Virus record (IMG/VR): IMGVR_UViG_3300042465_005589
Location: 141,741-205,740 of that record
Source of the DNA: a virus
Reading direction: 5' to 3' (one strand)
Length of the DNA stretch: 64,000 nt
In this document: one piece after another, positions 1 through 64,000 of the stretch
Position numbering within the stretch: the stretch's first letter is position 1
How the letters are laid out: every line of letters starts with the position of its first letter
Translations under genes and position numbers: made by a program
The notes under the pieces: model-generated
What the model was told of the DNA's origin: nothing
Database searches by the model: none
Seen by the model: the letters and a program-made list of their open reading frames with translations, nothing else

Positions 1-271
1 TCTTTAAAGTATTTGGTTGGATGGTAGCATCTTCAAAAGATTCTGTGGAAACAAACTCACTTTTCATATATTCAATTACGTGTTCAAACATTTCATAATC
101 TTTAAAATCACCTCGTTTGTGTCCAGCCTTCATTAATAATGACATACCCGCAGCCAACATCATTGTTGTTTGCTTGACTGATAATAATTCTTGGTCTTTT
201 GGGAATCCAATATCAAAATAGTTTCTCTTATCTTCTCGTCTCCAAGTTACTCCAACTGTTAAACTGTCCAT
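1..271 (-). CDS. Hypothetical protein, partial. The N-terminal 90 codons are in the window and the gene continues past the window start.
   Basis: Minus-strand ATG at 269-271 opens a frame that runs to position 1 with no stop (MDSLTVGVTWRREDKRNYFDIGFPKDQELLSVKQTTMMLAAGMSLLMKAGHKRGDFKDYEMFEHVIEYMK...). It is not in the ORF track because it has no stop codon. Confidence 0.45.
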   Translation of the reverse strand, partial: MDSLTVGVTWRREDKRNYFDIGFPKDQELLSVKQTTMMLAAGMSLLMKAGHKRGDFKDYEMFEHVIEYMKSEFVSTESFEDATIQPNTLK

Positions 272-276
272 AATTT

Positions 277-702
277 TTATATTTGAATTGGTAATAATCT
301 CTCAGGTAAGTATTGTTCCGGACATACGATGGTAACGCTTTCAATATAATACGGATACTTCAATAAGTAATCCATTGACATTTTAGAAGTATCTCTATAA
401 TTCAAAACTATATACGGAGTGGTTACTTTATTATCAATTTTGATTCTAACCTTTTCAAAATCAAATTGCATAAAACGATATTCCCCATTAACATCCCCCA
501 TAAGTTTTACAACTGTATTGGTTTCAGTATTTGAATTAACCGAACCGGCAATCAAAAAGAACGAACCCGATGTATGGGTTTGTGTGATATCCCGGTTAAC
601 CAACTGTCTTAAATAAATTTTATCACTATGTAAATCTTTATATTCAATTGGTTGACACCCAATCATAAACAACACCACTAATAACCCTAATACTTTTTTC
701 AT
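277..702 (-). CDS. Predicted lipoprotein. Start moved to the internal Met (MKKVLGLLVVLFMIGCQ...).
   Basis: Track ORF 277..750. The internal Met precedes a typical signal peptide and lipobox (FMIGC). A TATCTTTG -7-like motif lies about 19 nt upstream of this Met. Confidence 0.55.
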   Translation of the reverse strand: MKKVLGLLVVLFMIGCQPIEYKDLHSDKIYLRQLVNRDITQTHTSGSFFLIAGSVNSNTETNTVVKLMGDVNGEYRFMQFDFEKVRIKIDNKVTTPYIVLNYRDTSKMSMDYLLKYPYYIESVTIVCPEQYLPERLLPIQI

Positions 703-718
703 CTCTATTATTTTTTCA

Positions 719-745
719 CAAAGATACAAATAATATTTGAAACTA
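719..745 (-). promoter_or_regulatory. Copy of the conserved upstream motif (minus-strand reading ...TATTATTTGTATCTTTGTG...), which contains a TAnnTTTG -7-like element.
   Basis: About 19 nt upstream of the preferred start of 277..702. Confidence 0.45.
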
Positions 746-771
746 TCCAAAAAAAATATTATATTTGTTAT

Positions 772-2178
772 ATGAAAAATGCAATTAATTTATTAATGGA
801 AAAGTGGATTAAAGGTGTGGATACATATACCCACAATGGTTCTACTTGGTTAATATTTACCGATTCCAAAAAATGGGTAATTGAACTAACCGATTCTAAA
901 ACCCTATGGTATAACTACAACTTCTTCAAACAAATATTTGATTTCACTTCGTTGGATGTTGTGGAGAATCAATCATACATCACCAAATGGGTGGAAGATA
1001 ATATTATCAATGGGGTAAACCATACCGGAGCACCTGATTGGAATAGAGATAAGGTTGCCAAATATGCAATTGAAAATGGTGTGAAGAACACCAAACAATC
1101 ACATATAGATAACCGAATCCAAGAACGTGTTGAAGGTACCATTGAAAATGGGGTAAAGAAAACCAATTATAAATCTCTAGTGACAAGAGGTAATATTGAA
1201 GACATCATTGATGGCGGGGTTAAGGAAACTATTAGTACACTACGACGTACTCTTCTTGGGGTTGACGATATCATTCAAAATGGAATAAAAGAAACCCGTT
1301 TGGAAATGAACATTACTGAAGGAGAAGTTGATGACATCATTCAAGATGGGGTGAAACACACCTTTGGTGATAAGTGGCATAAGCATAATTTTGTTGAAGA
1401 CATAATTCAAAATGGTGTAAGAGATACACAGAGTAACCCGTATGAAAATACAAGTTGGATTGAAGGTGTTATTAAAAAAGGTGTAAAACTTACCGGACGC
1501 ATTCATAAAGATTATACTGAAGTTGTTGAATACCTTATTGAAAATGGTGTGAGGAAAACCTATCACGACACAGATAACTATACTGACGATGTGAAAGAAG
1601 TCATTAGAGAAGGTGTGAAAGAAACAAAGGAGATGTTGGATTGGGTTTGTACCGACCGAATGTTATCTAATGTTCTTGAAAATGGTGTGAGAACTTCCCA
1701 CCCACGTGCATATGTAGATGAAAAAATGATTGATAAGGTGATTGATAAGGGTGTAATAGAAACCCACGATGATGTATATCACCACAAAGGAAGAATTGAT
1801 GGTGTGATTAAGAATGGTATTAAAGAAACGTTGAAAGCATCATATCTTAATGTTGATGATGTAATTCAAGATGGTGTTAAAGAAACAAAAACACCCGGTG
1901 ATTGTGACCTTGTATCAACCATTGAATGGATGAATGAAAATAATACCAGTAATGTTCCCATAATGATTGATGATGTTATTGAGAATGGTGTTAAAGAAAC
2001 TGTGGCAGCCGGATGTGTTGACAAAAAGACGGGTATTTTTCATTATCGGATTCAAGAACAAGTTGATGATGTTGTTGACAATGGTGAAAAAGTTAACGGA
2101 ACTTACGCTGGCGGTCAACGTCAAAGTGAAAAATGTAAATCCGTTGTTGAATATGGAACAAAAAACCCCACCGATTAG
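772..2178 (+). CDS. Tandem-repeat protein with about 16 copies of a 22-24 aa unit (core [VI]xxIIxNGVKET). Possible surface or structural protein.
   Basis: Repeat units are visible in the translation (IENGVKNT, IENGVKKT, IIDGGVKET, IIQNGIKET, IIQDGVKHT, IIQNGVRDT, VIKKGVKLT, LIENGVRKT, VIREGVKET, VLENGVRTS, VIDKGVIET, VIKNGIKET, VIQDGVKET, VIENGVKET). A TATATTTG -7-like motif lies 6 nt upstream of the ATG. Confidence 0.7.
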   Translation: MKNAINLLMEKWIKGVDTYTHNGSTWLIFTDSKKWVIELTDSKTLWYNYNFFKQIFDFTSLDVVENQSYITKWVEDNIINGVNHTGAPDWNRDKVAKYAIENGVKNTKQSHIDNRIQERVEGTIENGVKKTNYKSLVTRGNIEDIIDGGVKETISTLRRTLLGVDDIIQNGIKETRLEMNITEGEVDDIIQDGVKHTFGDKWHKHNFVEDIIQNGVRDTQSNPYENTSWIEGVIKKGVKLTGRIHKDYTEVVEYLIENGVRKTYHDTDNYTDDVKEVIREGVKETKEMLDWVCTDRMLSNVLENGVRTSHPRAYVDEKMIDKVIDKGVIETHDDVYHHKGRIDGVIKNGIKETLKASYLNVDDVIQDGVKETKTPGDCDLVSTIEWMNENNTSNVPIMIDDVIENGVKETVAAGCVDKKTGIFHYRIQEQVDDVVDNGEKVNGTYAGGQRQSEKCKSVVEYGTKNPTD

Positions 2179-2192
2179 GATGGGGTTTTAAA

Positions 2193-2651
2193 TTATATTT
2201 CTTCTCCGAAAATATCATCGGTCCAATTCTCGGGAATCATTACAATAATATATCCTTGTCTAACTTCAATTAATGATTCCGGAACCACACCATTAAGTTG
2301 TTCCATTATTTCAGGTCGTTCTTTAAAAACAACTCTCAACTTACCATCAGGAGCAGTATCAACAACTTTGTGGTTAAACCCATCCATAATTTCCTTGAAT
2401 TTATCAAGTCCTCCGAAATCTTCAGATTCTTCAGAATCAATATCCAATTCACCACCCAAAAATCTTTCAGGTACATTACTCTCACCACCACTCTTTAAAT
2501 ATTTAATTTCTTCATCAGTCATACCCTCAAGTCCAACCTCATTATATAAATCTAAAATAATATCGTAGTAGTCATAATCAAATTGTTCATCCAAAAGTTT
2601 TAACACAATTTTTTTTAAATCCGATTCCGTTAATTTTATAATCTTTTTCAT
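2193..2651 (-). CDS. Hypothetical acidic protein with an N-terminus (MKKIIKLTESDLKKIV) related to the ITE family.
   Basis: 152-aa ORF that lies antisense between two plus-strand genes and has protein-like composition. Confidence 0.5.
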   Translation of the reverse strand: MKKIIKLTESDLKKIVLKLLDEQFDYDYYDIILDLYNEVGLEGMTDEEIKYLKSGGESNVPERFLGGELDIDSEESEDFGGLDKFKEIMDGFNHKVVDTAPDGKLRVVFKERPEIMEQLNGVVPESLIEVRQGYIIVMIPENWTDDIFGEEI

Positions 2652-2723
2652 ATCAATAAATATGCAAAAAAAATATTAAAAACAAAGGGGCGTTAATTTT
2701 AAATCTATTAAGTATTTATAGAT

Positions 2724-4310
2724 ATGTCAAATATCATAAAATATAATTTAAGTACATCACCAAATTCAATACAATCAGGTAATTTTAATGTTGCTGTTAA
2801 TAATACTCCAACAAATTTAACCGGATTTTATAACGGAATTTCCCCAATAAATGGGGGTTACACCATTTACATTAATAAAGAGTCTAATGGACCATCCATT
2901 TACGTCCCACAAAATGATAGTGATTTAATTCAAATAGTTAAACAATTGGGGGGTAATGTTTCAACTGCAGCGGAAGCTTTGGTTTGGATTAATTCTCAAA
3001 GTAATATGACGGTTCTAAATAATAATTACCCCTCAATTGTAACCAGTGGACTTGTATTAAATGTAGATGCAGGATTTGTATCTTCATACCCAAAAACCGG
3101 AACAACTTGGAAAGATTTGAGCGGTGGTGGAAATAACGGTACTTTAGTTAATGGACCAACTTATAGTAGTGGGAGTATAGTTTTTGATGGCGCGGATGAT
3201 AGAGTTCAGACAACATATTCTCCAAATTTTGGGGATTTTACAGTTTGTCTTATTTTTAAAGATAATGGTTCAAATGCTTGGGGGAGATTAGTAGATAAAT
3301 TATATACTACAGGTTTTTTCATTTCAAGCTATTTTGCATCATCAGGCGCTAATTACGTAGGCGCCGGAATAATAGAGCCTAATTATCCTTACGGAATAGC
3401 ACTTCCTTATGAATCAGGAAAGTATCACTATTTCGCCTCAGTTAGAAACGGAACAACTCATACAATCTACCTAGATGGTATTACCCAAACCACAAGCAAA
3501 ACAGTATCTTCTAATCTTCTAGATAGTACTTCTATCGCCTTTGGGGATTGGAGCGGGGGGGTAAGTCAACCTTTTAAAGGTGATTTACCATATGTTCAAA
3601 TTTACAACAGAGCACTCTCAGCCGCTGAGGTTCTACAAAACTATTACGCAGGACTACAAAGATTTATACCAACAGACGGATTAGTACTTTCATTAGATGC
3701 TCAAAATACAAATTTATATGCAATCTCTCCAACCACAGCATACGATGTGAGTGGGAATAATATAAATGGTACATTAACAAATGGTGTTCAATATGTTGGT
3801 GATGGAAATGGTTCATGGAGATTTGACGGGGTTGATGATGTGATAACATTAGGTTATCAACCATTATTAAATAATACTGATATAACACAGGAAGCTTGGG
3901 TTAATGGAAATTCTTTTACGAGTTGGCACGGAATTATTTCAAACATGCCTTCTTGGGGGACAGGGTTTAGTTTACAAATTGGTATAATACAAAATATTGC
4001 GGCAATGGTTAGTGGGACTTATTTGAAAACTTCTTGGGCGCCCTCTGTAAATGTTTGGTATCACATTGTGGCAACACATAGAAGTAGTGATAATTTCACT
4101 GCATTATATGTTAATGGTGTTTTAGAAAATACAACAACGCAAGCGGTAACTTATTCTGAAAATGCGATAACAACAATAGGGGTTTTTTATACTTCAGGGT
4201 CATTACCATTTAATGGTGAGATTGGGTCTGTTAAAACATACAACAGAGCATTAACGGCAACAGAAGTAACAACAATATATAACGCAACTAAATCAAGATA
4301 CGGATTATAA
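2724..4310 (+). CDS. Protein with two tandem LamG-like (Laminin_G_3 / concanavalin-like) domains. Candidate receptor-binding or tail-fibre-associated protein.
   Basis: Two repeated modules. The first runs W-KDLSGGGNNGTLVNGPTYSS...FDGADDRV and ends ...YNRALSAAEVLQNYY. The second runs YDVSGNNINGTLTNGVQYVGDG...FDGVDDVI and ends ...YNRALTATEVTTIYN. These are characteristic Laminin_G_3 motifs. Confidence 0.65.
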   Translation: MSNIIKYNLSTSPNSIQSGNFNVAVNNTPTNLTGFYNGISPINGGYTIYINKESNGPSIYVPQNDSDLIQIVKQLGGNVSTAAEALVWINSQSNMTVLNNNYPSIVTSGLVLNVDAGFVSSYPKTGTTWKDLSGGGNNGTLVNGPTYSSGSIVFDGADDRVQTTYSPNFGDFTVCLIFKDNGSNAWGRLVDKLYTTGFFISSYFASSGANYVGAGIIEPNYPYGIALPYESGKYHYFASVRNGTTHTIYLDGITQTTSKTVSSNLLDSTSIAFGDWSGGVSQPFKGDLPYVQIYNRALSAAEVLQNYYAGLQRFIPTDGLVLSLDAQNTNLYAISPTTAYDVSGNNINGTLTNGVQYVGDGNGSWRFDGVDDVITLGYQPLLNNTDITQEAWVNGNSFTSWHGIISNMPSWGTGFSLQIGIIQNIAAMVSGTYLKTSWAPSVNVWYHIVATHRSSDNFTALYVNGVLENTTTQAVTYSENAITTIGVFYTSGSLPFNGEIGSVKTYNRALTATEVTTIYNATKSRYGL

Positions 4311-4576
4311 TGGAAATACAAGAATACGACAACAGAGAATTTATGATTTTTAATGTTAATGAATTATCTAACATTAATTTTGAAGAGGTTTTAGAAACCT
4401 CAATTGACACGGTTAGAAAATCGGTTGACCTAACAAAAACATTTGTTAAATGGGATGGTGTGATGCCAATATGTGTGTCAGATTTAACGACAAAAGAAGG
4501 TCCTTATACATATGATGAGATATTACAAATTCTATCAACACCTGAATGGACTATGCCAATGCCGGATATGTTATAA
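4310..4576 (+). CDS. Hypothetical protein, translationally coupled to the upstream gene through a TAATG overlap.
   Basis: 88-aa ORF whose ATG overlaps the stop codon of 2724..4310. Confidence 0.5.
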   Translation: MEIQEYDNREFMIFNVNELSNINFEEVLETSIDTVRKSVDLTKTFVKWDGVMPICVSDLTTKEGPYTYDEILQILSTPEWTMPMPDML

Positions 4577-4582
4577 TTTATA

Positions 4583-4900
4583 TTACACACATTCCTTATC
4601 GTAAATACCTTGTAGATAATCGGCAAAATTATCTACCATAAAATAATACAAAGTATCTTTGGTTTTAGAATCAATCTTTCCGCCGTTTTCATAATAGTAA
4701 TCATCAATTAAATCCAATACCAGCATATCACACATTTCACCAATAAAATCACCCAAACTTCCATAATCACAAGGATTATAATTCTGTATAACAAAATCTA
4801 AATGACCTTTAATTTCGTCATAATTAAACCTTCTACGAAGTGATGCCGGGATATTCTCCATTAACAAGTTATGCTGTCTTTCAGTGATTATAATTTTCAT
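4583..4900 (-). CDS. Hypothetical protein of the ITE N-terminal family (MKIIITERQHNLL...).
   Basis: Conserved N-terminal MKIIITE peptide. Its stop and the downstream start overlap as ATGA. Confidence 0.6.
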   Translation of the reverse strand: MKIIITERQHNLLMENIPASLRRRFNYDEIKGHLDFVIQNYNPCDYGSLGDFIGEMCDMLVLDLIDDYYYENGGKIDSKTKDTLYYFMVDNFADYLQGIYDKECV

Positions 4901-5259
4901 TCCTCAACAAATTCCTCAATTAATTTATTCAAACTTATTCCCAACATATCAAGACCAAGTATTTTTAAAAAATTATTTTCGCTAATTTTACGATTGTGAG
5001 ATTCACTTAAAACTAAGGTACCATATTCTTTACCTTGAGGGTGAAGATAATAATTATTTCCATTAACCTTAAACAAATACATTGGACCATAATTATTAAG
5101 TAACCACCTAAACTCATCTCTACCATCAGTAAACAAGTTTTGACCTTTAGGACCTAATTCAATCCAATTTGTAATTATTTCAATATTGTCGGATAAGTTA
5201 TAACCCAATATATTATTGATTAACCCTTTTAATCTGTTTTCTGTTATTATTATTTTCAT
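4897..5259 (-). CDS. Hypothetical protein of the ITE family and paralog of 10259..10633. Start moved to the internal MKIIITENRL.
   Basis: Track ORF 4897..5286. About 45% identity to 10259..10633 (NNILGYNLSDNIEIITNW vs NNTLGYDLSDTIEMITNYW; LGLDMLGISL...EEFVEE vs MGIDMFGIPL...DNFVKEE). Confidence 0.65.
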   Translation of the reverse strand: MKIIITENRLKGLINNILGYNLSDNIEIITNWIELGPKGQNLFTDGRDEFRWLLNNYGPMYLFKVNGNNYYLHPQGKEYGTLVLSESHNRKISENNFLKILGLDMLGISLNKLIEEFVEE

Positions 5260-5600
5260 AATTCTTCCTCCACTCTTTTCCACCACCAGGGGTTATCGTC
5301 TCTCGCCGAAACATTATTTGAATGTAAACCATATTCCTCCAATAACCATTTTTTTAATATTGTTTGAACATCAGAAAAATCTAATCCAAATATTTTGGTT
5401 AACCCACTCCATATATTAAACACATCAACATACACATTAGTGTTTGTTAAATGATAGTCAATCATTACCTTACCGTCTTTAACATAGAAAAGACGAGTTG
5501 GGTTGGATTCGCTTGTAACCGAAGGTAACCCTCCAAATTTATCGGTCAACCATTTTAGGACCAATCTATGTAATCTATCTTCAGTAATTATCATTCTCAT
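5256..5600 (-). CDS. Hypothetical protein of the ITE family (MRMIITEDRLHRLV...).
   Basis: 114-aa ORF with the conserved N-terminal peptide, tightly packed with its neighbours. Confidence 0.6.
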   Translation of the reverse strand: MRMIITEDRLHRLVLKWLTDKFGGLPSVTSESNPTRLFYVKDGKVMIDYHLTNTNVYVDVFNIWSGLTKIFGLDFSDVQTILKKWLLEEYGLHSNNVSARDDNPWWWKRVEEEL

Positions 5601-5601
5601 A

Positions 5602-5919
5602 TTAATTTAATCTTCTAGTAAAAAAAGTTGATTTTAATGCTGACGGTTCATTAAATTTAATTGAAACATATTCTTTACAGATATCCACCAAATCAGGTAT
5701 AGACATCCCTAACATATTTTTAGCGGTATAAAAATCATCGTAGTCAAATCGTATTGATTCTTGTTTGGTATCATATTCAAAAGCGGTACGACCATTATCA
5801 TCCATATATTCATATAGAACGTGAGGATACCCCATACGTATCGGTCGTCTCCCGTGTTTCTCATAACCCCTAAAGGTCATATCAAAATATTTAAAGATGA
5901 GTTCTTTCTTTCTGTTCAT
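5602..5919 (-). CDS. Hypothetical protein.
   Basis: 105-aa ORF spaced 2 nt from the upstream gene. Confidence 0.55.
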   Translation of the reverse strand: MNRKKELIFKYFDMTFRGYEKHGRRPIRMGYPHVLYEYMDDNGRTAFEYDTKQESIRFDYDDFYTAKNMLGMSIPDLVDICKEYVSIKFNEPSALKSTFFTRRLN

Positions 5920-5930
5920 AATTAACTACT

Positions 5931-6335
5931 CTAATTTAATCCGGAACAACGTCCACCTTTACACGGGGACTTAGGACCATTATCTCCAGCCCAAAAAGTT
6001 CTTTCTCCTTTAGGTTCAGGATTTTCAGCAGCGTTCTTTTTTGTTCTATCATCAAATTCTTTATACCATTGGTCAAAAGTTTGTCCGGGTTTTTTATACT
6101 TTTCGTAAGATTTTGTCCAAACAAGTTTATTTCGTTCTTTCTTTAAAGAATCTTTAATAGCAAATGCTTTAGCCCGTTCTTGACGTAGAGCCTCCGCTTT
6201 TTCTTTATTAAGTTCAATTTGTTTTAATCTTTGTTGTTGAGGTGTTAAAACGGTAGTTGTCCCCCCACTAGTTACCGGAGGAGTGGTTTGTTCAATCAAA
6301 AAATTATACTGTGATTCTGTAATTAATATCTTCAT
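5931..6335 (-). CDS. Hypothetical Lys-rich protein of the ITE family (MKILITESQYNFLIEQ...).
   Basis: 134-aa ORF with the conserved N-terminus and a basic, coiled-coil-like middle region. Confidence 0.55.
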   Translation of the reverse strand: MKILITESQYNFLIEQTTPPVTSGGTTTVLTPQQQRLKQIELNKEKAEALRQERAKAFAIKDSLKKERNKLVWTKSYEKYKKPGQTFDQWYKEFDDRTKKNAAENPEPKGERTFWAGDNGPKSPCKGGRCSGLN

Positions 6336-6347
6336 ACAAATAAATAT

Positions 6348-6373
6348 CCCCCAACACCGAAATAAAAGGGGGG
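6348..6373 (-). terminator. Hairpin (CCCCC...GGGGGG) downstream of the stop of gene 6379..7416.
   Basis: GC stem in an AT-rich context, with the TTAA/T-rich flank seen in the rest of this terminator family. Confidence 0.4.
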
Positions 6374-6378
6374 TTAAA

Positions 6379-7416
6379 TTAATCTACGTTAGTTATTTCG
6401 GTGGGGTGCTCTGTAAATACAGCAGAATTAAAACTGTGGGTATAATTTTTATTATCAAATTCCAACATTTTATTTGGATTAACAAATAATATTTTATCAA
6501 CCAATGATTTTCCCTTATAATCTCTCATACCATAAGTTTTAATGAAAAAAGGACCTTCTTTTTTACCGGCATACGAGACCAATGGTTTAATTTGATAGTT
6601 TATACCATCAATAGTAGCATCAACCCCTTCATATCTATCCATTATAGAACCCGATGGATAAAATGTAGTATTACTACCTTTTTTTAATATTTTAGCCAAT
6701 TCTTCACTTTTATATCCATTCTCAATGGATTGCCATTGACGTTCAACTAAAGGTTCAATAAAAGATGGATTATCTCTAAGTTCATTAGCCAACCAATTAA
6801 CAATATCCAAATCACTGTCCGATTTAGAGTATCTTTTGTTTATCAGTTCCTGAATTTCTTTTTTGGTATCAAAATAATTTAAAATAGACCAATCATCTTC
6901 ATTACCCAATTTTTCACCAATGGTATAGACACCTCTCACACCAGCAGAAAATATGTTATCTTGATAGTTCCATTTACCCGGACCATCATTATCCGGTGGG
7001 AACGCCAATTCCAAAGCCTTACGAATTTGATAAGATGTTATCTCCTGTTTAATATTGGTTTTAGAATCATCAAGTAAATTGAATAATATGTTATAGTATT
7101 TCCTATCCTTATAATATAATTCATCACTAAAAATAAATGGAACTCCTCCCTTATATCTAATATCATTTTTATCCAATTCAAATACCCCGTTAGGACCTCT
7201 AAAGATTACAAATTGAGGTTCGTTTGGTTTTTTATAATCCGATTTTCCAAATTCAGTACCATTAAAAAATGCAATAAATTTTTTAGGGTATTTTTTATCA
7301 GGAACAACACCGATTGATTTATACTCATATTCAGGATTCTCATCCGAATAATCAAACGCACGATTAACCTCACTAACTAATACTTTATATTGTCGTTCTT
7401 TTATTAATATATTCAT
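6379..7416 (-). CDS. Hypothetical protein (345 aa) with an ITE-like N-terminus (MNILIKERQYKVLV).
   Basis: Long ORF. A hairpin terminator (6348-6373) follows its stop and an intergenic repeat copy lies upstream. Confidence 0.65.
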   Translation of the reverse strand: MNILIKERQYKVLVSEVNRAFDYSDENPEYEYKSIGVVPDKKYPKKFIAFFNGTEFGKSDYKKPNEPQFVIFRGPNGVFELDKNDIRYKGGVPFIFSDELYYKDRKYYNILFNLLDDSKTNIKQEITSYQIRKALELAFPPDNDGPGKWNYQDNIFSAGVRGVYTIGEKLGNEDDWSILNYFDTKKEIQELINKRYSKSDSDLDIVNWLANELRDNPSFIEPLVERQWQSIENGYKSEELAKILKKGSNTTFYPSGSIMDRYEGVDATIDGINYQIKPLVSYAGKKEGPFFIKTYGMRDYKGKSLVDKILFVNPNKMLEFDNKNYTHSFNSAVFTEHPTEITNVD

Positions 7417-7437
7417 AATAATAAATATCTATGTTTT

Positions 7438-7508
7438 CAAAAAAAGGGGCGGGGGGATTTTAATTCGACCGGAGGAAGATTGGGTGGGGAATAACGTTAC
7501 CACCAACC
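7438..7508. repeat. Intergenic repeat copy A (AAAAAAAGGGGCGGGGGGATTTTAATTCGACCGGAGGAAGATTGGGTGGGG...).
   Basis: It shares the AAAAAAGGGGGCGGGGGGATT head with copies B and C. It sits directly upstream, on the coding strand, of gene 6379..7416. Confidence 0.55.
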
Positions 7509-7627
7509 TTTAAATTTTCCATTTAAGAAAACTGTACCCACAATGGGTATTAATATTCGTAGAACTAATAGACCCAAACATATAAAACCTATGGTCTCCA
7601 AAAAATTATATTTCCAAATTATCTCCA

Positions 7628-8458
7628 TTACTTATTTAAATATTCTTTATACTCTTTCTCTAACACTTCTCTACTATCCGTTAAATAATCATTTTTAGAT
7701 AACCAATCAAATAACCACCTTGTTTGGTAATGAAATACATTATTATAAACTTTCTCTTCTCTAATTCTAAATCTCTCATTACTCTCCTCAACAAACTTAC
7801 TTGGTTCCTTAGATACAATCTTTTCCAACTTCTCACTAAGGGTTTCTACTTTACCAAAATATTTCTTTGGAACCATAAGTGGTCTAACTATTTCGTCCTT
7901 AACCTCAATACCCACCTTAGTTATGTACCCATAATCAACTCCAGTACAGTCATTACAATTTTCACACTGAAAACTACATTGTTCTCCGTAGTCAACCTCA
8001 TCACCACAATAGAAATTCTTTATTGGAAGAATGATTTTGTAAAATGAAGATTCATAAAATTCCATTGCCCCATCATAATGACCTCCTGTTCTATATATCT
8101 CAACTTCCTCACATCTTTGATTCTTCACAAACCACTTAAGGAACTCATCACTAATTTCCTGAACACCATCTTTTTGAAGGTCTAAGTCTGTTGTTAATAT
8201 CACTTTGTTTTTAAAATTACCTTCATCTCTTGGTCTTGCTTGAAACACACTTCCTTCATATACATAATAGTCTTTATCATATACGCCTTCTTCATCATTA
8301 GTGATGTACAAATTATGTGTAGATTTAATGTCTGTATGATACTTTGGAAACTCACATAGTTGATATGTTCTTTCTTGGCTATTGTAATATAGCCTACTTG
8401 TGTGTTCCGTTGGTAATACGTGTATGTTTTTCATTTTATTTCTTTTTAAATTGTTCAA
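7628..8458 (-). CDS. Hypothetical protein with a Cys-rich C-terminus, tandem paralog of 8436..9116.
   Basis: It shares a roughly 110-aa N-terminal domain (YDKDYYVYEGSVFQARPRDEGNFKNKVILTTD...) at about 85% identity with the neighbouring gene. The DNA blocks 8187-8299 and 8861-8973 are nearly identical. Confidence 0.65.
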   Translation of the reverse strand: MNNLKRNKMKNIHVLPTEHTSRLYYNSQERTYQLCEFPKYHTDIKSTHNLYITNDEEGVYDKDYYVYEGSVFQARPRDEGNFKNKVILTTDLDLQKDGVQEISDEFLKWFVKNQRCEEVEIYRTGGHYDGAMEFYESSFYKIILPIKNFYCGDEVDYGEQCSFQCENCNDCTGVDYGYITKVGIEVKDEIVRPLMVPKKYFGKVETLSEKLEKIVSKEPSKFVEESNERFRIREEKVYNNVFHYQTRWLFDWLSKNDYLTDSREVLEKEYKEYLNK

Positions 8459-9116
8459 ACCATCCTAATTTAACAGTATCTTTATGTTTTTGTTCAAAGT
8501 AAGTACAGTGCTTTTCAACTATCTCATTAATCATCACTATAACTTCTTCCTCACTATAACTTCTTTTTTGTTGCCATTTAGCACCAAATTTCATAGCTCC
8601 TAATACAAATCCTTTAGTAAGTTGTCCACAAAAATTAGTTTCCATAAATTTTTCAAAAGCTTCTTCAAGTGTTTCTTTAGATTCTTGTTTTGGTTCATCA
8701 GCAAAGTACATTCTTCTAATATGATATTTCCCAAATGTATATTTTCCGTTTATAAAATCTCCTTCTACTATTTCAACTTCCTCACAACTTGGATTCTTTA
8801 CAAAAAATTGTAAAAACTCATCATCAATCTTTTGCACACCATCTTTGATTAAGTCTTGGTCTGTTGTTAATATCACTTTGTTTTTAAAATTACCTTCATC
8901 TCTTGGTCTTGCTTGAAACACACTTCCTTCATATAGATAATAGTCTTTATCATATATACCTTCTTCATCAGATGTTATATACACATACTCGTGGGAACAC
9001 TTGGTACATTCGTTACTATTGGAATGGGATAAATTATCAAACCTCAATTTATTGGAATCCAAATCTCTCCACAATCTACTCTCCTTATCGGTGGGAATTA
9101 AAAATATGTTTTTCAT
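8436..9116 (-). CDS. Hypothetical protein, tandem paralog of 7628..8458 with a divergent C-terminal half.
   Basis: Conserved N-terminal domain. The promoter motif TATCTTTGT lies 13 nt upstream. Confidence 0.65.
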   Translation of the reverse strand: MKNIFLIPTDKESRLWRDLDSNKLRFDNLSHSNSNECTKCSHEYVYITSDEEGIYDKDYYLYEGSVFQARPRDEGNFKNKVILTTDQDLIKDGVQKIDDEFLQFFVKNPSCEEVEIVEGDFINGKYTFGKYHIRRMYFADEPKQESKETLEEAFEKFMETNFCGQLTKGFVLGAMKFGAKWQQKRSYSEEEVIVMINEIVEKHCTYFEQKHKDTVKLGWFEQFKKK

Positions 9117-9128
9117 AAATTATTTTTT

Positions 9129-9152
9129 TACAAAGATAACATTATTTTCCAA
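9129..9152 (-). promoter_or_regulatory. Conserved upstream motif copy (plus strand reads TACAAAGATAACATTATTTT).
   Basis: 13 nt upstream of the start of gene 8436..9116. Confidence 0.45.
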
Positions 9153-9639
9153 ACAATTCAAAAAATTTATCCTTATTTGTTTTCTCGGGTGGAAAAATAA
9201 ATGATTGAACGTGAAAGGTTATATAATCCATATCACTATAGGTCATCTTAAAATAATCATCAATCTCCTTACCGTATTCATTCTTACTTTTCTTCATACC
9301 ATTATGATTATTAAAATAGATATCAATACCAACCAAATACTTATATATCGGATTAAATGTCATAGGGTCATACACAGTTTGTTCTCTATAACCAACTGAA
9401 ACAACATCGTTAATCTCGGGACATAACTTCAAGATAACATCCTTGAATGTTTCGGGGATTGAAATCACCTTATTATCAGGAGACCCGTTGAGGTCAGGTT
9501 CAACACCTTTTTGTAATTCTCGTATAGGTTCATAATAATCCCGATAACATCCAGCAGGTCCGGTATCTATAATCCTATATGCCCCGTTTTCGTCTTCGTT
9601 TTCCATAATAACAATTAGAACATTTCTTTTACTGCACAA
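9142..9639 (-). CDS. Hypothetical protein.
   Basis: 165-aa ORF. Confidence 0.55.
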   Translation of the reverse strand: MCSKRNVLIVIMENEDENGAYRIIDTGPAGCYRDYYEPIRELQKGVEPDLNGSPDNKVISIPETFKDVILKLCPEINDVVSVGYREQTVYDPMTFNPIYKYLVGIDIYFNNHNGMKKSKNEYGKEIDDYFKMTYSDMDYITFHVQSFIFPPEKTNKDKFFELFGK

Positions 9640-9911
9640 ATATCTTGTGTTTCGTTTGTGATTTTATCTCTACGAATATCCATTTCGTTAAGTTGTTCGG
9701 CTAATGAGGCATAACCATATTCATCATTGGTCGGTTTCATTTCCCAAGCATTTACTTCAACATAATTAATAGCTTCCTCTTGAGTCATACCATCTAATTC
9801 CGGATAATCAGAAAGGGTTAATTCTACCGGTTGTTTAGTGATTGATGTTTCATAATATTCTCTTGAGAATACTGCAATTGTTTTTGGGGTTTGTTCTGTT
9901 TGTTCTGACAT
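9615..9911 (-). CDS. Hypothetical acidic protein.
   Basis: 98-aa ORF that overlaps the downstream gene by 25 nt. Confidence 0.5.
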   Translation of the reverse strand: MSEQTEQTPKTIAVFSREYYETSITKQPVELTLSDYPELDGMTQEEAINYVEVNAWEMKPTNDEYGYASLAEQLNEMDIRRDKITNETQDICAVKEMF

Positions 9912-9940
9912 GATATATAATTTTAGATAAAGATATAAAT

Positions 9941-9965
9941 AAAAAACCCCACAATCAAGTGGGGG
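9941..9965 (-). terminator. Intrinsic terminator. The minus strand reads CCCCCACTTGATTGTGGGG followed by TTTTTT.
   Basis: 6-bp GC stem plus a T run, directly after the stop of 9966..10256. Confidence 0.6.
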
Positions 9966-10256
9966 TTAATAAAGTTCCTGGTAATTACGATAATAATCAA
10001 TCCTATTACCAAAATTTTTTCTAATTAAATCAGTTACATAAACTTTCTGTCCTAATGTTAAATCCTGTCTATCCGTTAAGTCGGAAATAACACGACGAAC
10101 AACCTCATCAAAATAATCATCACGATAATAAAATCTGGATACAATTGTAGGTTCACCCATAGAAACCAAATACTTGTCAACAAGTTTTCTGATAAGGTCA
10201 ATTCTTCTCTTAAACCATATGTTATTAAATTGATTCTCTGTAATTATTATTTTCAT
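9966..10256 (-). CDS. Hypothetical protein of the ITE family (MKIIITENQFNNIW...).
   Basis: Conserved N-terminus. An intrinsic terminator follows the stop at 9941-9965. Confidence 0.6.
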   Translation of the reverse strand: MKIIITENQFNNIWFKRRIDLIRKLVDKYLVSMGEPTIVSRFYYRDDYFDEVVRRVISDLTDRQDLTLGQKVYVTDLIRKNFGNRIDYYRNYQELY

Positions 10257-10258
10257 AT

Positions 10259-10633
10259 CTATTCTTCTTTTACAAAATTATCAATAATAGTGCTAAGAGG
10301 AATTCCAAACATATCAATACCCATATAAGATAATAGTCGATGTTCATCAATACGTTCAACATATTCGGGTTTATAACCACCTTCATAAATAAACCATTCA
10401 CGACCTTCACGTTGTTGAGCCAACCACTTGCCATTTCCGGGTGTCTTAATCCAAAACATAGGTCCCCAATGATTTAATAGTGTATTAAATTCTCCTTTAC
10501 TCTCAAACATACGACGTATAAGAACATTAGCTTCCCAATAATTTGTAATCATTTCAATCGTATCCGACAAGTCATACCCCAATGTGTTGTTGACCATATT
10601 CATCAACTTACTTTCTGCAATAATAATTCTCAT
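10259..10633 (-). CDS. Hypothetical protein of the ITE family (MRIIIAESKLMNMV...), paralog of 4897..5259.
   Basis: See 4897..5259. Repeat copy B sits directly upstream. Confidence 0.65.
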   Translation of the reverse strand: MRIIIAESKLMNMVNNTLGYDLSDTIEMITNYWEANVLIRRMFESKGEFNTLLNHWGPMFWIKTPGNGKWLAQQREGREWFIYEGGYKPEYVERIDEHRLLSYMGIDMFGIPLSTIIDNFVKEE

Positions 10634-10656
10634 AATGATAAATATACATCATTCCA

Positions 10657-10704
10657 AAAAAAGGGGGCGGGGGGATTTGAGAACGACCGAAGGGAGTCCG
10701 GGTT
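10657..10704. repeat. Intergenic repeat copy B (AAAAAAAGGGGGCGGGGGGATTTGAGAACGACCGAAGGGAGTCCGGGTTATC).
   Basis: It shares an identical 19-nt core, GACCGAAGGGAGTCCGGGT, with copy C. It sits directly upstream of 10259..10633 and overlaps the stop of 10703..11302. Confidence 0.6.
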
Positions 10705-11302
10705 ATCTTTCATTATAAAAATCATCTAAAAATATTTCCAAAGAAGTTTTAGTATTATTTCTCATCATACTAAGTTTTATTAATCTATTGTAATCATCAC
10801 TCCCCTTAACAAATGTTTTAGAAAGACCAACTTGGGTATTACCCTCATTTGACTTTTTTGTCCCATTTTGATATGTTAAATTAAACTCTTTCACAAATGA
10901 ATATAATGGAATACAGTAGTATTCCGTATTAAAATTATCTAAAGCGTCTACGAAGGTAATTAATAAAAAATCAAAATGTTGATAAGGTCTAATATTCTTA
11001 ACATTAAACTTCTTATTTACACTTATTGATAATTTATTTTCAAAAACAATATTCTCTTTAGTTTTTTTGGTTCTAAGAAAAAAATCACCATACCCTAATG
11101 ATGCGGGAATAGGATACAAATACTTAAAATGATATAATAATTTATCCGTCCATTTATTACCATAAGACTGTGAATTACAATACAAGTAACAATTAATAAA
11201 AAATCTAATCCAATCCCCTTTGAATACAATATCTGAAATTACATTATGACTAACTAATTTCTTATTAGCTAATACCAATTCTTTTAATACGTTTTTTCTC
11301 AT
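10703..11302 (-). CDS. Hypothetical protein, weak candidate for a PD-(D/E)xK-type nuclease. The gene is bracketed by repeat copies B and C.
   Basis: The track ORF starts at a TTG (11308) and the first ATG is at 11300-11302. A possible D...(IVF)ENK motif (GYGDFFL ... IVFENKL) is the only functional hint. Confidence 0.5.
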   Translation of the reverse strand: MRKNVLKELVLANKKLVSHNVISDIVFKGDWIRFFINCYLYCNSQSYGNKWTDKLLYHFKYLYPIPASLGYGDFFLRTKKTKENIVFENKLSISVNKKFNVKNIRPYQHFDFLLITFVDALDNFNTEYYCIPLYSFVKEFNLTYQNGTKKSNEGNTQVGLSKTFVKGSDDYNRLIKLSMMRNNTKTSLEIFLDDFYNER

Positions 11303-11317
11303 TATCAATTTATTTTT

Positions 11318-11345
11318 GACAAAGATATAAATAATATTTTAATTA
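11318..11345 (-). promoter_or_regulatory. Conserved upstream motif copy (GACAAAGATATAAATAATATTTT).
   Basis: About 15 nt upstream of the start of 10703..11302. Confidence 0.45.
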
Positions 11346-11353
11346 TCCAAACA

Positions 11354-11430
11354 AAAAAGGGGGCGGGGGGATTGAACCCGACCGAAGGGAGTCCGGGTCC
11401 ACAGAGGTCCGTCATTCCCGACCCCAACCG
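11354..11430. repeat. Intergenic repeat copy C, the longest (AAAAAAGGGGGCGGGGGGATTGAACCCGACCGAAGGGAGTCCGGGTCCACAGAGGTCCGTCATTCCCGACCCCAACC).
   Basis: It sits upstream of 10703..11302 and overlaps the 3' end of 11412..11819. Confidence 0.6.
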
Positions 11431-11819
11431 TAATGAATAATCTTACCATTCACGTATTCCTTCCAAGTTTTATTCCAACGTCCCGAGAACAATACCGTCA
11501 TACATCCGGAACTATTAGATATCCGATGATAGGAATCACGGGGGAAATAAACCAACACCTTCTCACGTCTAGCAATACGATATTCCCCACTAATCTCATC
11601 ATCCAAGATGTGCTCGTCATACCCCCCAAACAGTTTCACAGACCACGCGTTAAAAGCGTGGGTATGAAACCTATCCTGACTACCAAAGGATTTATGAAAA
11701 TAAAAGAAGATGATGGAGAATAGCCACTTACATTCAAAGACCACGAATTGACTAACGATTTGTTCCCCAAACTCAAACCTGTTGTATTTGAGAAATGAAA
11801 TTGATTTTGTTTTTACCAT
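11412..11819 (-). CDS. Hypothetical protein, locally higher in GC. Its C-terminal codons overlap repeat copy C.
   Basis: 135 aa, preferred over the antisense ORF 11433..11723 because it is longer and matches the strand of its neighbours. Identity unknown. Confidence 0.4.
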   Translation of the reverse strand: MVKTKSISFLKYNRFEFGEQIVSQFVVFECKWLFSIIFFYFHKSFGSQDRFHTHAFNAWSVKLFGGYDEHILDDEISGEYRIARREKVLVYFPRDSYHRISNSSGCMTVLFSGRWNKTWKEYVNGKIIHYGWGRE

Positions 11820-11890
11820 AATTGTTATATACCTTATGGAATTAAATGATAATCAATTATATTCCGGATGTCAACCAATCAAAGCGGGGG

Positions 11891-13153
11891 TTAATGTCTA
11901 TTCCCTTGACTCTTGTTATCAGAACTCTCCTGTAACACCAAGTTATCATACGTACTATCACCACCTTTAGAATGTGGTTTATCCTTATGACCCCCATTTA
12001 TAACCTTACCGTTCTTAACCTGAAGGGGGGTGTAAATCTCAACACTACCATCCAACCTCGTAACAACACCTCCGGTCTCAATACACTTAGCCAACTTCTC
12101 CATCTCAGTGAACAATCTCTTAGAATCCAACTCATAGAAGTATTCCCCAATAAACGGGTGGAAATCATTATACATACACTCAAACTTATATTTCAAATTC
12201 TTAGTCATAGAACGACATAGATATGTCCAATTACTATTCATAGGATTCTTAAAGGTATCAATTATCCTCTGATTGTCCAATTCCAAATACTTATCAACAA
12301 ACTCAGATATCAAATCCTTATTCAATACACAGTTGTATTCACGACTCATATCCAATAAGAACATAAACAAATTAAATGAATTACCCTTAGTAATATCCGA
12401 TTTAGTTTCGTGTATCAAATTAATACACTTACCCCATACCTTCATAATGTCATTGAAATTCTTCTCATTGAATATTTCAACATTCTTATACATCAAATCC
12501 AAATTAGTAGTGTTCAATGTCTTGTCCTTTGATTGGTGATAAGATAAAAACTGACTAACCAATTCCAAATCTTTCATCCTTGAAAAGGTCAACCCACTTA
12601 TCTTTAATAACTCCCCACTATAATCAATACCGTTCTTACGAATAAACTCAGAAATAATCCCCTCCTCAGCATTCCTTCTCTCTTGGGGATTAGCAGATGT
12701 ATTACTGTTCAAATTAATGAAGGTTCTATGTAATTGATTCTTCGTAGCATTGAAAATATACTTTAAACTAATCTCACTATTGAAGAAGTCAAACATCATA
12801 TCACTCAATGGGGAATTCCAATCAATCTCATTATACTTCTCAATCAAAAACTCAGTCCTGTTCCCCCCATCTATTGAAATGTAACGATACCCCTGATTCC
12901 ATAAACTTGAAAAATATTCATAGTCCTTCGTATTATTCTGACTAAAGGAATATTCCATTGAAGACTTAATGTCACACAATACAATGTTACTCGCATCTGT
13001 ACCATCTAACAATGATAAATGATAACTAACCTTGTCGGTTTTCTTCCACACTTTTCTTCTTTGAATAGTTGGGTCATAATATACCCTATTCCCCTTAACA
13101 ATGTGAATGAACCCCTGAATTGTTTTTGACTCGTACTTCTTAATGATTCCCAT
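11891..13153 (-). CDS. Candidate GmrSD-like type IV (modification-dependent) restriction protein, with an N-terminal DUF262 (ParB-like) region and a C-terminal DUF1524 (HNH-like) region.
   Basis: DUF262-like motifs YYDPTIQRRKVW and ISIDGGNRTEF (compare xPxYQRxYxW ... IDGQQR). C-terminal GGHKDKPHSKGGDSTYDNLVLQESSDNKSQGN resembles the DUF1524 H..P...GG...NL.L...N..KGN signature. Promoter motif lies 27 nt upstream. Confidence 0.55.
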   Translation of the reverse strand: MGIIKKYESKTIQGFIHIVKGNRVYYDPTIQRRKVWKKTDKVSYHLSLLDGTDASNIVLCDIKSSMEYSFSQNNTKDYEYFSSLWNQGYRYISIDGGNRTEFLIEKYNEIDWNSPLSDMMFDFFNSEISLKYIFNATKNQLHRTFINLNSNTSANPQERRNAEEGIISEFIRKNGIDYSGELLKISGLTFSRMKDLELVSQFLSYHQSKDKTLNTTNLDLMYKNVEIFNEKNFNDIMKVWGKCINLIHETKSDITKGNSFNLFMFLLDMSREYNCVLNKDLISEFVDKYLELDNQRIIDTFKNPMNSNWTYLCRSMTKNLKYKFECMYNDFHPFIGEYFYELDSKRLFTEMEKLAKCIETGGVVTRLDGSVEIYTPLQVKNGKVINGGHKDKPHSKGGDSTYDNLVLQESSDNKSQGNRH

Positions 13154-13179
13154 AACGTTTATGTTTTAAAGTTTAACGG

Positions 13180-13207
13180 GACAAAGATAATACTTTTTTT
13201 TTAATAA
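13180..13207 (-). promoter_or_regulatory. Conserved upstream motif copy (GACAAAGATAATACTTTTTTTTTTAATA).
   Basis: 27 nt upstream of the GmrSD-like gene start. Confidence 0.5.
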
Positions 13208-13426
13208 CCAAATTTTTTCCAGAATTTTTTTTTTCATATCTCATATTCCAATATACGATATGACCCCATCCGGAAATTTTCCGGATTACTAATCATTATT
13301 TCCGGATACCCAATTAACAGGGGGGATTTTCCCCAATTTTTTTCCAAAAATTTTTTAAGGTTTTTTTTCTCGAATACTTTGTTTAAGGGATTATCCCCCC
13401 TATTTGACTGTCAATATGTCATATAT

Positions 13427-13475
13427 GGAGGGGGGATACGGGGGAGGGAGGGGGTATGCCCCCACATAGGGGGTA
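13427..13475 (+). other. G-quadruplex-forming motif (G6-ATAC-G5-A-G3-A-G5) that overlaps mutually exclusive GC hairpins (GGGGGTATGCCCCC and CCCCCACATAGGGGG).
   Basis: GGAGGGGGGATACGGGGGAGGGAGGGGGTATGCCCCCACATAGGGGG, set in a genome of about 30% GC. Confidence 0.6.
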
Positions 13476-13531
13476 AGATGGGAGGAGTTATCATAAGTTA
13501 TGAACACTCCCTCCGGTATGATGTTAATAAG

Positions 13532-13972
13532 TTATTGCATTATGTAATGGTCACGACGTATTCGTCTTGGTACATTAACTATCTCCCCTCTGAAGTTTTC
13601 GTAAGGGTAATTGATTTGGAATTCTTCCGGTAGTTGTTCATTGACATCAGTCATTAGACGTTCCATGTTATCTGTTGTATCATATGATAGGTCTTTAAGT
13701 TGGGGGTTGTCATCGTAACTGAATAGACCACCCAATGTATATGTTTCATATGGACCTTGTGTATCAAGATGTTCTACCCAATGTTTATTGGTTTCAATAC
13801 CAAAGAAGTTAGCTAACATCTTATAGTCCACCATGAAGTCAATGTTTAACATGGTATCATACTTAAGGAAGTCATTAGATGGTTTCCATCCTAAGATGAA
13901 AGGGTATTTCTTTTTGATAGCGTTGACCATCATGTCCACACTTCTCATTTGTTTTTTAGTTAATTGTTCCAT
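13532..13972 (-). CDS. Hypothetical protein inside the low-coding region.
   Basis: 146-aa ORF with protein-like composition. Confidence 0.5.
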   Translation of the reverse strand: MEQLTKKQMRSVDMMVNAIKKKYPFILGWKPSNDFLKYDTMLNIDFMVDYKMLANFFGIETNKHWVEHLDTQGPYETYTLGGLFSYDDNPQLKDLSYDTTDNMERLMTDVNEQLPEEFQINYPYENFRGEIVNVPRRIRRDHYIMQ

Positions 13973-14054
13973 ATGTTAATAAATATAATGAAATTTGTTT
14001 GTGGATACAAATCTTTTTTGTATCTTTGTACCACAGAATCGGTAATCAGTCCGG

Positions 14055-14096
14055 ATGGGGGCGAACCTTAAGGGTGGAAGAGTAGACTCCACAGCG
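14055..14096. repeat. Degenerate repeat copy D (GGATGGGGGCGAACCTTAAGGGTGGAAGAGTAGACTCCACAG).
   Basis: It shares the GGGGGCG(A/G), AAGGG and CCACAG segments with copy C. Confidence 0.35.
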
Positions 14097-14414
14097 CTCT
14101 ATATTTATATATATCCCCCCATTTACTGAGAATATGATAATGGAGTATATATACTTCTGAAAATAATTGTTAATGAATCCCCCATTTTGTTGAGAATGTC
14201 ATAATTTATTTATATCTTTGTTAATTGACGGTGATTATCGCCGGTAACTATTAAACATTTAAACTATGATGATACTATTTAATATACTAATTGTGATGGG
14301 GGTTCTTATTTTCATTGGTGAAGTTGTGGCTCAGAAACTACCTAAAGACAATTCCTTTGTTATATGGTGGAGGAAACATATCATCGAACATTTATCCGAT
14401 GATGACCCCCGATT

Positions 14415-14744
14415 CTAATTCCCGTTTATAATATAGTCCTCGACACATTGAAGGGAATGTTCCCTTATCTCCATAGTCATCCCTGTTAAGTCATCACTTG
14501 ATAGGGGGGAATCTATATTTATCTTTTCTATAATATCCCCCATCTCACATGCCGTTAGAAGTAAAATCTTTTGACTGATTGGTTTTCTCTGTCCCGGAAG
14601 ACTAACATAATTATACTCACACACTCCTGTGTACTGCTCATAACTATAATTTACAATATACTTTTCCCCCTCACAAACAACCTCAATTGCGAAATTGTTT
14701 AGTAATCTTTGACTCTTATTTAGACTTGTTCTGTTTTGGTACAT
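14415..14744 (-). CDS. Hypothetical protein inside the low-coding region.
   Basis: 109-aa ORF. Confidence 0.45.
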   Translation of the reverse strand: MYQNRTSLNKSQRLLNNFAIEVVCEGEKYIVNYSYEQYTGVCEYNYVSLPGQRKPISQKILLLTACEMGDIIEKINIDSPLSSDDLTGMTMEIREHSLQCVEDYIINGN

Positions 14745-15282
14745 ATTATTAACACTTATTTGTTAATAAATATAAGGGTCTAATGTTTATTCTACATACT
14801 CATGGGGGGAATTGTTGATAACTTAATATGTTAAATTCCTTGATTTTGTCAAAATGTCATGTCTGTTTCACGATGGGGATAATCCTTTTTCCCACTTTTT
14901 CCCCCATTTAACCTACACAGTCTACCACTTTTTACCACCGGATATGGTCATGACGCTATGTCAGTGTCCACTTTTCCCCCTCTGTAGGTAGTGTTAGGAC
15001 CAATAAATTAGGTATAGACGTTTCCCAGTAAATTGTATTAGTTATGGTCTATGATGCGGTGGAACCGTTAGGTGTTAGGAGATTCACTTCAACGACCCGT
15101 TAAGGGTATATAATTGACCACTAATGAACGAATTAAAAATATATAATATGGGACACTATAGAGACATAAAATACCATTAAAACTTACTATTCGTATCACT
15201 CTTGTGAGTTTAAAACTGACTGTAGTGATACAAAACATAACTTTTTAATCGATACCGTAATACAAGTTACCGTAACGTCCAT

Positions 15283-15340
15283 TACAATGTTCATTTAAAT
15301 CTATTGTTCATTGCAAATGAACATACTCTAATAATGAACA
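15283..15340. promoter_or_regulatory. Cluster of TGTTCATT / AATGAACA half-sites, including the palindrome TGTTCATTGCAAATGAACA. Operator-like.
   Basis: Four half-sites within 58 nt at 15288-15295, 15305-15323 and 15333-15340. Confidence 0.4.
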
Positions 15341-15712
15341 CCTCATCCGGATAACTAATCATGTCTGTAGTTTGTGTCGGAGACCGACACATAGTGGAGT
15401 CCCACTCTATATGGGGGGAACTTGTTCCCCCAACATAAATGGGGGGATTGTTTACTTGACTATTAATGGTCAATAGTAAAATGTATATATGGTGAGTAAA
15501 AGGATTATAATATATGATGTGTAAAGTAAAACAGTTATAATATGTAAACTAATAGTATCTGTATAGATTATTGAGTTTTTTATACAGATGGAAGTTAACG
15601 TATATAAATAAATGGATTTCTTATACATAAGAAAATAGTAAAGGATAAAACTATGAGTGAATTCCGGAGTGAAACGCAGGACTATGAACGAATGGTTTAA
15701 TCGTTTAGTATT

Positions 15713-16171
15713 TTACATATTGTATTCTAATGCGTCAACCATAAACAGGAAAATCTCATCTAATGTATTATCATCTAAATCCGTATATCGTTCAGTAAAA
15801 CTACCTTTGTGTCTATCATACTCTTCACCATCATAAACATCTATGGTAACAAAGTCCGGATTGAAATACTCAATTTGTTGTAACTCATAATCAGGAGAAC
15901 CATATGGAATAGCATTCATATTTAATTCATACGTAGATATCCCGGTTGAATTGTATTTTTCTGTTAACTGTTTTATTGCATCTCTAATGAAATTAATTTT
16001 ATCATCAATGGTAAAGTATTTGTGACCAAGAATATTTAATATTGGTTCATATCCACCCATTAACTTAATGGTATGATATAACCCGTACTTGGATATCATA
16101 TTCTTCACCATTTCCTCCCGGTTCTCCGTTAGTAATGATTGGATTCTATGTATGTTCTCGTGTAAATTCAT
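15713..16171 (-). CDS. Hypothetical protein of the MNL N-terminal family (MNLHENIHRIQSLLTEN...), paralog of 16175..16597.
   Basis: Conserved N-terminus plus an internal similar block (LQQIEYFNPDFVTIDVYDGEEYDRHKGSF vs LRQIEYLGKNRAMVDVYDEDMGTHLGDY). Confidence 0.6.
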   Translation of the reverse strand: MNLHENIHRIQSLLTENREEMVKNMISKYGLYHTIKLMGGYEPILNILGHKYFTIDDKINFIRDAIKQLTEKYNSTGISTYELNMNAIPYGSPDYELQQIEYFNPDFVTIDVYDGEEYDRHKGSFTERYTDLDDNTLDEIFLFMVDALEYNM

Positions 16172-16174
16172 ATC

Positions 16175-16597
16175 TTACTTATTGATTAATATCTCAACCA
16201 ATTCATCAAGTATTTGCCCCGGCAAACTTTCATATGGAATATTATAATCACCTAAATGAGTACCCATATCCTCATCATAAACATCTACCATAGCTCGGTT
16301 CTTACCCAAATATTCTATTTGACGTAATTCACCATCCTGTTCACTAAAATGAATTGGTTCTTCATTTATCTCGTGTAAAGCAAAACCACTACCATCATCA
16401 TTTATTTCTATAATTTTCTCTTTAATATAATTTACTTTGTCAATTTCCTTTAAGTATGGCTCAATCACATAGTAATTCCCCGTCATTTTAATGGCGTCAG
16501 CAACACCCATCTTGTCAATCATATTTCTGATGGCTTTATCCCTGTCATTTTCAGAGATTAAGGTATTAATTCTTTGTATGTTTTCTATTAAGTTCAT
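16175..16597 (-). CDS. Hypothetical protein of the MNL family (MNLIENIQRINTLISEN...).
   Basis: Paralog of 15713..16171. Confidence 0.6.
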   Translation of the reverse strand: MNLIENIQRINTLISENDRDKAIRNMIDKMGVADAIKMTGNYYVIEPYLKEIDKVNYIKEKIIEINDDGSGFALHEINEEPIHFSEQDGELRQIEYLGKNRAMVDVYDEDMGTHLGDYNIPYESLPGQILDELVEILINK

Positions 16598-17355
16598 TAT
16601 CCAATATTTGCTCCGGTTATTTGTCTAACCCCATATTCAGGGAAATGTTTCTTAAAGTAGTCCTGAACCGCATACCTGTAATGTCTTGACACATATCCAA
16701 AAGGAACAAATTGAACTAACTCATCATGTAATGAATAGTCCCACCATATTTGTTCGTCCTTTTTATCGTATCTCATTAAAGTTTTTTTAAGGTCTTTATC
16801 ATTAAACAATATAATTACATTATCATTCTCATCATACGCGTTTATTGCCATATCTAAAAACTTAACCATAGTTTTCCCCCACTTTGGATATTCATCTTCA
16901 TACTCTTGGTCAAAAGAAGCTCTTGAAACATAAGCGTCTTTACCCTCGCTCATCATATGTTTAAACACTTGTTTAATATGTTTTGGTAAGGAATTAATCG
17001 GTATTACTTTTGCTCTAATTGTTTCTAATCCTTGTCTTGCGGCTTTCTGTGCTCTGTGGTGCCCATCTATAATCGTTATGAACTCCCCATCATCATTAAC
17101 AAAGATTAATATTGGATATTGTAAGTCAGCGCTTTCTATCTTTCTAACCTCATCTTCATCCCCATCCCACGATAATAAGTGTGACTTTAATTCTTCTACA
17201 GATATTTTCCTCACCGGAATATCTTCTGTGGCGTTTAATAAATCAATAAGGGTGATTTTATCCCCCTCGTCATTTTCCCAAGATGTATCATGCAACCCTT
17301 CATTGATTACCCCCATCATCTGATGGATTCTATGTATGTTCTCTTGTAAGTTCAT
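16597..17355 (-). CDS. ParB-like nuclease domain protein of the MNL family (MNLQENIHRIHQMM...).
   Basis: ParB N-terminal domain signature ...ILIFVNDDGEFITIIDGHHRAQKAARQGLETIRAKVIP... Confidence 0.6.
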   Translation of the reverse strand: MNLQENIHRIHQMMGVINEGLHDTSWENDEGDKITLIDLLNATEDIPVRKISVEELKSHLLSWDGDEDEVRKIESADLQYPILIFVNDDGEFITIIDGHHRAQKAARQGLETIRAKVIPINSLPKHIKQVFKHMMSEGKDAYVSRASFDQEYEDEYPKWGKTMVKFLDMAINAYDENDNVIILFNDKDLKKTLMRYDKKDEQIWWDYSLHDELVQFVPFGYVSRHYRYAVQDYFKKHFPEYGVRQITGANIG

Positions 17356-17356
17356 A

Positions 17357-18130
17357 TTATTTGAAGTCCGGTAATTTAGTATCTTTAATAAACTTCTTGT
17401 GCGAATCTTTATACGATTTTTGAGTCTCGTCAGTCACTTTCTTGGTGTACTGCCAATTCCAATATAAATCATCGTTTGGTTTGAATCCGTAGAATCCATG
17501 TACTTCCTTCTGTGTTTCACTTACTGTCTCCCCGTTCCAATTCTGCCCAACACAAATGAAACCGGTCTCAATATCTTTTACAAGATTTGATTCCCCCAAT
17601 GTTGCGTGTCTATTCTCAATCCAAGTCAGTCTCTCAATTAAGTTCTGATAAAACATATTTGTTTGTCCCCACCTTACCGAACTAAAGAATATAACAGCGT
17701 CAGATTCAAACAACTCTTTGGAAATCTTCCATAACTCATCCTTTGGGTTGTTATAACTTGCCCAACATCTATGGTCTCCCGATGGATTCTTTTTCTTATC
17801 TTTGAGCATCGCTTTCAGTAATCCACAAGAGTTACCATCCTTTCTCGATACATTTCCCTCACAAGAAACAATATTAAGTTCCGAAACATCTATTAGAACT
17901 GACTTATCACCCAACTCATCGTTCAGGTACATCGCAATCATTTTTGACTTTGGAATGTCTATGTTTTTATCATCCCAATTATATCTATTGGAACAACTAA
18001 GTAGTAATACTTTCTTTTTCTTTTTAAGAATATCTAAAGTATTCTTAATTGATTTCCAAGCATCGGACTGAACCATCTCTTCGGAAATCATAATCTCTCT
18101 TATTCTTTGTATATCTTCGTTTAAATTCAT
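17357..18130 (-). CDS. Flavodoxin-like fold protein (NAD(P)H-dependent FMN reductase or quinone reductase-like) of the MNL family (MNLNEDIQRIREIM...).
   Basis: VLLLSCSNR... and SDAVIFFSSVRWGQTNMFYQNLIERL match the flavodoxin-like-fold reductase signature (DAxIFxSPxYWGxMSxxLKxFIDR). Confidence 0.5.
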   Translation of the reverse strand: MNLNEDIQRIREIMISEEMVQSDAWKSIKNTLDILKKKKKVLLLSCSNRYNWDDKNIDIPKSKMIAMYLNDELGDKSVLIDVSELNIVSCEGNVSRKDGNSCGLLKAMLKDKKKNPSGDHRCWASYNNPKDELWKISKELFESDAVIFFSSVRWGQTNMFYQNLIERLTWIENRHATLGESNLVKDIETGFICVGQNWNGETVSETQKEVHGFYGFKPNDDLYWNWQYTKKVTDETQKSYKDSHKKFIKDTKLPDFK

Positions 18131-18243
18131 AATGATAAATATAATGTTTGGTGAAACAGTTTTAATTGTTATATTGACGTATTTTTTTATTTATAAATAT
18201 CTTACTAAGCGGAATAATTAAATATATGTTGTATCTTTGAAGT

Positions 18244-18528
18244 ATGAAATTACTTAAATACTTAATCATCCGTCTAACAACCAAAGGGTCCGATAACGCC
18301 ATTAAAGTATATAATACTTTATACCCAACAACTCAACCGGAAATCAAATACGTTAGAGTTCCCGTAACTGAATCAACTATTCAGGTTCCCAACTCACCTA
18401 TGAAACCTGCCGATAAACGTGAAGAGCTTGAGGAATCATTATCCTACTTGAATAACAAGAAAGTTAAAACCAAACAGGACAAGGAATCCATCGAAATCAT
18501 CAAGTCAATATTGAAGAATATGAAGTAG
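18244..18528 (+). CDS. Hypothetical small Lys/Glu-rich protein.
   Basis: 94-aa ORF. A TATCTTTG -7-like motif lies 5 nt upstream and a hairpin lies downstream at 18543-18578. Confidence 0.45.
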   Translation: MKLLKYLIIRLTTKGSDNAIKVYNTLYPTTQPEIKYVRVPVTESTIQVPNSPMKPADKREELEESLSYLNNKKVKTKQDKESIEIIKSILKNMK

Positions 18529-18652
18529 TTACTTTTTGTGGTAAGATAGACCCCACCTTTTGGGGTTTATCTTGTGGTGATTGGTAATATATTTTATTCA
18601 CGGTTTACTACGCATTGTGTAGTGTTACGCAAATGAAATATATCTGTTGATT

Positions 18653-18712
18653 ACACTTTTTGGTACGAATAAATGTAATAGATAACACTTTTTGGTACGA
18701 ATAAATGTAAAT
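18653..18712. repeat. Two 26-nt direct repeats (ACACTTTTTGGTACGAATAAATGTAA) spaced 32 nt apart.
   Basis: Exact duplication visible in the sequence, adjacent to the 13-bp hairpin. Confidence 0.7.
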
Positions 18713-18762
18713 GTCCGTTATTACAAACATTATTATTGTTTTTGATTAGAATAACGGACATT
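18708..18762 (-). terminator. Long hairpin (13-bp perfect stem AATGTCCGTTATT / AATAACGGACATT with a 29-nt loop) abutting the stop of gene 18762..19097.
   Basis: Perfect inverted repeat with no clear T run, so it may instead be a regulatory or processing site. Confidence 0.4.
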
Positions 18763-19097
18763 TAATCCTCATTGTGATACCCCATCAAATATACTTCTTC
18801 GGGTTCTAACCTTATTCTATCTTTAAACCACCAAAAAATAACTCTTTGTAGTTCTTCCTCACCAAATGAGAAAACCGATAGAGGTAACCAAAAATCCCTA
18901 TAAACATATAATCCCCCATTATTCTCTAACCATTTCAATATAATTTTACCATCACTATCTTTGAATAACACTCGGTGATTACTAAACACTGAATTTACAT
19001 TCATATCTTTATCTTCACGTGTTAATTTACTCAAGACATTATCTAATACCTTATAGGATAATTGTCTTCTTTTATCTTCTGTAAGAAGTACTCTCAT
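18762..19097 (-). CDS. Hypothetical protein with an ITE-like N-terminus (MRVLLTEDKRRQL).
   Basis: 111-aa ORF. A 13-bp stem hairpin abuts its stop codon. Confidence 0.55.
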   Translation of the reverse strand: MRVLLTEDKRRQLSYKVLDNVLSKLTREDKDMNVNSVFSNHRVLFKDSDGKIILKWLENNGGLYVYRDFWLPLSVFSFGEEELQRVIFWWFKDRIRLEPEEVYLMGYHNED

Positions 19098-19483
19098 ATA
19101 TAATCATTAGTTATTTGAGCAACATTTAATCCTGTGTTTTCTTCAAACCATTCCTTAAATACCGGTAACCATCTATCACCAAATAAAGATGTTAGTTCTT
19201 GACCAACTCTCGGATATATAGATAGTAAAGGACATTTATAATTATGTAAGTGACCATAACCAGCAAAGAATTCATCTTCCGGACCAGCATTTGCGTTACA
19301 CCCATAGTAAATGTAGCTATCAGCATCATCTATAAAGAAAACAATATCACCCCACTTATCAACATCTCTTTGATATGAACCGTGTCTTGTATTTTCATTC
19401 CACCCATAATCCGGATAAAATTCTTTGTCTAAATACTTACGTATAATCTGATTAACTTTATTTTCTGATATAATTACTTTCAT
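19094..19483 (-). CDS. Hypothetical protein of the ITE family (MKVIISENKVNQII...).
   Basis: 129-aa ORF whose start and stop overlap with its neighbours. Confidence 0.6.
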   Translation of the reverse strand: MKVIISENKVNQIIRKYLDKEFYPDYGWNENTRHGSYQRDVDKWGDIVFFIDDADSYIYYGCNANAGPEDEFFAGYGHLHNYKCPLLSIYPRVGQELTSLFGDRWLPVFKEWFEENTGLNVAQITNDYI

Positions 19484-20091
19484 TCTTTTATAATTCTAAA
19501 TCTCAATAATGGTTTACCATTAATTGTGATGTCACCTTTATCATTTTTTTCTATTGTCTTAACAATAACTTTTTTGTTTTTAAATTTACCCCCCATTAGA
19601 GTATCACCAACTTTAATATCTAACTTAATCATTTCACTTAATGTTAATTCTTCTTCATCATGATGATTCCAAGTATCACCACCTGTTCCTTTGTATATTA
19701 ATCTAACGGCATTCGCCGGAATATCCCCAAAGGTAACGATATGTTTAGTATCACCACCCTCAAAATGAGCGTCTTTATACCATTGCACACCAGCTCTTTC
19801 AGTATCAATCACCCATATGTCATCATCATAAGTTGAATCAAACATATCTTTCTTCTTTAAACTATCTGTTGCAAACACAGCAGGAATACATTCTTCATCT
19901 TCACCATAATTACTATCGGCATAAATCAAATAACATTCCCCCAAAGATACCTGAAGACCTGTAGTTGAAATATTATCTCTATTTGATGGATTTGATGAAT
20001 GAACAATAAATCTTCCGGGAGTAATCTCTTCCCCCTTCACTCGTTGTTCTTGTAGTTTTCTATATTGTGTTTCTGTTATAATTACTTTCAT
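19480..20091 (-). CDS. Hypothetical protein of the ITE family (MKVIITETQYRKLQ...).
   Basis: 203-aa ORF. Confidence 0.6.
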   Translation of the reverse strand: MKVIITETQYRKLQEQRVKGEEITPGRFIVHSSNPSNRDNISTTGLQVSLGECYLIYADSNYGEDEECIPAVFATDSLKKKDMFDSTYDDDIWVIDTERAGVQWYKDAHFEGGDTKHIVTFGDIPANAVRLIYKGTGGDTWNHHDEEELTLSEMIKLDIKVGDTLMGGKFKNKKVIVKTIEKNDKGDITINGKPLLRFRIIKE

Positions 20092-20399
20092 TAGTCCCTT
20101 ACCATTTTAACTTCCATACCCCAACTTGCACCATATGTATTAATATAAAGACCAAACATTGAATTAATATCATTTCTTATTTGTCTAGCCATATAACTTG
20201 GACTATGTGTCATCTTACCATCAATGAAGTCAATGTTTAGTATATTTCTAACAATATCATTCTCACCTTTTTCATTTGGTTCACCGGCTAAACGAATTAA
20301 CTTTGTTGTAAAAAACACCCTTTTAACCATAGGATATCCTTTAAGAATATATTTCTCAATTGAACTATTTAACCTATTTTCTGTGATTATTACTTTCAT
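20091..20399 (-). CDS. Hypothetical protein of the ITE family (MKVIITENRLNSSI...).
   Basis: 102-aa ORF. Confidence 0.6.
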   Translation of the reverse strand: MKVIITENRLNSSIEKYILKGYPMVKRVFFTTKLIRLAGEPNEKGENDIVRNILNIDFIDGKMTHSPSYMARQIRNDINSMFGLYINTYGASWGMEVKMVRD

Positions 20400-20992
20400 T
20401 ATGTACCTATATTATTCAATCGTGCGTTATAAACACTTCTGTAGTCAGATTTTAGTTTATCATCAGGTAATTCTTCCAATTCACTTCTTCTTTTTAATGT
20501 TTGAGTATCTAAATAATCAATCATATATTCTCTACTCAACTTATCAGTATCAACCATCTCATAACATTTACGAGGGTCATCAGTTTCCAAAGTTTCATAA
20601 ATTTCAAATTCCGGATGACCGGTCTCTTGTCCAAATTTGGGTGTGTATCTATCATCATACCATTCGGTTATCACATTATAAATAAATGTCTTTCTAACCT
20701 GTAACATTTTGGATAAAAACTCAATCTCCTCCGCATCAACATACAAATCACCTGTGAAAAATTCATCAGTTTCATCATCAATATGATATCTGGCTTCAAT
20801 AACTTTCTTACCACCTTTACACCACTCTTCAATAAAGATACCATAGTTATCTTCAGGTGGTGGAATAATTCTTTTTGAATTGGAGATTATACTCTCCATA
20901 TGTTTAATAATAATACGTTCAAAGTTCGGATTAGATTTTGTAAATCTCTTCTGAACTTCCTCTCGTAATATTTTTCTAATTAAATTTTTCAT
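20399..20992 (-). CDS. Hypothetical protein with an N-terminus (MKNLIRKILREE) of the ELIRRILRE type.
   Basis: 197-aa ORF. Confidence 0.6.
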   Translation of the reverse strand: MKNLIRKILREEVQKRFTKSNPNFERIIIKHMESIISNSKRIIPPPEDNYGIFIEEWCKGGKKVIEARYHIDDETDEFFTGDLYVDAEEIEFLSKMLQVRKTFIYNVITEWYDDRYTPKFGQETGHPEFEIYETLETDDPRKCYEMVDTDKLSREYMIDYLDTQTLKRRSELEELPDDKLKSDYRSVYNARLNNIGT

Positions 20993-20993
20993 A

Positions 20994-21323
20994 TTAGTTT
21001 AATATATGTTTATTTACGTGATGAACTTTTTCAACCGGTAACTCAAAAAACTCCGAGAACCATTTACCAACTAACCTTTTTACTTCAGGTGGAGTATAAC
21101 TAAAATATGTAATTGGTTTTACCACATCTTCACAAATATATAACGTTTTATTTCTATCACCATAAAGCATAATAACACCATCACCATTACGAAATTCGAT
21201 TTTTTTTTGTTCTCCAACACTATCTGTCATATAACTAACATCTTCATACATATTAGAGAAGGCTTTATCTAATTCTTTTTTAGCTAATTGGTCTCTTCGG
21301 CTTTCTATTATCAAAATCTTCAT
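20994..21323 (-). CDS. Hypothetical protein of the ITE family. Start moved to the internal MKILIIESRRD.
   Basis: Track ORF 20994..21338. The terminator hairpin at 21351-21369 lies just upstream and favours the internal start. Confidence 0.55.
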   Translation of the reverse strand: MKILIIESRRDQLAKKELDKAFSNMYEDVSYMTDSVGEQKKIEFRNGDGVIMLYGDRNKTLYICEDVVKPITYFSYTPPEVKRLVGKWFSEFFELPVEKVHHVNKHILN

Positions 21324-21344
21324 ATTAATAAATATCATATAAAT

Positions 21345-21369
21345 TAAAAACCCCCACGTTTGTGAGGGT
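21345..21369 (-). terminator. Intrinsic terminator. The minus strand reads CCCTCACAAACGTGGGGG followed by TTTTT.
   Basis: Hairpin plus T run after the stop of 21375..21569. Confidence 0.55.
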
Positions 21370-21374
21370 TATTA

Positions 21375-21569
21375 TTATTGGATGTTGATTTCAGTATATT
21401 CTTCATCAGCACCATCATATTCTTCCTTTGTGGATTTGAGTAAGACGTAACCATTATCAGCAACATAGTCCAACACCGCCACCTCATTCTCTGTATCAAT
21501 CTCCATAGCAATATATCCTACGAGCTCACCATCTATTGTCTCTATCTTCGCATAATTATACTCTGACAT
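21375..21569 (-). CDS. Hypothetical small acidic protein.
   Basis: 64-aa ORF followed by an intrinsic terminator. Confidence 0.45.
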   Translation of the reverse strand: MSEYNYAKIETIDGELVGYIAMEIDTENEVAVLDYVADNGYVLLKSTKEEYDGADEEYTEINIQ

Positions 21570-21904
21570 TACAATACTTCAGTCAATATTCTCCAACTCT
21601 TTAACATATTTCCATCAAGGGTTACCTCAACCGGCTTTCCTTTTAATTTGTCAACTGAATCGACCTTAGCGTCTTTGAGTAAAGATGAAATATATCTCAT
21701 AATCTCAGCGTACCAACCATCTCTGTCTTCTTCAGACCATTTACTATGTTCTGACCACTTTATTTGTTCCGCATCCCAATTTGATTTTGTATCTCCAACA
21801 CCCCAACTCCCATTACCTAGTGTAACGTGAAGCCCTAACATTGCTCCTTGATATCCACCAAGACCAAAACTTACCGACTCAATTTTTCCTAATTTCTTTT
21901 CCAT
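21569..21904 (-). CDS. Hypothetical protein.
   Basis: 111-aa ORF. Confidence 0.55.
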   Translation of the reverse strand: MEKKLGKIESVSFGLGGYQGAMLGLHVTLGNGSWGVGDTKSNWDAEQIKWSEHSKWSEEDRDGWYAEIMRYISSLLKDAKVDSVDKLKGKPVEVTLDGNMLKSWRILTEVL

Positions 21905-21906
21905 AA

Positions 21907-22515
21907 TTAATCTTTTAATCGTTCACCTGTTTCTTTAACTTTGAATTGTGATAGGTTGTTTGTACCACTACCACCTTTAACTCCCTTAACGAATTTTACC
22001 ACTCCGTTATTATATAACTTGTTTGGTGTATCAAAATACTCCCCATTGAAGACCAACATCCCCTTTGTTGTTAGTATCACTTCATAATCATTCCCCAAAT
22101 AAGTTCTGATTAATACTGTATCTTTACCAAATCCATTTGCCAAGTCAATTAATCTTGTGTCCGGAGTTGATTGTAACGATTCTCTCGATTCTTTAATCTC
22201 ATTGATGTCACACACAACTCCACCATACGTATTCATAAAGTTAATGAACTCACCGGTTAATGTGTCCTCATCATCTTTAAACCACTCACCAAATACTCTA
22301 CGACTATCCAATATGGAATGTAACATCTTCTCAACTTTATTCATATCATCAACCTTATACACAGCAATGATTGAATAACCTATTGGTGACTTGGTCCTAT
22401 TAAGTTGATATTCTCTCGATACAGGGTCTTTGGACAATCCAATTTTCTTATCCGATAATGTTAAGGTTCTACCCAACACATCGTAGTATTGACCTAAATA
22501 AATGTAACCTTCCAT
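21907..22515 (-). CDS. T5orf172 (GIY-YIG-like) domain protein.
   Basis: N-terminal MEGYIYLGQYYDVLGRTLTLSDKKIGLSKDPVSREYQLNRTKSPIGYSIIAVYKVDD...EKMLHSILDSRRVFGEWF matches the T5orf172 signature. Confidence 0.55.
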   Translation of the reverse strand: MEGYIYLGQYYDVLGRTLTLSDKKIGLSKDPVSREYQLNRTKSPIGYSIIAVYKVDDMNKVEKMLHSILDSRRVFGEWFKDDEDTLTGEFINFMNTYGGVVCDINEIKESRESLQSTPDTRLIDLANGFGKDTVLIRTYLGNDYEVILTTKGMLVFNGEYFDTPNKLYNNGVVKFVKGVKGGSGTNNLSQFKVKETGERLKD

Positions 22516-22769
22516 TACTTTCCTCTATTTTTACTTACAAAATCTATTAATTCATTTGCCAATCTCAACGCCTCATCATAAGACATATATAATCTTGCTG
22601 AACCCGGTTCTTCCACCTCAACGATGTTTAAGACAACCGAATTCTGTGCCGGACTTGGTTGGATGATTGCCTCTTGGTAACCTCCATCCATTACTAATTT
22701 AGTTTCTACCCACATATTATTCAATTGATTTATATAATTTATCTCTACGTTCCTGAGCATCTTTCTCAA
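22515..22769 (-). CDS. Hypothetical protein.
   Basis: 84-aa ORF. Confidence 0.5.
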   Translation of the reverse strand: MRKMLRNVEINYINQLNNMWVETKLVMDGGYQEAIIQPSPAQNSVVLNIVEVEEPGSARLYMSYDEALRLANELIDFVSKNRGK

Positions 22770-23133
22770 TAAGATATACTCTCATATCATTCATAGCTTT
22801 TCTTAATCGTCTTGACTTATTACTAAACGGATTATGATACACCCAAAATGGAATTTCCCACGCAAATTCACCATCAATATAAGCACTAACGTAGTCCCTA
22901 TCAGAAAAAGATAAAGTCCCTTCGTTTGTTGTTGGATATTTTGGACTATAGTAATCCACAAAACATCCATCCATTCCACACATCACTTCTCTCTCCCAAA
23001 GTTCTTTATCATTCTCTAATGACCCAATAATACGATTAACATATTTCTCGTTAATCTCCTTCATAGTTAAACCCTGAGGTTTATCACCCATTTCATTCGC
23101 TGTGTAAGAATACTCACTCATAATCGTCTTCAC
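22717..23133 (-). CDS. Hypothetical protein.
   Basis: 138-aa ORF. Confidence 0.55.
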   Translation of the reverse strand: MKTIMSEYSYTANEMGDKPQGLTMKEINEKYVNRIIGSLENDKELWEREVMCGMDGCFVDYYSPKYPTTNEGTLSFSDRDYVSAYIDGEFAWEIPFWVYHNPFSNKSRRLRKAMNDMRVYLIEKDAQERRDKLYKSIE

Positions 23134-23704
23134 TTTTTTTTATTGAAACAGGCTCTTCGTAGTCCCACTCAATTGTTTCTAATTCATTTCTCCACCCAAG
23201 AATATCTTGTTCTGTCCACATCGGAGCAAAGGTTGGTCTTGAATGGAATGGAATGTTATCTCTATCTTTCCATTTTGACAACCTCTCCTCAGCACTTTTT
23301 ATTGAAGATATTAATTTCTCACTATCTTTCCACTTACGGTATTGTTCCTCCGATTTGATGTAGTTAACCTCACCGTAGTTATTAATATCTGCATCCGGAT
23401 TGGTTGTATATACATCCACAATACCATCATAACCATCGTAATCGGCACACAAATCATTCACAGCAAGTTCATTGGTGTATTTATTCACCCAATTTTTACC
23501 ATACGACCTAATCTCACAGATATAAACAAAATCATCATTACGAGTTTGTAAATAATAACCAATCTTATTTTGAAGTTCTCTTAATTCTTCTACCGAGTAT
23601 TTTGTAAAGTCCATTTCCATAGCACAAATGTAGGCATAAAAAAAGGAACTACAAAATAGTTCCTTACTTTTTTTACTTTTTATTGAAGTCAGTATTACTA
23701 ACAT
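23114..23704 (-). CDS. Hypothetical protein.
   Basis: 196-aa ORF. Confidence 0.55.
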   Translation of the reverse strand: MLVILTSIKSKKSKELFCSSFFYAYICAMEMDFTKYSVEELRELQNKIGYYLQTRNDDFVYICEIRSYGKNWVNKYTNELAVNDLCADYDGYDGIVDVYTTNPDADINNYGEVNYIKSEEQYRKWKDSEKLISSIKSAEERLSKWKDRDNIPFHSRPTFAPMWTEQDILGWRNELETIEWDYEEPVSIKKSEDDYE

Positions 23705-24047
23705 ACTTCATGTCCCGGATTTCGTCAGGATATATTACACTCTTAAATCTTTTAGTGAATTTTTTATATATTCTTTTAATAATTTCATCTTTAATTATAT
23801 CATATAATTTATATGAACTAACCCATACACTAACCAAATCATAAAACTTTTCATCATTCACCACAACTCTATTTATGTCAGGGTAATATCTTGAAATAAC
23901 ATCACGTCTATTTCCCGGAGTCAGAAATTCCACATAACGTAAATTAATACTTCTTGTTTGAAACGAATCTCTACTATCCACACCAATACTATTAACTATG
24001 GTATCAATTATTTTTTCTAATTTCTCTTCACTAATTTTAATTTCCAT
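23673..24047 (-). CDS. Hypothetical protein with an ITE-like N-terminus (MEIKISEEKLEKII).
   Basis: 124-aa ORF. Confidence 0.55.
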   Translation of the reverse strand: MEIKISEEKLEKIIDTIVNSIGVDSRDSFQTRSINLRYVEFLTPGNRRDVISRYYPDINRVVVNDEKFYDLVSVWVSSYKLYDIIKDEIIKRIYKKFTKRFKSVIYPDEIRDMKYVSNTDFNKK

Positions 24048-24130
24048 ATCTATAAATATAACATGAGGGTAAAAATTACCCCCGTCTTTTGAACGAGGGT
24101 AATTATTTTATTTTTTTACTCTCATTAAAT

Positions 24131-24154
24131 AAAAAACCCATCCGGAGATGGGTT
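24131..24154. terminator. Hairpin AACCCATC-CGGA-GATGGGTT with A and T runs on both sides, so possibly bidirectional.
   Basis: 8-bp stem. A T run on the minus strand follows the block that ends at 24047. Confidence 0.5.
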
Positions 24155-24376
24155 TGATATTAGTACTTATCTTTGTTGTGTTTTGGTTTTCGATTGTAAG
24201 CTTTTTTACTTTTTTGAACAGATGGACGAGATGCTGCCCATATTTCTTGCATTGTGAAGGTAATTGTTTTCATAGTTTCTGTATGTGTTAAGGTTATTGT
24301 TTCATTTTGACAAGACAAAAGTAATTCTTTTAATCGAATTATACAAGTATTTATTAAAATATTTATATTTATTATT

Positions 24377-24862
24377 ATGAAAGAATTAATTAGACGGATA
24401 TTAAGAGAATATACAGAACCAAAACCTATTTTAGTATACGAAATTGTTGTAAACGATATTTTAAGTGAACAAGAGTTTATTAGACAAATATATAGAAATA
24501 ACGACAATTTAATTAATTTATATAAAAACCCACATTCTCAGGAATTCATAGGAAATAAAACCTCATTTCAAAGAGTTGACCCAGATGAGATTAACGATTC
24601 AATAATGGATATTGAACCGGCAATAATCAGTTCAGCTAAAAGAGTAATGGAAACATGTATTACAAGATGTTCAATTAATGTTATCGATAATATAGCAGGA
24701 ATTGATTACCACATGTGGTTAAATGGAACAAATAATAGGATTAAAATAATAATTAACACATCAATCAGACATCCCAACCATCTAAAATTTAGAGTTAATG
24801 AATCTCCAACAATAATAGTGGATAGGTACGGTGACATATCAACAAGAAACATATATAATTAA
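24377..24862 (+). CDS. Hypothetical protein of the MKELIRRILRE N-terminal family.
   Basis: Its N-terminus MKELIRRILREYTE is near-identical to MKELIRRILREEQEG of the minus-strand gene 41152..42072. A hairpin terminator follows it. Confidence 0.6.
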   Translation: MKELIRRILREYTEPKPILVYEIVVNDILSEQEFIRQIYRNNDNLINLYKNPHSQEFIGNKTSFQRVDPDEINDSIMDIEPAIISSAKRVMETCITRCSINVIDNIAGIDYHMWLNGTNNRIKIIINTSIRHPNHLKFRVNESPTIIVDRYGDISTRNIYN

Positions 24863-24890
24863 AAAAGGTCCCCGAAGGAACCTTTTTTTT
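24861..24890. terminator. Bidirectional hairpin AAAAAAGGTCCCCGAAGGAACCTTTTTTTTT.
   Basis: Ends the plus-strand gene 24377..24862 and, from the other side, the ORF-free unit that starts at the 25048 motif. Confidence 0.6.
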
Positions 24891-24895
24891 TATTT

Positions 24896-25035
24896 CACCA
24901 TAAGTTGAGGTTGTTAACCCGAATCATAACACTTGATTCTTAGCAGTTAGGTTTTAGGATTGCCTAACATTCCTTGTCACCATCTTTCGATGTATTTGGG
25001 TTTCCGCCCCTCTTTTTCGACATAATCTTTTATTC
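24896..25035 (-). ncRNA. Candidate small non-coding RNA of about 130 nt, running from the upstream motif to the hairpin terminator.
   Basis: No ORF longer than 19 codons. The segment is GC-richer and contains a GAGGGGCGGAAACCC segment related to the intergenic repeat head. It is bounded by the promoter-like motif at 25048-25072 and the terminator at 24861-24890. Confidence 0.25.
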
Positions 25036-25047
25036 CTTATTTGTTTG

Positions 25048-25072
25048 ACAAAGATAATACTTTTTTTAATAC
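25048..25072 (-). promoter_or_regulatory. Conserved upstream motif copy (GACAAAGATAATACTTTTTTTAATA) with no protein gene downstream on the minus strand.
   Basis: An ORF-free, GC-richer stretch of about 140 nt follows, then a hairpin terminator. Confidence 0.45.
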
Positions 25073-25167
25073 TACCAAACTTTTTTAAAGTTTTTTTTAT
25101 TTATTATCTAATTAACTTTAATGTCAGTAGTTATACGTATCATACATTAAAAAAGTTACAAAAACAT

Positions 25168-25353
25168 TCATTTCTTTTTCATTAATTCTTTAACAAATTC
25201 TTGTAGCTCAAATAGTTCAGGGTCCGTATCCAAAAGATAACGAGATTTCATATCATTATAGTTCTCTCGGATATCTGATATACACCATCCGAAGAACACA
25301 AACAATAATTTAACCTTTATTTTTATCTTTTTTAAACTCATCTTTAATAACAA
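25168..25353 (-). CDS. Hypothetical small protein with an uncertain start (TTG at 25353; ATGs further in).
   Basis: 61-aa track ORF. It overlaps, in another frame, a possible 34-aa membrane ORF. Confidence 0.3.
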   Translation of the reverse strand: MLLKMSLKKIKIKVKLLFVFFGWCISDIRENYNDMKSRYLLDTDPELFELQEFVKELMKKK

Positions 25354-25420
25354 TTAACGCAAAAACACAAACAATACCAATCAATAATGGTAGTGGTGCA
25401 GAAGGGTCTAATGTTTCCAT
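25316..25420 (-). CDS. Possible 34-aa single-pass membrane peptide (METLDPSAPLPLLIGIVCVFALIVIK...).
   Basis: Hand-translated. Its start overlaps the stop of the upstream small ORF as TAATG. Too short to be in the track. Confidence 0.25.
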
Positions 25421-25578
25421 TATTCCTCCTTAGATTTCTTTTTATTCACTTTTTTTTTCTTGACCGATGGTTTAACAACCATTTCCTCTTGAGCAATTCG
25501 TTTAGGGGTTTTCTTCACTAAATAAAGAACAAGTGATACTAAAATCACAAGGGTTGCGGCAAGTGCAATGAATTTCAT
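25420..25578 (-). CDS. Possible 52-aa membrane protein (MKFIALAATLVILVSLVLYLVKK...), Lys-rich at its C-terminus.
   Basis: Hand-translated, with a hydrophobic N-terminal helix. Confidence 0.3.
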   Translation of the reverse strand: MKFIALAATLVILVSLVLYLVKKTPKRIAQEEMVVKPSVKKKKVNKKKSKEE

Positions 25579-25593
25579 TTTTGTTGGGTTTGC

Positions 25594-25914
25594 TTATAGA
25601 TTAGGGAAGATTAATACATCTTCATCGGATAAATAGTCGTCTATTTTGCTTTGTTTTCTATTTTGATAAGTTTTTCCAATTTTTCTCATATTTTCACACT
25701 CTTCTTCCGAATATTCGTGAGTTATTCTATAAATAAGACCATCTTCACTAAGATTTAACGCAATTCCGTTCTCATTTCTAATGTGGGGAACTTCATATGA
25801 GACACAATTCTTGGTATCAACACAAATTGTATTAAAAACCTCACTAACAACACCTCTGTTTATCCCACCATACTTGGTAAATTGAACGTACTTATCCCCT
25901 TCTTTGAAATCCAT
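25594..25914 (-). CDS. Hypothetical protein.
   Basis: 106-aa ORF. Confidence 0.5.
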   Translation of the reverse strand: MDFKEGDKYVQFTKYGGINRGVVSEVFNTICVDTKNCVSYEVPHIRNENGIALNLSEDGLIYRITHEYSEEECENMRKIGKTYQNRKQSKIDDYLSDEDVLIFPNL

Positions 25915-25919
25915 CTTTT

Positions 25920-26318
25920 TTATTTACTAGGTTTACAAACATAGAACCACACATAGTCACTGAATTCTACCGTTAACGACAGATATCCCGGACTACTTTT
26001 TAGTGCTCCCAAATAAATGTTACAAGTTCTACCTAATAAATCAGAGCAATACCATCTACTTGAACCATTCGATAATTTACCATCAAATTTAATTACGTGA
26101 TATTCTTGTCTTGTTTGAGAATAAATTGTGATGTCAGTCTCGTTTAATTTAATTAAAATATCACAATCTCTATATGTTGTTGTGTCCCAAGTCACTTTAT
26201 TTTTAGAATCTTTACTACCCATTTCAAATGTCTCAGCTCTAACATAATAAGGAGCGTCTTGACCAAAGGTTAGTAATGTCGTAAGTAGTAATACGAATGT
26301 AATTAATAGTTTTTTCAT
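25920..26318 (-). CDS. Secreted protein with a Bacteroidota-type signal peptide (MKKLLITFVLLLTTLLTFGQ).
   Basis: N-terminal signal peptide ending LTFGQ. Confidence 0.6.
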   Translation of the reverse strand: MKKLLITFVLLLTTLLTFGQDAPYYVRAETFEMGSKDSKNKVTWDTTTYRDCDILIKLNETDITIYSQTRQEYHVIKFDGKLSNGSSRWYCSDLLGRTCNIYLGALKSSPGYLSLTVEFSDYVWFYVCKPSK

Positions 26319-26322
26319 TTTG

Positions 26323-26790
26323 TTATTTTAATAGTTGTATAATTGTTTCAATGATTGCCGATAATATAATTCCTGTTAACACACCTAAAGCAAATCTATG
26401 TTGTTTCACAGGTTCCGGAGTAACCTCAACAGGTGTTGGTTTATTGTATTTCTTTCTGTAGTATGGTTTTTTCTTTTTAACCGGTTTATCTTCAGAGATT
26501 CCCAATATGGATTCTTTTACGATTTTAGGTGTTGGTTTTATTACCTTTTCAGGGTCTACAGTTACTCTTTTTTCTTTGTTGAATAATTCTCCTTCAACAT
26601 GTTCGCTTAATTTTCTTGACGACATTTCTTTTGTTTTATTTATTAAATTTATTGGTGGTAGTGGGATAAACTTACTACCTTTTTTTGATGGCTTTAAAAA
26701 ACTCCAATAGTTATTTTGGAAATCAATTAATTGCTTTCTATATTCATCCATTGATTGACCGGGATATGGTACAGGTAATAGTTTTCCCAT
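26323..26790 (-). CDS. Lys/Pro-rich protein with a C-terminal transmembrane anchor.
   Basis: C-terminal hydrophobic segment FALGVLTGIILSAIIETIIQLL. Confidence 0.5.
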   Translation of the reverse strand: MGKLLPVPYPGQSMDEYRKQLIDFQNNYWSFLKPSKKGSKFIPLPPINLINKTKEMSSRKLSEHVEGELFNKEKRVTVDPEKVIKPTPKIVKESILGISEDKPVKKKKPYYRKKYNKPTPVEVTPEPVKQHRFALGVLTGIILSAIIETIIQLLK

Positions 26791-27038
26791 TAATGTTTTG
26801 ATTTACTTGCTCCGATTACAAGAAAAAAAAGTGACGGTATGGCAAATACCGCACTAACAGAGAACATTAAAATTATACAACCTAAAGATAAAAGGTCGTA
26901 TTTATTCTTTACTATAAAGTTTATTAAATTATCCATAGCACAAAGATAAATAAAAAACCCCAAGAACTCAACTCTTAGGGTTATTTTTTTTTTAACATTT
27001 ACAAATTCCATCACCACCTTTGGAAGGATTACAAACAC
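26790..27038 (-). CDS. Small membrane protein.
   Basis: Two hydrophobic segments. Confidence 0.45.
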   Translation of the reverse strand: MFVILPKVVMEFVNVKKKITLRVEFLGFFIYLCAMDNLINFIVKNKYDLLSLGCIILMFSVSAVFAIPSLFFLVIGASKSKH

Positions 27039-27160
27039 ATTCCCTCTTTGGTGTTCCCGTTTTTAGGGTATAATCCGGAAATAGTTTCATTAATGATTTA
27101 ACCTCATCAACTTTTCCGATACTATCAATAATTGTGATAGTTTTCTCTTCTGTATTAATT

Positions 27161-27283
27161 TTATATTCCACTGTACTGATTTATTACTAAGGCTCCGATA
27201 ACAATTATTATAAACATAATTATTAACATTTTTGTCCCTCTTTTATATTCTTTTTCCATCTCCATATAATCTTTCTTTTTCAT
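27161..27283 (-). CDS. Possible small membrane peptide (MKKKDYMEMEKEYKRGTKMLIIMFIIIVIGALVINQYSGI).
   Basis: Internal Met of track ORF 27161..27367, chosen so that it does not overlap the upstream gene. Confidence 0.3.
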   Translation of the reverse strand: MKKKDYMEMEKEYKRGTKMLIIMFIIIVIGALVINQYSGI

Positions 27284-27284
27284 T

Positions 27285-28004
27285 TTATTTTTTGTGGAAT
27301 TCAATAACTTCCCACACACCTTTTTTTGTCTCAACAAGAGCGGTACAATTTTCACACCAATCCCCACTATTCATATAATTATCTTTTAACTCCGGTTGAT
27401 GAATGTGTCCACATACGGCAACATCACATCCTTTTTTGTAAGCCAATAGTATTGCGTTATGTTCAAAATCATTTATAAAGTTAACGGCTTTCTTAACACC
27501 ATTCTTAATATCTTTAGAGATGGAATAATAAGGTAACCCTCTCATCTCACGATATTTGTTATAAACTCTATTCATCCATAATGCTAAGTCATAACCTATT
27601 GAACCAATGTGAGCCAACCATTTTGCTTTGGTTATAAATACATCCAACACATCTCCGTGAAACACATACATCTTACGACCATCTATAGATGTGAAAGTAT
27701 AATCCTCCGTGATTGTTAGATTGGATAATTGGAATGGAATAAAATCTTTTAGGAACTCATCGTGATTTCCTCTGAGCCAAATAACATTCACACCTTTCTC
27801 ACTCATCTTCATTATCTTTCTCAATACTTTGGTATGACTTTCCTTCCATTTCCCACCTCTTTTAAGAGCCCAACCATCTACGATATCACCATTTAAAATT
27901 AAGGTCTCTGTGGTGTTGTTTTCAAGAAATTCTACCACATCTTCAGCTCTACTTGATTTAGAACCCAAGTGAATGTCTGATAGAATTATTGTTTTATATT
28001 TCAT
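27285..28004 (-). CDS. Calcineurin-like metallophosphoesterase, possibly LpxH-like.
   Basis: Motifs ILSDIHLGS, LNGDIVDGW, LRGNHDEF and CGHIHQP. Confidence 0.7.
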   Translation of the reverse strand: MKYKTIILSDIHLGSKSSRAEDVVEFLENNTTETLILNGDIVDGWALKRGGKWKESHTKVLRKIMKMSEKGVNVIWLRGNHDEFLKDFIPFQLSNLTITEDYTFTSIDGRKMYVFHGDVLDVFITKAKWLAHIGSIGYDLALWMNRVYNKYREMRGLPYYSISKDIKNGVKKAVNFINDFEHNAILLAYKKGCDVAVCGHIHQPELKDNYMNSGDWCENCTALVETKKGVWEVIEFHKK

Positions 28005-28714
28005 TATGTCCAGTAATTATGTTCCTTTGTGAAGAACTCATCGTTATTTCTATTAAACCAAGATTTAATCATCATCTTAACCATATAGAATAAACCTTTG
28101 TTCTTAAATCGTCTTGATGTGGTATAAACAATTTTGTCCGCTACATAAAACTTATTTGGTTTTATCTTTGAACTTAAATGATAATCCTCAGCGAACTTGT
28201 CATCCGGATTAAATCCTCCCAATGAATTAAATTCCTCTAAATTAAATAACATAAATCCTCCAACCGCAAATGGTGTAGAGAATTTGGTTAAGTATTGGAT
28301 AACATCAAATGATTTATACACATAATTGTAATCACCATCGTCAGTTCTCATTTTAGTTGTTGACAAATGATAATCATTTTCTTTCATAACTTCAACCATA
28401 CAATTTAATAGGCAATATTGGTTGATGAATATGTCGGCATCCAAAAATAAAACATAAGGAGTTTTTATCTTTTTGGTTCCGTTGTTTCTGGCTTCGGCAG
28501 GAAATCCCCCTTTAACTATTTTTACATTGATATTGGTATGGTATGAACCAAGAATACATTTCTGTGTGAATCCATCGTCCGTTGAAGAATCGGCAACCAT
28601 TACATTTACACCTTTAATATTATTTTGCAAGTTTAACAATCCTAAAGTTTTCTTTATGATTAATCCCTCATTTTTACAGGGGATTACAATTGTTAAATCC
28701 TTACTTAAACTCAT
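28004..28714 (-). CDS. Glycosyltransferase family 2.
   Basis: TIVIPCKNE (N-terminal GT2 signature) and the DxD motif in LFLDADIF. Confidence 0.7.
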   Translation of the reverse strand: MSLSKDLTIVIPCKNEGLIIKKTLGLLNLQNNIKGVNVMVADSSTDDGFTQKCILGSYHTNINVKIVKGGFPAEARNNGTKKIKTPYVLFLDADIFINQYCLLNCMVEVMKENDYHLSTTKMRTDDGDYNYVYKSFDVIQYLTKFSTPFAVGGFMLFNLEEFNSLGGFNPDDKFAEDYHLSSKIKPNKFYVADKIVYTTSRRFKNKGLFYMVKMMIKSWFNRNNDEFFTKEHNYWT

Positions 28715-30405
28715 ATACTTATATCATCTAATCTATAATTAACATTTTCATTTACAACACTATCATCAGGTGATGGATACCATCTGTCATCGGGGTCAAA
28801 GTCAGGTTTATCAATATGACTTTCAGATAATAATTCATTAAATATTCCTTCTAAATCATACTTACCATCCCTATTCATATGATTTTCAAATATTTCATCA
28901 ACCCAACCTTCATCAATATCAACTAAATTAGCTAAATCGACTTGAATTTTGGCTCCGGTGTCATTAAATTCATATACATTACCATAAAACTCTAACGCCG
29001 ACTCAATTTCTTTCTGTAGAAAATCTACATAATCATTTGCGTCAGCATCATTTATCGCACCACCAATAGCATTTCTTATTTCCCAATCATCATCCACTTG
29101 TTTGATAGAATCTTCTAAATCTAAATCCTCATCTAATTCAACACCATCTCTTTCTGCCATTTTTCTAACAATATCCCACAATCTTTCTTCGGTTGGTTTG
29201 TCTACTGTATATTGGAAATAACTACCAAAATCTTCGTAACCGTCTTGATTCCACAAATCCCAAGCATCACCAGCCATTATTTCAACAAAAATACTTGTTC
29301 TTGTTTGTTTTCCGGTTGTTCTATTAGTATAAGTACGATAGGTACATCCATCAACATAATCATCAAAATCCTCAGGTTTAATTTCTAATGAGAATCCTGT
29401 TGGTAATGGTTCCATTTCAATAATACCCATCTTATCTAACAATCGTTGCATAGGTCTTGACGAGAACAACTCCGGTCTATTTTGATACAATTCTTTGATT
29501 GTTTGTTCCGGTAAGTCAGACAATTTAAAATCCTGTTCTGATGCGTACTCCGTTCCAAATCCTTGAATTAAATAATCATCTTCTTCACCTTCACCACCTA
29601 ACACGTAGAATAACGGTTGAATGTATTGATGGTATTCATCTTTTGGTTTTGAGTTCTTAACACCCTTCAACTGATACATAATACCATCCTCACCAATTGC
29701 CGCAGTTAGAACTGATTTGTTTAATTTATATTTGTTGTTAATCGGAATTACTTGTCTTAATGAATAAAGATATCCATAAGAACTTCTTCCACAATGCCCC
29801 ATTCTATTACATTCTTCTGATGAGTTTTTTGTATTCAAATCAGCCCAATAAAACCCATTTCCATTTTCATCAGTGAAATCTAATATAGTTGGGTTTTCTT
29901 CCTTATAATTAATATCACCCTGACCAATTTCCAAACTATCGTGCCATTGTTTTGATTTACGATGTAATTCATTCAAATTTAACTCTTTATTTTCACCTAA
30001 ATTACCATTCAAACCAACTCTAATCCAATCCATTATTGATGTAATATCTTGTCTATGTGAATTAATAGCTAAATTATTGTTCATATTTTTAATCGTAGCT
30101 CTTTTATATTCTTTATCATCGTCAAATTCCGGAAGGATTGATACTAAACGTTTAGAATAAAAATCAATAAATTTATTACCCATCCAAACAGATAAAGGAC
30201 CACATAGTTTATCCAATAGGTCAGCATTCTCCTCATTAAACCCAATCTTATCCATTAAGATTTGTTTCTTGGATGCCTCCGTAATGATTTGTCTTATACT
30301 CTCAATTAATTTCATACCTATATAAATATAACGAAAACAAAAAACCCCCAATGAGGAGGTTTTTTTATACTGTAAATTTGAAATGATTAGTTTCGTCAAA
30401 ATCAA
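28711..30405 (-). CDS. Hypothetical large acidic protein.
   Basis: 564-aa ORF. Confidence 0.65.
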   Translation of the reverse strand: MILTKLIISNLQYKKTSSLGVFCFRYIYIGMKLIESIRQIITEASKKQILMDKIGFNEENADLLDKLCGPLSVWMGNKFIDFYSKRLVSILPEFDDDKEYKRATIKNMNNNLAINSHRQDITSIMDWIRVGLNGNLGENKELNLNELHRKSKQWHDSLEIGQGDINYKEENPTILDFTDENGNGFYWADLNTKNSSEECNRMGHCGRSSYGYLYSLRQVIPINNKYKLNKSVLTAAIGEDGIMYQLKGVKNSKPKDEYHQYIQPLFYVLGGEGEEDDYLIQGFGTEYASEQDFKLSDLPEQTIKELYQNRPELFSSRPMQRLLDKMGIIEMEPLPTGFSLEIKPEDFDDYVDGCTYRTYTNRTTGKQTRTSIFVEIMAGDAWDLWNQDGYEDFGSYFQYTVDKPTEERLWDIVRKMAERDGVELDEDLDLEDSIKQVDDDWEIRNAIGGAINDADANDYVDFLQKEIESALEFYGNVYEFNDTGAKIQVDLANLVDIDEGWVDEIFENHMNRDGKYDLEGIFNELLSESHIDKPDFDPDDRWYPSPDDSVVNENVNYRLDDISI

Positions 30406-30667
30406 AGGTAGCTATCACATCATCTGTACCCCACACAAATCTAATAAAAAAACTAATGTCGGGATAAAGATTACCTGAATTTCCGGGAAATGAAATCACA
30501 ATTTCATGTTTTTGTGAATTATAATTGAGTTCTGCCCTCATCCTACCATCACCACCTAAATACTGTTTATAATTGGAGTAAGCACTAATTTTAATACCAA
30601 CTTTATCCCAAAGTGTAGGGTATTTGTGTTTTAATAACCTTTGGAAATAATTAACCTCGTGTGTCAT
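30365..30667 (-). CDS. Hypothetical protein.
   Basis: 100-aa ORF. Confidence 0.5.
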   Translation of the reverse strand: MTHEVNYFQRLLKHKYPTLWDKVGIKISAYSNYKQYLGGDGRMRAELNYNSQKHEIVISFPGNSGNLYPDISFFIRFVWGTDDVIATFDFDETNHFKFTV

Positions 30668-31208
30668 TCCCTACCCAATCAATCTTTGGACAATACTTGT
30701 TGTATTTCGCTTTGATAAATTCTGTGGTTAAATTAACTTTGGTTTTTTCATAAACCCATTTGTTCTCTGTTTCAGAATAATATGATTTATCTGTGGTAGA
30801 ATATTCTCTCAAATATTTAATACCTTCAATGATTCCAATCACAATTAACCCCAACCATACCATACAACCTAAGATTTGACAAAACTCCCAAAAACTTTTT
30901 GTTTCAATAGGTGTGAAGAAACCAGCAATCGCGGTGATTAAAGAGGTAACCAACAATATTCCAATATAAACACCACAACTAACTCCTAATCGTTCTCCTG
31001 TACCTCTATCACCATTCTCATATCGTTTATCAAACAAATCATAAACAACCACCGGGATTGATATTAATGTATATGGAATGATTGTTAGGTACATCAAAAC
31101 CACTTTCCAAAAGTAAGGACACAAGTTATTTGGTAACCCTTTCCACTCACTAACACCATAAAACCATTTGTATAGTTTTGAACTAACTGAATTTTTATTT
31201 AATCTCAT
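30651..31208 (-). CDS. Multi-pass membrane protein.
   Basis: Several hydrophobic helices. Confidence 0.55.
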   Translation of the reverse strand: MRLNKNSVSSKLYKWFYGVSEWKGLPNNLCPYFWKVVLMYLTIIPYTLISIPVVVYDLFDKRYENGDRGTGERLGVSCGVYIGILLVTSLITAIAGFFTPIETKSFWEFCQILGCMVWLGLIVIGIIEGIKYLREYSTTDKSYYSETENKWVYEKTKVNLTTEFIKAKYNKYCPKIDWVGNDTRG

Positions 31209-31558
31209 AATCCTAATTTTTCTTTTTTTGTTTTACCACTTTTTGCTCCCAACTCAACGTATAGTTTTTGAATCTCTCCATACGACTTATACCATCTCGG
31301 TATTGCACCAACATCTGAAATATAATAACCCATCAAACAAGTACTTAAACTTGAAGAGATATACGGGTTACCACTTGAACTAATCATACAATCCGGATTT
31401 TTTCCGTCTAAAAGGTATGGGTTACTTTTTCTAACTTTCTCAATGAACTCTAAAACATCCCCATCTTTTGGTGGGAACCCTGTAACACTTATATTTACAA
31501 TCTCATACACCGAGAAACACACAAACCCAACAATCAACAATATTACTAATCCTATCAT
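31205..31558 (-). CDS. Membrane-anchored protein.
   Basis: N-terminal transmembrane segment MIGLVILLIVGFVCFSV. Confidence 0.5.
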   Translation of the reverse strand: MIGLVILLIVGFVCFSVYEIVNISVTGFPPKDGDVLEFIEKVRKSNPYLLDGKNPDCMISSSGNPYISSSLSTCLMGYYISDVGAIPRWYKSYGEIQKLYVELGAKSGKTKKEKLGL

Positions 31559-31564
31559 AACCTA

Positions 31565-32422
31565 TTATTTTCTATTTAATAATATTCCCTGAGCCGAACC
31601 AAACACATTATTATGTCCGTATTCTGATGTACCATTCGTAGCTCTTATTCTCTCGGTCTCCGCTCTATACAACTCTAACAATTTAGGTTGAGATAAAATT
31701 TCCTTTGTTTTAGCGTCGTATAGTGCTGCCTCATAGTTACCTTTCGCATTTGCCACTTTCTTAAGTGCCGTTTGTTCCGCTTGTTTTGTTTGAGATATAA
31801 TGGTTGCCGTCTCCTGAAGAACCGCAATCTTTCTCTCAATAGCCGCCTTATACGAAGCCGGTAATGCCATTTTAAGGATTGCGATGTTATTCAATGTAAA
31901 CCCTTCTTTCTCTAACGCCACAGTCAAGGTCTTAGTCACGTTCGACTCATACACATTTCTATGTTGTAATAAACTATCCGATGCGAACGATACAGCATTT
32001 TCCAATAATTCCTTTCTAACAATCGTTCTTACTCTTGAATTAATTAAATCCTCCATACCCACTCGATACTTAATAAATAAGTCAGCCGCTCTCGCTCTCT
32101 GTAATTGTAAGTTAATCGACACATCTAACCCGAATGTCGCACCATCCGCAGATGTTACATCAATATGTTCATCCGTTGGGGAATCTTCATTTGAATCTGC
32201 TGACCATACTTTGTGTTGAACCGATGTTGGATACATAAACACATCCTGTGTTGGTGGGAAATAAAAGATAAACCCCGAAGCCATTTCAATATTGGGAATA
32301 CCCTTGTTAGTCCCAATTTGGTCCACCACTAACGCAACCTCAGCCGAGTCAGCAATCTTACAAGAAGCTACTCCAAAAATAAACAATAACACTACACCTA
32401 CTACTACTAAAATTCTTTTCAT
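31565..32422 (-). CDS. SPFH/band-7 (HflK/C-like, prohibitin-like) protein with a lipobox.
   Basis: N-terminal MKRILVVVGVVLLFIFGVASC (lipobox), an SPFH core, and an Ala/Glu/Lys-rich coiled-coil tail. The promoter motif lies 38 nt upstream. Confidence 0.6.
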   Translation of the reverse strand: MKRILVVVGVVLLFIFGVASCKIADSAEVALVVDQIGTNKGIPNIEMASGFIFYFPPTQDVFMYPTSVQHKVWSADSNEDSPTDEHIDVTSADGATFGLDVSINLQLQRARAADLFIKYRVGMEDLINSRVRTIVRKELLENAVSFASDSLLQHRNVYESNVTKTLTVALEKEGFTLNNIAILKMALPASYKAAIERKIAVLQETATIISQTKQAEQTALKKVANAKGNYEAALYDAKTKEILSQPKLLELYRAETERIRATNGTSEYGHNNVFGSAQGILLNRK

Positions 32423-32457
32423 TTTTTTTCTATTTTAATTATTACTTTTTTAATTGG

Positions 32458-32485
32458 GTACAAAGATATACCATTTTTTTTAATA
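32458..32485 (-). promoter_or_regulatory. Conserved upstream motif copy (GTACAAAGATATACCATTTTTTTTAATA).
   Basis: 38 nt upstream of the SPFH gene start. Confidence 0.45.
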
Positions 32486-32496
32486 CACAACTTTTT

Positions 32497-32739
32497 TTAT
32501 TCTTTTTTTTCTTTATCAAAGAAAACACCCTTCATATTCTTTAAGAACATTGCAATGTTATCCCCAAAATAGATTATTGGTCCGATAGTTGTTAACACCA
32601 ATAATAAAAACCCACCATAGAATACAAAGGTATTAGGTAGTTTCATAAGGTAAAACGATAATTTAATCAATTCTACCCAAGCGAAGATTCCAATTAGAAC
32701 TCCCATAAATTTCAATAAACTTTTCATACTTTTAATCAT
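32497..32739 (-). CDS. Small membrane protein.
   Basis: Three hydrophobic segments. Confidence 0.5.
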   Translation of the reverse strand: MIKSMKSLLKFMGVLIGIFAWVELIKLSFYLMKLPNTFVFYGGFLLLVLTTIGPIIYFGDNIAMFLKNMKGVFFDKEKKE

Positions 32740-33298
32740 TAAATAAATTATTCAAATATCTAAACATTTCACCATATGGGTGATTCTCTTTTCTATCCCA
32801 TCCTAACTGAACGATGAAATTATCATTCTCATTTTTATACATCTCAAACATACGAGATTTAGTCATCTTACCATACTGAACGTTTGCTATTCTATCACAT
32901 AGTTTCACAAACACTGCTCCCGGAGTATTTCTAATACCTTCGTAGTATTTGTCTCCAGCTCTCTCTTTACGATTCTTACCTTTGTCGTTGGTAACTGCGT
33001 AGATAATATCTGTAGCCTCTTCACCCAACTCAGTTTTAACATCGTTGTAAGACACTCGTGTGTCCTCAATTAAATCGTGACCCCAACTAGCTTTACGACA
33101 AGCATCTCTTAACGTGATTTGAAATGGTGGATGAGTAACTTTGTCACCGGTCTTCATATCAAATTCTCCATCCAATAGATGTTGGAAATCCTCACACACA
33201 TTATTCACCATTCGTAAGTGAAATTCATACGGTAAATATCTGTCGTATTGATGATTTGTTTTGCGGTGTTGTTCTATACACCAATCTACATAGTTCAT
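32732..33298 (-). CDS. HD-domain phosphohydrolase resembling the SpoT/Mesh1 (p)ppGpp hydrolase HD domain.
   Basis: SWGHDLIEDTRVSYNDVKTELGEEATDIIYAVTNDKG matches the RelA/SpoT hydrolase signature LHDvvEDT...FG..va.lV.gvTK. Confidence 0.55.
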   Translation of the reverse strand: MNYVDWCIEQHRKTNHQYDRYLPYEFHLRMVNNVCEDFQHLLDGEFDMKTGDKVTHPPFQITLRDACRKASWGHDLIEDTRVSYNDVKTELGEEATDIIYAVTNDKGKNRKERAGDKYYEGIRNTPGAVFVKLCDRIANVQYGKMTKSRMFEMYKNENDNFIVQLGWDRKENHPYGEMFRYLNNLFND

Positions 33299-33299
33299 T

Positions 33300-33509
33300 T
33301 TATCTTTGAATTAACATATTTGTATTTGCCATTGGTACTCTTAACACCGGAACTACTCCTCCGGTATCACCTGATTTTTGCATTACCTCGTAATACCCGT
33401 TTTCAACTTTCACAGTTGGAACATCTTTAAAGTTTAATAATTCCAACCCTCTTAACCCATCTTGGAGTACAACTGTTTTATCTGTACTGTTAAACACTAA
33501 TGTTTGCAT
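33300..33509 (-). CDS. Hypothetical small protein.
   Basis: 69-aa ORF. Confidence 0.45.
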   Translation of the reverse strand: MQTLVFNSTDKTVVLQDGLRGLELLNFKDVPTVKVENGYYEVMQKSGDTGGVVPVLRVPMANTNMLIQR

Positions 33510-33515
33510 AATTTG

Positions 33516-34301
33516 TTATTTTAATTTTAATTTATTCATCATTCTTTTAAATACACTCTCTTTTTCAACTTTTGGTCTTTCAATTATTCTTGGTTCTATA
33601 GAATAACTCATTTGTTGTTCACCACCAATATATTGTTTCATTCGTTCTTGTTTTCTATAATCAGAAACAAAATCATCTCTTAATTGAAGGAACTCTCTCT
33701 GTTCTCTACCTCTATCCATATAAGAATATGGGTCAGCCGCTAATGGGGCTTTTTGTGTTACTCTATCATATTCTCTGTTTCTAACTACCCATTCTTTCAT
33801 TTGTTGAATTCTTGGATGGGTTTCAATCACAACCCTAACATCCGACCATCTACGACTTTGACTCATCGTCACATATTCATACAACAAATCCAAATAAGTT
33901 TTTCCAATGGTTCTATGTGGCGTGATGATAAGGATATTGAAATTAACTATAGTAGTCAAGTCATACCAATCTAATACTTTATCCGTTGATTCCATAATAG
34001 CACCAATTAAAACTTCAGTTTGATTATATTCCTCCTTCATTTTATAAACAAAACAATAATTCCCAACACCCCAATATTTTGTAAAATAAACCTCCGATAA
34101 CATTGTATTGTCTTTATCAATATGATGACCCAACTCTATATCAAGAAGTCTGTTGATAATTTTAGTTCTTCTATCTTCATCCTCACGGAAATTACGATTC
34201 CAATCGGGGTTAATCTTATAACCTCGTGAAACTAAATTTAAATAATCCGTATATTTTAATTCTCTTGCCATATGAGGCAAATATAAGACAAAAAAAATCA
34301 C
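33516..34301 (-). CDS. Hypothetical protein.
   Basis: 261-aa ORF. Confidence 0.6.
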   Translation of the reverse strand: MIFFVLYLPHMARELKYTDYLNLVSRGYKINPDWNRNFREDEDRRTKIINRLLDIELGHHIDKDNTMLSEVYFTKYWGVGNYCFVYKMKEEYNQTEVLIGAIMESTDKVLDWYDLTTIVNFNILIITPHRTIGKTYLDLLYEYVTMSQSRRWSDVRVVIETHPRIQQMKEWVVRNREYDRVTQKAPLAADPYSYMDRGREQREFLQLRDDFVSDYRKQERMKQYIGGEQQMSYSIEPRIIERPKVEKESVFKRMMNKLKLK

Positions 34302-34345
34302 CTAACAAATTATTAGGTGATATTATTATAAAAAAAGTTATTAAA

Positions 34346-35470
34346 TTAAGGGTTGTAATGTCTTTGATATGATTTAAATCTTTGTTGACTAACATCATCA
34401 GTATCAATTATATTAAAATACTTCTCAACATTTGGATTGTTAAGTAACTTAAGAAAATAATTATTTACTTGACCTCTAGAGATAGATAATCTTTTTAATT
34501 TGGTATATCGTCTGATAGATAATTCTTTAGACATTTTTTTATACAACCAATACGGTATTTTAATAAATTCAAACCCTTCTTTACCTTCAACCGGTCCTAA
34601 CATTTCTATTTGAGATTTTGGTAGTTTAGCAAAATGAATGTCAATGTTATATGATTCCGCACCATCCATAAATAATCCTGAGCGGTCTAATTGTTCGTAA
34701 ATATTTAAAACATCAATCATCGTCCCACTGTCACCAACTATCATATAAGCACCTATCATCGTTTTTTCTTCTGGAAGATAAACTAACTTATTAAAGTCAG
34801 GTGTTGTATCAATTGGTTCTTCTTGTTCATTAATTCTTGAAGACAATGGTGGGTTTAATAAAAACTTATCATTAACCCAACGTCTTAATTCATTCTCAAC
34901 AAAATATTCAGGTACTTCCTCATCGTCCGGTTTTTCAGTCGCCAACTCAGCAATGTGTTTAGCAAATTTAACTTTATATTTATCATCCAACATGGTCATT
35001 AAACCATCTGAAATAAAGAATATCTTAGAGAAGGGGTCATCTAAATGTATGTCGCCTTCCGCAATTTGAAATGATTTAAGAATTGCTCTTCCCCAAAAAG
35101 TTTTATAACTTTCTGTTTCAGTTAAACTTGGTTTCAATATCTTATTGATAGCTCTAACAACACTACCAACAACACCCGGAATCATAAGTTGTGGTAAAAA
35201 CCAAGGCAATAATCTAATGGTCGCCTTAACACCTCCCTCACCAATGTGTTTGAATATTCTTTTCTTTGTCGCACTTTCAACAATCGCCCGTAACTGACCA
35301 AAGGTAATTTTACCCTGAGCATGACAAAACTTTTCACTATCACAAATATTTTTGACTGTAGTTTTTGAAGGTTCTACATCAATATTCTCAGTTAATTTCG
35401 TATATTGCGGTCCTGTAATCTTAATTTTCATAATTATAAATATCTTGAATATATTTATTGTTAAACTCAT
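34346..35470 (-). CDS. Hypothetical protein.
   Basis: 374-aa ORF. Confidence 0.6.
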   Translation of the reverse strand: MSLTINIFKIFIIMKIKITGPQYTKLTENIDVEPSKTTVKNICDSEKFCHAQGKITFGQLRAIVESATKKRIFKHIGEGGVKATIRLLPWFLPQLMIPGVVGSVVRAINKILKPSLTETESYKTFWGRAILKSFQIAEGDIHLDDPFSKIFFISDGLMTMLDDKYKVKFAKHIAELATEKPDDEEVPEYFVENELRRWVNDKFLLNPPLSSRINEQEEPIDTTPDFNKLVYLPEEKTMIGAYMIVGDSGTMIDVLNIYEQLDRSGLFMDGAESYNIDIHFAKLPKSQIEMLGPVEGKEGFEFIKIPYWLYKKMSKELSIRRYTKLKRLSISRGQVNNYFLKLLNNPNVEKYFNIIDTDDVSQQRFKSYQRHYNP

Positions 35471-35473
35471 ACA

Positions 35474-36286
35474 ATGGAAAAATACAAATTAATCAATTTA
35501 GTTAAAAAAACCAGTAGGTCATTCAGGAATCAAAGTCCGACCGGTATATATAGATTAATAATTACTGACAACAGTTACGAACCATTATCTTATGTACTAA
35601 AGGCTAAAGATTTGGTAATCTTTTCTCTATTAGTACCACGTTTTCATATGGGTTCCGATATCGACGAAGATTATGATAGAATTGAATTTAATATGTTCTC
35701 AGTTGAATTAGTTGAAGTTTATGATTCTGAACCTGAATTAGATTGTCCCGAATGTAATGACGGACATGTTAATTGTGATAATTGTGATGGTACAGGAGAG
35801 ATAGAATGTGATAGATGTGACAATACAGGTCAAGTTGATTGTTCTTCTTGTGGTGGTGATGGTGTTGATGATGAAGGTGAAGAATGTTCTGAATGTGAAG
35901 GCATGGGTAAAGAAAGTTGCAATTATTGTTACGGTAGTGGATACGAATCTTGTAATTATTGTGGTGGAGATGGAGATAATATTTGCCCAACTTGTGATGG
36001 TGAGGGTAAAAAATATTCTAAAGAAAAATCTGAAGTAATTTATTCTGATTTTATTTCTTGGAGTGGTCGTTGGAAATTATTTTTTTCCAATATTAAACAG
36101 GAAGAACAAATAGACCGTGAAGATTCTGATAATTTTCTTAACAATAACCAAACATTATTATTGAAAACTTATTATGAGATGTCTGAAGAATATGAAGGTT
36201 ATGAAAATGGTGACACTTTTTTATTTAAAATGAATGAAAAACCTGAAATAATAACTAGAGATAAAGAAGGTATTGTCAGAATTTAA
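35474..36286 (+). CDS. Cys-rich protein with repeated CxxCxGxG (DnaJ-type zinc finger) motifs.
   Basis: CPECNDGHVNCDNCDGTGEIECDRCDNTGQVDCSSCGGDG...CSECEGMGKESCNYCYGSGYESCNYCGGDGDNICPTCDGEG. Confidence 0.6.
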   Translation: MEKYKLINLVKKTSRSFRNQSPTGIYRLIITDNSYEPLSYVLKAKDLVIFSLLVPRFHMGSDIDEDYDRIEFNMFSVELVEVYDSEPELDCPECNDGHVNCDNCDGTGEIECDRCDNTGQVDCSSCGGDGVDDEGEECSECEGMGKESCNYCYGSGYESCNYCGGDGDNICPTCDGEGKKYSKEKSEVIYSDFISWSGRWKLFFSNIKQEEQIDREDSDNFLNNNQTLLLKTYYEMSEEYEGYENGDTFLFKMNEKPEIITRDKEGIVRI

Positions 36287-36307
36287 TAATAAACTATATT
36301 TATAATT

Positions 36308-36979
36308 ATGGTATCAGAAAGATTAATAAAATTATATTACGACAAACTTAAAAAACCCACAAATATGTTTGGGTTATTATTACACCCATTCATGTCTAAT
36401 AATAAAATAAAATGGGAATATGAAAATCCTAACGATGTTTCTTTTGCAACTACCGTAGTTGAAGGTCATCTTGAGGAGATGTTACACGACTTTTTACAAT
36501 TAGCTGGTATAACAAATGGGTTTAACCCTAATTCAGGACTTGATTGGTCACAACTATCTAAAGATTATTGTAAATTAACTAAATCAGATGTTTATATCAA
36601 TAAAGAAATTAGAAATAAAATAAATAGGTCATTTAATAATCTTAAAAAGATTGGATTATATGATAATGGAGAACTTTTAACCTCCGAATGTTCTATAAAA
36701 AATTGGTCTCTTGAATATCTTGATAAAGAAGCTCTTGGATTTCATTTAGATTTAGAATTATATAATCCTAAAATTGAAGGTAAAGAGGTTGATAATGATA
36801 CATTACAAGATTATATTCAAAGTTTTATATATGATGATGATGCTCACGAACAAGAATATGAAATCATAGGAAATGTATCGTCAATAGTTCGTGATGAAAA
36901 AAATCTTTTTGATAATGATTATATGTTTGTCCAACCAATAATTGGTTATTACGATTCTTTTGGAAATGGTTTAACTTAA
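36308..36979 (+). CDS. Hypothetical protein.
   Basis: 223-aa ORF. Confidence 0.55.
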   Translation: MVSERLIKLYYDKLKKPTNMFGLLLHPFMSNNKIKWEYENPNDVSFATTVVEGHLEEMLHDFLQLAGITNGFNPNSGLDWSQLSKDYCKLTKSDVYINKEIRNKINRSFNNLKKIGLYDNGELLTSECSIKNWSLEYLDKEALGFHLDLELYNPKIEGKEVDNDTLQDYIQSFIYDDDAHEQEYEIIGNVSSIVRDEKNLFDNDYMFVQPIIGYYDSFGNGLT

Positions 36980-37338
36980 TCAAAAGTTAAATCAACACAC
37001 ACCATAGGTAAGTATTGTTCTATATTATTTAATATTTTATCTTCAATATCATCTTGAACCCAACTTGGTAAATCCCCCATACCGTATTCTTCCCAATCAC
37101 CTTCAAACCCTACCATAACATCCACATCAAGATAAACAGTACCACTATAGTTACAACCAGGTTCAGATTCTTTTGAGAAAATCACAACACGTTTTACTTT
37201 AAACTTAACCTTCCAATCAGCGTAATCATCCTCTGAATGACTGTATGGCATACTATATTGACCTTCCATAGTATTATCACTATTAACAATTTTGTTAATT
37301 AATACCGCAATTTTTTCAATCTTTTCTTGTTTAGTCAT
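36976..37338 (-). CDS. Hypothetical protein.
   Basis: 120-aa ORF. Confidence 0.55.
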   Translation of the reverse strand: MTKQEKIEKIAVLINKIVNSDNTMEGQYSMPYSHSEDDYADWKVKFKVKRVVIFSKESEPGCNYSGTVYLDVDVMVGFEGDWEEYGMGDLPSWVQDDIEDKILNNIEQYLPMVCVDLTFD

Positions 37339-38372
37339 TATATATAATCAGGGAAAAACTCATTTATATATTTATCTACTAAACGACTATCAGGATAATC
37401 CGGTATTCTAAAGTCAAGCCAAGGCTCATCACCATTATCCATAAAAGTATTCATCATATTTAACCAAGTACTAACATAGTCAATGTTATTAGCATAATAT
37501 CCCCAATTACTAGTGTCCGCAACAAATTTCTTAATAGAATTTGATACTTCGTTTGGATTAAATTTAATGTAGTAGAACTCAGTAAGTTTGGTAGAATCAC
37601 CATACAAAGGAACTGCCTCCCACTTAGCTGATTTCATATCAAAAAAAGTTTCCAACTCATCTATAGCCATATTATATATTTCTGTTTCATGAGCAGTATT
37701 ATAAGCATTACTATGAATACTATATAAGTCACCTGTTAAGTCAGGTAAATAATCATTGTCAAGCAAGTATTGAAAAGATTCTTCATCACCAATAACATCA
37801 CTAACATTCTCCGGTGTTAAATAAAAAATACCCTCATCGTCAGCATAATTACGAAATAAATCAGGTGTCTCATCATCAACTTCTATTTTCCAATTAGTTA
37901 ACACATCTAACATATGTTGTTTTAATCGTTCCATGTTCTCGGGGTTCAATTCTTCAATAACATCTCTATGTATATCATCGGTAGTATTGTCATGATATTC
38001 CCAATTATCTTCACCAAATATAGATTTAACATAATCTCTCGCACTTAAATCACGACCACCACTATAAAATAATTCGGATAAGTCCTCTCTATCTTGAACT
38101 CTTAAATAATAAACCCCATCTTTAGGTATTATATCCGATAGTTGAGCAACACAATACTCTAAAGTTTTTTTATCATTTAAAACGTTTAAAAGATAATTTA
38201 ATATTTCTAACTGATAATCACTTACATCATCATCAAAAGGGTCGACATATTCTAATAAATTTTGTCTATGGAAAAACTTTAAAATATTTCCCACATTATC
38301 AAACATATCAATAAGATGGTCAATATCACCACCGTTAAAATCATTAACATATTTTAAATATTTTTCATTCAT
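37338..38372 (-). CDS. Hypothetical acidic protein.
   Basis: 344-aa ORF. Confidence 0.6.
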   Translation of the reverse strand: MNEKYLKYVNDFNGGDIDHLIDMFDNVGNILKFFHRQNLLEYVDPFDDDVSDYQLEILNYLLNVLNDKKTLEYCVAQLSDIIPKDGVYYLRVQDREDLSELFYSGGRDLSARDYVKSIFGEDNWEYHDNTTDDIHRDVIEELNPENMERLKQHMLDVLTNWKIEVDDETPDLFRNYADDEGIFYLTPENVSDVIGDEESFQYLLDNDYLPDLTGDLYSIHSNAYNTAHETEIYNMAIDELETFFDMKSAKWEAVPLYGDSTKLTEFYYIKFNPNEVSNSIKKFVADTSNWGYYANNIDYVSTWLNMMNTFMDNGDEPWLDFRIPDYPDSRLVDKYINEFFPDYI

Positions 38373-38374
38373 AA

Positions 38375-38905
38375 TTAATTCATTTGGAAATATCGACTAG
38401 AGTATTTAGGTCTGTCAAAAATAATGTTTATACCTGTCTGTGATGTAATGTTGTCCTTAAAATAATCATTGATACCCCAATTAACTTCATCTTCAACTTC
38501 CCATCCGTAATCATCATTGTCTAAAGCATCCTCTAATGTCTTGTGGTCACCACCTACATCAACATGACCACCCAAATCATCAACCTTAATTTTAACAACA
38601 ACATTTGGTTCTGAGCTATCTAAATACCAATTACCAATACCAATAACCTCAAAGAAAAAATTATAACCACCAAAATTATCTATATGGTGTGGGTTCTGAA
38701 GTAATAAGGTTTTAGCAAGTTCTTTCGATTCTTTTTCACCTCTCCACTCAATTAAGTATTTGTAGGCTTGGTTATAAGTAATGTCACTATCACTATTATC
38801 TAACCCAAAAAAAGAAATGAAATTCTTATCTACCTTACCAGCTGTTTTGTCCCAATACTTAAAAAGTATATTTTTGTATTTAGATTCAGTTATTATTAAT
38901 TTCAT
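38375..38905 (-). CDS. Hypothetical protein of the ITE family (MKLIITESKYKNIL...).
   Basis: 176-aa ORF. Confidence 0.6.
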   Translation of the reverse strand: MKLIITESKYKNILFKYWDKTAGKVDKNFISFFGLDNSDSDITYNQAYKYLIEWRGEKESKELAKTLLLQNPHHIDNFGGYNFFFEVIGIGNWYLDSSEPNVVVKIKVDDLGGHVDVGGDHKTLEDALDNDDYGWEVEDEVNWGINDYFKDNITSQTGINIIFDRPKYSSRYFQMN

Positions 38906-38955
38906 TTATTATTTTGTTTCTTAAATTATAATTATAAATAGTTAAAACTACAGAA

Positions 38956-39306
38956 ATGGCACACCCAATAATTCACGCGAAATCATCCGCCAAAAAGTTT
39001 GGTGGAATATGGGAAGATTATATCCACTTACATAACTGGCTTGACCACACAAAATCGTGGTATGGACATTCATTACATAGAATGTTCAGACATCACAGCG
39101 AGGGTATATTTGAAATGGAAGAGAAGTTTGGTCCAATGTTTACAAATAGTGACGGAAAGGTTGTCTATACTCGTTATGTGGGAGAACAACACGTTAAAGA
39201 GGATTGTTATAACTACATTCCAACAGCTCGTGAATGGATAATAGCTTTGGATTCCAAAGAAAAACCTATGTGGATGATTCGAACTATGGAAATTAACGTA
39301 GATTAA
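38956..39306 (+). CDS. Hypothetical His-rich protein.
   Basis: 116-aa ORF, preferred over the nested ORFs 38999..39241 and 39073..39309. Confidence 0.5.
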   Translation: MAHPIIHAKSSAKKFGGIWEDYIHLHNWLDHTKSWYGHSLHRMFRHHSEGIFEMEEKFGPMFTNSDGKVVYTRYVGEQHVKEDCYNYIPTAREWIIALDSKEKPMWMIRTMEINVD

Positions 39307-39328
39307 CATATTTATAATAAAAAGATTT

Positions 39329-40030
39329 ATGACACCACAAATAACAGAAGAACAATTAAAATCATTAAAACTTTTCGCATACTACTGTCGTTCACACGGT
39401 GCCGAAACTGTTCACAAAGAATATTATATAGAAAATTGTAATTTAGATTGGGAAGAAGAAAATTTTCAATCACCACAAATACGTACAAGTATCGAAAGTT
39501 ACTCTAAAATAGATGAAGTTCTTAATGAAATTATTGAAACTAACGAACTAATTGAAAATTCTACTACAGATTGTGACTTCAGAGGTCAGTTAACCATTGA
39601 AATTGATTGTGTTGAAAGAATACTAACTACGGACGCAATGGAGTGGCAATTTTCAAGTAATTTTAATGATTTTTCCAAAGACTTAACCGAGATTGCTGAA
39701 GATTATACTGAAGAAATATATAATGAAGTTTTAAGATTATTTGAACAAATTGGTGAAGATGGTGATGCTGAGTTAACATTTAATGGTGGTGGAGATAGTG
39801 GAGCTTTAGATGATTATATTAACATCAATGGGTCCACTGAGAACATTCCAAAACTTATTGAAGATATGTCGTATCAATGGTTAGAAGAAACCGGTTTAGA
39901 TTGGTTTAACAATGAAGGTGGTCAAGGTAGATTTGTGTTTAGCCCAAAGGATAATCAAATTATATTAGAAGTCGAAACAAACTACGAAGAAGATGTTAAT
40001 GTTCCTTTAAATTTTAAAATACAATTTTAA
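39329..40030 (+). CDS. Hypothetical acidic protein.
   Basis: 233-aa ORF followed by an intrinsic terminator at 40041-40067. Confidence 0.6.
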   Translation: MTPQITEEQLKSLKLFAYYCRSHGAETVHKEYYIENCNLDWEEENFQSPQIRTSIESYSKIDEVLNEIIETNELIENSTTDCDFRGQLTIEIDCVERILTTDAMEWQFSSNFNDFSKDLTEIAEDYTEEIYNEVLRLFEQIGEDGDAELTFNGGGDSGALDDYININGSTENIPKLIEDMSYQWLEETGLDWFNNEGGQGRFVFSPKDNQIILEVETNYEEDVNVPLNFKIQF

Positions 40031-40035
40031 AATAC

Positions 40036-40067
40036 AAAAACCCCCCGATTTCTCGAGGGGTTTTTTT
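40036..40067 (+). terminator. Intrinsic terminator AAAAACCCCCCGATTTCTCGAGGGGTTTTTTT.
   Basis: 8-bp stem with one mismatch plus a T7 run after the stop of 39329..40030. Confidence 0.65.
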
Positions 40068-40256
40068 ATAGTCAGGTTGGAAGTTCAATAAGTAAATCAA
40101 AAAGAGTTTTAAGTTTTGACAAATTAATTTTGAACTGCTGAGTGTTGAGGTTTGAGTACTTCATCATCATCAAAACGTCGACGACTTTCATAATGAGTTT
40201 GTAGGTAATACGGAATAGTCCATATATATTACATTATATCCCTTCCGGACACTGAA

Positions 40257-40694
40257 CTATATTTCGGTGATTTGGTTATGGTAATCCAAAATATCTTGAA
40301 TCTCTTCAATTTGTCCTTCCATATGTTTAACCATCTCGTCTCTCTCAACAATTGAGATTTCCGTTTCTTTCACAGCAGGTGTCTCACGATTTCTTGAGTA
40401 GTAATCTTGGACAATACCCTCATTACAATCCAAGTTTTTAATTCTCGCAATCATAGATTTCAATTCCGACAATCTAAAAATGTGTTGATACACCAAATCA
40501 TTTGCTCTGTGGATTTTAGTTTTAAGTTCCACTAACTCATTACTTTTTTGGTTAAGTAATTCCATTGATTCTTTAGCCGAATATGGTCTAACATTCCCAA
40601 CCTCAACTGAGTTGTATGTCGCCACTCTAGTGTGTAAATCTAAAATCTCTTTAACCAATCGGTTTTTCTCTTTTAAAGCTTTCTTTATGTTCAT
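40257..40694 (-). CDS. Coiled-coil protein.
   Basis: 145-aa ORF with heptad-like composition. Confidence 0.55.
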   Translation of the reverse strand: MNIKKALKEKNRLVKEILDLHTRVATYNSVEVGNVRPYSAKESMELLNQKSNELVELKTKIHRANDLVYQHIFRLSELKSMIARIKNLDCNEGIVQDYYSRNRETPAVKETEISIVERDEMVKHMEGQIEEIQDILDYHNQITEI

Positions 40695-40753
40695 AATAAA
40701 ATTGTTTTATTGTTTGTTTGTATAGTATAATTATTTTTTATTAAGAAGTCAAA

Positions 40754-41089
40754 TTACCACACCTCATATCCAAAACTTTTATACTCACTACCCCGTAAAT
40801 CTTTTATATTCTCATTTATTGGTTCTAAAATAAATTTTTCAAAATCGTCCGGTTTCATCAATGCCGCCTCAATAAAACCAAAAACAGGTGCCATTTGATT
40901 TATGTAAGAAACAAGGTCATTGTCATTGTAAGATTCAGGTATCAAGTTTGTTAGAACAAGGAAGTACTCCTTTGTAGGATATCCGTAATGTAAATAATAA
41001 AAACGATATTCAGGATGTCTCCTCAAGTGAGGAAACTCCTTATATATCTCTTTTAATAATAATTGTAAAGGTTTTGGATACGGATTCAT
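40754..41089 (-). CDS. Hypothetical protein.
   Basis: 111-aa ORF. Confidence 0.5.
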   Translation of the reverse strand: MNPYPKPLQLLLKEIYKEFPHLRRHPEYRFYYLHYGYPTKEYFLVLTNLIPESYNDNDLVSYINQMAPVFGFIEAALMKPDDFEKFILEPINENIKDLRGSEYKSFGYEVW

Positions 41090-41151
41090 AGTACAAAGAT
41101 AATACTTAATCCCATATAAACAAAAAAAAGGAACTAAATGTTCCTTTTTTT

Positions 41152-42072
41152 TTAATCTAATAATTCTATCTCAGTGTTATCATCCGTTAAGTATTTCGGA
41201 TAAGTTCTTAGTATGTCTTGTTTAATTGTATTTGTAATATTGTTCAATAACTCAGGATTGTCTCTAAAATTGGAATCCGGTATCATTTTCCTGTCAACCA
41301 TTTTACCAGCTTTAAGAACTTTGACAGATATTTTAATTTTACCATCAACATCCTCAATGTCTTTAATCATAAAATTAACTCTGTGAGCATTATCCCCCCA
41401 ACCTCCACTGATTAATTTTGATTGATTAGTTATTTTATCTTTATCTTTTACAAAGTTTGAAACTCTACTAGATTTAACCGTTTCAATGTTACGACTTCCT
41501 CGAATAAGACCTTCCATCTCATCTTTGGTAATACTCATAACATTTGCATTTAAGTTTGAATCAAATTTAACAGGGTTAACCTGACTCATTTGTTTTCTTG
41601 TAGAACTTGAATACGTTTCTAATGTTCTGTACCATTGGTCATTAATAAATAAGAACACTGGATACCACCCATATGATGTAATAACATAATACCAATCATT
41701 ATTATTATTTACATTCCACTGACCTTCAATATTTGAACCCTTAAACGGCATTCTAGCCGACGCATATTCATAAGCCGTATTATTAGTAACTTTTCTCTGT
41801 TTGAATTGTCTGAAATCCTTGAAATTCTCGTTTGTTAAATTTTCATAATCCCCTTCCGGTCTGAAGTTAGCCGTGTATACTTCATAATAAAAATGAGAGT
41901 CGTTTGGTGACATTCCAAGTACCGGTAAAATAGACCTTAAAAATTTTAAAAATTCAGGTTGAGTCTTAGTTTCCCTTTTATGTTTGTCAATATACTTAAA
42001 TAACATAATTTCCTTTTTAGTTAAAGGACCTTCTTGTTCTTCTCGTAGTATACGTCTAATTAGTTCTTTCAT
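41152..42072 (-). CDS. Hypothetical protein of the MKELIRRILRE family.
   Basis: 306-aa ORF with the conserved N-terminus. Confidence 0.6.
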   Translation of the reverse strand: MKELIRRILREEQEGPLTKKEIMLFKYIDKHKRETKTQPEFLKFLRSILPVLGMSPNDSHFYYEVYTANFRPEGDYENLTNENFKDFRQFKQRKVTNNTAYEYASARMPFKGSNIEGQWNVNNNNDWYYVITSYGWYPVFLFINDQWYRTLETYSSSTRKQMSQVNPVKFDSNLNANVMSITKDEMEGLIRGSRNIETVKSSRVSNFVKDKDKITNQSKLISGGWGDNAHRVNFMIKDIEDVDGKIKISVKVLKAGKMVDRKMIPDSNFRDNPELLNNITNTIKQDILRTYPKYLTDDNTEIELLD

Positions 42073-42076
42073 TATA

Positions 42077-42535
42077 TTATTTTAAGAATCTTAATTTATA
42101 TAATGTGGAATATATTAATTCTTGAACTGTATCAATTTGATTTTGAAGAAATGATTCTTTCACACTTTTTCTGTTTTTTTCAACCATTGAATCCAATGAT
42201 TTGAAGTACTTAATAACTTGTTCAGAACTTTTATACTCTTCAGTTTTGATTGAATTGTATCCAGTAATCACATCGTGTTTACCTTGATAACTTTCAATAA
42301 TACCATCTATAAGTGCATCAATCCCTTCATAATACCCTTGTAGAGCCTTATGTTCTGAATATGATTTTGTTTGTAAATGAAAAATGTGTACTTGAGTTTG
42401 TGAATGCAATAAAATAGACACCATATCTTTAAACCCTGAATTGGTTTTTGTATCATCTACCTCAATTTCACCCTCTTCTTTTTGCTCTCTCATTAAGTTT
42501 TTTTTCTTAACTTCTAATAATACATTGTTTCCCAT
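42077..42535 (-). CDS. Dps/ferritin-like protein (candidate).
   Basis: VHIFHLQTKSYSEHKALQGYYEGIDALIDGIIES resembles the Dps helix pattern (LKThNyHWNV.G..F..LH..fEeqY.el...iDeiAERi). Confidence 0.4.
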   Translation of the reverse strand: MGNNVLLEVKKKNLMREQKEEGEIEVDDTKTNSGFKDMVSILLHSQTQVHIFHLQTKSYSEHKALQGYYEGIDALIDGIIESYQGKHDVITGYNSIKTEEYKSSEQVIKYFKSLDSMVEKNRKSVKESFLQNQIDTVQELIYSTLYKLRFLK

Positions 42536-42577
42536 AATAAAGTTTTACATATAAATATATCGTTTAATTGTAATTTA

Positions 42578-42895
42578 TTATTTACCAATTATAATTTCAT
42601 CGTAATTTAATTTACCCATTCCATCATTGTTTTGGGACTCACCCTTAAATTCATCATACATAAATGTTTTTACAACACCAATAATACTTTGTTCTGCTTG
42701 AGATATTTTAGATTCCATCCAATCTTCAAGTTGCTCCCCATTTTCCATTTTTTCCCACATAGCGTTAGCTAATGTTGCAATAGTAAATAATTGTTGTTTA
42801 GCCATGTAAGAACCTTCTTCATGATTCTCGTTAACTGTTCTCATTTTACTAATCAACTTTTCAAGTTGTTTTTCTGTTAATATAACGTTACCCAT
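42578..42895 (-). CDS. Hypothetical protein. Start moved to the internal MGNVILTEKQLEKLI, an ITE-type N-terminus.
   Basis: The track ORF 42578..42928 would run through the terminator hairpin at 42933-42951. Confidence 0.5.
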   Translation of the reverse strand: MGNVILTEKQLEKLISKMRTVNENHEEGSYMAKQQLFTIATLANAMWEKMENGEQLEDWMESKISQAEQSIIGVVKTFMYDEFKGESQNNDGMGKLNYDEIIIGK

Positions 42896-42926
42896 AATTC
42901 TTTTATTTATAAATATCCGATTAAAC

Positions 42927-42951
42927 AAAAAACCCCCACTTTATGTGAGGG
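42927..42951 (-). terminator. Intrinsic terminator. The plus strand reads AAAAAACCCCCACTTTATGTGAGGG, a near-copy of the 21345 terminator.
   Basis: Downstream of the stop of 43007..43507. Confidence 0.5.
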
Positions 42952-43006
42952 TTAATTTTGGACCGACATAAAGTCGGCGACTCCACCATCCTATTTTTAA
43001 AGAGAA

Positions 43007-43507
43007 TTAGGAAAACTCAGTTGATGATGATACTCGAAGTCCATCAACTTCTTTATCATAATATTTTGACATATCGGTAAAAGGTTTGTAATGAGCCAAC
43101 TTACTTTGTTCGTCCATATAATTCTTATCCAACACATAACCATCCGGTTGACCCCACTCCAAAGCCATCTTAATGAACTCTTCGGTGTCTTGTAATTCAC
43201 CATATTCGTCCACAACTCTACCTGAACGGATGAACTTAAATAGTTCTTCCTTATTAGTGTAAAATTTGTTATCTTGGAAATTCCATAAGAATTTCCACCC
43301 TGAACTTCTTTTACCAATATGAATTTTCATACCATCAAGGAATTCATCCCAAGCAGACCATCTCTCATAACCCTTTTCAGTGGTTCTAAATTCATTATAA
43401 ATGTTTTCCGGACTCCATATGTCCAAATCGTTTATTTGTTCAACCAAGTTAAGGTATTTGACTCTAACCTCACTTGCTTTTGGAATTTTGTAATAATTTG
43501 TGCTCAT
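43007..43507 (-). CDS. Hypothetical protein.
   Basis: 166-aa ORF containing HIGKRSSGWKF. Confidence 0.55.
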   Translation of the reverse strand: MSTNYYKIPKASEVRVKYLNLVEQINDLDIWSPENIYNEFRTTEKGYERWSAWDEFLDGMKIHIGKRSSGWKFLWNFQDNKFYTNKEELFKFIRSGRVVDEYGELQDTEEFIKMALEWGQPDGYVLDKNYMDEQSKLAHYKPFTDMSKYYDKEVDGLRVSSSTEFS

Positions 43508-43516
43508 ACCTTACTA

Positions 43517-43792
43517 TTATTTAGTTACTAATGCTTCTACTTTACTTCTCATATGGTCAGCCAAGTCGTAATCGTTAACTGATGTAACAATAATTGAATC
43601 AACTAAGTATTTGTGTGGGACGTGAATTAAGAAGTCACTCCCGTTGAAGAATGTTAAATCATTTTTCAACTCAATACAACCCTGGACCATCTTCAAGAAT
43701 AATTTGAATTGAATTGCGTCCACGAATGTCTCGTGTAATAGTTTTCCGAACTTTTCGTTCTCAATTCTAATAGAGTAAGTATTTGTTTTCAT
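43517..43792 (-). CDS. Hypothetical protein.
   Basis: 91-aa ORF. The promoter motif lies 20 nt upstream. Confidence 0.5.
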   Translation of the reverse strand: MKTNTYSIRIENEKFGKLLHETFVDAIQFKLFLKMVQGCIELKNDLTFFNGSDFLIHVPHKYLVDSIIVTSVNDYDLADHMRSKVEALVTK

Positions 43793-43810
43793 ATGTTTAA
43801 TTTTCTATGG

Positions 43811-43836
43811 GACAAAGATAATACTATTTTTTTAAT
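43811..43836 (-). promoter_or_regulatory. Conserved upstream motif copy (GACAAAGATAATACTATTTTTTTAATA).
   Basis: 20 nt upstream of the start of 43517..43792. Confidence 0.5.
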
Positions 43837-43850
43837 ATACAAATTTTTTT

Positions 43851-44105
43851 TTAATATTCTGTAATGTTATACATACCACATATTCTATGTGACCTACCAA
43901 ACTCATCTTTGAATGTTATACATCCATCTTTCTCCACATACTTTTCAGTATAGAAACTTGTCTCTTGTCGTCTGTTACCCGGAATGGAGATTTCATATAA
44001 ATGACCCCCCTTTTTTATTCCACTAACCAAATAAACTTTATAACCTACAGAGGTTACGATAAGTAATAAAATTATCACCATAAAACCTAACACACTATTT
44101 CTCAT
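43851..44105 (-). CDS. Small membrane or secreted protein.
   Basis: N-terminal hydrophobic segment MRNSVLGFMVIILLLIVTSVG. Confidence 0.45.
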   Translation of the reverse strand: MRNSVLGFMVIILLLIVTSVGYKVYLVSGIKKGGHLYEISIPGNRRQETSFYTEKYVEKDGCITFKDEFGRSHRICGMYNITEY

Positions 44106-44106
44106 A

Positions 44107-44616
44107 TTATCTAAATTTTTCCATTCTTTTTTTAATCAACTCAGCGGTGTCATAATCTTCTTCTTCCAAAGCTTTCTTCAAATAAACCTCACATTCAACC
44201 TCATTCATTAAGTCAATAGGTTTACCATCAACTTTTTTACCTGTAGTTTCTAATTCATCACCAATAGTACCACTAAAACCAGGATTAACACCCATTACTT
44301 TTTTAGCCTCTTCATAGTTTTGTCTCCATAAGTCGGATTTATTAGTAAGTAATACATTCCAATTTACTTTATAAGTGGAACCATCACCACAATCAATATA
44401 TAAATCAGTCAAAGACCAACCTTTAAGGGTTGCGAATTCTTTTCTATTTTGTTTTAATATTGAAACGTAATCACCAACTCGGGTTAGAATCAGTTTATCA
44501 CCAACCTTCCAATTTTTACATTTTTTCTTTCTATAGTTATCTTTACCTGAACCGTTAACCCCAATTATCATTAACACTACTAAAATAACCCCCAATATAA
44601 TCCCTAATACTACCAT
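44107..44616 (-). CDS. Membrane-anchored protein.
   Basis: N-terminal transmembrane segment MVVLGIILGVILVVLMIIGV. The promoter motif lies 20 nt upstream. Confidence 0.55.
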   Translation of the reverse strand: MVVLGIILGVILVVLMIIGVNGSGKDNYRKKKCKNWKVGDKLILTRVGDYVSILKQNRKEFATLKGWSLTDLYIDCGDGSTYKVNWNVLLTNKSDLWRQNYEEAKKVMGVNPGFSGTIGDELETTGKKVDGKPIDLMNEVECEVYLKKALEEEDYDTAELIKKRMEKFR

Positions 44617-44636
44617 AATTTAAGATTTAAATTCCC

Positions 44637-44663
44637 GACAAAGATAATACTATTTTTAATATA
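44637..44663 (-). promoter_or_regulatory. Conserved upstream motif copy (GACAAAGATAATACTATTTTTAATATA).
   Basis: 20 nt upstream of the start of 44107..44616. Confidence 0.5.
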
Positions 44664-44665
44664 AA

Positions 44666-44705
44666 CAAAAAAAACCTCAACAAATTTTACTCTGTTGAGG
44701 TTTCA
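44666..44705. terminator. Strong hairpin AACCTCAACA-AATTTTACTC-TGTTGAGGTT flanked by A and T runs.
   Basis: Perfect 10-bp stem that separates the plus-strand RHH/HNH module from the minus-strand block. Confidence 0.6.
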
Positions 44706-44849
44706 ATGTGTCCAACCGTAAGAAAGGGGTTGTTGGCTTATGAGATTATAAATATATCGTAAAATTAAAAAAGTTAATCTTTTTTATAATTATATTTACA
44801 AAAGTATAACTTTTCATACTTTTCGTGATATTTATATATAAAGACAATT

Positions 44850-45002
44850 ATGAAACCAAGAAAAAACGAAGAAGATAAGAAAATTAAATTCGCTATTAGT
44901 TTAGACCCAAAACTTTTTAAGAGAATGGATAATGAAATGATAAACAAATCAAGATTGATTGAAAATTTATTAAAAGAGTATTATGGAAAGAAAGATTTGT
45001 AA
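44850..45002 (+). CDS. Possible ribbon-helix-helix (CopG/Arc-like) DNA-binding protein of 50 aa.
   Basis: Hand-translated as MKPRKNEEDKKIKFAISLDPKLFKRMDNEMINKSRLIENLLKEYYGKKDL. It shows a beta-strand then two-helix pattern and overlaps the start of the HNH gene by 20 nt. Confidence 0.4.
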   Translation: MKPRKNEEDKKIKFAISLDPKLFKRMDNEMINKSRLIENLLKEYYGKKDL

Positions 45003-45657
45003 AAAATGTGGTAAAGAAAAAAATGTTTGTGAATTTTATTCTGACAAAACAACCAAAGACGGTAAAAGAGGTTCTTGCAAACTATGTATGTCTTTATACG
45101 ACAAAAATTGGAAAATAAATAACCCAAATAAGGTATTAGAATTGTCTCGTAAATATAACTCTGAAAATAAAGAATTAGTAAATATAAAAACGAGAAAATG
45201 GCGAGAAAAAAATAAAACTTCAGAAATTATTAGAAATCGTGAGTGGAAAAAACTTAATAATGAAAAAATAAAAGAATCAACAAAAAAATGGAGAGAAAAA
45301 AATAAAGAAAATATAAAAGAATATAAAAAAAATTATGAAAAATTAAAAATAAAAACAGATATATTATACAAATTAAAAAAAACATTACGAAATACAATAT
45401 TACGATACCTTAAAAATAAAAGATTTACAACTACCGAAATTATTGGTTGTGATTATGATTCATTCAAGATTTATTTTGAATCATTATTTACCGAAGGTAT
45501 GTGTTGGGACAAATTAGGTTCTGAAATCCATATTGACCACATTATTCCATTATCATCAGCAAAAACAGAAGATGAGTTATATAAATTAAATCATTATACT
45601 AATCTTCAACCATTATGGGCGAAAGATAATTTAATAAAAGGTAGTAAATTATTGTAA
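44983..45657 (+). CDS. HNH endonuclease.
   Basis: Cys-rich N-terminus (CKKCGKEKNVCEF...CKLC) and the HNH core HIDHIIPLSSAKTEDELYKLNHYTNLQPLWAKDNLIKGSK. Confidence 0.7.
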   Translation: MERKICKKCGKEKNVCEFYSDKTTKDGKRGSCKLCMSLYDKNWKINNPNKVLELSRKYNSENKELVNIKTRKWREKNKTSEIIRNREWKKLNNEKIKESTKKWREKNKENIKEYKKNYEKLKIKTDILYKLKKTLRNTILRYLKNKRFTTTEIIGCDYDSFKIYFESLFTEGMCWDKLGSEIHIDHIIPLSSAKTEDELYKLNHYTNLQPLWAKDNLIKGSKLL

Positions 45658-46068
45658 AATTCTTTTAATTAAACGACATAGTTGGTCATTTTTGTCCTCA
45701 AATGGTAGGTTGTTAATATTGAAGTATGAGCACATAGAATGTTCATCACCATCGATAGCATTTTCCAAGTCAGGGTTGATTCTCTCATCCGTCTCCATCA
45801 TAAACACATACATCAATCCTTTAATCTCAGAACCATCACGATTATATCTTTTAACAAATCCAACTAAATTTAATTTATTATCTAACGTATAATTTGTTTC
45901 TTCTTTGAACTCTCTTTGGACCCCATCCATTGGATGTTCATCGTTTTCCAAATGACCACAAGGTATACTCCATTGTCCGGGCAAAGTACCTGTAGCATTT
46001 CTTTTACAAAGTAATACTTCATCACCACATTTAACAATTACACCGGAATATCGTTTAACTTCTTTCAT
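45649..46068 (-). CDS. NUDIX hydrolase.
   Basis: Nudix box GHLENDEHPMDGVQREFKEETNY. Confidence 0.7.
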   Translation of the reverse strand: MKEVKRYSGVIVKCGDEVLLCKRNATGTLPGQWSIPCGHLENDEHPMDGVQREFKEETNYTLDNKLNLVGFVKRYNRDGSEIKGLMYVFMMETDERINPDLENAIDGDEHSMCSYFNINNLPFEDKNDQLCRLIKRILQ

Positions 46069-46079
46069 TTTATATTTTT

Positions 46080-46445
46080 TTGTGTATTTATAAGTATATG
46101 GAACTAACTATAAACAAAAATAAATTCAAAGTCAAAACTGTTATATCTCCCAAAGACACTAGTCGTGGTATGATGAATAAAAGATTTGACGATACTTTTA
46201 ATGGTATGTTATTTATTATGTCAGATGGTCATCACTGTTTTTGGATGAAGAATTGTATAATTTCATTGGATATCATTATGATTGAAGACGATATTATAAC
46301 AAAAATTCACCACAACTGTCCTCCTTGTAAAACCAAAGATTGTAGAAACTATTGTGGTGAAGGTGATATGATACTTGAACTTCAAGGTGGTACCTGTAAA
46401 AAATTAGGGATTAAGTCCGGAGACAAAATCATTCATTACGATTGA
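46080..46445 (+). CDS. DUF192 (COG1430) family protein.
   Basis: RGMMNKRF...GMLFIMSDGHHCFWMKNCIISLDIIMIEDDIITKI...ILELQGGTCKKLGIKSGDKI. Confidence 0.5.
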   Translation: MCIYKYMELTINKNKFKVKTVISPKDTSRGMMNKRFDDTFNGMLFIMSDGHHCFWMKNCIISLDIIMIEDDIITKIHHNCPPCKTKDCRNYCGEGDMILELQGGTCKKLGIKSGDKIIHYD

Positions 46446-47842
46446 TTTATCTTTTCCTGTAACAATTTCACAAACTCATTCTGAATCATTTTTGTAAACT
46501 TAATATAAGGAGCATCTTCCGATTCTCTATTATACCCACCACTTCCTTTTGGTGGACGAGTACTTCTACCCATAAAGTTTAATCCTGAGATATTTGTAAT
46601 ACATTTGTGTCCACCACTATTTGCTTGAATGAAATCCCAAGCGTTTACCTTAATATCATCTAACATTTGTCTATGTTCTTCTGGCAATTCAGAAAATGGT
46701 TTTTCCATCATCTCACCAATATGTGTTAGTTTTTCTCTACCATTATCCATAGTTTTGAAATCTTTACCATATAACGCAACAAAGTCTTTAAATGTAAATC
46801 CTGTTGATTCAGGGTTAAAATCTTTTGAAGATTCCGATATCCACTTAATTGTTGAAAGGGATATTTCTCTTTGTTTTAATTGGTCTTCCCATTTTGATAA
46901 TACTTCTTGAGCAATCTCACCTAAGTTAACACCTTTCAATTGACGTTCACCTTTAAATGGGTTACAAGACGCTTGAACTAAACCTAAAGGCCAAGCAATT
47001 ACAATAAAATCAGCGTCAGGATTGTTTTTAAATGGTGTATATCTATCGTATGAACCGGGTTTAAACATTGAACCACCTCCGTATTGAACAATAACATTAC
47101 CTAATACCTTAACATTAGGATTTGTTTGCATTGATTTAACGTAATCTTCTTTATTTTTTTCAAGCTCTTCCGGTTTAGCATATCCCTTTTCAACCATTAT
47201 TCGTTTAATAGTTTGAAGGATATTTAATAATGATGGCGTACATTCCATAACCAACGTTTCTAAGAACCCTGGCTTATTTTTAAATGCTAATAATAGTTTG
47301 TTTGCAACTAACCCCATTAACATTTTATTTTTCTCTAACGATTTGTCCTTATCCAATTTAAATAAATAAGAAATTACTTGGTCTACTGAAATTTCATTAA
47401 CCGCATAATTTGCAGAATCCACTGTTGAAATAAGTAATATATCTGAAGACGGGAATAATTCTTTTGGAGAAACTACTTGAGATATTGTTTCAACATTTGA
47501 ACGAGAACTTCTAAATGATGTGGATTTAGTTTCTTCAGCTCCCGCTTGTCTATCGTGGTGGTCCGTATGAATCACAAACATTGGTTTTCCGTGAGCAAAA
47601 TCTACCAATACTGGCATAACATCACCGGTTGCGTCATTCTTCTTTACAGCAAACTCTTTATCGCCATATTGAATAATATGAGCATCCACCACTTTAATAC
47701 CGTTGTTCTCAAGATATTGTTTCATAGCAATTGCCGTCGTTACCCCATCCAAATCTTGATGAAAATATATTTCAGCTTTGGGGTATCGTTTAGCAAGAGC
47801 ATTAATATCTCTTAAACCACTTTCTTTTATAAGTTTTTTCAT
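46436..47842 (-). CDS. DHH/DHHA1 family phosphoesterase (NrnA/RecJ-like).
   Basis: DHH motifs YFHQDLDGVTTAIAM and MFVIHTDHHDR, plus the DHHA1 GGH motif (QANSGGHKCI). Confidence 0.7.
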   Translation of the reverse strand: MKKLIKESGLRDINALAKRYPKAEIYFHQDLDGVTTAIAMKQYLENNGIKVVDAHIIQYGDKEFAVKKNDATGDVMPVLVDFAHGKPMFVIHTDHHDRQAGAEETKSTSFRSSRSNVETISQVVSPKELFPSSDILLISTVDSANYAVNEISVDQVISYLFKLDKDKSLEKNKMLMGLVANKLLLAFKNKPGFLETLVMECTPSLLNILQTIKRIMVEKGYAKPEELEKNKEDYVKSMQTNPNVKVLGNVIVQYGGGSMFKPGSYDRYTPFKNNPDADFIVIAWPLGLVQASCNPFKGERQLKGVNLGEIAQEVLSKWEDQLKQREISLSTIKWISESSKDFNPESTGFTFKDFVALYGKDFKTMDNGREKLTHIGEMMEKPFSELPEEHRQMLDDIKVNAWDFIQANSGGHKCITNISGLNFMGRSTRPPKGSGGYNRESEDAPYIKFTKMIQNEFVKLLQEKINQS

Positions 47843-47843
47843 A

Positions 47844-48197
47844 TTACATTGAAGGTAAAATAGTTATTGCTATAACATCTCCACCTTTAAGACCTTTACC
47901 TAAATTACAACTTCTATTTGTTGCGATAATCTCATCAACACTCGAAACACCAGGATATTTTGATGCAATATCACTTAACGTATCACCTGATTTAACTTTA
48001 TATAGTTTAACATTGTAACCATAAGTTGCTTGAAGTCGTTTTGGGTCACCAAAACAATATTTACCCCCCATTTCAGGTTTAATTTTCCCCATTTGAACAT
48101 CAACACCTTTTTGTTGATTCATTTGTTCATTAACTAATCCGTATTTTGAAAGGATATCGCCTTTTTCTTCTTCTGAAATTATAAATCTTTTTGCCAT
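47844..48197 (-). CDS. LysM domain protein.
   Basis: YKVKSGDTLSDIASKYPGV. Confidence 0.55.
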   Translation of the reverse strand: MAKRFIISEEEKGDILSKYGLVNEQMNQQKGVDVQMGKIKPEMGGKYCFGDPKRLQATYGYNVKLYKVKSGDTLSDIASKYPGVSSVDEIIATNRSCNLGKGLKGGDVIAITILPSM

Positions 48198-48240
48198 AAT
48201 AAATCTTTTAGTTATAAATATACCGAAAATAAAAAAGAGG

Positions 48241-49104
48241 TTATAACACCTCTTCTTTTAATTCTAATTTTGTTTGTTTATGTTCATCAATTAACGATTG
48301 GACTCTTTTTCTCGCAATCTCTGTATAGTCCGGAGATAACTCAATCCCAATCCATCGTCTATCCAATAACTCAGCAGCAAATGCCGATGTTCCACTTCCC
48401 ATAAAAGGGTCAAGAACTATATCATTTTTATATGATAATATCTTAATTGCTTTTGATGGAATATCCATTGAGAATGTTGCTTTAGTTAACGACCTAGTAT
48501 CTGCAAAATATTCCCATCTACCAAAAACCAAGTTCATAAACTCTTTCTTATCTTCGTCCTGATAAACCATTTTATTTTTAGTTTTACCATCTTCTGTAGT
48601 TACTTCAGTTGGTGTACCTAACCACTGAGACTCCCCTTTGGTTAATTTCTTATTAGTTTTCTTGTAAGCTAGAATAATACATTCCTTAGGATTATAGATG
48701 TAAGGACAACTTGCGCTCATCCAAGAACCCCAAGCTGTTTGTCTAACTCTATGTGGGCTATCTTCTGTAAGGTCAACCATTCCATAAAATTTAAACCCAA
48801 CCTCTTTCATTTTCATCCAAAACTCTGCGTTGAATAATATTCTACCACCTCTTTCCTGTACGTTAATTTCTATAGGAACGTTGATTGCTATCCGACCATC
48901 ATCTTTTAATACTCTATAAGATTCTGTTAACCACTGCGTTGTAAAATCCCAATATTCATCCATAGGAATACTATCATTATAAACATCATATTTGATGTTA
49001 ACTCCGTAGGGTGGTGATGTCACCAATAAATCAATTGAACCTTCCGGGAAAGTTTTCATTACCTCAATACAATCTCCATTAATTATCTTTCCTGTTTCTA
49101 TCAT
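48241..49104 (-). CDS. Beta-class DNA methyltransferase (N4-cytosine or N6-adenine). The SPPY motif favours N4-cytosine.
   Basis: Motif IV LLVTSPPYGV near the N-terminus and motif I DPFMGSGTSAFAA near the C-terminus. Confidence 0.8.
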   Translation of the reverse strand: MIETGKIINGDCIEVMKTFPEGSIDLLVTSPPYGVNIKYDVYNDSIPMDEYWDFTTQWLTESYRVLKDDGRIAINVPIEINVQERGGRILFNAEFWMKMKEVGFKFYGMVDLTEDSPHRVRQTAWGSWMSASCPYIYNPKECIILAYKKTNKKLTKGESQWLGTPTEVTTEDGKTKNKMVYQDEDKKEFMNLVFGRWEYFADTRSLTKATFSMDIPSKAIKILSYKNDIVLDPFMGSGTSAFAAELLDRRWIGIELSPDYTEIARKRVQSLIDEHKQTKLELKEEVL

Positions 49105-49108
49105 TTTA

Positions 49109-49459
49109 TTATTTTGCGTGGTATTCCCACTCGTTTTCTTTATTTTTAATTGGTTCTAAACTTTGGTCCAAGAAAACCGCATTCTGTTCACCCGCGTATA
49201 ACCCTAATATATTATAATCATAAAACTCTTCCGCTTCTCCATAAAGCATTAAATCCCTTTCTTGTAGAATATCTAATATTCTTTGTTTTGAATATAAGAT
49301 TTTTCTTCCCGGAGAACCAAAGTCCTCAACAATACCTATAATAGCACTTTCTAACCCATCCAATAGAATCGCACCTTCCGCATATTGGTCAATATCGACA
49401 GTCACTTTACTCATCAAGTAAATTAATTTCAGTTGGTATTGAATCCACATCCTCATCAA
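49109..49459 (-). CDS. Hypothetical protein.
   Basis: 116-aa ORF. Confidence 0.5.
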   Translation of the reverse strand: MMRMWIQYQLKLIYLMSKVTVDIDQYAEGAILLDGLESAIIGIVEDFGSPGRKILYSKQRILDILQERDLMLYGEAEEFYDYNILGLYAGEQNAVFLDQSLEPIKNKENEWEYHAK

Positions 49460-49589
49460 CTAATTCCCAATTTTCTTCAAACGTACTCCAAAACGCATCT
49501 TCGTCTTCTAAATATTGTTGATACTCGTCATCTGATAACTCATATTCATAAACATAAGTTGTTGTCTCAATTTTTTCTAATTTCGCCAT
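49407..49589 (-). CDS. Hypothetical small acidic protein.
   Basis: 60-aa ORF that overlaps the downstream gene by 53 nt. Confidence 0.35.
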   Translation of the reverse strand: MAKLEKIETTTYVYEYELSDDEYQQYLEDEDAFWSTFEENWELVDEDVDSIPTEINLLDE

Positions 49590-49594
49590 AATTT

Positions 49595-49834
49595 TTATAT
49601 TTTGTTTTTTTCTAAATTTTCAATTTTACGATTTAAATACCATAAAGCTTTCTTCAAATCTTGTATTTCTTTATCCGAATCTTTTAATCCCGCTCTTGCA
49701 ACATACTTTACGACATTGAAGATATAAGCATCGTGGTCAAGACCCCAAGCCTCACATACTTTAACAACCTCGTATGGGTTATCTTCACCACCATAATGTA
49801 ATGGATGGTTCACCATTTCTTTATTTTCACTCAT
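49595..49834 (-). CDS. DUF3310 family protein.
   Basis: VNHPLHYGGEDNPYEVVKV...FNVVKYVARAGLKD...DLKKALWYLNRKIE. Confidence 0.5.
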   Translation of the reverse strand: MSENKEMVNHPLHYGGEDNPYEVVKVCEAWGLDHDAYIFNVVKYVARAGLKDSDKEIQDLKKALWYLNRKIENLEKNKI

Positions 49835-50085
49835 AATTTTACTATATAATATTTACCCAATTTAAGGGATTTTTTATAACCATTTCTAACAGAGAATAGT
49901 GGTTTTGTGGTTACATTAATTCCGAACCCACCATTAAATCTAATTGACCACCCAACAGGTGAAATACTAAACAATACGGAGTAATTAAAAATTTTAATTA
50001 TTGTCTGACTACAACCACTACCGATGTAATATGTTTTTTTAGATAGCCACATAATACCCTTCACTAATACCACTTTCTTTAACAT
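49831..50085 (-). CDS. Hypothetical protein.
   Basis: 84-aa ORF. Confidence 0.35.
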   Translation of the reverse strand: MLKKVVLVKGIMWLSKKTYYIGSGCSQTIIKIFNYSVLFSISPVGWSIRFNGGFGINVTTKPLFSVRNGYKKSLKLGKYYIVKL

Positions 50086-50221
50086 ATCCTTCAGATATTA
50101 AAATATCCAATTGTTTTTTTGTTTCTTCAAGATTCTGTCTAAGAATATATTTTGAAACGTAACTAATATGAATTGGTCGTCTCAACTTATCCATTAATAC
50201 TTTAATTTGTTTTTTGTCCAT
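50039..50221 (-). CDS. Hypothetical small protein, possibly DNA-binding.
   Basis: 60-aa ORF. Confidence 0.4.
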   Translation of the reverse strand: MDKKQIKVLMDKLRRPIHISYVSKYILRQNLEETKKQLDILISEGYVKESGISEGYYVAI

Positions 50222-50988
50222 TATGATAATAGTTTTCTTGTTATTTTGACATTTTGATTAATATATGATAATATTTTTCTTTTAAAAATTGGAACTAATG
50301 TTTCCTTTAACGGAAAGATGTCACTACAAAAAACTTCAAATATTGGATAATCCATTTCGTTATTTTTTTCGTATGTTTTTGAAAATGTAGAGATAATTTC
50401 CGGAATAGTCAAACTACCCTGTTGTCCTTTGAAAATTAATTTTAAAGATGTTTTTGTTTGATTTTTGGTCTTATACACCTTTCTTGTGGTATATTGCCAT
50501 ATAAACATTTCTTCAGGTAATTTAAAGTAAAAAAAACCTGATTTATTTTGTAAATTATTTTTGTTTTTCTTTACAACAACATCAATAGAATCATAAACAA
50601 TACTCCATATTGATTTTGCAAAATTAAAATAGTCATGTAGTTGTGGTTGACTATTTTTTAATATTTTTTGATATTCAATAATTTCCTCATCGTCAAGAAC
50701 AGGAATATCTTTAACCTTTAAATCAGACAATACTAGTTCATCATCATTTGATGTTAATTTTTTATCAACATATAAAATTTTGTTTTGCGTTAGTAAGGTT
50801 TGTATATTACCCAAGTGTAATGAAAGCTCAATAAACATTGGGTAGACCTCCATCCTTTCAAGATGTTTGTTCATCTTTTGGAAGTAATCTAATAATACAT
50901 ATTGTTTTTGTTCAGCGTCTAAAATGCCGTCAAATAACCAATCGGTGTCCATTATAAATTTATTCTTATTTTTCTGTTTCATTTCCAT
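50221..50988 (-). CDS. Hypothetical protein.
   Basis: 255-aa ORF. Confidence 0.55.
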   Translation of the reverse strand: MEMKQKNKNKFIMDTDWLFDGILDAEQKQYVLLDYFQKMNKHLERMEVYPMFIELSLHLGNIQTLLTQNKILYVDKKLTSNDDELVLSDLKVKDIPVLDDEEIIEYQKILKNSQPQLHDYFNFAKSIWSIVYDSIDVVVKKNKNNLQNKSGFFYFKLPEEMFIWQYTTRKVYKTKNQTKTSLKLIFKGQQGSLTIPEIISTFSKTYEKNNEMDYPIFEVFCSDIFPLKETLVPIFKRKILSYINQNVKITRKLLS

Positions 50989-51036
50989 ATTATATTATTT
51001 AAAATATACGGGAAAAGATTGGAAAAAGGAATAGTT

Positions 51037-52407
51037 TTAATTAATTCTCATTACGTAATAAGTCTCACCGGCAATATCAACACTATCATAATTACCATCA
51101 TAACTATTCATAAAACCCCAACCTTCGGAATCAACTAATCCCTGAGCTAAAGCTGATTCATCAACATATTCTTTAACAGGTAACCCATAATCATTAAGAT
51201 ACCCAATAGGGTCTCTTCTTACGTCTCTAACTAAACTCTCAACCATATTATCAATCATATCTTCGGTTGGTTCAGTATCAACTTCAATATTATCTAATTC
51301 CTCTTGGAGTGCTTCAATTTGATTATCTAAATCTTCTTCGTAGTCATAATAATTTTCATCATCCGAATCTAATTCAAGTTTTTGTTGTTCCAAATCCTCA
51401 ATTTGAGATTCAAGTTGTTCTATTCTTTCTTCTTGCTCCGAAGTCAATTCATAATCATCATCATTAAAATAACTTTCAGGATTCTCCCTCACTTGATATT
51501 CATAATCTTCTCTAGCAAATTCAACAATAGCATCTTCATCTAAATAATCATCAATAAAACCTTTACTAAACCCATCAACACCAATATCATCAACATAACT
51601 TTCAGCATACTCTAATGCAGCTTTATCCATTTCATCGTGGGTTCCCACCGAATATTCCTCATCTCTAAACCCATCAACTAAAACTTCGAATGAGGTTAAA
51701 CCATAATGACTATATTTTGATACTGGATACATATCATATATGTCAGCAACATCCTCTGTTAATTCACTAATTCTCTCCTCAACATCTTCAATTTTATTTA
51801 ATATTTCCACATTCTCATCTGGGTCACCATCTCTATGTTCATCATCATAATCCGCATTAAGTTCTTCTAATTGTTGAGTTAACAAACTTAATTCTTCTTT
51901 TTGTTCATCATTCAATACTGTAACTCTACCTTCACCTTCAAGCCATTCTAATAACGCCATAGCCTTTAATCCCTCTTCATCATGGTTTTGAAAATTCCAT
52001 TCATCATCTTCTCTTTTAGAATCCATCTCAGCTTGTTTACCCAAAAGTTCTTGTCTCTCTCTAATTTTCTCACGAGGAGTGTCCCTATCACTAATATATG
52101 ATTTAACTCTCATATCACCAAGATTAGATACCTTAGTATTACTAATATTTAATGAACCATCAACATAAGCAACATTTCCCAAGTTATCTGTTGGGGTTCC
52201 TTCAAGACTTAAATCTCCGGTTATCCATAATGGTTTACCTTCAAATCTTTTCATTTTAGTTATTGCTTTACCGTGATAACTACCTAACGACATTAATTGC
52301 AAATATTCTTCAGGAGATATTTTATAATATTCTTCCTCAACTTGTTCAACAATTTGTTTTACAACTTGTAATAATTCTTTATTTGTTAAAATCATTTTCT
52401 TATTCAT
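51037..52407 (-). CDS. Highly acidic coiled-coil protein.
   Basis: 456-aa ORF, rich in Glu and Asp with long helical stretches. Confidence 0.6.
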   Translation of the reverse strand: MNKKMILTNKELLQVVKQIVEQVEEEYYKISPEEYLQLMSLGSYHGKAITKMKRFEGKPLWITGDLSLEGTPTDNLGNVAYVDGSLNISNTKVSNLGDMRVKSYISDRDTPREKIRERQELLGKQAEMDSKREDDEWNFQNHDEEGLKAMALLEWLEGEGRVTVLNDEQKEELSLLTQQLEELNADYDDEHRDGDPDENVEILNKIEDVEERISELTEDVADIYDMYPVSKYSHYGLTSFEVLVDGFRDEEYSVGTHDEMDKAALEYAESYVDDIGVDGFSKGFIDDYLDEDAIVEFAREDYEYQVRENPESYFNDDDYELTSEQEERIEQLESQIEDLEQQKLELDSDDENYYDYEEDLDNQIEALQEELDNIEVDTEPTEDMIDNMVESLVRDVRRDPIGYLNDYGLPVKEYVDESALAQGLVDSEGWGFMNSYDGNYDSVDIAGETYYVMRIN

Positions 52408-52497
52408 ATTAATAAATACCAGTAATTAAAAATAAATCTTTACAATTAACGTAAAAGGTAGATATTTATTGTTATAAACGTTTAAATAAAAATTATC

Positions 52498-52656
52498 ATG
52501 GGTTGCGGATGTAAAAACAAAGCACAACAAACACAAACGACACAACAATCAAGTCAATCTCAAACTCTACAGCAGGTTCAGGCTCAAGCACCAAAAACTC
52601 AGCCAATACAAGAATCTATTCGTAAAGTTGTTGAGAGATATTATACTAAAAAATAA
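52498..52656 (+). CDS. Possible 52-aa Gln/Thr-rich peptide starting MGCGCKNK.
   Basis: Hand-translated, locally higher in GC, followed by a hairpin plus T run at 52678-52700. Confidence 0.3.
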   Translation: MGCGCKNKAQQTQTTQQSSQSQTLQQVQAQAPKTQPIQESIRKVVERYYTKK

Positions 52657-52671
52657 TATTATGTGTTTAAA

Positions 52672-52700
52672 AAAATAAAGGGATTTTTTGTCCCTTTTTT
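52672..52700 (+). terminator. Intrinsic terminator AAGGGATTTTTTGTCCCTTTTTT.
   Basis: 6-bp stem plus a T run after the small MGCGCK ORF. Confidence 0.5.
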
Positions 52701-52749
52701 CATTTATAATTAAATTTAATTTGTATATCCTTTCATATAATTTAAAAAT

Positions 52750-53571
52750 ATGAAATACGTAAATGAAAATTCAAATAAAGGGATTGTAAACCTATTCGCA
52801 GACTTTTTAGTAAAAGAGATAAACAAAACCAATCAATATGATGTTGTTATTGAAGTTACCGATTGTGGTAAATTTTTCATAGTAAATGGATTAACCAATT
52901 CAGATAAAATATTGGATATGGTAATCATTAAAGAGGGATTCTATAAAGAATATCAATCCTTAATGGAAGAGTTTGGATATAAAAATTTAAATATTATTGA
53001 TGTTATTATATATAATACTGAATTATCCAAAAAACTTGAATATATTTTTGATTTCCATAATTCTTCACGACCAATATATCATTCAGGTATAATCAAAGAT
53101 TTAATTGATAATCCCCAACCTAAATTTAATTCAATATCGTATAATAACAATAGATTAGAATACGAATTAGATTATTCTGAAGATGACACCTCTAATTTAA
53201 ATTATTACACATACTCACCATTAAATATTTCATCGGAGTTTCCTCACGGATATAGTTTAAGTATGGGTAGACAAGAGTTATACTATTCAGAATACATCTG
53301 TAATCAATTATTTGATGTACTACTAACAGACAAGTTAACTTTTAAATATTCTTCCGTTAAAGTGGACGATGATAATCAAATTGACATTGTTAGTAATTCA
53401 ATACATCCGAAAAAAGATATCATATCAATGGTGTTAGATGTTTTTGATTTTGATATGTTGGTGTTTAATAATAAAATTGAAGATTACGATATAATTGAAG
53501 ACACCACTTTACCATTTGATAAAAAACCTTGGCTAACAAGAGATAAAATTAAAGACCTTATATTATTTTAA
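52750..53571 (+). CDS. Hypothetical protein.
   Basis: 273-aa ORF followed by a bidirectional hairpin. Confidence 0.55.
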   Translation: MKYVNENSNKGIVNLFADFLVKEINKTNQYDVVIEVTDCGKFFIVNGLTNSDKILDMVIIKEGFYKEYQSLMEEFGYKNLNIIDVIIYNTELSKKLEYIFDFHNSSRPIYHSGIIKDLIDNPQPKFNSISYNNNRLEYELDYSEDDTSNLNYYTYSPLNISSEFPHGYSLSMGRQELYYSEYICNQLFDVLLTDKLTFKYSSVKVDDDNQIDIVSNSIHPKKDIISMVLDVFDFDMLVFNNKIEDYDIIEDTTLPFDKKPWLTRDKIKDLILF

Positions 53572-53572
53572 A

Positions 53573-53607
53573 AAGAAAATCCCCAATCAAGGGGATTTTT
53601 TTATTTT
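53573..53607. terminator. Bidirectional hairpin AAAATCCCCAATCAAGGGGATTTTTTT.
   Basis: Lies between the convergent genes 52750..53571 and 53601..53885. Confidence 0.6.
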
Positions 53608-53885
53608 CCAAAATGTTCTTTAATTATGTCAATACCTTCATCAATTTCATTAAAATCTCTTTCAGGTGCGAATAAATAACTCTTTGGTGATTCATCCGGA
53701 GATTCTACAATCATAAATGCCGGTACAAATTCGTTTTCAGTAATTTCAACAAACATATCGTATTCATCTTTGTGTTCGTTTATATCTCTTATAACAAACC
53801 CAATGTCATTTTTAATAAGTTGTTCCTTCATCATATCACAATATGGACAACCTTTCATCGTGAAAAGAATCAGTAACTTATCCAT
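53601..53885 (-). CDS. Glutaredoxin-like (NrdH-like) protein.
   Basis: CPYC active site (FTMKGCPYCDMMKEQL). Confidence 0.65.
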   Translation of the reverse strand: MDKLLILFTMKGCPYCDMMKEQLIKNDIGFVIRDINEHKDEYDMFVEITENEFVPAFMIVESPDESPKSYLFAPERDFNEIDEGIDIIKEHFGK

Positions 53886-54201
53886 TGATTAAATTAGTCA
53901 CTAATTGTTTAATTTGTGATTCCATTTGCATTCCCGGTTGAGAATAAACTTCTTTACCTGCGGAAAATGATTTAACTGTTGGAATTGCTCTAATACCTAA
54001 TTGAGCGGCAAATTCTTTATTTTCCTCAACATTCAATGTGAATAATTGAACTTCTGAATTTTCATTTCTGTATTGTTCGGAAACTTTTTCAAACGCTGGT
54101 TTCATAACTTTACAAGGTCCACACCATGGCGCCCAAAAGTCCACTACTAATTTTTCACCATTGTTAATTTTTTCCTGTAATAATTCTTGTGTAATTTCCA
54201 T
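53878..54201 (-). CDS. trx: Thioredoxin.
   Basis: VVDFWAPWCGPCKVMKP. Confidence 0.8.
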   Translation of the reverse strand: MEITQELLQEKINNGEKLVVDFWAPWCGPCKVMKPAFEKVSEQYRNENSEVQLFTLNVEENKEFAAQLGIRAIPTVKSFSAGKEVYSQPGMQMESQIKQLVTNLING

Positions 54202-54203
54202 TC

Positions 54204-54524
54204 TTAATCTTTTTTTGTTAATCGTTTTATTTGTAGTAATAAATACTCTACTACGTTTTGTTTATCCACCTTTGTTAAAATAAATATCTTGGTTTTTGAC
54301 TTCCGTAAAATTAAAATACCAGTCGCATCATATTCATATAATCTATCTTTATAAACTATCTCATGTTCATTATTTACAAAATAGTCAAACCATAGTAAAA
54401 GTGATTTATTTAATAATTTATCTGTATCTTCATTAGACATATTTGGATACACCTCTACAATATTAGGGTAACTCTTAAACCTTTCTTTAAAGGTATCTAT
54501 ACAATTTTGTGGTATTTCTATCAT
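54204..54524 (-). CDS. Hypothetical protein.
   Basis: 106-aa ORF. Confidence 0.5.
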   Translation of the reverse strand: MIEIPQNCIDTFKERFKSYPNIVEVYPNMSNEDTDKLLNKSLLLWFDYFVNNEHEIVYKDRLYEYDATGILILRKSKTKIFILTKVDKQNVVEYLLLQIKRLTKKD

Positions 54525-54525
54525 T

Positions 54526-56301
54526 TTAAAATCCTAAATCGTTCTCATCATTATAGACAGGAACAAGGTTATAATTATTATACGAATTTAATTTCATAAT
54601 TGAATCGTTTTCCCAACATAACCCCAATTTAGTTACATCTTTTCCTGTCTTAGTCACCGAATATGTTTTCACACTCATAGTACCCCAATCAGAGAACAAT
54701 TCTTTATTTTTAAACTCACCCTTAATTTGTAAGGTATCAAACAAATCCTCATATTGGTAAATTTTATTATCCAATTTGACTAACACTTCATTCCAACTCT
54801 CATCTAAACTACGATTGTGTTTACCCAAAGTTTGAACTCTCTCTAAATCAAAAGTATTATGTAGTGAAGGTAAAGTTATACGATATTCAATTGACGCTCT
54901 CTCTTCCGTTTCACCCTCACCTCGTCTCATAGAGATTAATAAAGAATCCACTCGTCTAACATATGTCTTAACACAATTGGACTGGAATGATGACTCATTG
55001 TTGTATCGTTTGGATGTTGTCAATACCTCCGGGAAGTACGGACCATCTTTGGTTAAGATAACCTCATTCACCTTATCCACAAACTCTTGGTTGTAAATTC
55101 TAGTAAAGTCACCATTGGTATAATGGTTGTATTTCTCCGACCAATCGTAGTGTTCTTGAACAAACTCATCGTGAGTTCTTGATGTCCATTTAACTGTCTC
55201 CATTTGGTCTAACAAACGATAAAATCTAAAGTGGTCTTCAATCACATTGTAGTTAATCAATCCTTTTTGAAATAATTTAAATATCTCAAAAAAATTGGAG
55301 AACTCTTTTTTAGTTAATAATCCTTTTCCAATATTATTATGAAATGTACTTTGTTTATTATGTTCCAATAATAATTGGACAAACTCATCCGGTTGATTTA
55401 AAATAAACTTCTCACCAAATATTGAACAAGCGTTATTAAAATTAAGAACACCCTCAAATGATTTAACGTTATGTAATACCCTTTTAACCTTATCCCCCTT
55501 TAATCCGTTAACCCTCATTAGAGCATCAATATACTTATAGTCACACTTCACCAAATCTTTCTTCTTTGGTTGGGGATAGACATTCATAAGTTCAAACCAA
55601 TTGTTTGGAACTTTGGTTCCTTGAGCATCCAAATATCTTTTGTAGATTCTTTGTTCAGGAAGTAAGTCGGCATATAATTCAGTTCCGGGAATGGCATTCA
55701 CAAAGGTTGAGATTACCTGATTAATAATTGTTGGGACATCCACCACTTTTTTATCAACTATTGAGTTCAACGAATCTCGTAAATGTCGTCTCATATTATT
55801 AATAGGGTCACTATTAAATAAAACTCTTCTAATTTTTTTACGACATTTTGTTTTCAAATGATAATTCTGTAATGAACCGGTATATAACGCATTTGTTTTA
55901 TAGTTGAATGTAATGAACTGACATTTAGTTCTTAATTTAAACCACTTACCCGCAACACGTCTTGTTTTACTATAATCAAATATCTTAAAAGAAACTTTAT
56001 CATTCTCTTTAGTCACACAAATAATTACCCTGTTCAAATATAATTGAGTCAGTGGGTTTCCGTAATGTTCTACGAATTTTTCTTCTGTATCATAATCCGC
56101 ATTAAAAGTATAGTCACCCCAAGGCGTATAACTTGTATGTCTACCAGAACTTAAACTAGTTTCTATTGTCCCCCAAAAATCATCCTCAACTTCTTTTTTA
56201 AGAGGTCGAATAGGATTGGTATCCAAGTATTCAGATACTTGATACTTCTTTACGGTATAGTTAAATAATTCTTCTTTCATCAGGTTTATTTTGAACCACA
56301 A
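54526..56301 (-). CDS. Hypothetical large protein.
   Basis: 591-aa ORF. Confidence 0.65.
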   Translation of the reverse strand: MWFKINLMKEELFNYTVKKYQVSEYLDTNPIRPLKKEVEDDFWGTIETSLSSGRHTSYTPWGDYTFNADYDTEEKFVEHYGNPLTQLYLNRVIICVTKENDKVSFKIFDYSKTRRVAGKWFKLRTKCQFITFNYKTNALYTGSLQNYHLKTKCRKKIRRVLFNSDPINNMRRHLRDSLNSIVDKKVVDVPTIINQVISTFVNAIPGTELYADLLPEQRIYKRYLDAQGTKVPNNWFELMNVYPQPKKKDLVKCDYKYIDALMRVNGLKGDKVKRVLHNVKSFEGVLNFNNACSIFGEKFILNQPDEFVQLLLEHNKQSTFHNNIGKGLLTKKEFSNFFEIFKLFQKGLINYNVIEDHFRFYRLLDQMETVKWTSRTHDEFVQEHYDWSEKYNHYTNGDFTRIYNQEFVDKVNEVILTKDGPYFPEVLTTSKRYNNESSFQSNCVKTYVRRVDSLLISMRRGEGETEERASIEYRITLPSLHNTFDLERVQTLGKHNRSLDESWNEVLVKLDNKIYQYEDLFDTLQIKGEFKNKELFSDWGTMSVKTYSVTKTGKDVTKLGLCWENDSIMKLNSYNNYNLVPVYNDENDLGF

Positions 56302-56330
56302 AAGTAAGACATTAAATTTAGATATACAAA

Positions 56331-56621
56331 TTAATTAAGGGAAAAGTGAGCGAATTTTGTGTGATAAATTATGGACTTAATCTTATCCATATCAACCTCA
56401 TCGTTCTGAGATTGTTTAAGAGCCACAACTATAGATATGATTTGTTTTTGAGTTAAGGAAACATCCTCACCATTATCAATATTATTTAAAGATTGTTGTT
56501 TTACTCTGTCGTAGAAGTCATCCTTCAAAACATCCCCAATTAACTCAAGTAAGTCATTGGGGTTGTTGTTAAAGAAAGTTATAAATTGATTAATGTAGAT
56601 TTCAACGTCAACATTTTTCAT
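56331..56621 (-). CDS. Hypothetical protein.
   Basis: 96-aa ORF. Confidence 0.5.
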   Translation of the reverse strand: MKNVDVEIYINQFITFFNNNPNDLLELIGDVLKDDFYDRVKQQSLNNIDNGEDVSLTQKQIISIVVALKQSQNDEVDMDKIKSIIYHTKFAHFSLN

Positions 56622-56644
56622 TTGTTTATTTTTAAGTATTAGTA

Positions 56645-58003
56645 TTAGTTAAAATAATAGAACCCCATTCCTTCATCTGTCAATCGTTCTTTTAATTTCT
56701 CAGGAATTTTAACATTCGGATTACTATCCTTTAAATTAATAAATGCCAATTCAGGTAAAGTCATTAAACATTCGGGCAACGATTCTAATTGTTTGTTATT
56801 TGGTAACGCCAAGAAATTTAATAATTTTAAATTACAGATTGAATCAGGAATACTTTTACAAATCTTCTCTAATTTTAACGCTTCTAAATTTTTAAATCTT
56901 CCAATAGATTCCGGAACCACCAACGCAATATCCTCGTTTGATTTATTACTAATTAATAATCTTTCAATCGTGTCCGGTAAACTATCAAATAATTCATCAA
57001 AACCATATAACGCAATGAATTTACCGGCAGCATTATCAGGGTATGCAATATCCACAACATTACCTGAACCACCTTTAACCAATCCTTTCGCAAACTGTGG
57101 TTTAAAATATTCTTTAAGTTCTTCACCTTTACCATTTAAAAATTCAACCAAATTAATTTGTCTGTCTCTCCTATCCATATATTGGTTTGAAGGGAAGTGA
57201 AATTGATATCTTTCTTTAGGTAATCCAGTCTTCTTACCAAATTCCGTAGCATTATTAGGTAAAATAACATATAATGGACCGTCTTTAATATAAGTGTAGA
57301 AATAACTACCACCAACGTTTGACGTACACCAATTAGTTTCATCAAACTCATCTCTCGTATCGTAGTAACCACCAAAGTAATCAGCCGCAGCGTCACCAAT
57401 TTTTGTTTTATCCTCTATTTTAACAATAGTCCAATTAGGACCAACGAAATCAATAGTAGACCCTTCAAATTTATAAGGGTTTTCTTTAGTAATTCTTTCT
57501 TCTTTTGCCGATTTAGAATCTTTAGTTAATTTGAATTCATCAACCGCTAATGATAAAGTTTGAGGAGTATACTTATTAATGTCTCTTTCACCTACAGGTA
57601 ATCTACTTTTAAATCTTTCAAATTTTAGTAAATCAACATTTAACTTATCCATATCTTCTATGAATAAACGTCGATATTCTTTAGCGTTTTGCTTATATTC
57701 CGGAGTACCTACTTCATCTTCTAATTTAGGTTGAATAAAGTTCTTCAACATCCATTGAACATATTTACCAACATGTATTTTACCCATGTCTTCAAAAGTC
57801 GCACTTTCTTTATCAAACCCTTGAGGGACAGTTGTTGAAGGGTCCCCAAAGATAATATTCTTTAATGTTTCAAAATCCATAGCGCCTTTAGGTTTTTCAC
57901 CAGGTTTTCTTGGTTTGTCAGAAGGTTTCACCAATTTGTCATATAAGACTTGGAAACGTGATTGTTCTGTAATTAAAGTTGATAGTGTATTAGTTAGTCT
58001 CAT
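56645..58003 (-). CDS. Protein with C-terminal leucine-rich repeats.
   Basis: LxxLxLxxN-type repeats (LEALKLEKICKSIPDSICNLKLLNFLALPNNKQLESLPECLMTLPELAFINL). The promoter motif lies 74 nt upstream. Confidence 0.55.
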   Translation of the reverse strand: MRLTNTLSTLITEQSRFQVLYDKLVKPSDKPRKPGEKPKGAMDFETLKNIIFGDPSTTVPQGFDKESATFEDMGKIHVGKYVQWMLKNFIQPKLEDEVGTPEYKQNAKEYRRLFIEDMDKLNVDLLKFERFKSRLPVGERDINKYTPQTLSLAVDEFKLTKDSKSAKEERITKENPYKFEGSTIDFVGPNWTIVKIEDKTKIGDAAADYFGGYYDTRDEFDETNWCTSNVGGSYFYTYIKDGPLYVILPNNATEFGKKTGLPKERYQFHFPSNQYMDRRDRQINLVEFLNGKGEELKEYFKPQFAKGLVKGGSGNVVDIAYPDNAAGKFIALYGFDELFDSLPDTIERLLISNKSNEDIALVVPESIGRFKNLEALKLEKICKSIPDSICNLKLLNFLALPNNKQLESLPECLMTLPELAFINLKDSNPNVKIPEKLKERLTDEGMGFYYFN

Positions 58004-58076
58004 TTTAATTGTTTTTATTATAAATATTTGTTTTTTCTAAATAATTCGCCAAAACCCATTTACTTTTGTTCAGCGG

Positions 58077-58103
58077 GACAAAGATAACGCTTATTTTTTG
58101 ATA
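58077..58103 (-). promoter_or_regulatory. Conserved upstream motif copy (GACAAAGATAACGCTTATTTTTTGATA).
   Basis: 74 nt upstream of the start of 56645..58003 and just after the stop of the Dam gene. Confidence 0.4.
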
Positions 58104-58109
58104 TCCAAT

Positions 58110-58958
58110 TTATTTTCTATAATTCATAATTAGTAATTCTTCCCCCATGTTCTGAACTTTACCTTTCTTAGCCGCAGCAGCTTTAGCAAATTCTTTCTTC
58201 TCCCAAACATATTGAAGAGGAGGGAACCAAGTATGTAATTGTGGGAAATCATAATACGATAATGAGAACTTCCCCTGAATACCTTTTAGACAATCAGCTA
58301 ATCTCTCGTGGTCTTTACTATCAAAGTCGTGGTTGTTATAATAGTTCTCTGTCTTCCAATATGGGGGGTCAGCGTAAACATAAGTAGATGGTCCATCATA
58401 CTTTTGAATAACATCTTGAAAGTCTAAATTTTCAACTTTAGTAATCTTTAAGAAATGTTCCACCCAATCCGGTTTAGATAACTTATCTCTGAAGGTAAGA
58501 TACTTTGATTTATATTTCCCTTTCAAGTCTATAAATGAACTTGTTTCCGGTTTAGACCCTGAGAATACCTGAGCTAGTACATAAGCGTATTTAGCTGCAA
58601 CCTGATAATCGTAAGCCTCTACCCTGAAATCTGTTTTAAATATTTCAGCTTGGAAGCTGATAAATTGTTCTTTATAGATGTCCGGTGTTGGGAACTCATC
58701 TCTTTGTTGACACGGAATTGAGTTAACAACCTCTAACAATCTCTCAGGATTCTGAAGACATTGAAATAAATTATAATTAAGTGGATTGAAGTCGTTATAT
58801 ACAACTTCTTTTAAGTTTGGGTATTTGGTTAGGTCCATATTAAAGAACACCCAAAACATACCTGAAAATGGTTCCACGTATGTTTCAATGTCTTGAGGTA
58901 TGAATGGAACAATCCACTTACCTATTTTTGATTTTCCCCCGATGTATGATAATGCCAT
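58110..58958 (-). CDS. Dam-like (D12 class, alpha) N6-adenine DNA methyltransferase.
   Basis: N-terminal YIGGKSK, motif I VEPFSGMFWVFF and motif IV VYADPPYW. Confidence 0.8.
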   Translation of the reverse strand: MALSYIGGKSKIGKWIVPFIPQDIETYVEPFSGMFWVFFNMDLTKYPNLKEVVYNDFNPLNYNLFQCLQNPERLLEVVNSIPCQQRDEFPTPDIYKEQFISFQAEIFKTDFRVEAYDYQVAAKYAYVLAQVFSGSKPETSSFIDLKGKYKSKYLTFRDKLSKPDWVEHFLKITKVENLDFQDVIQKYDGPSTYVYADPPYWKTENYYNNHDFDSKDHERLADCLKGIQGKFSLSYYDFPQLHTWFPPLQYVWEKKEFAKAAAAKKGKVQNMGEELLIMNYRK

Positions 58959-59050
58959 AATTTTCTTTTTTTAAAGTATAAGAAATAAAAAGTGAAAAAG
59001 CAAGTTTCTCTTTCATTTTTTTTCACTATACTTATTTAAAATATATTATT

Positions 59051-59254
59051 ATGGAAACAATCGAAGGACAAATTATTGAGGAAAAGGATATTATTTACGC
59101 CACTCCTGAACAACCTAAAAAAGAATGTAAATCTTGCAAACGTAAAACATTATCAAAAACACATTGGACGATGGTAATATCATCAGTTTATTTATTATTC
59201 GCATCAATATACGGGACTATTAAATTAGTTGAGAAAATAATAAGTCTTTTTTAA
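59051..59254 (+). CDS. Small protein with a C-terminal transmembrane segment.
   Basis: 67-aa ORF. Confidence 0.4.
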
Positions 59255-60168
59255 TTACGTTTAAATTTAACGTGTAACTTAACAAATAAGTCACCCGTAT
59301 TATGAAACCCTTTAGATTTTACTCTAAGGGGTTTTTCTGTATCAAACTCTTCAGGTAATTTTATTGACATAACACCTTTAGGATGTTTCAAGTCTAATTT
59401 TTCATTTTTTAATGTATTCAAATCAAAATAAGCATTATAAATTAAATCATCCCCCGATTTTTCAAAATTATCTTCAGGAGCAACTTTAACTCTAATTACC
59501 AAATTACCATACACACCATTAACATAATCACCTTTACCCTGTAATTTTAAAAATTGACCCTCATCAATTCCATGTGGGAGTTTAATTGTAACTGTTTCAG
59601 TTTTAGTTGATGTTGTTTCACCATTACATGAACCACACACAGTTTTATATGAGAATCCTTTTCCACCACATGAATTACACGTTTGTCTTATAAGTTGGAC
59701 AAATAATCCGGAACCCACTCTTTGAGTTATAAACCCTTCTCCACCACACGAAGTACAATTTATTCTTTCACCACCATTACCATTACATGGTTCACACTTA
59801 TGTTTTCTATTATATGTAAAAGTTTTTTCCGAACCGTTATACGATTCTATAACACCTATTTTAACTTCAATAACCTTATCAGGTGCCGACCTTCTTCTTT
59901 GTTGGTGAAAATGATTCTGAAACATATCCTCAAAAGGATTAAATCCTCCACCACCCATATTAGAAAATGGATTATTTTTTTGACTATCATATTGTCTTCG
60001 TTTATTATCATCACCTATCGTATCATAAGCTTCCGATATTTTTTTAAATGTCTCTTCATTACCCCCTTTATCAGGATGGTGTTCAATCGCTAATTTACGA
60101 TATGCCTTTTTAATCTCATCTTGAGTTGCGTTTTCATTTACACCTAGTGTTTGATAAAAATTCTCCAT
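59251..60168 (-). CDS. dnaJ: DnaJ co-chaperone (J domain, four CxxCxGxG zinc fingers and a C-terminal domain).
   Basis: [30 protein letters not shown] with the HPD motif, and the zinc fingers [31 protein letters not shown]. Confidence 0.85.
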
Positions 60169-60223
60169 ACTTATTTACTTATATTTAATATAAAACTAAC
60201 TTATTTATTATTATATATCCAAC

Positions 60224-60865
60224 ATGAACTATCAGATAGTATTATTCAAAAATAAAACAAAAAAGAAAATAATCAATAAATTTAAGACTCATAAAAGGGC
60301 AAATAATTATTTTGAATCTCTAATAAATGTTAGCGATTCAGTAATTTTTGATAGGAAGTACGAAAATGGTATTGAATGTAGTTATGAAATAGCATTAATT
60401 GAAAAAACTTCGGGAACTTTTCTTCCAATTTTTTTAAAAGATGAATTTGGTAGAAAAATTAAAGTGAGTTTGGATGATGATGATTTTACTATTTTAAAAA
60501 TAATGAAATATCGAATTGAGGAATCATTTTTAGATTATTCAAAAAATAAAAAAATTACTTTAAATGAATTATTAAAAACTTATCTAAAACAAGATGGTCT
60601 TAAATTAATATCCAAATTGAACAATAAAATAATTATTCAAAATGATGATAAATTTAAATTATTCACCTTTAAAAATAATGACGATGGTATAAGGTTTATA
60701 GATAATTTATCCAGTCATTTTATAAACGAAAAAAGATACGACTGTATGTTTGTTAAAGATTATACAACATCACAAAGAAAATACCTGTATGATTTATTAG
60801 TTGAAAATGGGTTTTCTAAGAATTATTTGATTCGACATTCGACGACTCATCCAATAAAAACATAA
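60224..60865 (+). CDS. Hypothetical protein.
   Basis: 213-aa ORF. Confidence 0.55.
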   Translation: MNYQIVLFKNKTKKKIINKFKTHKRANNYFESLINVSDSVIFDRKYENGIECSYEIALIEKTSGTFLPIFLKDEFGRKIKVSLDDDDFTILKIMKYRIEESFLDYSKNKKITLNELLKTYLKQDGLKLISKLNNKIIIQNDDKFKLFTFKNNDDGIRFIDNLSSHFINEKRYDCMFVKDYTTSQRKYLYDLLVENGFSKNYLIRHSTTHPIKT

Positions 60866-61067
60866 ATTCATTACCCGATATCTCTATTTTAAATTGTTTG
60901 TGTAAACGGTCAATTTCTCTAAAATTTTCTTGAACTTTTTTAAACTCAACTTCTTTTAATTCAAAAGCTATTGCCATTTTCCCATTAGGGAATAATTCAT
61001 CAGCAGCATCTGCAATCATTGCTAATTTTTCAATTATCCCATCAATACTTTTTTGATTCTCTGCCAT
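60816..61067 (-). CDS. Hypothetical protein.
   Basis: 83-aa ORF whose end overlaps the convergent upstream gene. Confidence 0.4.
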   Translation of the reverse strand: MAENQKSIDGIIEKLAMIADAADELFPNGKMAIAFELKEVEFKKVQENFREIDRLHKQFKIEISGNEFMFLLDESSNVESNNS

Positions 61068-61228
61068 AACGTTAATTTCTTAGGTGGTTTTGGAAGAATA
61101 TCTTCCCTTTTTAATTTTTTAATATTTTCAATTAATTTTGATTTTTCTTGGTCAAGGACAATTTTATCCTTTGTTAACTCATTCTGTAACCACTCGAGTT
61201 GTTGTAAGCTCTTCTTCATTATCTTCAA
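61034..61228 (-). CDS. Hypothetical small coiled-coil protein.
   Basis: 64-aa ORF. Confidence 0.35.
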   Translation of the reverse strand: MKIMKKSLQQLEWLQNELTKDKIVLDQEKSKLIENIKKLKREDILPKPPKKLTLWQRIKKVLMG

Positions 61229-61616
61229 GTTTTAATTTAGTTAATTGTTTAGTCTTTAAATCAAATTTTAAATTTTGTAAACTTTCTAAATTTTGTTTTT
61301 CAAAAATACTTTTTAATTCATCAACTTTGTTTTGAAACAATTTATCTTTTTCTTCTCTCTCAAGATTATACTTAATAATATTTTGTAAATTTTCTGTCAC
61401 TTGTTCAATATCGTTTTCATTTATTTCAGCAACAAATGAAAAAGTACGATTACCAGGAACCTTATTCTCCTGTTCCATTACTTTGTCTTCTTGGACATAT
61501 TTTTTAGGTAGTTTCCACGATATCGGAAAACTAATATCAAACGATAAATATTTTTCAATCTTTCTTACTGATTGAATATAGGGTAATAACTCCGAAAATT
61601 CTTTATACAAACTCAT
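61179..61616 (-). CDS. Hypothetical coiled-coil protein.
   Basis: 145-aa ORF. Confidence 0.5.
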   Translation of the reverse strand: MSLYKEFSELLPYIQSVRKIEKYLSFDISFPISWKLPKKYVQEDKVMEQENKVPGNRTFSFVAEINENDIEQVTENLQNIIKYNLEREEKDKLFQNKVDELKSIFEKQNLESLQNLKFDLKTKQLTKLKLEDNEEELTTTRVVTE

Positions 61617-61618
61617 AA

Positions 61619-61807
61619 TTAATTTTTAATAATATAGGTTAAACAATACGATATTGCCAATCCAAGATAAATAAGTTCCCCTTTATTCCATAAGAATCTC
61701 TTTGGTGGGTTTGAGAACAGGGAACTTACCAATCTAGCAACTGTTCTAAAAACAGTTAAAACTGAAAAGATAAATACAAATAAAAAAATTGTATCAATAC
61801 TATCCAT
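61619..61807 (-). CDS. Small membrane protein.
   Basis: 62-aa ORF with two hydrophobic segments. Confidence 0.4.
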   Translation of the reverse strand: MDSIDTIFLFVFIFSVLTVFRTVARLVSSLFSNPPKRFLWNKGELIYLGLAISYCLTYIIKN

Positions 61808-61983
61808 TACTCGTCTTTTTTTCTTTCAGATAAAATCTCTTTTCTCAAGACATCTAATAATTTTTTCAAATCTTGTGCAGATTTTCGTGCTCTTGTTCCT
61901 GCACTTTTATTACCTCCAAAAAATTTTGAAGTATCGACTGATAACTCTTCGGTTAAAGATTTAATTTGTTCTAATGTTTCCAT
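61807..61983 (-). CDS. Possible small basic histone-H1-like DNA-binding protein (Bacteroidota type), 58 aa.
   Basis: Hand-translated as METLEQIKSLTEELSVDTSKFFGGNKSAGTRARKSAQDLKKLLDVLRKEILSERKKDE. The GNKSAGTRARK motif is recalled from small Bacteroidota histone-like proteins. Confidence 0.35.
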   Translation of the reverse strand: METLEQIKSLTEELSVDTSKFFGGNKSAGTRARKSAQDLKKLLDVLRKEILSERKKDE

Positions 61984-62065
61984 TTCAAATTGTGTTAATT
62001 AATTTATTTTTAATACTTATAAAGTAATTTTTTTAATCGTATAGTAAACACTATAAAGGATTTTT

Positions 62066-62533
62066 TTATTTTTTAAGATTTTTATCTAATGTTTTATAAA
62101 TGGTTAAAATCATATCTAAATCTGATTTTGTAAAAGATTTCTTCATATTAAATAAATCTGTAAAAAAACTACTTATTGAATTTTTTATTTTATTTTCTAT
62201 TTGATTATAAAATATTTCATCAAAAAATGATTGGAAGTAATCAAAATGTTCCCCTTTTTTGTGAAAAACAATATTTTCTTTTTGGAAGTTGTTAATAATT
62301 TTTATCCAACACCATTCAAAGTGTTTTTCATTATCATCATCTGTTAGCCTGATTTTAGTTTCCGTAGATACATTATCTTGACCTAAGTAGGTCTCATGTA
62401 TTAAAATATATAATGTATGGCAAAAATCAGAATACAACTCCAATTTTTCAGAAGTTATATTATTCATTTTAAACCAAATATCTATATCTTCCGGTTTTAA
62501 AGGTTTTGTTATGTAGTTAAAAAAATTCTCCAT
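62066..62533 (-). CDS. Hypothetical protein.
   Basis: 155-aa ORF. Confidence 0.5.
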   Translation of the reverse strand: MENFFNYITKPLKPEDIDIWFKMNNITSEKLELYSDFCHTLYILIHETYLGQDNVSTETKIRLTDDDNEKHFEWCWIKIINNFQKENIVFHKKGEHFDYFQSFFDEIFYNQIENKIKNSISSFFTDLFNMKKSFTKSDLDMILTIYKTLDKNLKK

Positions 62534-62580
62534 AGATGTTGTCTATGGAGAAATTATAATTGAATTTATGTATTTGTAAA

Positions 62581-63945
62581 TTATTGAGTTTTTTGATTGT
62601 AACCAATTAATGATTTCATTCTTTCAAACTCTTCATTAATTTGTTTCGCTTTTTTAGGTTCAGTAGATTCTAATTTAGTCATAATATCGCTAGCTTTACT
62701 ACCACCATCCTTATCATTAACCACAGGTTGTGGCGATTTATTATACGCCATTCTTTTAAGTTTTGCTAACATATTATCTTTTCTAATCTTATTACGTTTT
62801 TTGTTAACATCTGATTCTCCTGTATTCGCCCAATCAGGGTTATTACCTGTTTTGGAAGAACCTTCAATATTATTTGTCACCCATTCCTCATTTGGATGGA
62901 TTTCATCATAGTCTAAATTTTCTAAAGCCGCCGCAGTAAAATTATCAATATAATCTTCAACAGCCTCTGATGGGACATACGCCTTTTTATCCATTTTAGC
63001 TAATTCACCATTTCCTTTTGGGAAAAATTTTGGATTTGTATTATATTCTCCTTTAGAACCATCCTTTAAATAATCTTTCATTTTTTGAGCAACCGCCTTA
63101 AGACTATCTTCATTTTCTTTCCCATCTTTTTTATGGATTTGTTCATATTTGTTATATCCCGGAGTATTACCTATTATTTTTGAGTTGGTTTTTTCCGCTG
63201 GGTCTTTAACGTTTTTAGATTTTTGTTCTATTATAATTTTTTCAATTAAATTAACCATTTCACTTTCACTCATTCTAACAGAATTACTTTCTTCCATCCC
63301 ATGTTTTGTAGAAATTTTATTTACTTTTTTAATAGATTTGTCAGATTTTGAATTTTTAAGTTTAACACCTCTACCAACTAAAACATCTTTACGAGTAACT
63401 TTACCATCACCGGTTAAATCAGGGAATTTTTTACCTTCCTTAGTTTCAAATTTTTTACCATCAACCTCAAAATCTTTATCACCTGTTTTTCTAGCTTGAG
63501 ATAATGCACCGGTAAAAGCATTTCCTTCATCTGTTTCAGATTTTTTACTTTGTCTTCTTTGACGACCTTTTAAAGATTCATTCATCGAATCACCACAAAA
63601 TTGTTTTGTTCTATCATCATCCGGACCAAATTTATCCATATGGTATTTACAAGACTCTTCATTCTCCACATTTGTTTCTGTTTCAATATCTTCTTCTTCT
63701 TGAACATAATCAAATTCATCTTTATTATTAATGTCTTCAACATCATAAATCCCTTCATCCATCATTTTACTACCACATTCGGTACATTCCCCCTCATACA
63801 TGTTACCACCACATTCACAAACTTCAGAATCTTCTTTGATTGATGTTTTAATTTTAGAAACTAAAGTTTCGGCTTTCTCCCCTAAATTTTCTTTTAAAAC
63901 TTTAGAAATCATTTTCTCTAAATAAGTTATATTTAATTTTTTCAT
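62581..63945 (-). CDS. Lys/Glu-rich protein with an N-terminal Cys cluster (CECGGNMYEGECTECGS).
   Basis: 454-aa ORF. Confidence 0.6.
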   Translation of the reverse strand: MKKLNITYLEKMISKVLKENLGEKAETLVSKIKTSIKEDSEVCECGGNMYEGECTECGSKMMDEGIYDVEDINNKDEFDYVQEEEDIETETNVENEESCKYHMDKFGPDDDRTKQFCGDSMNESLKGRQRRQSKKSETDEGNAFTGALSQARKTGDKDFEVDGKKFETKEGKKFPDLTGDGKVTRKDVLVGRGVKLKNSKSDKSIKKVNKISTKHGMEESNSVRMSESEMVNLIEKIIIEQKSKNVKDPAEKTNSKIIGNTPGYNKYEQIHKKDGKENEDSLKAVAQKMKDYLKDGSKGEYNTNPKFFPKGNGELAKMDKKAYVPSEAVEDYIDNFTAAALENLDYDEIHPNEEWVTNNIEGSSKTGNNPDWANTGESDVNKKRNKIRKDNMLAKLKRMAYNKSPQPVVNDKDGGSKASDIMTKLESTEPKKAKQINEEFERMKSLIGYNQKTQ

Positions 63946-64000
63946 TGTTGTTTTTTTATTATAAATATATTAGTTTTTTACTTTATTTGTTTGATTTTAA

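Follow-up and report, generated by a model that had tools for sequence, protein, structure and literature searches.

Promoters read by the virion RNA polymerase of coliphage N4, a T7-like enzyme that the phage encodes, are hairpins of the template strand whose stem measures 5-7 bp and whose triloop, GGA or GAA, is centred at -11. They are few and cluster in the early region, at one end of the genome. The N4 genome shows GTTGC-TTC-GCAAC, GAAGC-TCC-GCTTC and GCTGC-TCC-GCAGC, and in all three cases TT(T/A)TGG comes next. To our knowledge, the recognition of promoters as hairpins has so far been peculiar to N4-like podoviruses. The stoperators and start-associated sequences of mycobacteriophages are 13-14 bp duplex sites or motifs linked to translation starts, present in tens of copies, and the nutR/tR1 region of phage lambda (boxA, boxB, rutA/rutB) places a small hairpin flanked by C-rich, unstructured RNA between early genes, in few copies. 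T4-type phages carry PeSLs (promoter-early stem-loops), which combine a host sigma-70-type promoter with a G/C stem-loop terminator (PMC2839356, PMC4122927). DNA mini-hairpins are exemplified by d(GCGNAGC), by RSF1010 ssiA (CCGAAGG) and by the hairpins of the phage G4 origin, the last two being priming signals on single-stranded replicons (PMC13037366).

Here we describe an intergenic phage element that resembles N4 promoters in its core. It is a widespread, undescribed and strongly constrained non-coding motif.

Distribution and structure of the element

The initial annotation of the window, by which we mean the whole 64-kb stretch of DNA analysed here, proposed a novel intergenic repeat family. 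This was correct, and the family proved to extend far beyond the window, with approximately 70 distinct copies in metagenomes and in uncultured, AT-rich phage contigs of 20-322 kb. Among 185,579 bacterial genomes there was only one match, on a 2.5-kb phage-like contig, which leaves the earlier suggestion of a remnant attachment site unsupported. The element is ~50 nt long. On the sense strand its consensus reads (A)CCCGRA, CTCNN-TYC-N'N'TCG, a T-rich spacer of 4-7 nt, AA(A)TCCCCCCGCCCCC and then T6-11; the two blocks, including their G, A and T positions, are nearly invariant, whereas the spacer drifts. All copies are intergenic and co-oriented with a neighbouring gene, and none is antisense to both neighbours. 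Copies matching the exact pattern number 2-3 per contig of 175-322 kb and lie within a few kb of each other, among small ORFan genes. The locus is often <=20 kb from a contig end, and such ends may be assembly breaks. The large phages that bear the element probably infect Bacteroidota. We tentatively regard it as a module of fixed orientation, specific to phages, that marks the boundaries of gene cassettes where the genomes of large uncultured phages are variable.

Four copies had been described in the window. Three of them (A, B and C) were confirmed with a sequence model, R1, which was built from 30 foreign copies and used to score the window. All three lie on the minus strand, with scores of 63.5 bits for copy B (10652-10704; E=7e-19), 59.1 bits for copy C (11349-11399; E=1.7e-17) and 42.8 bits for copy A (7438-7485; E=2.1e-12), and the next-best match in the window had an E of 0.54. 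The fourth, "degenerate" copy (14055-14096) is not a member (E>0.5), and neither is a "related head" reported near position 25000, which also had E>0.5 and whose sense strand is rich in G, a polarity opposite to that of the element. The three copies are far beyond chance. The head GGGGCGGGGGGATT occurs three times in the window against 0.06 expected, and the identical 19-nt core that copies B and C were said to share does occur twice, against 0.00 expected. The spans first given for copies A and C are too long, as 7486-7508 and 11400-11430 are flank or coding sequence. Placement between the stop of one minus-strand gene and the start of the next, also claimed earlier, was borne out for all three.

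Copy B starts at the TAA stop of the ORF at 10703-11308, runs through Block 1, the spacer, the C-tract and T7, and leaves 18 nt between its end and the ATG at 10633. Its Block 2 (AAATCCCCCCGCCCCC, 10663-10678) and T7 run (10656-10662) together occupy 10656-10678 of the minus strand, and the mini-hairpin core described below (10684-10696) reads CGACC-GAA-GGGAG on the G-rich (template) strand, which is the plus strand. Nine nt past the T run and 4 nt before the ATG lies a putative promoter-like motif, P2 (TATATTTAT, 10638-10646, minus strand). Copy C starts 12 nt past the TGA stop (11412-11414) of a 135-aa gene. Its Block 2 (AATCCCCCCGCCCCC, 11359-11373) and T6 run (11353-11358) cover 11353-11373 of the minus strand, and its core (11379-11391, plus strand) is again CGACC-GAA-GGGAG. 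A predicted Bacteroidota-type promoter, TTTG-N20-TATCTTTG (11320-11351, minus strand; repeat family D17), is situated between copy C and the ORF at 10703-11308; it is named after the Bacteroidota promoter consensus, and presumably functions as a promoter. Copy A, which is homologous to the copy at 328-380 of a related locus (L001), is diverged: its Block 1 (ACCCAATCTTCCTCCGGTCG) carries three changes, and its C-tract is intact and followed by T7. Its start lies 11 nt past the stop of an ORF of 43 aa (7497-7628), and 21 nt separate its end from the ATG at 7416. In its core, CGACC-GGA-GGAAG (7466-7478, plus strand), the paired positions are kept and one G.A position is altered. A P2-like motif, GATATTTAT (7421-7429, minus strand), follows 9 nt past the end of copy A (10 nt past the T run), 4 nt before the ATG.

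A covarying 13-nt mini-hairpin

Covariation support for the obvious 5-bp RNA hairpin of the element was not found. A 13-nt mini-hairpin, however, occurs as three alleles (CC/GG, AC/GT and GT/AC), and both of its variable pairs are kept in 70/70 copies. In these 70 distinct copies the variable pairs (columns 17/23 and 18/22 of the alignment) were CG in 59, AU in 6 and GC in 5, and CG in 65 and UA in 5, with no broken pairs, and the stem-closing C-G (C14-G26) was present in 69. Overall, 99.5% of the mini-hairpin cells were paired, a level reached by none of 500 shuffles, and all slid registers collapsed. The pairing also held in 77 copies found with a pattern in which those four bases were left free, and the alleles were seen again in further copies. 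The three alleles correspond to only about three independent compensatory events. Conserved blocks next to a drifting spacer, together with compensatory changes in the stem, indicate that the sequence itself is under selection.

For the flanking genes, the G-rich strand serves as template. Its sequence, C-GA-NN-GRA-N'N'-GA-G, combines Watson-Crick pairs with tandem G.A pairs and has GGA or GAA as its triloop. The invariant "mismatches" of the sense strand (T.C/C.T) become, on the G-rich strand, tandem 5'-GA/3'-AG pairs beside a GRA triloop closed by C-G, and triloops of this type with a C-G closure form extraordinarily stable DNA mini-hairpins (PMC13037366). Nearest-neighbour folding did not predict the mini-hairpin; according to the same review, such folding usually misses structures of this kind (PMC13037366). 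From the covariation, we consider it possible, with some reserve, that the functional core of the element is a 13-nt mini-hairpin that forms in DNA, best on the G-rich template strand. The protein-binding site considered in the initial annotation may be narrowed to this structure.

Comparison with N4 promoters and a possible start site for RNA synthesis

The N4 promoters P1-P3 and the element have in common a 13-nt hairpin in which each arm has five stem positions and the loop has 3 nt. This loop is the same and lies on the same strand relative to the genes, being GGA or GAA on the template strand (TCC or TTC in the sense strand); in the element it is GGA where Y is C and GAA where Y is T. In both, the variable stem bases covary, being free to change if pairing is kept. 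A T-rich stretch of 4 nt and then purines are found about 11 nt from the loop centre (10-13 in the element), and both signals appear to be few per genome, clustered among small genes of early type and co-oriented with them. In contrast to the N4 stem, which is Watson-Crick throughout, that of the element includes two invariant G.A/A.G positions. N4 promoters show no conservation past about +1, whereas the element continues into a conserved 15-nt C-tract and T run and has a conserved CCCGRA as its 5' flank. Unlike N4 promoters, the element is usually followed by a second promoter-like motif, and the phages that bear it, on contigs of up to 322 kb, are not Schitoviridae.

On this comparison we base the tentative proposal that RNA synthesis starts at the element in a hairpin-dependent manner, at the borders between gene cassettes. 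The template-strand hairpin would work like the promoter hairpins of N4: once extruded, or exposed as single-stranded DNA, it would be recognised by a hairpin-reading polymerase, and the conserved AA(A)T past the T-rich stretch, ~11-12 nt downstream, would be where RNA synthesis begins. The resulting RNA would start AAAUCCCCCCGCCCCCUUUUUUU and head toward the next gene. Both the start of RNA synthesis at the element and the identity of the enzyme that reads it are what we infer from the sequence, in which positions -4 to -1 are T-rich and the first of the conserved A's stands 10-13 nt (mode 12) from the centre of the loop. Cassette shuffling probably uses the conserved ~50 bp as well, as a stretch of portable homology.

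Several copies are found between divergent genes, where there would be nothing for a terminator to stop, and these favour a start site, as do the low and clustered copy number, the orientation relative to genes, and the promoter-like motifs and ordinary terminators that adjoin many copies. However, ~6-10 copies stand at convergent gene ends without a downstream gene (as in L010b, L019, L023 and L026), a host-type or P2 promoter usually intervenes between element and gene, and the conservation of the 15-nt C-tract, the T run and the 5' CCCGRA is unexplained by the N4 design. A tblastn search of the window and of 1.5 Mb of fetched loci, which are genome fragments only, found no homologue of the N4 virion RNA polymerase. 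Somewhat more doubtful is the wider claim that template-strand mini-hairpins of this design, in which tandem G.A pairs accompany a GRA triloop, tell a hairpin-reading RNA polymerase or primase where to start in large phages of Bacteroidota that have no relation to Schitoviridae. If it were true, a second, unrelated lineage would possess the N4 device, structure-specific initiation on DNA would be far commoner than is known, and the conserved C-rich leader and U run would have a new role. The element would then point to an unrecognised polymerase or primase, and its ~50 nt, being easy to search for, would be a handle with which to locate early or initiation regions in many large phages of Bacteroidota that are uncultured.

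Alternative functions and the surrounding cassettes

The element could also be a factor-dependent terminator or insulator that lacks a hairpin, whose C-rich, G-poor, rut-like RNA and U run would load Rho or another factor after the stop codon and end the upstream unit before the next promoter. We consider this rather unlikely, although about half of the copies start <=20 nt from the upstream stop codon (six of them exactly at a TAA), the copies rank near the top of the sense-strand C>G islands (z 3.5-4.1), and the sense RNA near the U run has no conserved structure. Some copies also lie at convergent gene ends, and a C-rich island unrelated to the element occupies a similar position at 13409-13458. 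The orthologue of copy C follows the same 135-aa gene in loci L001 and L032; the element stays with this upstream gene while the downstream gene changes, homology stopping exactly at the T run. On the other hand, Rho needs no specific sequence, whereas the element has two near-invariant blocks with a drifting spacer, and its C-rich tract, itself sequence-constrained, is only ~45 nt long as compared to ~70-80 nt for a rut site, after which pause sites follow. Covariation of the stem is left unexplained, several copies in divergent regions have no incoming sense transcription, and just upstream of 23 of 66 copies there is already a terminator hairpin of the ordinary kind, about the rate at element-free junctions, which does not fit a substitute terminator. 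The element and lambda nutR/tR1 both show a small hairpin beside C-rich, unstructured RNA in few copies per genome, but nut sites are downstream of promoters and the element upstream of them, and with its U.C/C.U mismatches and UYC triloop the sense RNA of the element is, unlike nut, a poor RNA hairpin. An intrinsic terminator, with its G+C-rich RNA hairpin directly ahead of a U run, was rejected, as RNAalifold gave -1.67 kcal/mol with 3 invariant pairs, and copy B RNA folded worse than 197 of 200 shuffles. The attenuator once suggested, if taken to mean an RNA hairpin and U run, found no support, there being no conserved structure beside the U run.

Arrays of cassettes, each with a terminator, the element, a promoter and a small ORF, occur in these phages. 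Between relatives the order of genes is shuffled, the breakpoints fall at the elements, the presence of the element varies at orthologous junctions, and the genes next to elements are unrelated to one another. Where a terminator precedes it, the element is flanked by two T runs, and the loops of the adjacent terminator hairpins are conserved as well, which indicates copy-and-paste spread. Such observations would suit a selfish or hitch-hiking module with no direct function, spread with cassettes by PeSL-like homologous recombination or by a hairpin-recognising single-strand transposase. This is clearly unlikely, since conserved blocks, a drifting spacer and compensatory stem changes point to selection; moreover, a clean pair of empty and filled sites was not found, no transposase or recombinase is associated with the element, and it has no terminal repeats. 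PeSLs, too, are small conserved motifs in variable regions, immediately upstream of ORFans and at the borders of indels and replacements, in a composite setting where terminators and promoters are packed together. A PeSL contains its promoter and terminator, however, whereas the element contains neither and is inserted between a separate terminator and promoter. The two have no sequence homology, and recombination through the element is putative.

A promoter-like motif follows 47 of 66 copies under a strict pattern, or ~55 of 66 if near-matches judged by eye are included, and in 38 copies P2, a putative promoter, begins 8-11 nt (SD 0.8) from the end of the T run. The element might therefore be a site at which a phage regulator controls the adjacent P2 or host-type promoter, as an operator, activator site or boundary element. 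Its low copy number is like that of a small regulon, its two blocks resemble imperfect direct repeats ~21 bp apart, and its occurrence in divergent regions would fit. We nevertheless hold such a site to be improbable. The distance to the promoter core varies more for the C-tract (SD 1.5 bp) and Block 1 (2.5 bp) than for the T-run end (0.8 bp), host-type promoters lie at a variable 1-18 nt from the element, and some copies have no downstream promoter. A reader of duplex DNA should also require base identity, yet the three alleles swap bases and stay complementary. The mycobacteriophage stoperators and start-associated sequences are likewise short, conserved, orientation-locked intergenic motifs at a subset of junctions; the element differs from them in its length of ~50 bp, its 2-4 copies and its covarying hairpin.

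A single-strand initiation signal or replication origin appears quite improbable. Here, a primase or polymerase would read the template mini-hairpin and make a short C-rich RNA, which would be kept annealed to the G-rich template and passed to a DNA polymerase at the A/T run. The C-GNA-G triloop closed by G:C pairs is common to the element, d(GCGNAGC), ssiA and G4, whose origin also has mini-hairpins, and in the first of the three alleles with Y=T the G-strand core, as in copy B, is literally the CCGAAGG of RSF1010 ssiA (PMC13037366). A signal of the ssiA or G4 type carries such a mini-hairpin on the strand to be primed and works with a cognate primase. The succession of a hairpin, 12 G:C pairs and a weak A:U run would suit a stable primer, and priming would cover the copies without a downstream gene. 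By GC skew, however, the hairpin strand is the probable leading-strand template, where priming signals are not needed, and priming does not require strict co-orientation with genes or adjacency to promoters. Whereas ssiA and G4 belong to single-stranded replicons, the element belongs to phage genomes of double-stranded DNA, where its hairpin is on the template strand for transcription and has extra tandem G.A pairs.

Hardly credible, finally, is a tRNA-derived fragment or remnant attachment site: copy C does contain GGTCGGGTTCAATCC, around which an outer G-rich/C-rich stem can close, but this stem exists in few copies and its G-rich arm in copy C comes from coding sequence, the T-loop-like GGTTCAATCC behind the earlier T-arm idea falls in the variable spacer, ARAGORN found 0 tRNA or tmRNA genes in the window and in 50 related loci, and Rfam matched no family at or near the gathering score, with no tRNA/tmRNA match over the copies even at E<=10, so that these results, with the scarcity in bacterial genomes, effectively refute a tRNA, tmRNA or attachment-site identity.

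Whatever its mechanism, the element delimits cassettes where these genomes are most plastic, and could thus be used as a marker to trace the shuffling of genes and, in the engineering of such phages, as a part.

Structure of the element and its proposed mini-hairpin

The element is an intergenic repeat of about 50 bases which, on the sense strand, consists of (A)CCCGRA, a segment of the form CTCNN-TYC-N'N'TCG (Block 1), a variable T-rich spacer of 4-7 nt, a C-tract AA(A)TCCCCCCGCCCCC (Block 2; variants include CCCCCCTCCCCC and CCCAGCCC) and a run of T6-11. In the window, which is AT-rich (G+C about 31%) and holds nearly all of its genes on the minus strand, the head motif GGGGCGGGGGGATT and the 19-nt core on which the repeat family had been proposed do recur far above expectation: the head has three plus-strand sites (7446, 10664 and 11360; 0.06 expected) and the core two sites (10685 and 11380; 0.00 expected). 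A sequence-only model trained on 30 copies from other phages recovered copy B (10652-10704, 63.5 bits), copy C (11349-11399, 59.1 bits) and copy A (7438-7485, 42.8 bits), all on the minus strand. Since nothing else in the 64 kb scored better than E=0.5, the fourth, "degenerate" copy of the initial annotation (14055-14096) and the related head that it reported near 25000 are not members of the family.

The three copies lie, as had been described, between the stop of one gene and the next gene. The 5' edge of copy B is at the TAA of ORF 10703-11308, and 18 nt separate its 3' edge from the ATG at 10633. Copy C begins 12 nt past the stop of a 135-aa gene (11412-11819). For copy A, the distance is 11 nt from the upstream stop, that of a 43-aa ORF, and 21 nt to the downstream ATG at 7416. 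ORF 10703-11308 had no IMG/VR relatives by pattern scan. It was rejected as a mobile insertion because blastp ties it to a 358-aa gene at the same position in the related phage locus L001.

About 70 distinct copies were collected, and three alleles of Block 1 were observed: (i) ACTC-CC-TYC-GG-TCG in about 60 copies, (ii) ACTC-AC-TTC-GT-TCG in 6-11 and (iii) ACTC-GT-TYC-AC-TCG in about five. The two variable dinucleotides were complementary in every copy, with no broken pair in 70 (CG 59, AU 6 and GC 5 for one pair, CG 65 and UA 5 for the other), although only about three independent compensatory changes underlie these alleles. The outer C-G was kept in 69 of 70 copies, and the Y polymorphism falls in the loop. 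Overall, 99.5% of the cells of this 13-nt mini-hairpin were paired, a value matched by none of 500 shuffles, and the signal vanished when the register was slid.

Two invariant positions separate the covarying pairs from the outer C-G; on the sense strand they give U.C and C.U, a poor helix. On the G-rich strand the same positions form a tandem 5'-GA-3'/3'-AG-5' beside a GRA triloop closed by C-G (5'-C GA NN GRA N'N' GA G-3'). C-GNA-G is known as a "mini-hairpin" DNA motif of extraordinary stability that nearest-neighbour models miss (PMC13037366); in keeping with this known limitation, nearest-neighbour DNA folding did not predict the element hairpin. Because the G.A tandem and the triloop are found on the G-rich strand and the sense strand offers a poor helix, we infer that it is the G-rich strand that folds into the mini-hairpin, most plausibly as DNA. 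In another related locus, L035 (2908-2990), three tandem 17-nt repeats (CACTCACTTCGTCCGGT) of the Block-1 variant lie directly 3' of the 135-aa gene and indicate a probably slippage-prone version of the element.

Several other identities were eliminated. The eye-catching 5-bp RNA hairpin CCGRA/UYCGG proved illusory: the R and Y sites vary independently of each other, pairing (87.7%) is no higher than that of shuffles (88.4%), and the variant alleles break it. Outward extension of the mini-hairpin was unsupported, essentially no consensus RNA structure was present across 30 copies, and single-copy RNA folds of both strands were no better than shuffles. With no conserved sense-RNA structure beside the U run, and with single copies folding no better than shuffles, the element is neither the attenuator suggested earlier nor an intrinsic terminator. 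The suspected tRNA or tmRNA was not borne out either, as ARAGORN found nothing in the window or in 50 loci, and no Rfam family matched at the copies, whether at gathering scores or at E<=10. A G-quadruplex or i-motif was dismissed as well: the fourth G/C run is unconserved, and runs are missing from alleles (ii) and (iii) and from the short C-tract variants.

Distribution and genomic context

By exact-pattern scanning, the element was located in viral contigs of IMG/VR (20-322 kb) and in many AT-rich metagenome contigs, mostly from freshwater. Among the IMG/VR contigs that carry it are IMGVR_UViG_3300023184_000027, 3300032280_000442, 3300042482_000702, 3300032330_001609 and 3300042889_001503. 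Only one occurrence was detected in 185,579 bacterial and archaeal species (one genome each), on a 2.5-kb phage-like contig labelled uncultured Bacteroides. In a search for cultured relatives, neither the region nor the consensus element had a nucleotide match among 50,697 phage records; at the protein level, the closest relative of a structural protein from the window was from a Flavobacterium myophage (34% identity). The element family is undescribed, no description having been found in literature searched by topic rather than by the sequence itself. Four metagenome contigs (L104, L110, L143 and L178) end inside or beside the C-tract or T run, which is consistent with assembly breaks at repeated, homopolymer-rich sequence.

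Promoters of the Bacteroidota type have the consensus TTTG-N19-21-TAnnTTTG. Such promoters are common in the intergenic regions, which points to a probable Bacteroidota host. Large contigs contain only two or three exact copies of the element, a few kb apart; in small contigs there are arrays with a terminator hairpin, the element and a promoter-like motif between one small gene and the next. All copies were intergenic and none was antisense to both neighbours. The upstream stop codon is within 20 nt of the element start in about half of the copies, and six start exactly at a TAA that is part of the 5' edge. An ordinary terminator hairpin precedes 23 of 66 copies, so the idea that the element replaces such a hairpin is unsupported; a clear hairpin was seen at only 16 of 40 T-run/P2 sites without the element.

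P2, the promoter-like motif (T/G)ATATTTAT, was found 8-11 nt past the T run in 38 of 66 copies and is followed by the ATG after either 4 or 14-16 nt, giving a recurrent layout of T run, P2 and start codon; the 4-nt class would produce leaderless mRNAs. Compared with the standard Bacteroidota promoter, its TTTG is one helical turn nearer to the TA-rich box. The spacing to P2 had a standard deviation of 0.8 nt from the 3' end of the T run, 1.5 from the C-tract and 2.5 from Block 1. A fixed promoter geometry of the blocks was therefore ruled out, as only the T-run end keeps a set distance to P2. P2 also occurs without the element, at 129 of 158 distinct P2 sites in related loci; P2-type sites in the window include 10638-10646, 7421-7429, 6339-6347, 13985-13993, 24052-24060, 30320-30330 and 42900-42910. 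A strict host-type promoter is downstream of nine copies, with near-matches at several more, and about 6-10 copies lie at convergent junctions with neither a promoter nor a gene downstream.

No consistent protein family was found next to the element, and the neighbouring genes are mutually unrelated. After the orthologous 135-aa gene the element may be canonical, variant or absent, and the downstream genes differ. Between the window and L001 gene order is shuffled, and the homology of gene plus element stops exactly at the T run; a homology-break test did not set element junctions (99%) apart from other junctions (95%). A search for empty and filled orthologous sites yielded no clean pair and turned up allele (iii), which takes the place of allele (i) at an orthologous junction. 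Terminator hairpins with conserved loops (CCCACTTTAACGAGTGGG, CCCCCGCTTTAATTAGTTGGGGG) also recur across many contexts and phages (loci L006, L008, L010, L024, L073, L082, L087, L106, L121, L139, L145 and L191), which suggests that regulatory modules may be spread by copy-and-paste.

Possible functions of the element

Coliphage N4 has three early promoters, each of them a template-strand hairpin whose 5-7 bp stem carries a triloop, GGA or GAA, with its centre at -11. Stem bases may vary where pairing holds; supercoiling extrudes the hairpins, and an injected virion RNA polymerase reads them (PMC4496689, PMC13037366). We located these hairpins at 90, 559 and 4548 on the sense strand of the N4 genome, where they read GTTGC-TTC-GCAAC, GAAGC-TCC-GCTTC and GCTGC-TCC-GCAGC, each followed by TT(T/A)T and then GG. 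The element likewise has a 13-nt hairpin, a loop that reads TYC in the sense and GRA in the template orientation, the same strand placement with respect to the genes, and T-rich positions -4 to -1. Its conserved A's start 10-13 nt (mode 12) from the loop centre, and its copies are few, co-oriented and clustered among small ORFan genes. In contrast to N4, the stem has G.A pairs, both flanks show conservation (CCCGRA 5' of the hairpin, C-tract and T run 3' of it), and a further promoter-like motif is usually present downstream. No homologue of the N4 virion polymerase was detected in the window or in 1.5 Mb of fragments. The virion RNA polymerase of the crAss-like phage phi14:2 offers no model, because its early transcripts share no common upstream motif.

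By this analogy, the element is possibly, and we say so tentatively, a hairpin-dependent start site for RNA synthesis. It would serve either as a promoter that a non-host polymerase reads or as a primer-forming site of closely related kind, placed at gene-cassette boundaries, and the first part of its transcript would be the conserved C-rich tract and the U run. Such a start site would account for the covariation, strand, geometry and low copy number, as well as for the position after terminators and the copies at divergent junctions; conservation of the C-tract and the copies at convergent gene ends are not covered. These last copies are explained by the main rival, an unlikely one in our estimate, in which the element is a hairpin-less, rut-like terminator or insulator. 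It would also explain stop-codon adjacency and the C>G island character, but leaves the sequence constraint, the stem covariation, the co-occurrence with ordinary terminators and the divergent copies unexplained.

A purely hitch-hiking recombination module, in the manner of the promoter-early stem-loops (PeSLs) of T4-type phages (PMC2839356), is improbable as the sole role; a PeSL-like role is compatible with any of the other readings. A regulator site is about as improbable, and a priming signal slightly more so. The observation itself is solid, widespread and structurally specific; the proposed mechanism comes from analogy. The best reading would be an initiation signal of the DNA-hairpin kind in a lineage not known to have one, and the more cautious one a new PeSL-like boundary motif.

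Other features of the window

A 378-nt non-coding stretch (13154-13531, minus strand) follows a 146-aa gene and precedes a host-type promoter at about 13165-13200. Its C>G island at 13409-13458 is the strongest on the sense strand; the stretch also includes several local C-run/G-run hairpins, the element-reminiscent motifs ACTCCTCCC and TATCCCCCCTCC and a weak Rfam match to sRNA162 (E=0.51). At 13996-14130 (plus strand), the discarded fourth copy is just 3' of a plus-strand Bacteroidota-type promoter, TTTG-N19-TATCTTTG, at about 13996-14030; the supposed copy belongs to a long predicted hairpin, and the region may encode a plus-strand small RNA. A second similar promoter is at about 14195-14232. 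At 24865-25085 on the minus strand, a host-type promoter, a 19-codon ORF (MSKKRGGNPNTSKDGDKEC) and a clean terminator (GGTTCCTTCGGGGACC plus a T run) make up a putative small peptide or sRNA gene, in which GAGGGGCGGAAACCC is unrelated to the element.

Many small genes in 4583-7416, 9966-10633 and 19094-20399 start with MK(I/V)IITE(N/S), and related phages have multi-copy families beginning MNRSYSKIRHIQ, MKKVIRLTESDL and MELNRFKQLLES; these genes appear to be paralogous ORFan families typical of a hyperplastic region. The 420-aa ORF at 11891-13153 (minus strand) carries a DGGNR motif and, C-terminally, an H..N..H stretch; by eye it looks like a GmrSD/DUF262-HNH-type nuclease, but neither Pfam nor PHROG gave a match. 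An ORF at 772-2178 on the plus strand contains at least 11 tandem 66-nt (22-aa) repeats and has a weak DUF445 match. The adjacent paralogues 7628-8458 and 8436-9116 have in common a 218-nt block with 85% identity (8096-8313 and 8769-8986). Their homologue in L001 is upstream of the 135-aa gene, and therefore the region has been rearranged between relatives.

Follow-up and report, generated by a model that had tools for sequence, protein, structure and literature searches.

The window, i.e., the whole 64-kb stretch of viral DNA analyzed here, carries on its minus strand a single open reading frame (ORF) flanked by two direct copies, B and C, of a 46-nt intergenic repeat referred to as R (Table 1). 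The ORF encodes a protein of 199 aa from the ATG at 11302, or of 201 aa from an upstream TTG, and is preceded by a promoter-like site, TTTG-N20-TATCTTTG, the end of which lies 17 nt upstream of the ATG. The original prediction had described a 200-aa gene with a possible D...ENK motif, bracketed by direct repeats and followed by a GC-richer ORF and a GmrSD-like gene. The bracketing is confirmed, the two copies being 43/47 identical; the length is adjusted as given above, and the motif is real, with D73, E88, and K90 as its residues.

Table 1. Positions of genes and elements at the locus.
Feature	Position	Strand	Remarks
Cassette ORF, predicted PD-(D/E)xK fold nuclease	10703..11302	-	D73, E88, K90; 24.3% GC
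Promoter-like site of the cassette	11320..11351	-	TTTGGATAATTAAAATATTATTTATATCTTTG (TTTG, N20, TAnnTTTG)
R copy C	11353..11398	-	sequence-only R model 56.3 bits, E 1.4e-16
R copy B	10658..10703	-	sequence-only R model 57.5 bits, E 5.8e-17
R copy A	7440..7485	-	sequence-only R model 45 bits, E 4.7e-13
Partial R-type element (family D5)	6340..6375	-	C-run, TTTTATTTCGGTGTT, GGGGG hairpin
Leader of the next gene (124 aa, MRIIIAES...)	10631..10645	-	ATATTTAT-N4-ATG
135-aa neighbor, cupin-like	11412..11819	-	PHROG 4786, 'cysteine dioxygenase'
420-aa gene	11891..13153	-	homologs with HNH nuclease domain; own promoter 13182-13212

Genes of the Locus and a Predicted Phage Nuclease Family

The GC content of the cassette ORF (24.3%) is the fourth lowest among 82 ORFs, compared with 31.4 ± 3.5%, and the gene is compositionally foreign. 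The motif TTTG/TAnnTTTG, which we take to be the −33/−7 promoter type of Bacteroidota, occurs 20 times in the window versus 4.8 expected, and the promoter block of the cassette is kept before the homologous gene in related contigs (L220/L221 and L217). The leader of the 124-aa gene lies directly 3′ of R copy B, where the TTTG/TAnnTTTG promoter is absent; leaders of this form precede at least 11 genes of the window. On the opposite side of the cassette, the 135-aa gene is conserved and anchors the variable slot, and its GC content of 40.0%, the highest of the 82 ORFs, agrees with its original description. The 420-aa gene is missing or replaced in related lineages. The HNH part of its GmrSD-like assignment stood, as homologs of the protein contain the Pfam HNH domains PF01844 or PF13395, whereas no DUF262 was found in the protein or its homologs in Pfam, PADLOC, NCBIfam, or a PDB sequence search. 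A DGGNR motif is visible in the 420-aa protein by sequence alone.

The cassette protein matched nothing in Pfam, PHROGs, PADLOC, or NCBIfam, and sequence and profile searches against PDB chains yielded nothing meaningful. Close relatives of the protein were not found in a search of IMG/VR, tblastn of the protein and of a 358-aa homolog against GenBank phages gave no matches, and positions 6000–14000 of the window have no close DNA match in GenBank phages. A very confident structure model indicates a restriction-endonuclease-like α/β core fold, in which D73 is located just before one strand (74–77) and E88 and K90 within another (84–94), in agreement with catalytic D...(D/E)xK residues on the second and third core strands of the superfamily. 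E88 is found in every one of 86 aligned family members with 22–32% identity, and D73 and K90 in at least 90% each. On the basis of the model and these residues, the protein is a predicted PD-(D/E)xK nuclease. Clustered at 50% identity, the family comprises approximately 140 representatives; all of the distant homologs examined (141/141) are without a Pfam family, and those on long contigs reside in phage-like contexts with no adjacent methyltransferase. The contigs of the distant homologs P0007 and P0011 are too short for an informative context. The cassette locus defines a phage-borne family of predicted PD-(D/E)xK nucleases without a Pfam family.

Two groups of characterized nucleases are of use for comparison. 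NhoI and Eco15I (PDB 8q5n and 8q5m) are modification-dependent restriction endonucleases of the BisI family (PMC11347163); they share 15–17% identity with the cassette protein, which has an extra N-terminal four-helix part. Furthermore, the cassette protein gives no indication of depending on methylation or of being specific for GCNGC, and it is phage-borne rather than located in a host defense locus. The PD-(D/E)xK homing endonuclease I-Ssp6803I (PDB 2ost) is intron-encoded, whereas the cassette gene is free-standing, and at approximately 12% identity the fold is common to both but family membership is not.

The R Element

The window contains three copies of R, all within 4 kb. With up to three mismatches, the core 15-mer is found three times versus 0.26 expected, a number that 0 of 100 shuffles reach. 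A sequence-only model, made from 45 family copies and run on the 64-kb window, retrieves exactly copies A, B, and C, the best remaining match having an E-value of 0.29. All three copies are intergenic minus-strand elements that directly follow a minus-strand stop codon: copy B overlaps the cassette ORF, starting inside its TAA stop, and has T7 at its end, and copy C, the minus-strand sequence of which is ACCCGGACTCCCTTCGGTCGGGTTCAATCCCCCCGCCCCCTTTTTT, lies 13 nt past the TGA stop of the 135-aa gene. Copy A is the upstream boundary of a second single-gene indel, a 345-aa gene (6379–7416), and the partial R-type element is its downstream boundary. R is confined to the variable region of the window, and ordinary hairpin terminators are found elsewhere.

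Carriers of R are AT-rich, mostly jumbo phage contigs, in which 45 distinct copies were found, nearly all between co-oriented genes; exact-core copies number 2–4 per related contig of 200–300 kb. IMG/VR contigs of this phage group span 175–309 kb, and contigs with the exact cassette protein span 0.2–1 Mb, the source metagenomes including JGI 3300042483, ENA ERZ27272089, and the GROS21 and BUCK21 samples. Exact 15-mer scans of IMG/VR returned mostly unrelated phages of high GC content and genuine 3′ ends of tRNAs, and the matches were filtered by GC content and by the presence of the R 5′ part. A co-oriented stop codon lies at most 80 nt upstream in 40 of the 45 copies, and a co-oriented ATG-ORF at most 130 nt downstream in 38. 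The copy is followed by TTTG-N17–22-TAnnTTTG in 10 cases, including copy C, and by RTATTTAT-N2–8-ATG in 12, including copies B and A, so that approximately half of the 45 have neither a host-type promoter nor an RTATTTAT leader after them. The subtypes of R are mostly lineage-specific, which fits homogenization between copies. In L220/L221, the two copies that flank the cassette belong to different subtypes, and the pair is therefore no simple duplication; in L220, tandem R copies are interrupted by a scaffold gap of Ns.

Briefly, the 5′ part of R is short and can form a hairpin, and a C-run and a T-run, both at one end, make the element asymmetric. Its folding energy is no better than that of shuffles (z +0.3 to +0.65). 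Only short hairpins of 5–8 bp are possible; the 5-bp stem can be drawn in two registers, approximately 81% of cells pair, and neither register exhibits covariation. A canonical intrinsic (Rho-independent) terminator was considered and rejected, since the hairpin does not adjoin the T-run and the terminator scan is negative: the hairpin-capable part is located approximately 20 nt upstream of the T-run with an unpaired AAT-C-run between them, and the scan left R uncalled, though it called ordinary terminators such as that at 9947–9964. The T-run and the position after a stop codon fit a gene-end signal. Base pairing between the C-run and the G-rich last codons of the 135-aa gene was likewise rejected, since it is available to copy C only and copy B has no partner; these codons encode a conserved GWG(R/K)E C-terminus, also where R is absent. 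R is an intergenic boundary element that is rare, oriented, and conserved in sequence.

The Locus in Related Phages

The gene content between the conserved 146-aa (13532–13972) and 165-aa (9142–9639) genes differs in every related lineage examined, in agreement with the exchange hotspot of the original prediction. The repeat-bounded variation anticipated for relatives was also found, i.e., the R-promoter-ORF-R arrangement recurs, its neighbors differ, and homology stops at the repeats. In L220/L221, the homolog of the cassette protein is 90% identical, and homology to the window extends over 11399..10656, from copy C to copy B (85% over 755 nt); in L221, positions 1031..1776 are aligned to this interval and the flanks are unrelated. 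The left neighbor in these two contigs is a 374-aa gene with a hairpin terminator, and the right neighbor is a homolog of the window gene 9142–9639. In L216–219, with a 75% identical protein, promoter-ORF-R lies upstream of the 135-aa gene, which is a third context; cassette proteins of 75–100% identity are accordingly found in three contexts. The R-promoter-ORF-R block is the unit in which the nuclease module travels.

The slot after the 135-aa gene, the protein of which is 83–92% identical in the relatives compared, is occupied in different ways. In L178–181 it is empty, the 135-aa gene being followed by an R variant and then by the promoter of the 9142 homolog, and these contigs have TnpB upstream of the 135-aa gene, at the position of the HNH gene of the window. 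The slot is filled by the gene for the 358-aa homolog of the cassette protein (27% identical) in L175–177 and by a T5orf172/MUG113 nuclease gene in L182. In both cases the slot gene is terminated by an ordinary hairpin terminator and not by R, and the idea of the repeat pair as a conserved frame of the slot does not hold. Regarding the 345-aa gene, which lies between copy A and the partial element in the window, L005 has one uninterrupted element; furthermore, copy B is 100% identical to an L005 copy over 45–48 nt, with a different gene context in L005. R elements mark the borders of differences between related phages that consist in the presence, absence, or replacement of one gene or a pair of genes. 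No cassette-less variant was found among 18 contigs with the exact 124-aa protein and 13 with the exact 135-aa protein; the cassette is in place in all of them, and the population thus gives no hint that excision is ongoing. The cargo of the slot and region (PD-(D/E)xK, HNH, T5orf172, and TnpB) looks like selfish or competition nucleases, and PADLOC gave no matches; the defense or counter-defense role originally suggested for the cargo is not supported.

Module Shuffling, Homing, and Other Readings

We favor, with moderate confidence, the explanation that the locus holds a self-contained one-gene nuclease module in a hyperplastic region, the modules of which are shuffled at R elements of terminator-like/promoter character. 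The genome is that of a large, AT-rich, uncultured phage with Bacteroidota-type promoters, probably a jumbo phage. The module would consist of a host-type promoter, the 199-aa PD-(D/E)xK endonuclease gene, and R at the 3′ end, the upstream R copy being its counterpart for the preceding gene. R may function as a terminator or attenuator and, together with the subsequent promoter or leader, could form a composite terminator/promoter linker. Copies of approximately 45–60 bp would then serve as portable homology, through which recombination inserts, deletes, or swaps modules, and the nuclease would be of a selfish or competition type, akin to free-standing homing endonucleases, rather than a housekeeping enzyme. 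No R–R recombination event has been directly observed, which counts against this explanation; further points against it are that the cassette is in place in all contigs with the exact flanking proteins, that R is no canonical terminator, that the flanking subtypes differ in L220/L221, and that the filled slots of L175–177 and L182 are without R. It is also conceivable, albeit doubtful, that the nuclease cuts competing or co-infecting genomes at R elements or beside them, with the R copies of approximately 50 bp on both sides of the gene as homology arms. If so, the module could home into any R-marked intergenic site, beyond the allelic one, and such an integrase-free 'cassette homing' would drag neighboring cargo and shape the hyperplastic regions of jumbo phages.

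In a possible, although rather unlikely, alternative, the cassette gene would encode a homing endonuclease of the free-standing kind and would spread through repair of the double-strand breaks that the enzyme makes ('intronless homing'). R would have no causal role in this mobility, being neutral intergenic DNA or, possibly, the cleavage target. The sporadic distribution, with three different contexts in close relatives, argues for it, as do the intergenic insertion, the promoter of its own, the low GC content, the unrelated T5orf172 gene in the same slot of another lineage, and the HNH and TnpB genes nearby. The 141 distant homologs without a Pfam family, phage-like and with no adjacent methyltransferase where the contigs are long, point in the same direction, and T4 provides a reviewed precedent (PMC2988022). 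However, neither a target site nor a co-conversion tract has been identified, and homing alone leaves unexplained both the presence of R around non-nuclease genes (the 345-aa gene and small MKIIITE-type genes) and the exact ending of homology blocks at R. Homing and module shuffling are mutually compatible and not exclusive. It seems improbable that the flanking repeats are simply the same gene-end signal of two adjacent transcription units, with a variability unrelated to R that arises via illegitimate recombination or other means. Every R lies directly past a stop codon and has a T-run at its end, the slots of L175–177 and L182 are filled without a downstream R, and the arrangement is stable in all near-identical contigs; these points speak for this reading. 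Nevertheless, R is rare (three copies among approximately 80–100 genes) and restricted to the variable region, with hairpin terminators elsewhere, and is hence not the ordinary terminator after most genes that the original prediction had named as its own refutation; independent comparisons show homology blocks stopping at R, the split element around the 345-aa gene is one uninterrupted element in L005, and R subtypes are lineage-specific.

Two further readings carry far less weight. It is very unlikely that R works independently of gene boundaries, as a structured RNA, a relic of a tRNA, or a G-quadruplex-forming DNA. In favor of this reading, the 3′ part of R (GGGTTCAATCCCCCCGCCCCC) is similar to the tRNA T-arm and acceptor end in the unrelated matches L022 and L105, and four G3+ tracts can be read from the letters on the template strand of the main subtype. 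However, ARAGORN finds no tRNA at R, Rfam has no match at the gathering score or at E up to 5, covariation is absent with positive folding z-scores, and the GGAATCCCAGCCC subtype has neither the G-tract pattern nor the T-arm-like stretch. Integron cassettes are promoterless, are transcribed from a common Pc promoter, and are exchanged by the tyrosine recombinase IntI, encoded next to the array, at attI/attC sites, attC being an imperfect palindrome that folds into a hairpin and has a conserved core where the crossover takes place. An integron-like cassette had been originally suggested; in such a system, a site-specific recombinase would exchange promoterless cassettes on attC-like repeats. 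The superficial picture agrees with it, as a single ORF lies between repeated sites in direct orientation and the gene content varies at one locus. By contrast, no Pfam recombinase match was found in ten ORFs scanned from 6379 to 13972, the other ORFs within approximately 5 kb (at most 152 aa) are too small for an integrase, and larger ORFs tested elsewhere in the window are also without a recombinase match. R lacks an attC-like imperfect palindrome, a significant fold, and covariation, and its copies are oriented direct repeats that terminate in a T-run; the cassette has a putative promoter of its own and no attI or Pc, and the copies flanking it in L220/L221 differ in subtype. Without an integrase or attC and with a putative promoter in the cassette, the integron-like reading is rejected as extremely improbable.

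Among known genetic modules, morons of lambdoid phages are autonomous promoter-gene-terminator units between conserved genes, usually expressed from the prophage and beneficial to the lysogen. The cassette resembles them as a one-gene unit with its own promoter, a 3′ gene-end element, and atypical GC content, located between conserved neighbors and missing in relatives; it differs in that there is no hint of lysogeny here and that a repeated boundary element is outside the moron concept. The likeness to free-standing homing endonucleases such as seg and mob of T4 (PMC2988022) comprises a small intergenic nuclease gene with its own promoter, a patchy presence among close relatives, an atypical composition, and HNH and GIY-YIG-like T5orf172 nucleases in the same neighborhood. 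Three contexts, an empty slot in L178–181, and unrelated slot nucleases all attest to sporadic intergenic presence; however, the free-standing endonucleases of T4 are GIY-YIG or HNH enzymes, whereas the cassette protein is a predicted PD-(D/E)xK nuclease.

To our knowledge, T4-type phages are the main group in which the repeat-mediated shuffling of small accessory gene modules has been characterized. In the related phages compared here, genes are gained, lost, and swapped at R much as in T4 relatives and unlike in integrons. The locus exhibits the same logic in unrelated, uncultured, AT-rich, mostly jumbo phages with Bacteroidota-type promoters, which use a different, unusually well conserved boundary element without an Rfam match and in which members of the nuclease family share a hotspot with HNH, T5orf172, and TnpB nuclease genes. 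The locus offers handles on the turnover of jumbo-phage accessory regions, on the spread of selfish nucleases between non-allelic sites, and on the gene-end and gene-start signals of R-carrying phages. The closest counterpart is the promoter-early stem-loop (PeSL), a regulatory cassette of T4-type phages, for which homologous recombination between copies has been proposed as the shuffling mechanism (Arbiol et al., 2010, PMC2839356; Comeau et al., 2014, PMC4122927). Both are short repeated intergenic motifs of hyperplastic regions, located between one stop codon and the next start and at indel or replacement borders between close relatives, and both often lie beside genes without known homologs, the genes neighboring R copies having no Pfam or PHROG matches. 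PeSL combines a terminator-like part with a host-type early promoter, and R may do likewise. Here, three R copies lie within 4 kb in a region that differs in gene content in every relative, and R is found at the breakpoints of the L221 alignment, the 345-aa indel of L005, and the empty site of L178. R is nonetheless distinct and much more sequence-conserved, and its carriers are another group of phages with TTTG/TAnnTTTG instead of sigma-70 −35/−10 promoters. PeSL forms a stable polyG/polyC stem-loop, whereas R has a C-run and T-run apart from a weak hairpin, and a host-type promoter comes after only approximately one-fifth of R copies and an ATATTTAT-N4-ATG leader after approximately one-quarter. 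Mini-circles and deletions are the expected recombination products of PeSL-type elements; no deletion variant appeared among the contigs with the exact flanking proteins. Approximately 50 PeSL copies are present per genome, compared with two to four exact-core R copies per related contig.

The R element at gene boundaries

Self-contained genes come, go, and replace one another in the hyperplastic stretch around the cassette (ORF 10703-11302, encoding a 199-aa protein), with copies of R, a 46-nt intergenic repeat, at the module borders. The window has a GC content of 31.2%, nearly all genes near the cassette lie on the minus strand, and R reads ACCCGGACTCCCTTCGGTCG-N3-5-(T)TCAAATCCCCCCGCCCCC-T6-7 in the direction of transcription. 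The ORF is indeed bracketed by direct repeats, as originally noted, far beyond chance: copies B and C show 43/47 identity, and the core 15-mer (≤3 mismatches) occurs three times against 0.26 expected, a count reached in none of 100 shuffles. When a sequence-only model with 45 family members as input was run on the 64 kb, exactly copies A, B, and C were matched (E 6e-17 to 5e-13; runner-up, E 0.29).

These 45 distinct copies were gathered by pattern scans of IMG/VR, where R is present in many AT-rich viral contigs (28-34% GC), several of 175-309 kb. A co-oriented ORF stops ≤80 nt upstream of R in 40 of the 45 copies, and a co-oriented ATG-ORF begins ≤130 nt downstream in 38; therefore, R is an oriented boundary element between a gene end and a gene start. 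R is followed by TTTG-N17-22-TAnnTTTG, which we take to be the Bacteroidota -33/-7 promoter type, in 10/45 copies (20 such motifs in the window vs 4.8 expected), and by RTATTTAT-N2-8-ATG in 12/45. In some copies, the C-run at the end pairs with GGGGG further downstream (C-run-TTTTATTTCGGNGTT-GGGGG; one example is window 6340-6375), and many copies lie directly downstream of an ordinary hairpin terminator. R is conserved chiefly in sequence, and its subtypes for the most part follow lineage (CCCCCCGCCCCC in the window, L005, and L008; GGAATCCCAGCCC in L178, L182, L202, and L216, all L-numbers denoting related viral contigs), a pattern compatible with homogenisation between copies or with a recognition factor that co-evolves with R.

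Coordinates of features in the window and, where named, in related contigs
Feature	Position	Strand	Remarks
R copy C	11353-11398	minus	13 nt past stop of 135-aa gene 11412-11819
R copy B	10658-10703	minus	starts inside TAA stop of ORF 10703-11302
R copy A	7440-7485	minus	third copy
Cassette promoter	11320-11351	minus	TTTGGATAATTAAAATATTATTTATATCTTTG; between copy C and ATG; full member of window promoter class
420-aa gene promoter	13182-13212		own promoter of gene 11891-13153
TnpB	L178-L181 4043-5374 (L180 3750-5081)		just upstream of 135-aa gene
T5orf172/MUG113 (GIY-YIG-like) protein	L182 3979-4836		Myb-like N-terminus; slot after 135-aa gene
RTATTTAT sites	e.g. 2663, 6347, 7428, 10645, 18142, 21335, 24059, 35443, 52419	minus	
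RTATTTAT sites	e.g. 2712, 36296	plus	
M(K/R)(I/L)IITE(S/N)(Q/K/R) genes	4897-5286, 5256-5600, 5931-6335, 6379-7416, 9966-10256, 10259-10633	minus	

Exchange of genes among related loci

The comparison with related loci, the check originally suggested, revealed an arrangement that varies among distant relatives and is constant at the strain level. All contigs with the exact cassette protein or exact flanking proteins share the arrangement of the window; thus, the locus is stable at the strain level.

Gene orders in the direction of transcription (13532 and 9142, flanking genes named by window start coordinate; percentages, identity to the window)
Locus	Order
Window	13532, 420-aa HNH-type, 135 aa, R, promoter, 199 aa, R, 124 aa, 96 aa, terminator, 98 aa, 9142
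L220/L221 (protein 90%)	13532, 374 aa, hairpin terminator, R, promoter, 199 aa, R, 9142
L216-219 (protein 75%)	151 aa, terminator, promoter, 199 aa, R variant, 147 aa, 221 aa, 135 aa, 577 aa ... 9142
L175-177 (135-aa gene 92%)	135 aa, R, promoter, 358-aa protein, ordinary hairpin terminator, 141 aa, 9142, R
L178-181 (135-aa gene 89%)	135 aa, R variant, promoter, 9142 (empty site)
L182 (135-aa gene 88%)	135 aa, R variant, 285-aa T5orf172/MUG113 protein, hairpin terminator, 9142
L183	135 aa, 9142, without R

In nucleotide sequence, L220/L221 are homologous to the window exactly from copy C to copy B (11399 to 10656; 85% over 755 nt), and both flanks beyond this block are unrelated. The 358-aa protein of L175-177 is 27% identical to the cassette protein in its N-terminal part. 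Upstream of the 135-aa gene, L178-181 carry TnpB (OrfB_IS605 and Cas12f1-like TNB), whereas the window has the 420-aa gene there. A second single-gene indel with R-type sequence on both sides is the 345-aa gene 6379-7416 (window 6340-7485; L005 3200-3420). In L005, one uninterrupted element, comprising the R 5′ part, a C-run, a hairpin variant, and a ATATTTAT leader, precedes the homologue of 5931-6335; in the window, such an element is split around the 345-aa gene, with copy A on one side, the C-run/hairpin variant (6340-6375) on the other, and a C-run at both ends of the gene. The proposed exchange hotspot is thus borne out by modules in different contexts, empty and alternatively filled slots, and homology blocks ending at R. 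The swapped genes are strikingly often nuclease genes, from four different families.

Separately, L182 and L178-181 carry different selfish nuclease families in one neighbourhood, and downstream of the L220 cassette (5650-5690), two tandem R copies are separated by an N run (scaffold gap), which hints at an ambiguous assembly or a heterogeneous population at R.

The cassette nuclease and known systems

Owing to the promoter-class site between copy C and its ATG, the cassette ORF is predicted to be its own transcription unit. Only three of the 82 ORFs (mean 31.4, sd 3.5) have a lower GC content than its 24.3%, and that of the upstream 135-aa gene (40.0%) is the highest. The cassette protein has no match in Pfam, PHROGs, PADLOC, NCBIfam, or PDB sequences; its close clusters number only five (70-90% identity), and a profile search of 1.84 billion representatives yielded 141 distant relatives (22-32% identity), all of them lacking a Pfam family. 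E88 is invariant in an 86-sequence alignment, where G48, G72, D73, K90, R105, and N155 are ≥90% conserved, so that the suspected PD-(D/E)xK-like D...ENK motif is recovered as a D...ExK signature (D73, E88, K90). The comparison list of the protein contains NhoI (9.9; BisI family, PMC11347163), the homing endonuclease I-Ssp6803I (8.5), ThaI (8.1), NaeI (7.8), the Eco15I N-terminal domain (7.5), RecU (7.2), Hjc (6.7), and EcoRV (6.5). The PD-(D/E)xK fold and the conserved triad and active site are established, and nuclease activity is predicted. Distant homologues on long contigs (244-284 kb) have phage-like surroundings without adjacent methyltransferases.

R is not a canonical intrinsic terminator because its hairpin-capable part lies ~20 nt from the T-run, and R was left uncalled by a terminator scan, although ordinary terminators, e.g., 9947-9964, were called. 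Nor is it an ordinary terminator placed after most genes, since three copies face ~80-100 window genes. Predicted R folds were no better than those of shuffles, two alternative 5-bp hairpin registers were each ~81% paired without covariation, Rfam gave no R match at the gathering score or at E up to 5, and a tRNA search at R found none. The term "integron-like" does not apply, every defining feature tested having failed: no integrase-sized ORF within 5 kb has a recombinase domain, an attC-like site is absent, and the cassette is not promoterless. Defence or counter-defence cargo found no backing, PADLOC being without matches.

The closest described system is the promoter-early stem-loop (PeSL) of T4-type phages, a composite terminator/promoter motif concentrated in hyperplastic regions, where recombination between PeSLs is considered the source of indels and replacements and yields mini-circles (PMC2839356, PMC4122927). 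R resembles PeSL in placement and relation to breakpoints; however, it is not a family member because its sequence, promoter type, weak hairpin, copy number, and phage group differ. The cassette gene in turn matches what is expected of a free-standing homing endonuclease, with precedents in T4 reviewed in PMC2988022, in its intergenic insertion, own promoter, patchy distribution, and foreign composition, and its product has a nuclease fold in common with I-Ssp6803I. The two readings are mutually compatible. R would terminate or attenuate transcription, homologous recombination between R copies would be the exchange mechanism, and the nuclease may be selfish or homing-like. The locus is real, is more than a plain terminator pair, and is a variant of known phage genome plasticity, not a new category.

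The 420-aa gene and other elements of the window

The 420-aa gene is absent from all related loci compared, and its product has no family match in Pfam, PADLOC, or NCBIfam. Its description as GmrSD-like is supported for the HNH part only, HNH being the only precomputed Pfam domains of its homologues (PF01844, PF13395), but DUF262 was not found among them. Upstream lies a 380-nt gene-free stretch (13154-13531, minus-strand reading) of locally high GC and positive GC skew, which may be a non-coding RNA or regulatory region; its conserved C-rich element (...CCCCCTATGTGGGGGCATACCCCCTCCCTCCCCCGTATCCCCCCTCC...) recurs at L175 4672, L216 4791, L005 8582, L081 577, and L163 1949. Just upstream of the 420-aa gene promoter, a perfect palindrome TCCGGAAAATTTCCGGA and an extra ATCCGGAAAT copy (~13265-13310) are a candidate operator for a phage regulator; ATCCGGAAAT also lies within the promoter that precedes the L217 homologue of the cassette (7960-7990).

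The octamer RTATTTAT, a leader placed exactly 4 nt ahead of the ATG of at least 11 window genes on both strands and often directly past a terminator or R element, is a candidate phage-specific promoter with near-leaderless transcripts or a translation-start signal. Many otherwise dissimilar small proteins share the start M(K/R)(I/L)IITE(S/N)(Q/K/R), which is also seen in many genes of L005, L176, L178, L183, and L184; the likeness is also found in the nucleotides spanning start codon and leader (repeat families D5, D10, D12, D14), and this protein start could serve as a common N-terminal signal or represent a recombination linker of a second type. The adjacent paralogous genes 7628-8458 and 8436-9116 (276 and 226 aa) have a common 218-nt stretch of 85% identity (D2), and their gene calls differ among near-identical contigs (182+227 aa vs 226+268 aa), thereby pointing to local rearrangement or assembly variation. 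Furthermore, a 66-nt (22-aa) unit is repeated in tandem ~11 times (D1, D4, D6, D11) within gene 772-2178 (plus strand), which weakly matches DUF445; in several relatives, homologues of this gene occur close to the variable slot, in one orientation or the other.

Follow-up and report, generated by a model that had tools for sequence, protein, structure and literature searches.

The gene at positions 11891–13153 on the minus strand of the window, by which we mean the whole 64,000-nucleotide stretch of DNA analysed here, comes from a low-GC uncultured marine phage and encodes a DUF262-HNH protein. Its N-terminal domain is a divergent DUF262 domain of the ParB/Srx fold, with the motifs QR..W, DGGNR and FxxxN..QExRN, and its C-terminal domain is a canonical HNH domain of the Cas9/McrA type (PF01844/PF13395), with H389, N404 and N413, rather than DUF1524. 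Proteins of this kind form a large lineage, found mostly in marine phages, which is sister to the DUF262-DUF1524 family of GmrSD, BrxU and SspE and lies outside it. DUF262 sensor domains recur in bacterial immunity, in GmrSD, BrxU, SspE, DndI, Menshen and Dazbog; to our knowledge, the characterised DUF262 nuclease fusions all carry DUF1524 and are all encoded by cells. The sister lineage includes members in isolated cyanophages, and is divergent enough to be missed by standard Pfam and PADLOC annotation. Reasoning by analogy, we favour, with slightly better than even confidence, a function as a single-chain, two-module DNA endonuclease, NTP-gated and expressed early, that would act against non-self DNA. 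None of this departs radically from what is known: architecture and logic both belong to a familiar kind, and the domain pair has already been noticed in one paper (PMC12284385).

The reading frame is complete from ATG to stop and occupies exactly 11891–13153, encoding 420 amino acids plus the stop; the ORF listing and translation confirm the product and all the motifs quoted for it in the earlier note, namely YYDPTIQRRKVW, ISIDGGNRTEF and GGHKDKPHSKGGDSTYDNLVLQESSDNKSQGN(RH). The product has 48 close homologues that match it in length, and an exhaustive profile search returned 1,386 representatives at E ≤ 1e-3, so that the family has at least 1,386 clusters at 50% identity. The ratio dN/dS is ∼0.2 in every domain (0.16–0.30 across the three regions of the protein), all of which are thus under purifying selection. 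Together, the homologues of equal length, the representatives and the dN/dS values establish that this is a real gene. It also has its own copy of the conserved upstream motif, as had been proposed: TTTG-N19-TATCTTTG at 13182–13212 (minus strand; full motif TTTGGTTATTAAAAAAAAAGTATTATCTTTG), which ends 28 nt 5′ of the ATG. From its sequence, this is a predicted promoter of the Bacteroidota sigma-A type with −33 and −7 elements, TAnnTTTG being a conserved −7 box of Flavobacterium and Bacteroides (PMC7641319). The window has 20 copies of the pattern TTTG-N17–21-TAnnTTTG where 4.15 ± 1.97 would be expected, and none of 100 shuffled sequences reached 20. The region upstream, previously described as 2.5 kb of non-coding DNA, turns out to be partly coding: 13154–15712 holds at least two genes, at 13532–13972 and 14415–14744 (both minus strand), whose products have homologues in a related contig and which share an upstream motif (family D5); stretches truly poor in ORFs are limited to gaps of 378, 442 and 968 nt. 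These upstream neighbours are small ORFs of unknown function. Scans for tRNAs and Rfam families over the window and the upstream 2.7 kb gave nothing at or near gathering scores.

When the window protein itself was compared with Pfam, PADLOC and NCBIfam, nothing relevant was found at E ≤ 10, nor in PHROGs at E ≤ 1, and phmmer against the PDB sequences gave a chance match only. Other matches at chance level were EPS8_2nd (0.019) and a phrog ‘HNH endonuclease’ (0.28) in the wrong region. Since the protein has no direct match to a family profile, the DUF262 assignment is built on transitive and structural evidence. PF03235 is matched by 43 of 108 distant relatives, PF01844 by 36 and PF13395 by 25, whilst among 44 close family members 27 match HNH and 14 match HNH_4; HNH_5 was also matched among the members scanned. 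One relative, P0079, carries both halves on a single chain, with GmrSD_N at 34.8 bits (cut-off 33.2) and HNH_4 at 27.7 bits (cut-off 22), and aligns with the window protein end to end (E 3e-17). In the PDB the N-terminal profile matched only BrxU and DndI, the three motifs lining up in the same order, and the Cas9 HNH domain was matched at E 1e-10. The comparison with known structures suggested in the earlier note gave BrxU and SspE as the best fold matches. DUF1524 (PF07510), by contrast, was matched by none of the 44 close and none of the 108 wide members (0/152 scanned). Of the two profile assignments originally proposed, then, DUF262 is upheld through relatives, with its ParB/Srx fold and its QR and FxxxN motifs all present, and DUF1524 is not.

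An AlphaFold2 model of the protein has a mean pLDDT of 87.4 and a pTM of 0.76. Residues 1–185 (12599–13153, minus strand) make up the DUF262/GmrSD_N-type domain, a putative NTP-binding sensor. Its Motif I, IQRRKVW (Q31, R32, W36; 13046–13066, minus strand), is the equivalent of the GmrS ‘QR’ motif and aligns with IQREFVW of BrxU; R32 and W36 are invariant in the 44 close sequences, and W36 in 108/108 of the wide set. Motif II, IDGGNRT (D95, G96, N98, R99; 12854–12874, minus strand), aligns with LDGQQR of BrxU and is a variant of the DGQQR nucleotide-binding signature, the proposed NTP site that is present as (I/V)DGQQR in nearly 100% of GmrS domains (PMC4619093). G96, N98, R99 and T100 are invariant in the 44 sequences, and across the 108 D95 is kept in 102, N98 in 106 and R99 in 97. 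The family consensus here is DG(N/Q/G)NR, and the window protein keeps the D, G and R and has both glutamines replaced; with DGGNR in place of DGQQR, its competence as an NTPase is not assured. Motif III, FINLNSNTSANPQERRN (F145, N149, Q157, E158, R160, N161; 12671–12721, minus strand), joins FxxxN to a family-specific QExRN extension and aligns with IFIRMNSG of BrxU and with F..IN..GEKL..QELRNA of plasmid proteins; across the 108 sequences F145 is found in 95, N149 in 99, E158 in 99 and R160 in 102. The middle region, residues 186–360 (12074–12598, minus strand), is modelled with high pLDDT as all-helical from residue 193 to 360, gave no match in a Pfam scan, and is conserved across the family (dN/dS 0.20–0.23); it may be a linker, a DNA-binding element or a dimerisation scaffold.

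Residues 361–420 (11894–12073, minus strand) form the HNH, or beta-beta-alpha-metal, nuclease domain, for which the superfamily profile match, the beta-beta-alpha fold and the H-N-N triad were all found. H389, the catalytic histidine and putative general base, is invariant in the 44 close sequences, as are N404 and N413, the two asparagines of the H-N-N motif (11915–11944, minus strand), which lie 9 residues apart; the protein ends 7 residues past N413. The usual ‘DH’ pair of the superfamily is G388-H389 here (11987–11992, minus strand). Position 388 is D in 26, G in 12, N in 4 and H in 2 of the close set, and D in 59, G in 22 and E in 3 of the wide set. Given G388 and a pLDDT of only 56–61 in the HNH loops, the nuclease activity could be weak or limited to nicking. 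Compared with other Cas9/McrA-type HNH proteins, the phage protein has no RuvC domain, guide-RNA machinery or Cys4 zinc site, and its subclade has Gly for the Asp that precedes the catalytic His.

This C-terminus had been likened to the DUF1524 motif of GmrD, a comparison that does not hold. The GmrD motifs, (I/L/V)(E/D)H(I/L/V)xPQ, L(G/A)NLxLLxxxN, NxxFxxKK and the W...R...L...W tail, are all absent from the window protein, which has GGHKDKPH instead, and the spacing of 8 in L(G/A)NLxLLxxxN (PMC4619093) contrasts with the 9 between N404 and N413. The absence of DUF1524 from all members scanned and of the GmrD motifs places the protein outside GmrSD in the strict sense. It shares with GmrSD, Eco94GmrSD and BrxU the single-chain layout in which a DUF262 ParB/Srx domain at the N-terminus is followed by a helical region and then by a His-Me-finger nuclease at the C-terminus, and its QR, DGxxR and FxxxN motifs align with those of BrxU. 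It differs in having a PF01844/PF13395 nuclease instead of PF07510 with no C-terminal helical extension, in its size (420 against 587 residues), in reading DGGNR where they read DGQQR, and in its carriers, which are apparently lytic phages and not bacterial defence islands. SspE and DndI are DUF262 nucleases that sense phosphorothioate; SspE carries the DUF1524 domain that the phage protein lacks, and these two are related to the phage protein in sequence at a marginal level only (E 0.69). The ∼30 of ∼110 window ORFs that were scanned include no ssp or dnd gene.

The closest bacterial relatives are encoded on plasmids. By hhalign, a family alignment (A3) matched a Thiomicrorhabdus plasmid protein end to end at 99.4% (E 5.9e-22, 323 columns) and an Aeromonas one over the N-terminal 139 columns at 99.5% (E 1.1e-22), as against a probability of 42% and the N-terminal 99 columns only for BrxU. 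These proteins (WP_127471937.1, Thiomicrorhabdus; WP_202154986.1, Aeromonas; WP_243254696.1, Sulfitobacter) are annotated ‘DUF262 domain-containing protein’ and are 360–378 residues long, and the literature searched contained no experimental characterisation of them. In five of six plasmid loci, an EcoRI-family adenine methyltransferase gene overlaps or abuts the DUF262-HNH gene on its upstream side; this methyltransferase-linked module is a grouping defined in the present analysis and corresponds to no published family. On the plasmid pBGM48-4, for example, the methyltransferase gene spans 1934–2980 and the DUF262-HNH gene 2970–4106. The plasmid and phage proteins have in common the order of DUF262, helical region and C-terminal HNH, the FxxxN..QE.RNA extension and an HNH of the form H..P.S.GG.T..N. 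The plasmid proteins differ in keeping DGQQR and DH, in having Y for W36 and in being ∼50 residues shorter, and the phage gene lacks their adjacent methyltransferase: tblastn (E ≤ 0.01) found no homologue of the plasmid enzymes in the window or in 46 phage loci. The window does encode the Dam-like and SPPY-type methyltransferases of the earlier note, and a viral genome equipped with its own methyltransferases is supported; they are not, however, beside the gene as had been stated, since the PF01555 N6_N4_Mtase (SPPY) lies at 48241–49104 and the PF02086 D12/Dam enzyme (DPPY) at 58110–58958 (both minus strand), ∼35 and ∼45 kb away. A D12 methyltransferase lies downstream of the homologue at a distance of 76 bp in one related contig (L036) and of 1.5 kb in another (L044). 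A systematic methyltransferase partnership in phages was considered and rejected, as one lies within 2.5 kb in only 2 of 25 loci and none is of the EcoRI family.

In the 25 dereplicated loci no partner gene recurs, and the phage gene is a stand-alone cassette of promoter and ORF (11872–13218, minus strand), 75–82% identical in nucleotide sequence to otherwise divergent phage contigs. In blastn comparisons with three of these (L044, L045 and L002), homology runs from ∼65 nt 5′ of the ATG, so including the promoter, to 10–20 nt past the stop. The homologue in L002 has a terminator hairpin, a conserved 50-nt element and a promoter on both sides, and those in L044 and L045 have the same arrangement downstream. 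In the window the 50-nt element occurs three times within 5 kb downstream of the gene, though not directly next to it, and a degenerate terminator follows the stop codon. Composite terminator/promoter repeats that permit recombinational shuffling are known from PeSL cassettes (PMC2839356, PMC4122927). We considered the 50-nt element as a tRNA fragment and rejected this: ARAGORN gave no hit, and what looks like a stem shows no clean covariation. Two other candidates were set aside. One was an operon shared with the cupin-like gene downstream (11412–11819, phrog_4786), a neighbour conserved in no relative; the other was an HNH protein associated with packaging, since the scanned neighbourhoods showed neither a terminase nor a portal gene and T4-like phages are among the carriers of the family. 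What surrounds the gene varies within the clade to which the window belongs; in T4-like phages it keeps its position beside the same ∼390-residue gene (c1) in 10 loci, which points to vertical inheritance there.

How might such a protein work? If BrxU, SspE and GmrSD are a guide, an NTP would be bound or hydrolysed in the DUF262 pocket, and this would gate the HNH domain, which would nick or cleave DNA with a divalent metal. The gene would be transcribed by the host RNA polymerase early in infection, the targets would be DNA other than the phage's own (the host chromosome or co-infecting elements), and self would be told from non-self by the modification status of the DNA. As to polarity, it is possible that methylation of the phage's own making blocks the nuclease, and this is the direction in which we tentatively lean, because the closest bacterial relatives are in operons with an adenine methyltransferase and the phage has two orphan methyltransferases; a Type-IV-like nuclease that requires modification appears rather doubtful. 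For the phage proteins themselves, the polarity of a restriction-modification system is weakly supported, given that the gene has no adjacent methyltransferase, that one is nearby in only 2/25 loci and that no EcoRI-family homologue was found. A broader proposal, that DUF262-HNH proteins make up a class, so far unrecognised, of restriction nucleases, NTP-gated and blocked by adenine methylation, which operate in plasmids as two-gene restriction-modification systems and of which phages took the nuclease alone and joined it to orphan methyltransferases, is speculative and at present we would not expect it to hold in full. Were it true, plasmids of Alpha- and Gammaproteobacteria and of Bacillota would carry compact restriction-modification pairs with an EcoRI-family methyltransferase, and a phage could early in infection shred unmethylated host or rival DNA with its own genome spared, a phage-borne counterpart of the breakdown of host DNA by T4 made from the parts of defence systems. 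If the protein is an active NTP-gated nuclease at all, it would be a widespread phage weapon in DNA-level conflict, whether between phages or in host takeover, and the methyltransferase-coupled bacterial cousins may be an undescribed, compact type of restriction-modification system.

The reading first advanced for this gene was that of a true GmrSD-type Type IV enzyme, which would cut the modified DNA of competitors, for example that carrying glucosyl-hmC, and so exclude superinfecting phages, its own DNA not being modified in that way. The N-terminus fits: the best folds in the PDB are BrxU and SspE, the DUF262 motifs align with BrxU, and DUF262 proteins that have been characterised serve to sense modification (PMC10952713). 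The gene also stands alone in phages, where it has no methyltransferase as a fixed partner, the common arrangement for Type IV enzymes. The rest of the protein does not fit, as DUF1524 is missing from all 152 members and the GmrD motifs are absent, whilst BrxU is matched by hhalign at 42% over the N-terminus only against 99.4% end to end for the methyltransferase-coupled plasmid proteins. PADLOC gave no match, nothing ties the protein to hmC or glc-hmC, and no in-silico indicator of a modified-cytosine substrate (hmC, glc-hmC or 5mC) was found for the window protein. We therefore judge a Type IV identity unlikely. The coupling of the nearest bacterial relatives to methyltransferases suggests the opposite polarity, with modification blocking the nuclease.

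Phage HNH genes are often homing endonucleases, and this one could be a selfish, free-standing enzyme, comparable with the T4-type HNH Mob and GIY-YIG Seg proteins, that spreads by cutting genomes lacking the gene and uses DUF262 only to bind DNA. Such a habit would suit a gene that keeps 69–78% identity across contigs in which the remaining shared proteins are only 25–51% identical and not syntenic, and whose homology is a discrete block of promoter and ORF; GIY-YIG genes are also present in two of the neighbourhoods. Recombination at the flanking terminator, 50-nt element and promoter repeats, however, explains the movement of the cassette equally well, and a dN/dS of ∼0.2 in all three regions, invariant columns in the nucleotide-site motif, the conserved position beside the ∼390-residue gene in 10 T4-like loci, the lack of NUMOD, IENR1 or AP2-type modules in Pfam scans of the family, and bacterial relatives that are methyltransferase-coupled plasmid genes together make homing improbable. 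Still less do we credit the suggestion that the protein is a catalytically impaired or non-nuclease DUF262 protein (a modification sensor, a regulator or a nucleotide-hydrolysing factor) whose HNH only binds DNA. G388 does replace the metal-ligand or orienting Asp in the window subclade, pLDDT in the HNH loops is low, the window protein falls below threshold for every HNH Pfam model, and a full-length relative, P0057, has no detectable HNH. Yet H389, N404 and N413 are invariant in 44/44 close homologues, dN/dS in the HNH region is 0.16–0.30, and the C-terminus of another relative, P0070, matches Endonuclea_NS_2. The G-H variant recurs in 22 of ∼84 wide-family HNH domains and so is stably maintained, and the DRGH motif of the Serratia/EndoG family is an example from beta-beta-alpha-metal nucleases in which G-H goes with one Asn as metal ligand. 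A non-nuclease role is thus very improbable, and the gated endonuclease acting on non-self DNA remains the reading that we prefer.

The family is almost entirely metagenomic or viral. A scan of 185,579 species genomes with sequence patterns of the close family returned no relative, and neither blastn with 9000–16900 nor tblastn with two large window proteins gave a match among 50,697 isolated phage genomes. Many members of the wider family are in T4-like cyanophages, and three isolated ones, Synechococcus phages Sf-FS3 (ORF32), S-SSM7 (gp035) and S-SSM6a, encode full-length members that share 23% identity with the window protein or with P0079. For Sf-FS3, the authors reported a Cas9-type HNH (PF13395) together with a DUF262 region, by HHpred at 99.9% probability (PMC12284385). 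These cyanophage proteins differ from the window protein in forming a distant clade, in their length of 495–505 residues and in having DH where it has GH. Their genes have 2OG-Fe(II) oxygenase and denV genes around them, in a position that is conserved, and the proteins are annotated merely as ‘HNH endonuclease’ or ‘hypothetical protein’.

The open reading frame at 11891-13153 (minus strand) starts with ATG and encodes 420 aa, as the earlier note had it, and the strings quoted there (YYDPTIQRRKVW, ISIDGGNRTEF and GGHKDKPHSKGGDSTYDNLVLQESSDNKSQGNRH) are all present. This is a real gene. A word-indexed search recovered 48 homologues, nearly all of 418–430 aa and ranging from 95% down to 25% identity, every one from a metagenome and none with a functional name. 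Their alignment holds 23 invariant columns, clustered in three blocks (IQRRxxW; ISIDGxNRT; H389/P393/K396/G398/N404/N413), and the gene is under purifying selection, with dN/dS of 0.16–0.30 in each of its three regions (dS 0.7–1.1). The direct profile search proposed in the earlier note gave no match of the window protein to PF03235 (DUF262) or PF07510 (DUF1524) at E ≤ 10, nor to any HNH model at that threshold; PADLOC and NCBIfam likewise returned nothing, and phmmer against PDB sequences gave a chance match only.

That the N-terminus is nevertheless a DUF262 domain was shown along four independent, indirect lines. Searched exhaustively as an HMM, the family profile reached 1,386 representatives at E ≤ 1e-3, 99 of them at E ≤ 1e-30. 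Among 108 distant members (17–39% identity), 43 match PF03235 (best 3.4e-13), 36 HNH and 25 HNH_4. One family protein, P0079, carries in a single chain GmrSD_N at residues 43–208 (34.8 bits, cut-off 33.2) and HNH_4 at 426–478 (27.7 bits, cut-off 22), and aligns with the window protein over residues 26–419 (E 3e-17); in another, P0057, GmrSD_N likewise scores above its cut-off, and the alignment has E 4e-36. Searched against 177,635 distinct PDB sequences, an N-terminal-only profile found two matches, BrxU (E 0.014) and DndI (E 0.69), with three collinear motifs: FQrrevW/IQREFVW, iDGqNR/LDGQQR and ifislNsG/IFIRMNSG. The motif residues are conserved across 108 sequences (W36 in all, D95 in 102, N98 in 106, R99 in 97, F145 in 95, N149 and E158 in 99 each, R160 in 102), and the nucleotide-site signature is DG(N/Q/G)NR in the family and IDGGNR in the window protein, in place of DGQQR.

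The C-terminal domain is of a different kind from that first proposed. When 44 close homologues were scanned singly, 27 matched PF01844 (HNH) and 14 PF13395 (HNH_4, Cas9-type). Against the PDB, Cas9 HNH domains were the sole matches of the family profile (E 0.008), and a broader profile reached Cas9 HNH at E 1.2e-10 and McrA at E 0.006. None of the GmrD/DUF1524 motifs, namely (E/D)H(I/L/V)xPQ, L(G/A)NLxLLxxxN, NxxFxxKK and a C-terminal W...W helix (PMC4619093), was found in the window protein, which carries GGHKDKPH, has an Asn-Asn spacing of 9 as against 8 in the GmrD motif, and ends 7 residues past the last Asn. Because of these matches, the missing motifs and the absence of DUF1524 from all 44 close and 108 distant members, the C-terminus is a canonical HNH, and the DUF1524 motif of the earlier note has to be given up. 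The His-Me finger superfamily takes in HNH as well as DUF1524 (PMC4619093), which accounts for the resemblance. The residue preceding the catalytic His is Gly in the subclade of the window protein, the usual Asp being missing (D26/G12/N4/H2 in the close set, D59/G22/E3 in the wide set). Since H389, N404 and N413 stay invariant and G-H recurs widely, this form is a maintained variant and not decay.

One hhalign test, applied to three proteins (BrxU, its sequence taken from pEFER, and plasmid DUF262 proteins), points to the lineage concerned. The family profile matched BrxU with a probability of only 42% (E 2.6e-4), covering 99 columns of the N-terminus, and RefSeq ‘DUF262 domain-containing proteins’ of 360–378 aa from bacterial plasmids with 99.4–99.5% (E about 1e-22); the Thiomicrorhabdus protein matched end to end, over 323 columns, from QREFVY through DGQQRT to DHIIPWSQGGKT...N...K. 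Given strong matching to the plasmid proteins and weak matching to BrxU, the window protein belongs, as a divergent member, to a DUF262-HNH lineage separate from DUF262-DUF1524. It would work in the manner of GmrSD, BrxU and SspE but should not be classed as GmrSD, the second defining feature of that family (DUF1524) being absent. The domain pair has been noted once, by HHpred, in ORF32 of Sf-FS3 (PMC12284385); RefSeq labels members just ‘DUF262 domain-containing protein’ or ‘HNH endonuclease’, and no experimental characterisation was found in the literature searched. The architecture itself will not surprise a specialist; what is noteworthy is how large the phage-borne family is, that standard annotation overlooks it, and a methyltransferase-coupled bacterial sister group that makes polarity a testable question.

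That sister group lies on plasmids of Alpha- and Gammaproteobacteria and Bacillota. In five of six plasmid loci inspected, from Aeromonas, Lactiplantibacillus, Macrococcoides, Sulfitobacter and Enterococcus (L047:4316-6420, L049:1934-4106, L050:3131-5258, L052:2043-4195 and L048:61-4699), the DUF262-HNH gene follows closely downstream of a gene annotated ‘adenine-specific methyltransferase EcoRI family’; the two overlap or abut in four loci, and in Enterococcus the resistance gene optrA lies between them. Because the genes are paired and their products diverge in step (44–63% and 40–59% identity), the module looks like an R-M pair, with a nuclease blocked by methylation, the opposite polarity to Type IV. 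No description of the pair was found in the literature searched, and it would seem to be a compact R-M-type system not yet described.

By analogy with BrxU, SspE and GmrSD (PMC10952713, PMC12707154), the DUF262 pocket (D95, G96, N98, R99, Q31/R32, F145/N149) would bind or hydrolyse NTP and so control a conformational or oligomeric switch, which would license the HNH site to nick or cut DNA, with H389 as putative general base, N413 as metal ligand and N404 in a structural role. The protein would destroy non-self DNA early in infection, whether host chromosome or co-infecting elements, telling it from self by DNA modification. A nuclease blocked by modification is slightly favoured by the methyltransferase coupling of the bacterial cousins and by the phage's own two orphan methyltransferases. 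Both of these are real (PF01555, E 1e-34; PF02086, E 2e-27), although they lie 35 and 45 kb from the gene and not beside it as had been stated. D12-class (Dam-type) methyltransferases also occur near the homologues on two viral contigs: at L036:2925-3716, 76 bp downstream and 44% identical to the window 58110-58958 product, and at L044:2940-3827, 1.5 kb downstream. This association is occasional and not systematic, a methyltransferase lying within 2.5 kb in just 2 of 25 loci, and the phage gene mostly stands alone, which counts against modification-blocked cleavage and is as expected of a Type IV-like enzyme, as is the finding of no EcoRI-family methyltransferase in the window or the phage loci.

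The gene behaves as a cassette. It is 77–78% identical in protein and 80–82% in nucleotide sequence to its homologues on viral contigs L044 and L045, and 69% to that on L002; other proteins common to these contigs and the window are all 25–51% identical and located elsewhere in the genome. Nucleotide homology forms a discrete block, from about 65 nt 5′ of the ATG, promoter included, to 10–20 nt beyond the stop. In the relatives its borders are a terminator hairpin, an intergenic element conserved over about 50 nt and the next promoter, a composite found on both sides of the L002 homologue. The element, CCCGGACTCCCTTCGGTCGkkTCAAATCCCCCCGCCCCCTTTTTTT, is about 90% identical across the divergent phages (L002 4216-4266, 5646-5688 and 6239-6285; L044 1455-1521; L045 11000-11051 and 12076-12144), and in the window it recurs three times in the 5 kb downstream of the gene (10638-10703, 11340-11398 and about 7441-7495, minus strand). 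It matches no Rfam family or tRNA; it may serve recombination or regulation, as a PeSL-like element, or it may be a small RNA. The composite is similar to PeSL promoter-terminator cassettes, through which modules are shuffled in T4-type phages (PMC2839356, PMC4122927). This shuffled context contrasts with a distant T4-like clade (22–26% identity), to which the isolated cyanophages S-SSM7, S-SSM6a and Sf-FS3 belong and where the gene keeps a fixed slot beside one gene of about 390 aa in 10 loci (L015, L016, L018, L019, L021, L024, L028, L035 and L037; L017 with inverted order) and downstream genes are also shared. The neighbours there include gp44/gp45, 2OG-Fe(II) oxygenases and denV, and the ~390-aa gene may be among the AAA_5/CbbQ_C matches of a pooled neighbour scan in which proteins were not distinguished. 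Mobility might suggest a purely selfish homing endonuclease, but the gene has been retained over the long term, its nucleotide-site motifs are under purifying selection and its product lacks homing-type DNA-binding modules, all of which argues against it. As a cassette, it behaves as expected of a useful accessory gene that is exchanged through recombination.

The gene has its own promoter, a copy of the upstream motif TTTG-N17-21-TAnnTTTG at 13182-13212 (minus strand), as previously noted. The window holds 20 copies against 4.15 ± 1.97 expected, for example at 719-751, 9131-9162, 11320-11351, 25049-25079, 41094-41124, 43813-43843 and 44639-44669, all on the minus strand. We take its −33 part to be the Bacteroidota −33 element; the −7 box is documented (PMC7641319). 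This fit to the sigma-A −33/−7 consensus suggests that the phage infects Bacteroidota and that the host's RNA polymerase transcribes the gene, probably early. Some 20 other genes are preceded by a second motif, TATATTTAT(T/A), which often takes the form TTATATTTATTAACA right before ATG and may be a promoter specific to the phage (middle or late). The intrinsic terminator 3′ of the gene in L044, L045 and L002 (AACCCCC...GGGGGTTTTTT) is degenerate in the window (11840-11893, minus strand), where its 5′ arm, AACCCCCGC, is the sole remnant right past the stop codon; transcripts may run on into the cupin-like gene that lies downstream at 11412-11819 (phrog_4786, ‘cysteine dioxygenase’, E 2e-20).

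The upstream region, described before as 2.5 kb of non-coding DNA, contains at least two genes, 13532-13972 and 14415-14744 (minus strand), with L002 homologues (26% over 123 aa and 40% over 63 aa) that sit upstream of the DUF262-HNH homologue. This is the one vestige of local synteny within the window's own clade. The 968 nt at 14745-15712 hold no convincing ORF and match no Rfam family; they carry many short repeats, (A/T)ATGGGGGGA(T/A)T and TCCGGATAACTAATCAT, and similar G-runs occur at 13315-13404.

The window is AT-rich (~31% GC), with small, densely packed genes mainly on the minus strand. tRNA and Rfam scans of it gave no matches, no structural or replication hallmark appeared among 30 proteins scanned in the 64 kb, and 50,697 isolated phage genomes gave no nucleotide match to 9000-16900 and none to two large window proteins. 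The IMG/VR viral contigs that carry relatives of the gene reach 310 kb in length, and one of them, L014, is syntenic with the window at 60-64 kb. The ORFs at 59251-60168, 31565-32422, 28004-28714 and 27285-28004 (minus strand), 2724-4310 (plus strand) and 46436-47842 (minus strand) are cell-like accessory genes of the sort that large phages typically carry: they encode a full DnaJ (with its J, CXXCXGXG and C-terminal domains), an SPFH/Band-7 protein, a GT2 glycosyltransferase, a calcineurin-like phosphoesterase, a Laminin_G_3/sialidase-N lectin-fold protein and a weak DHH-family match.
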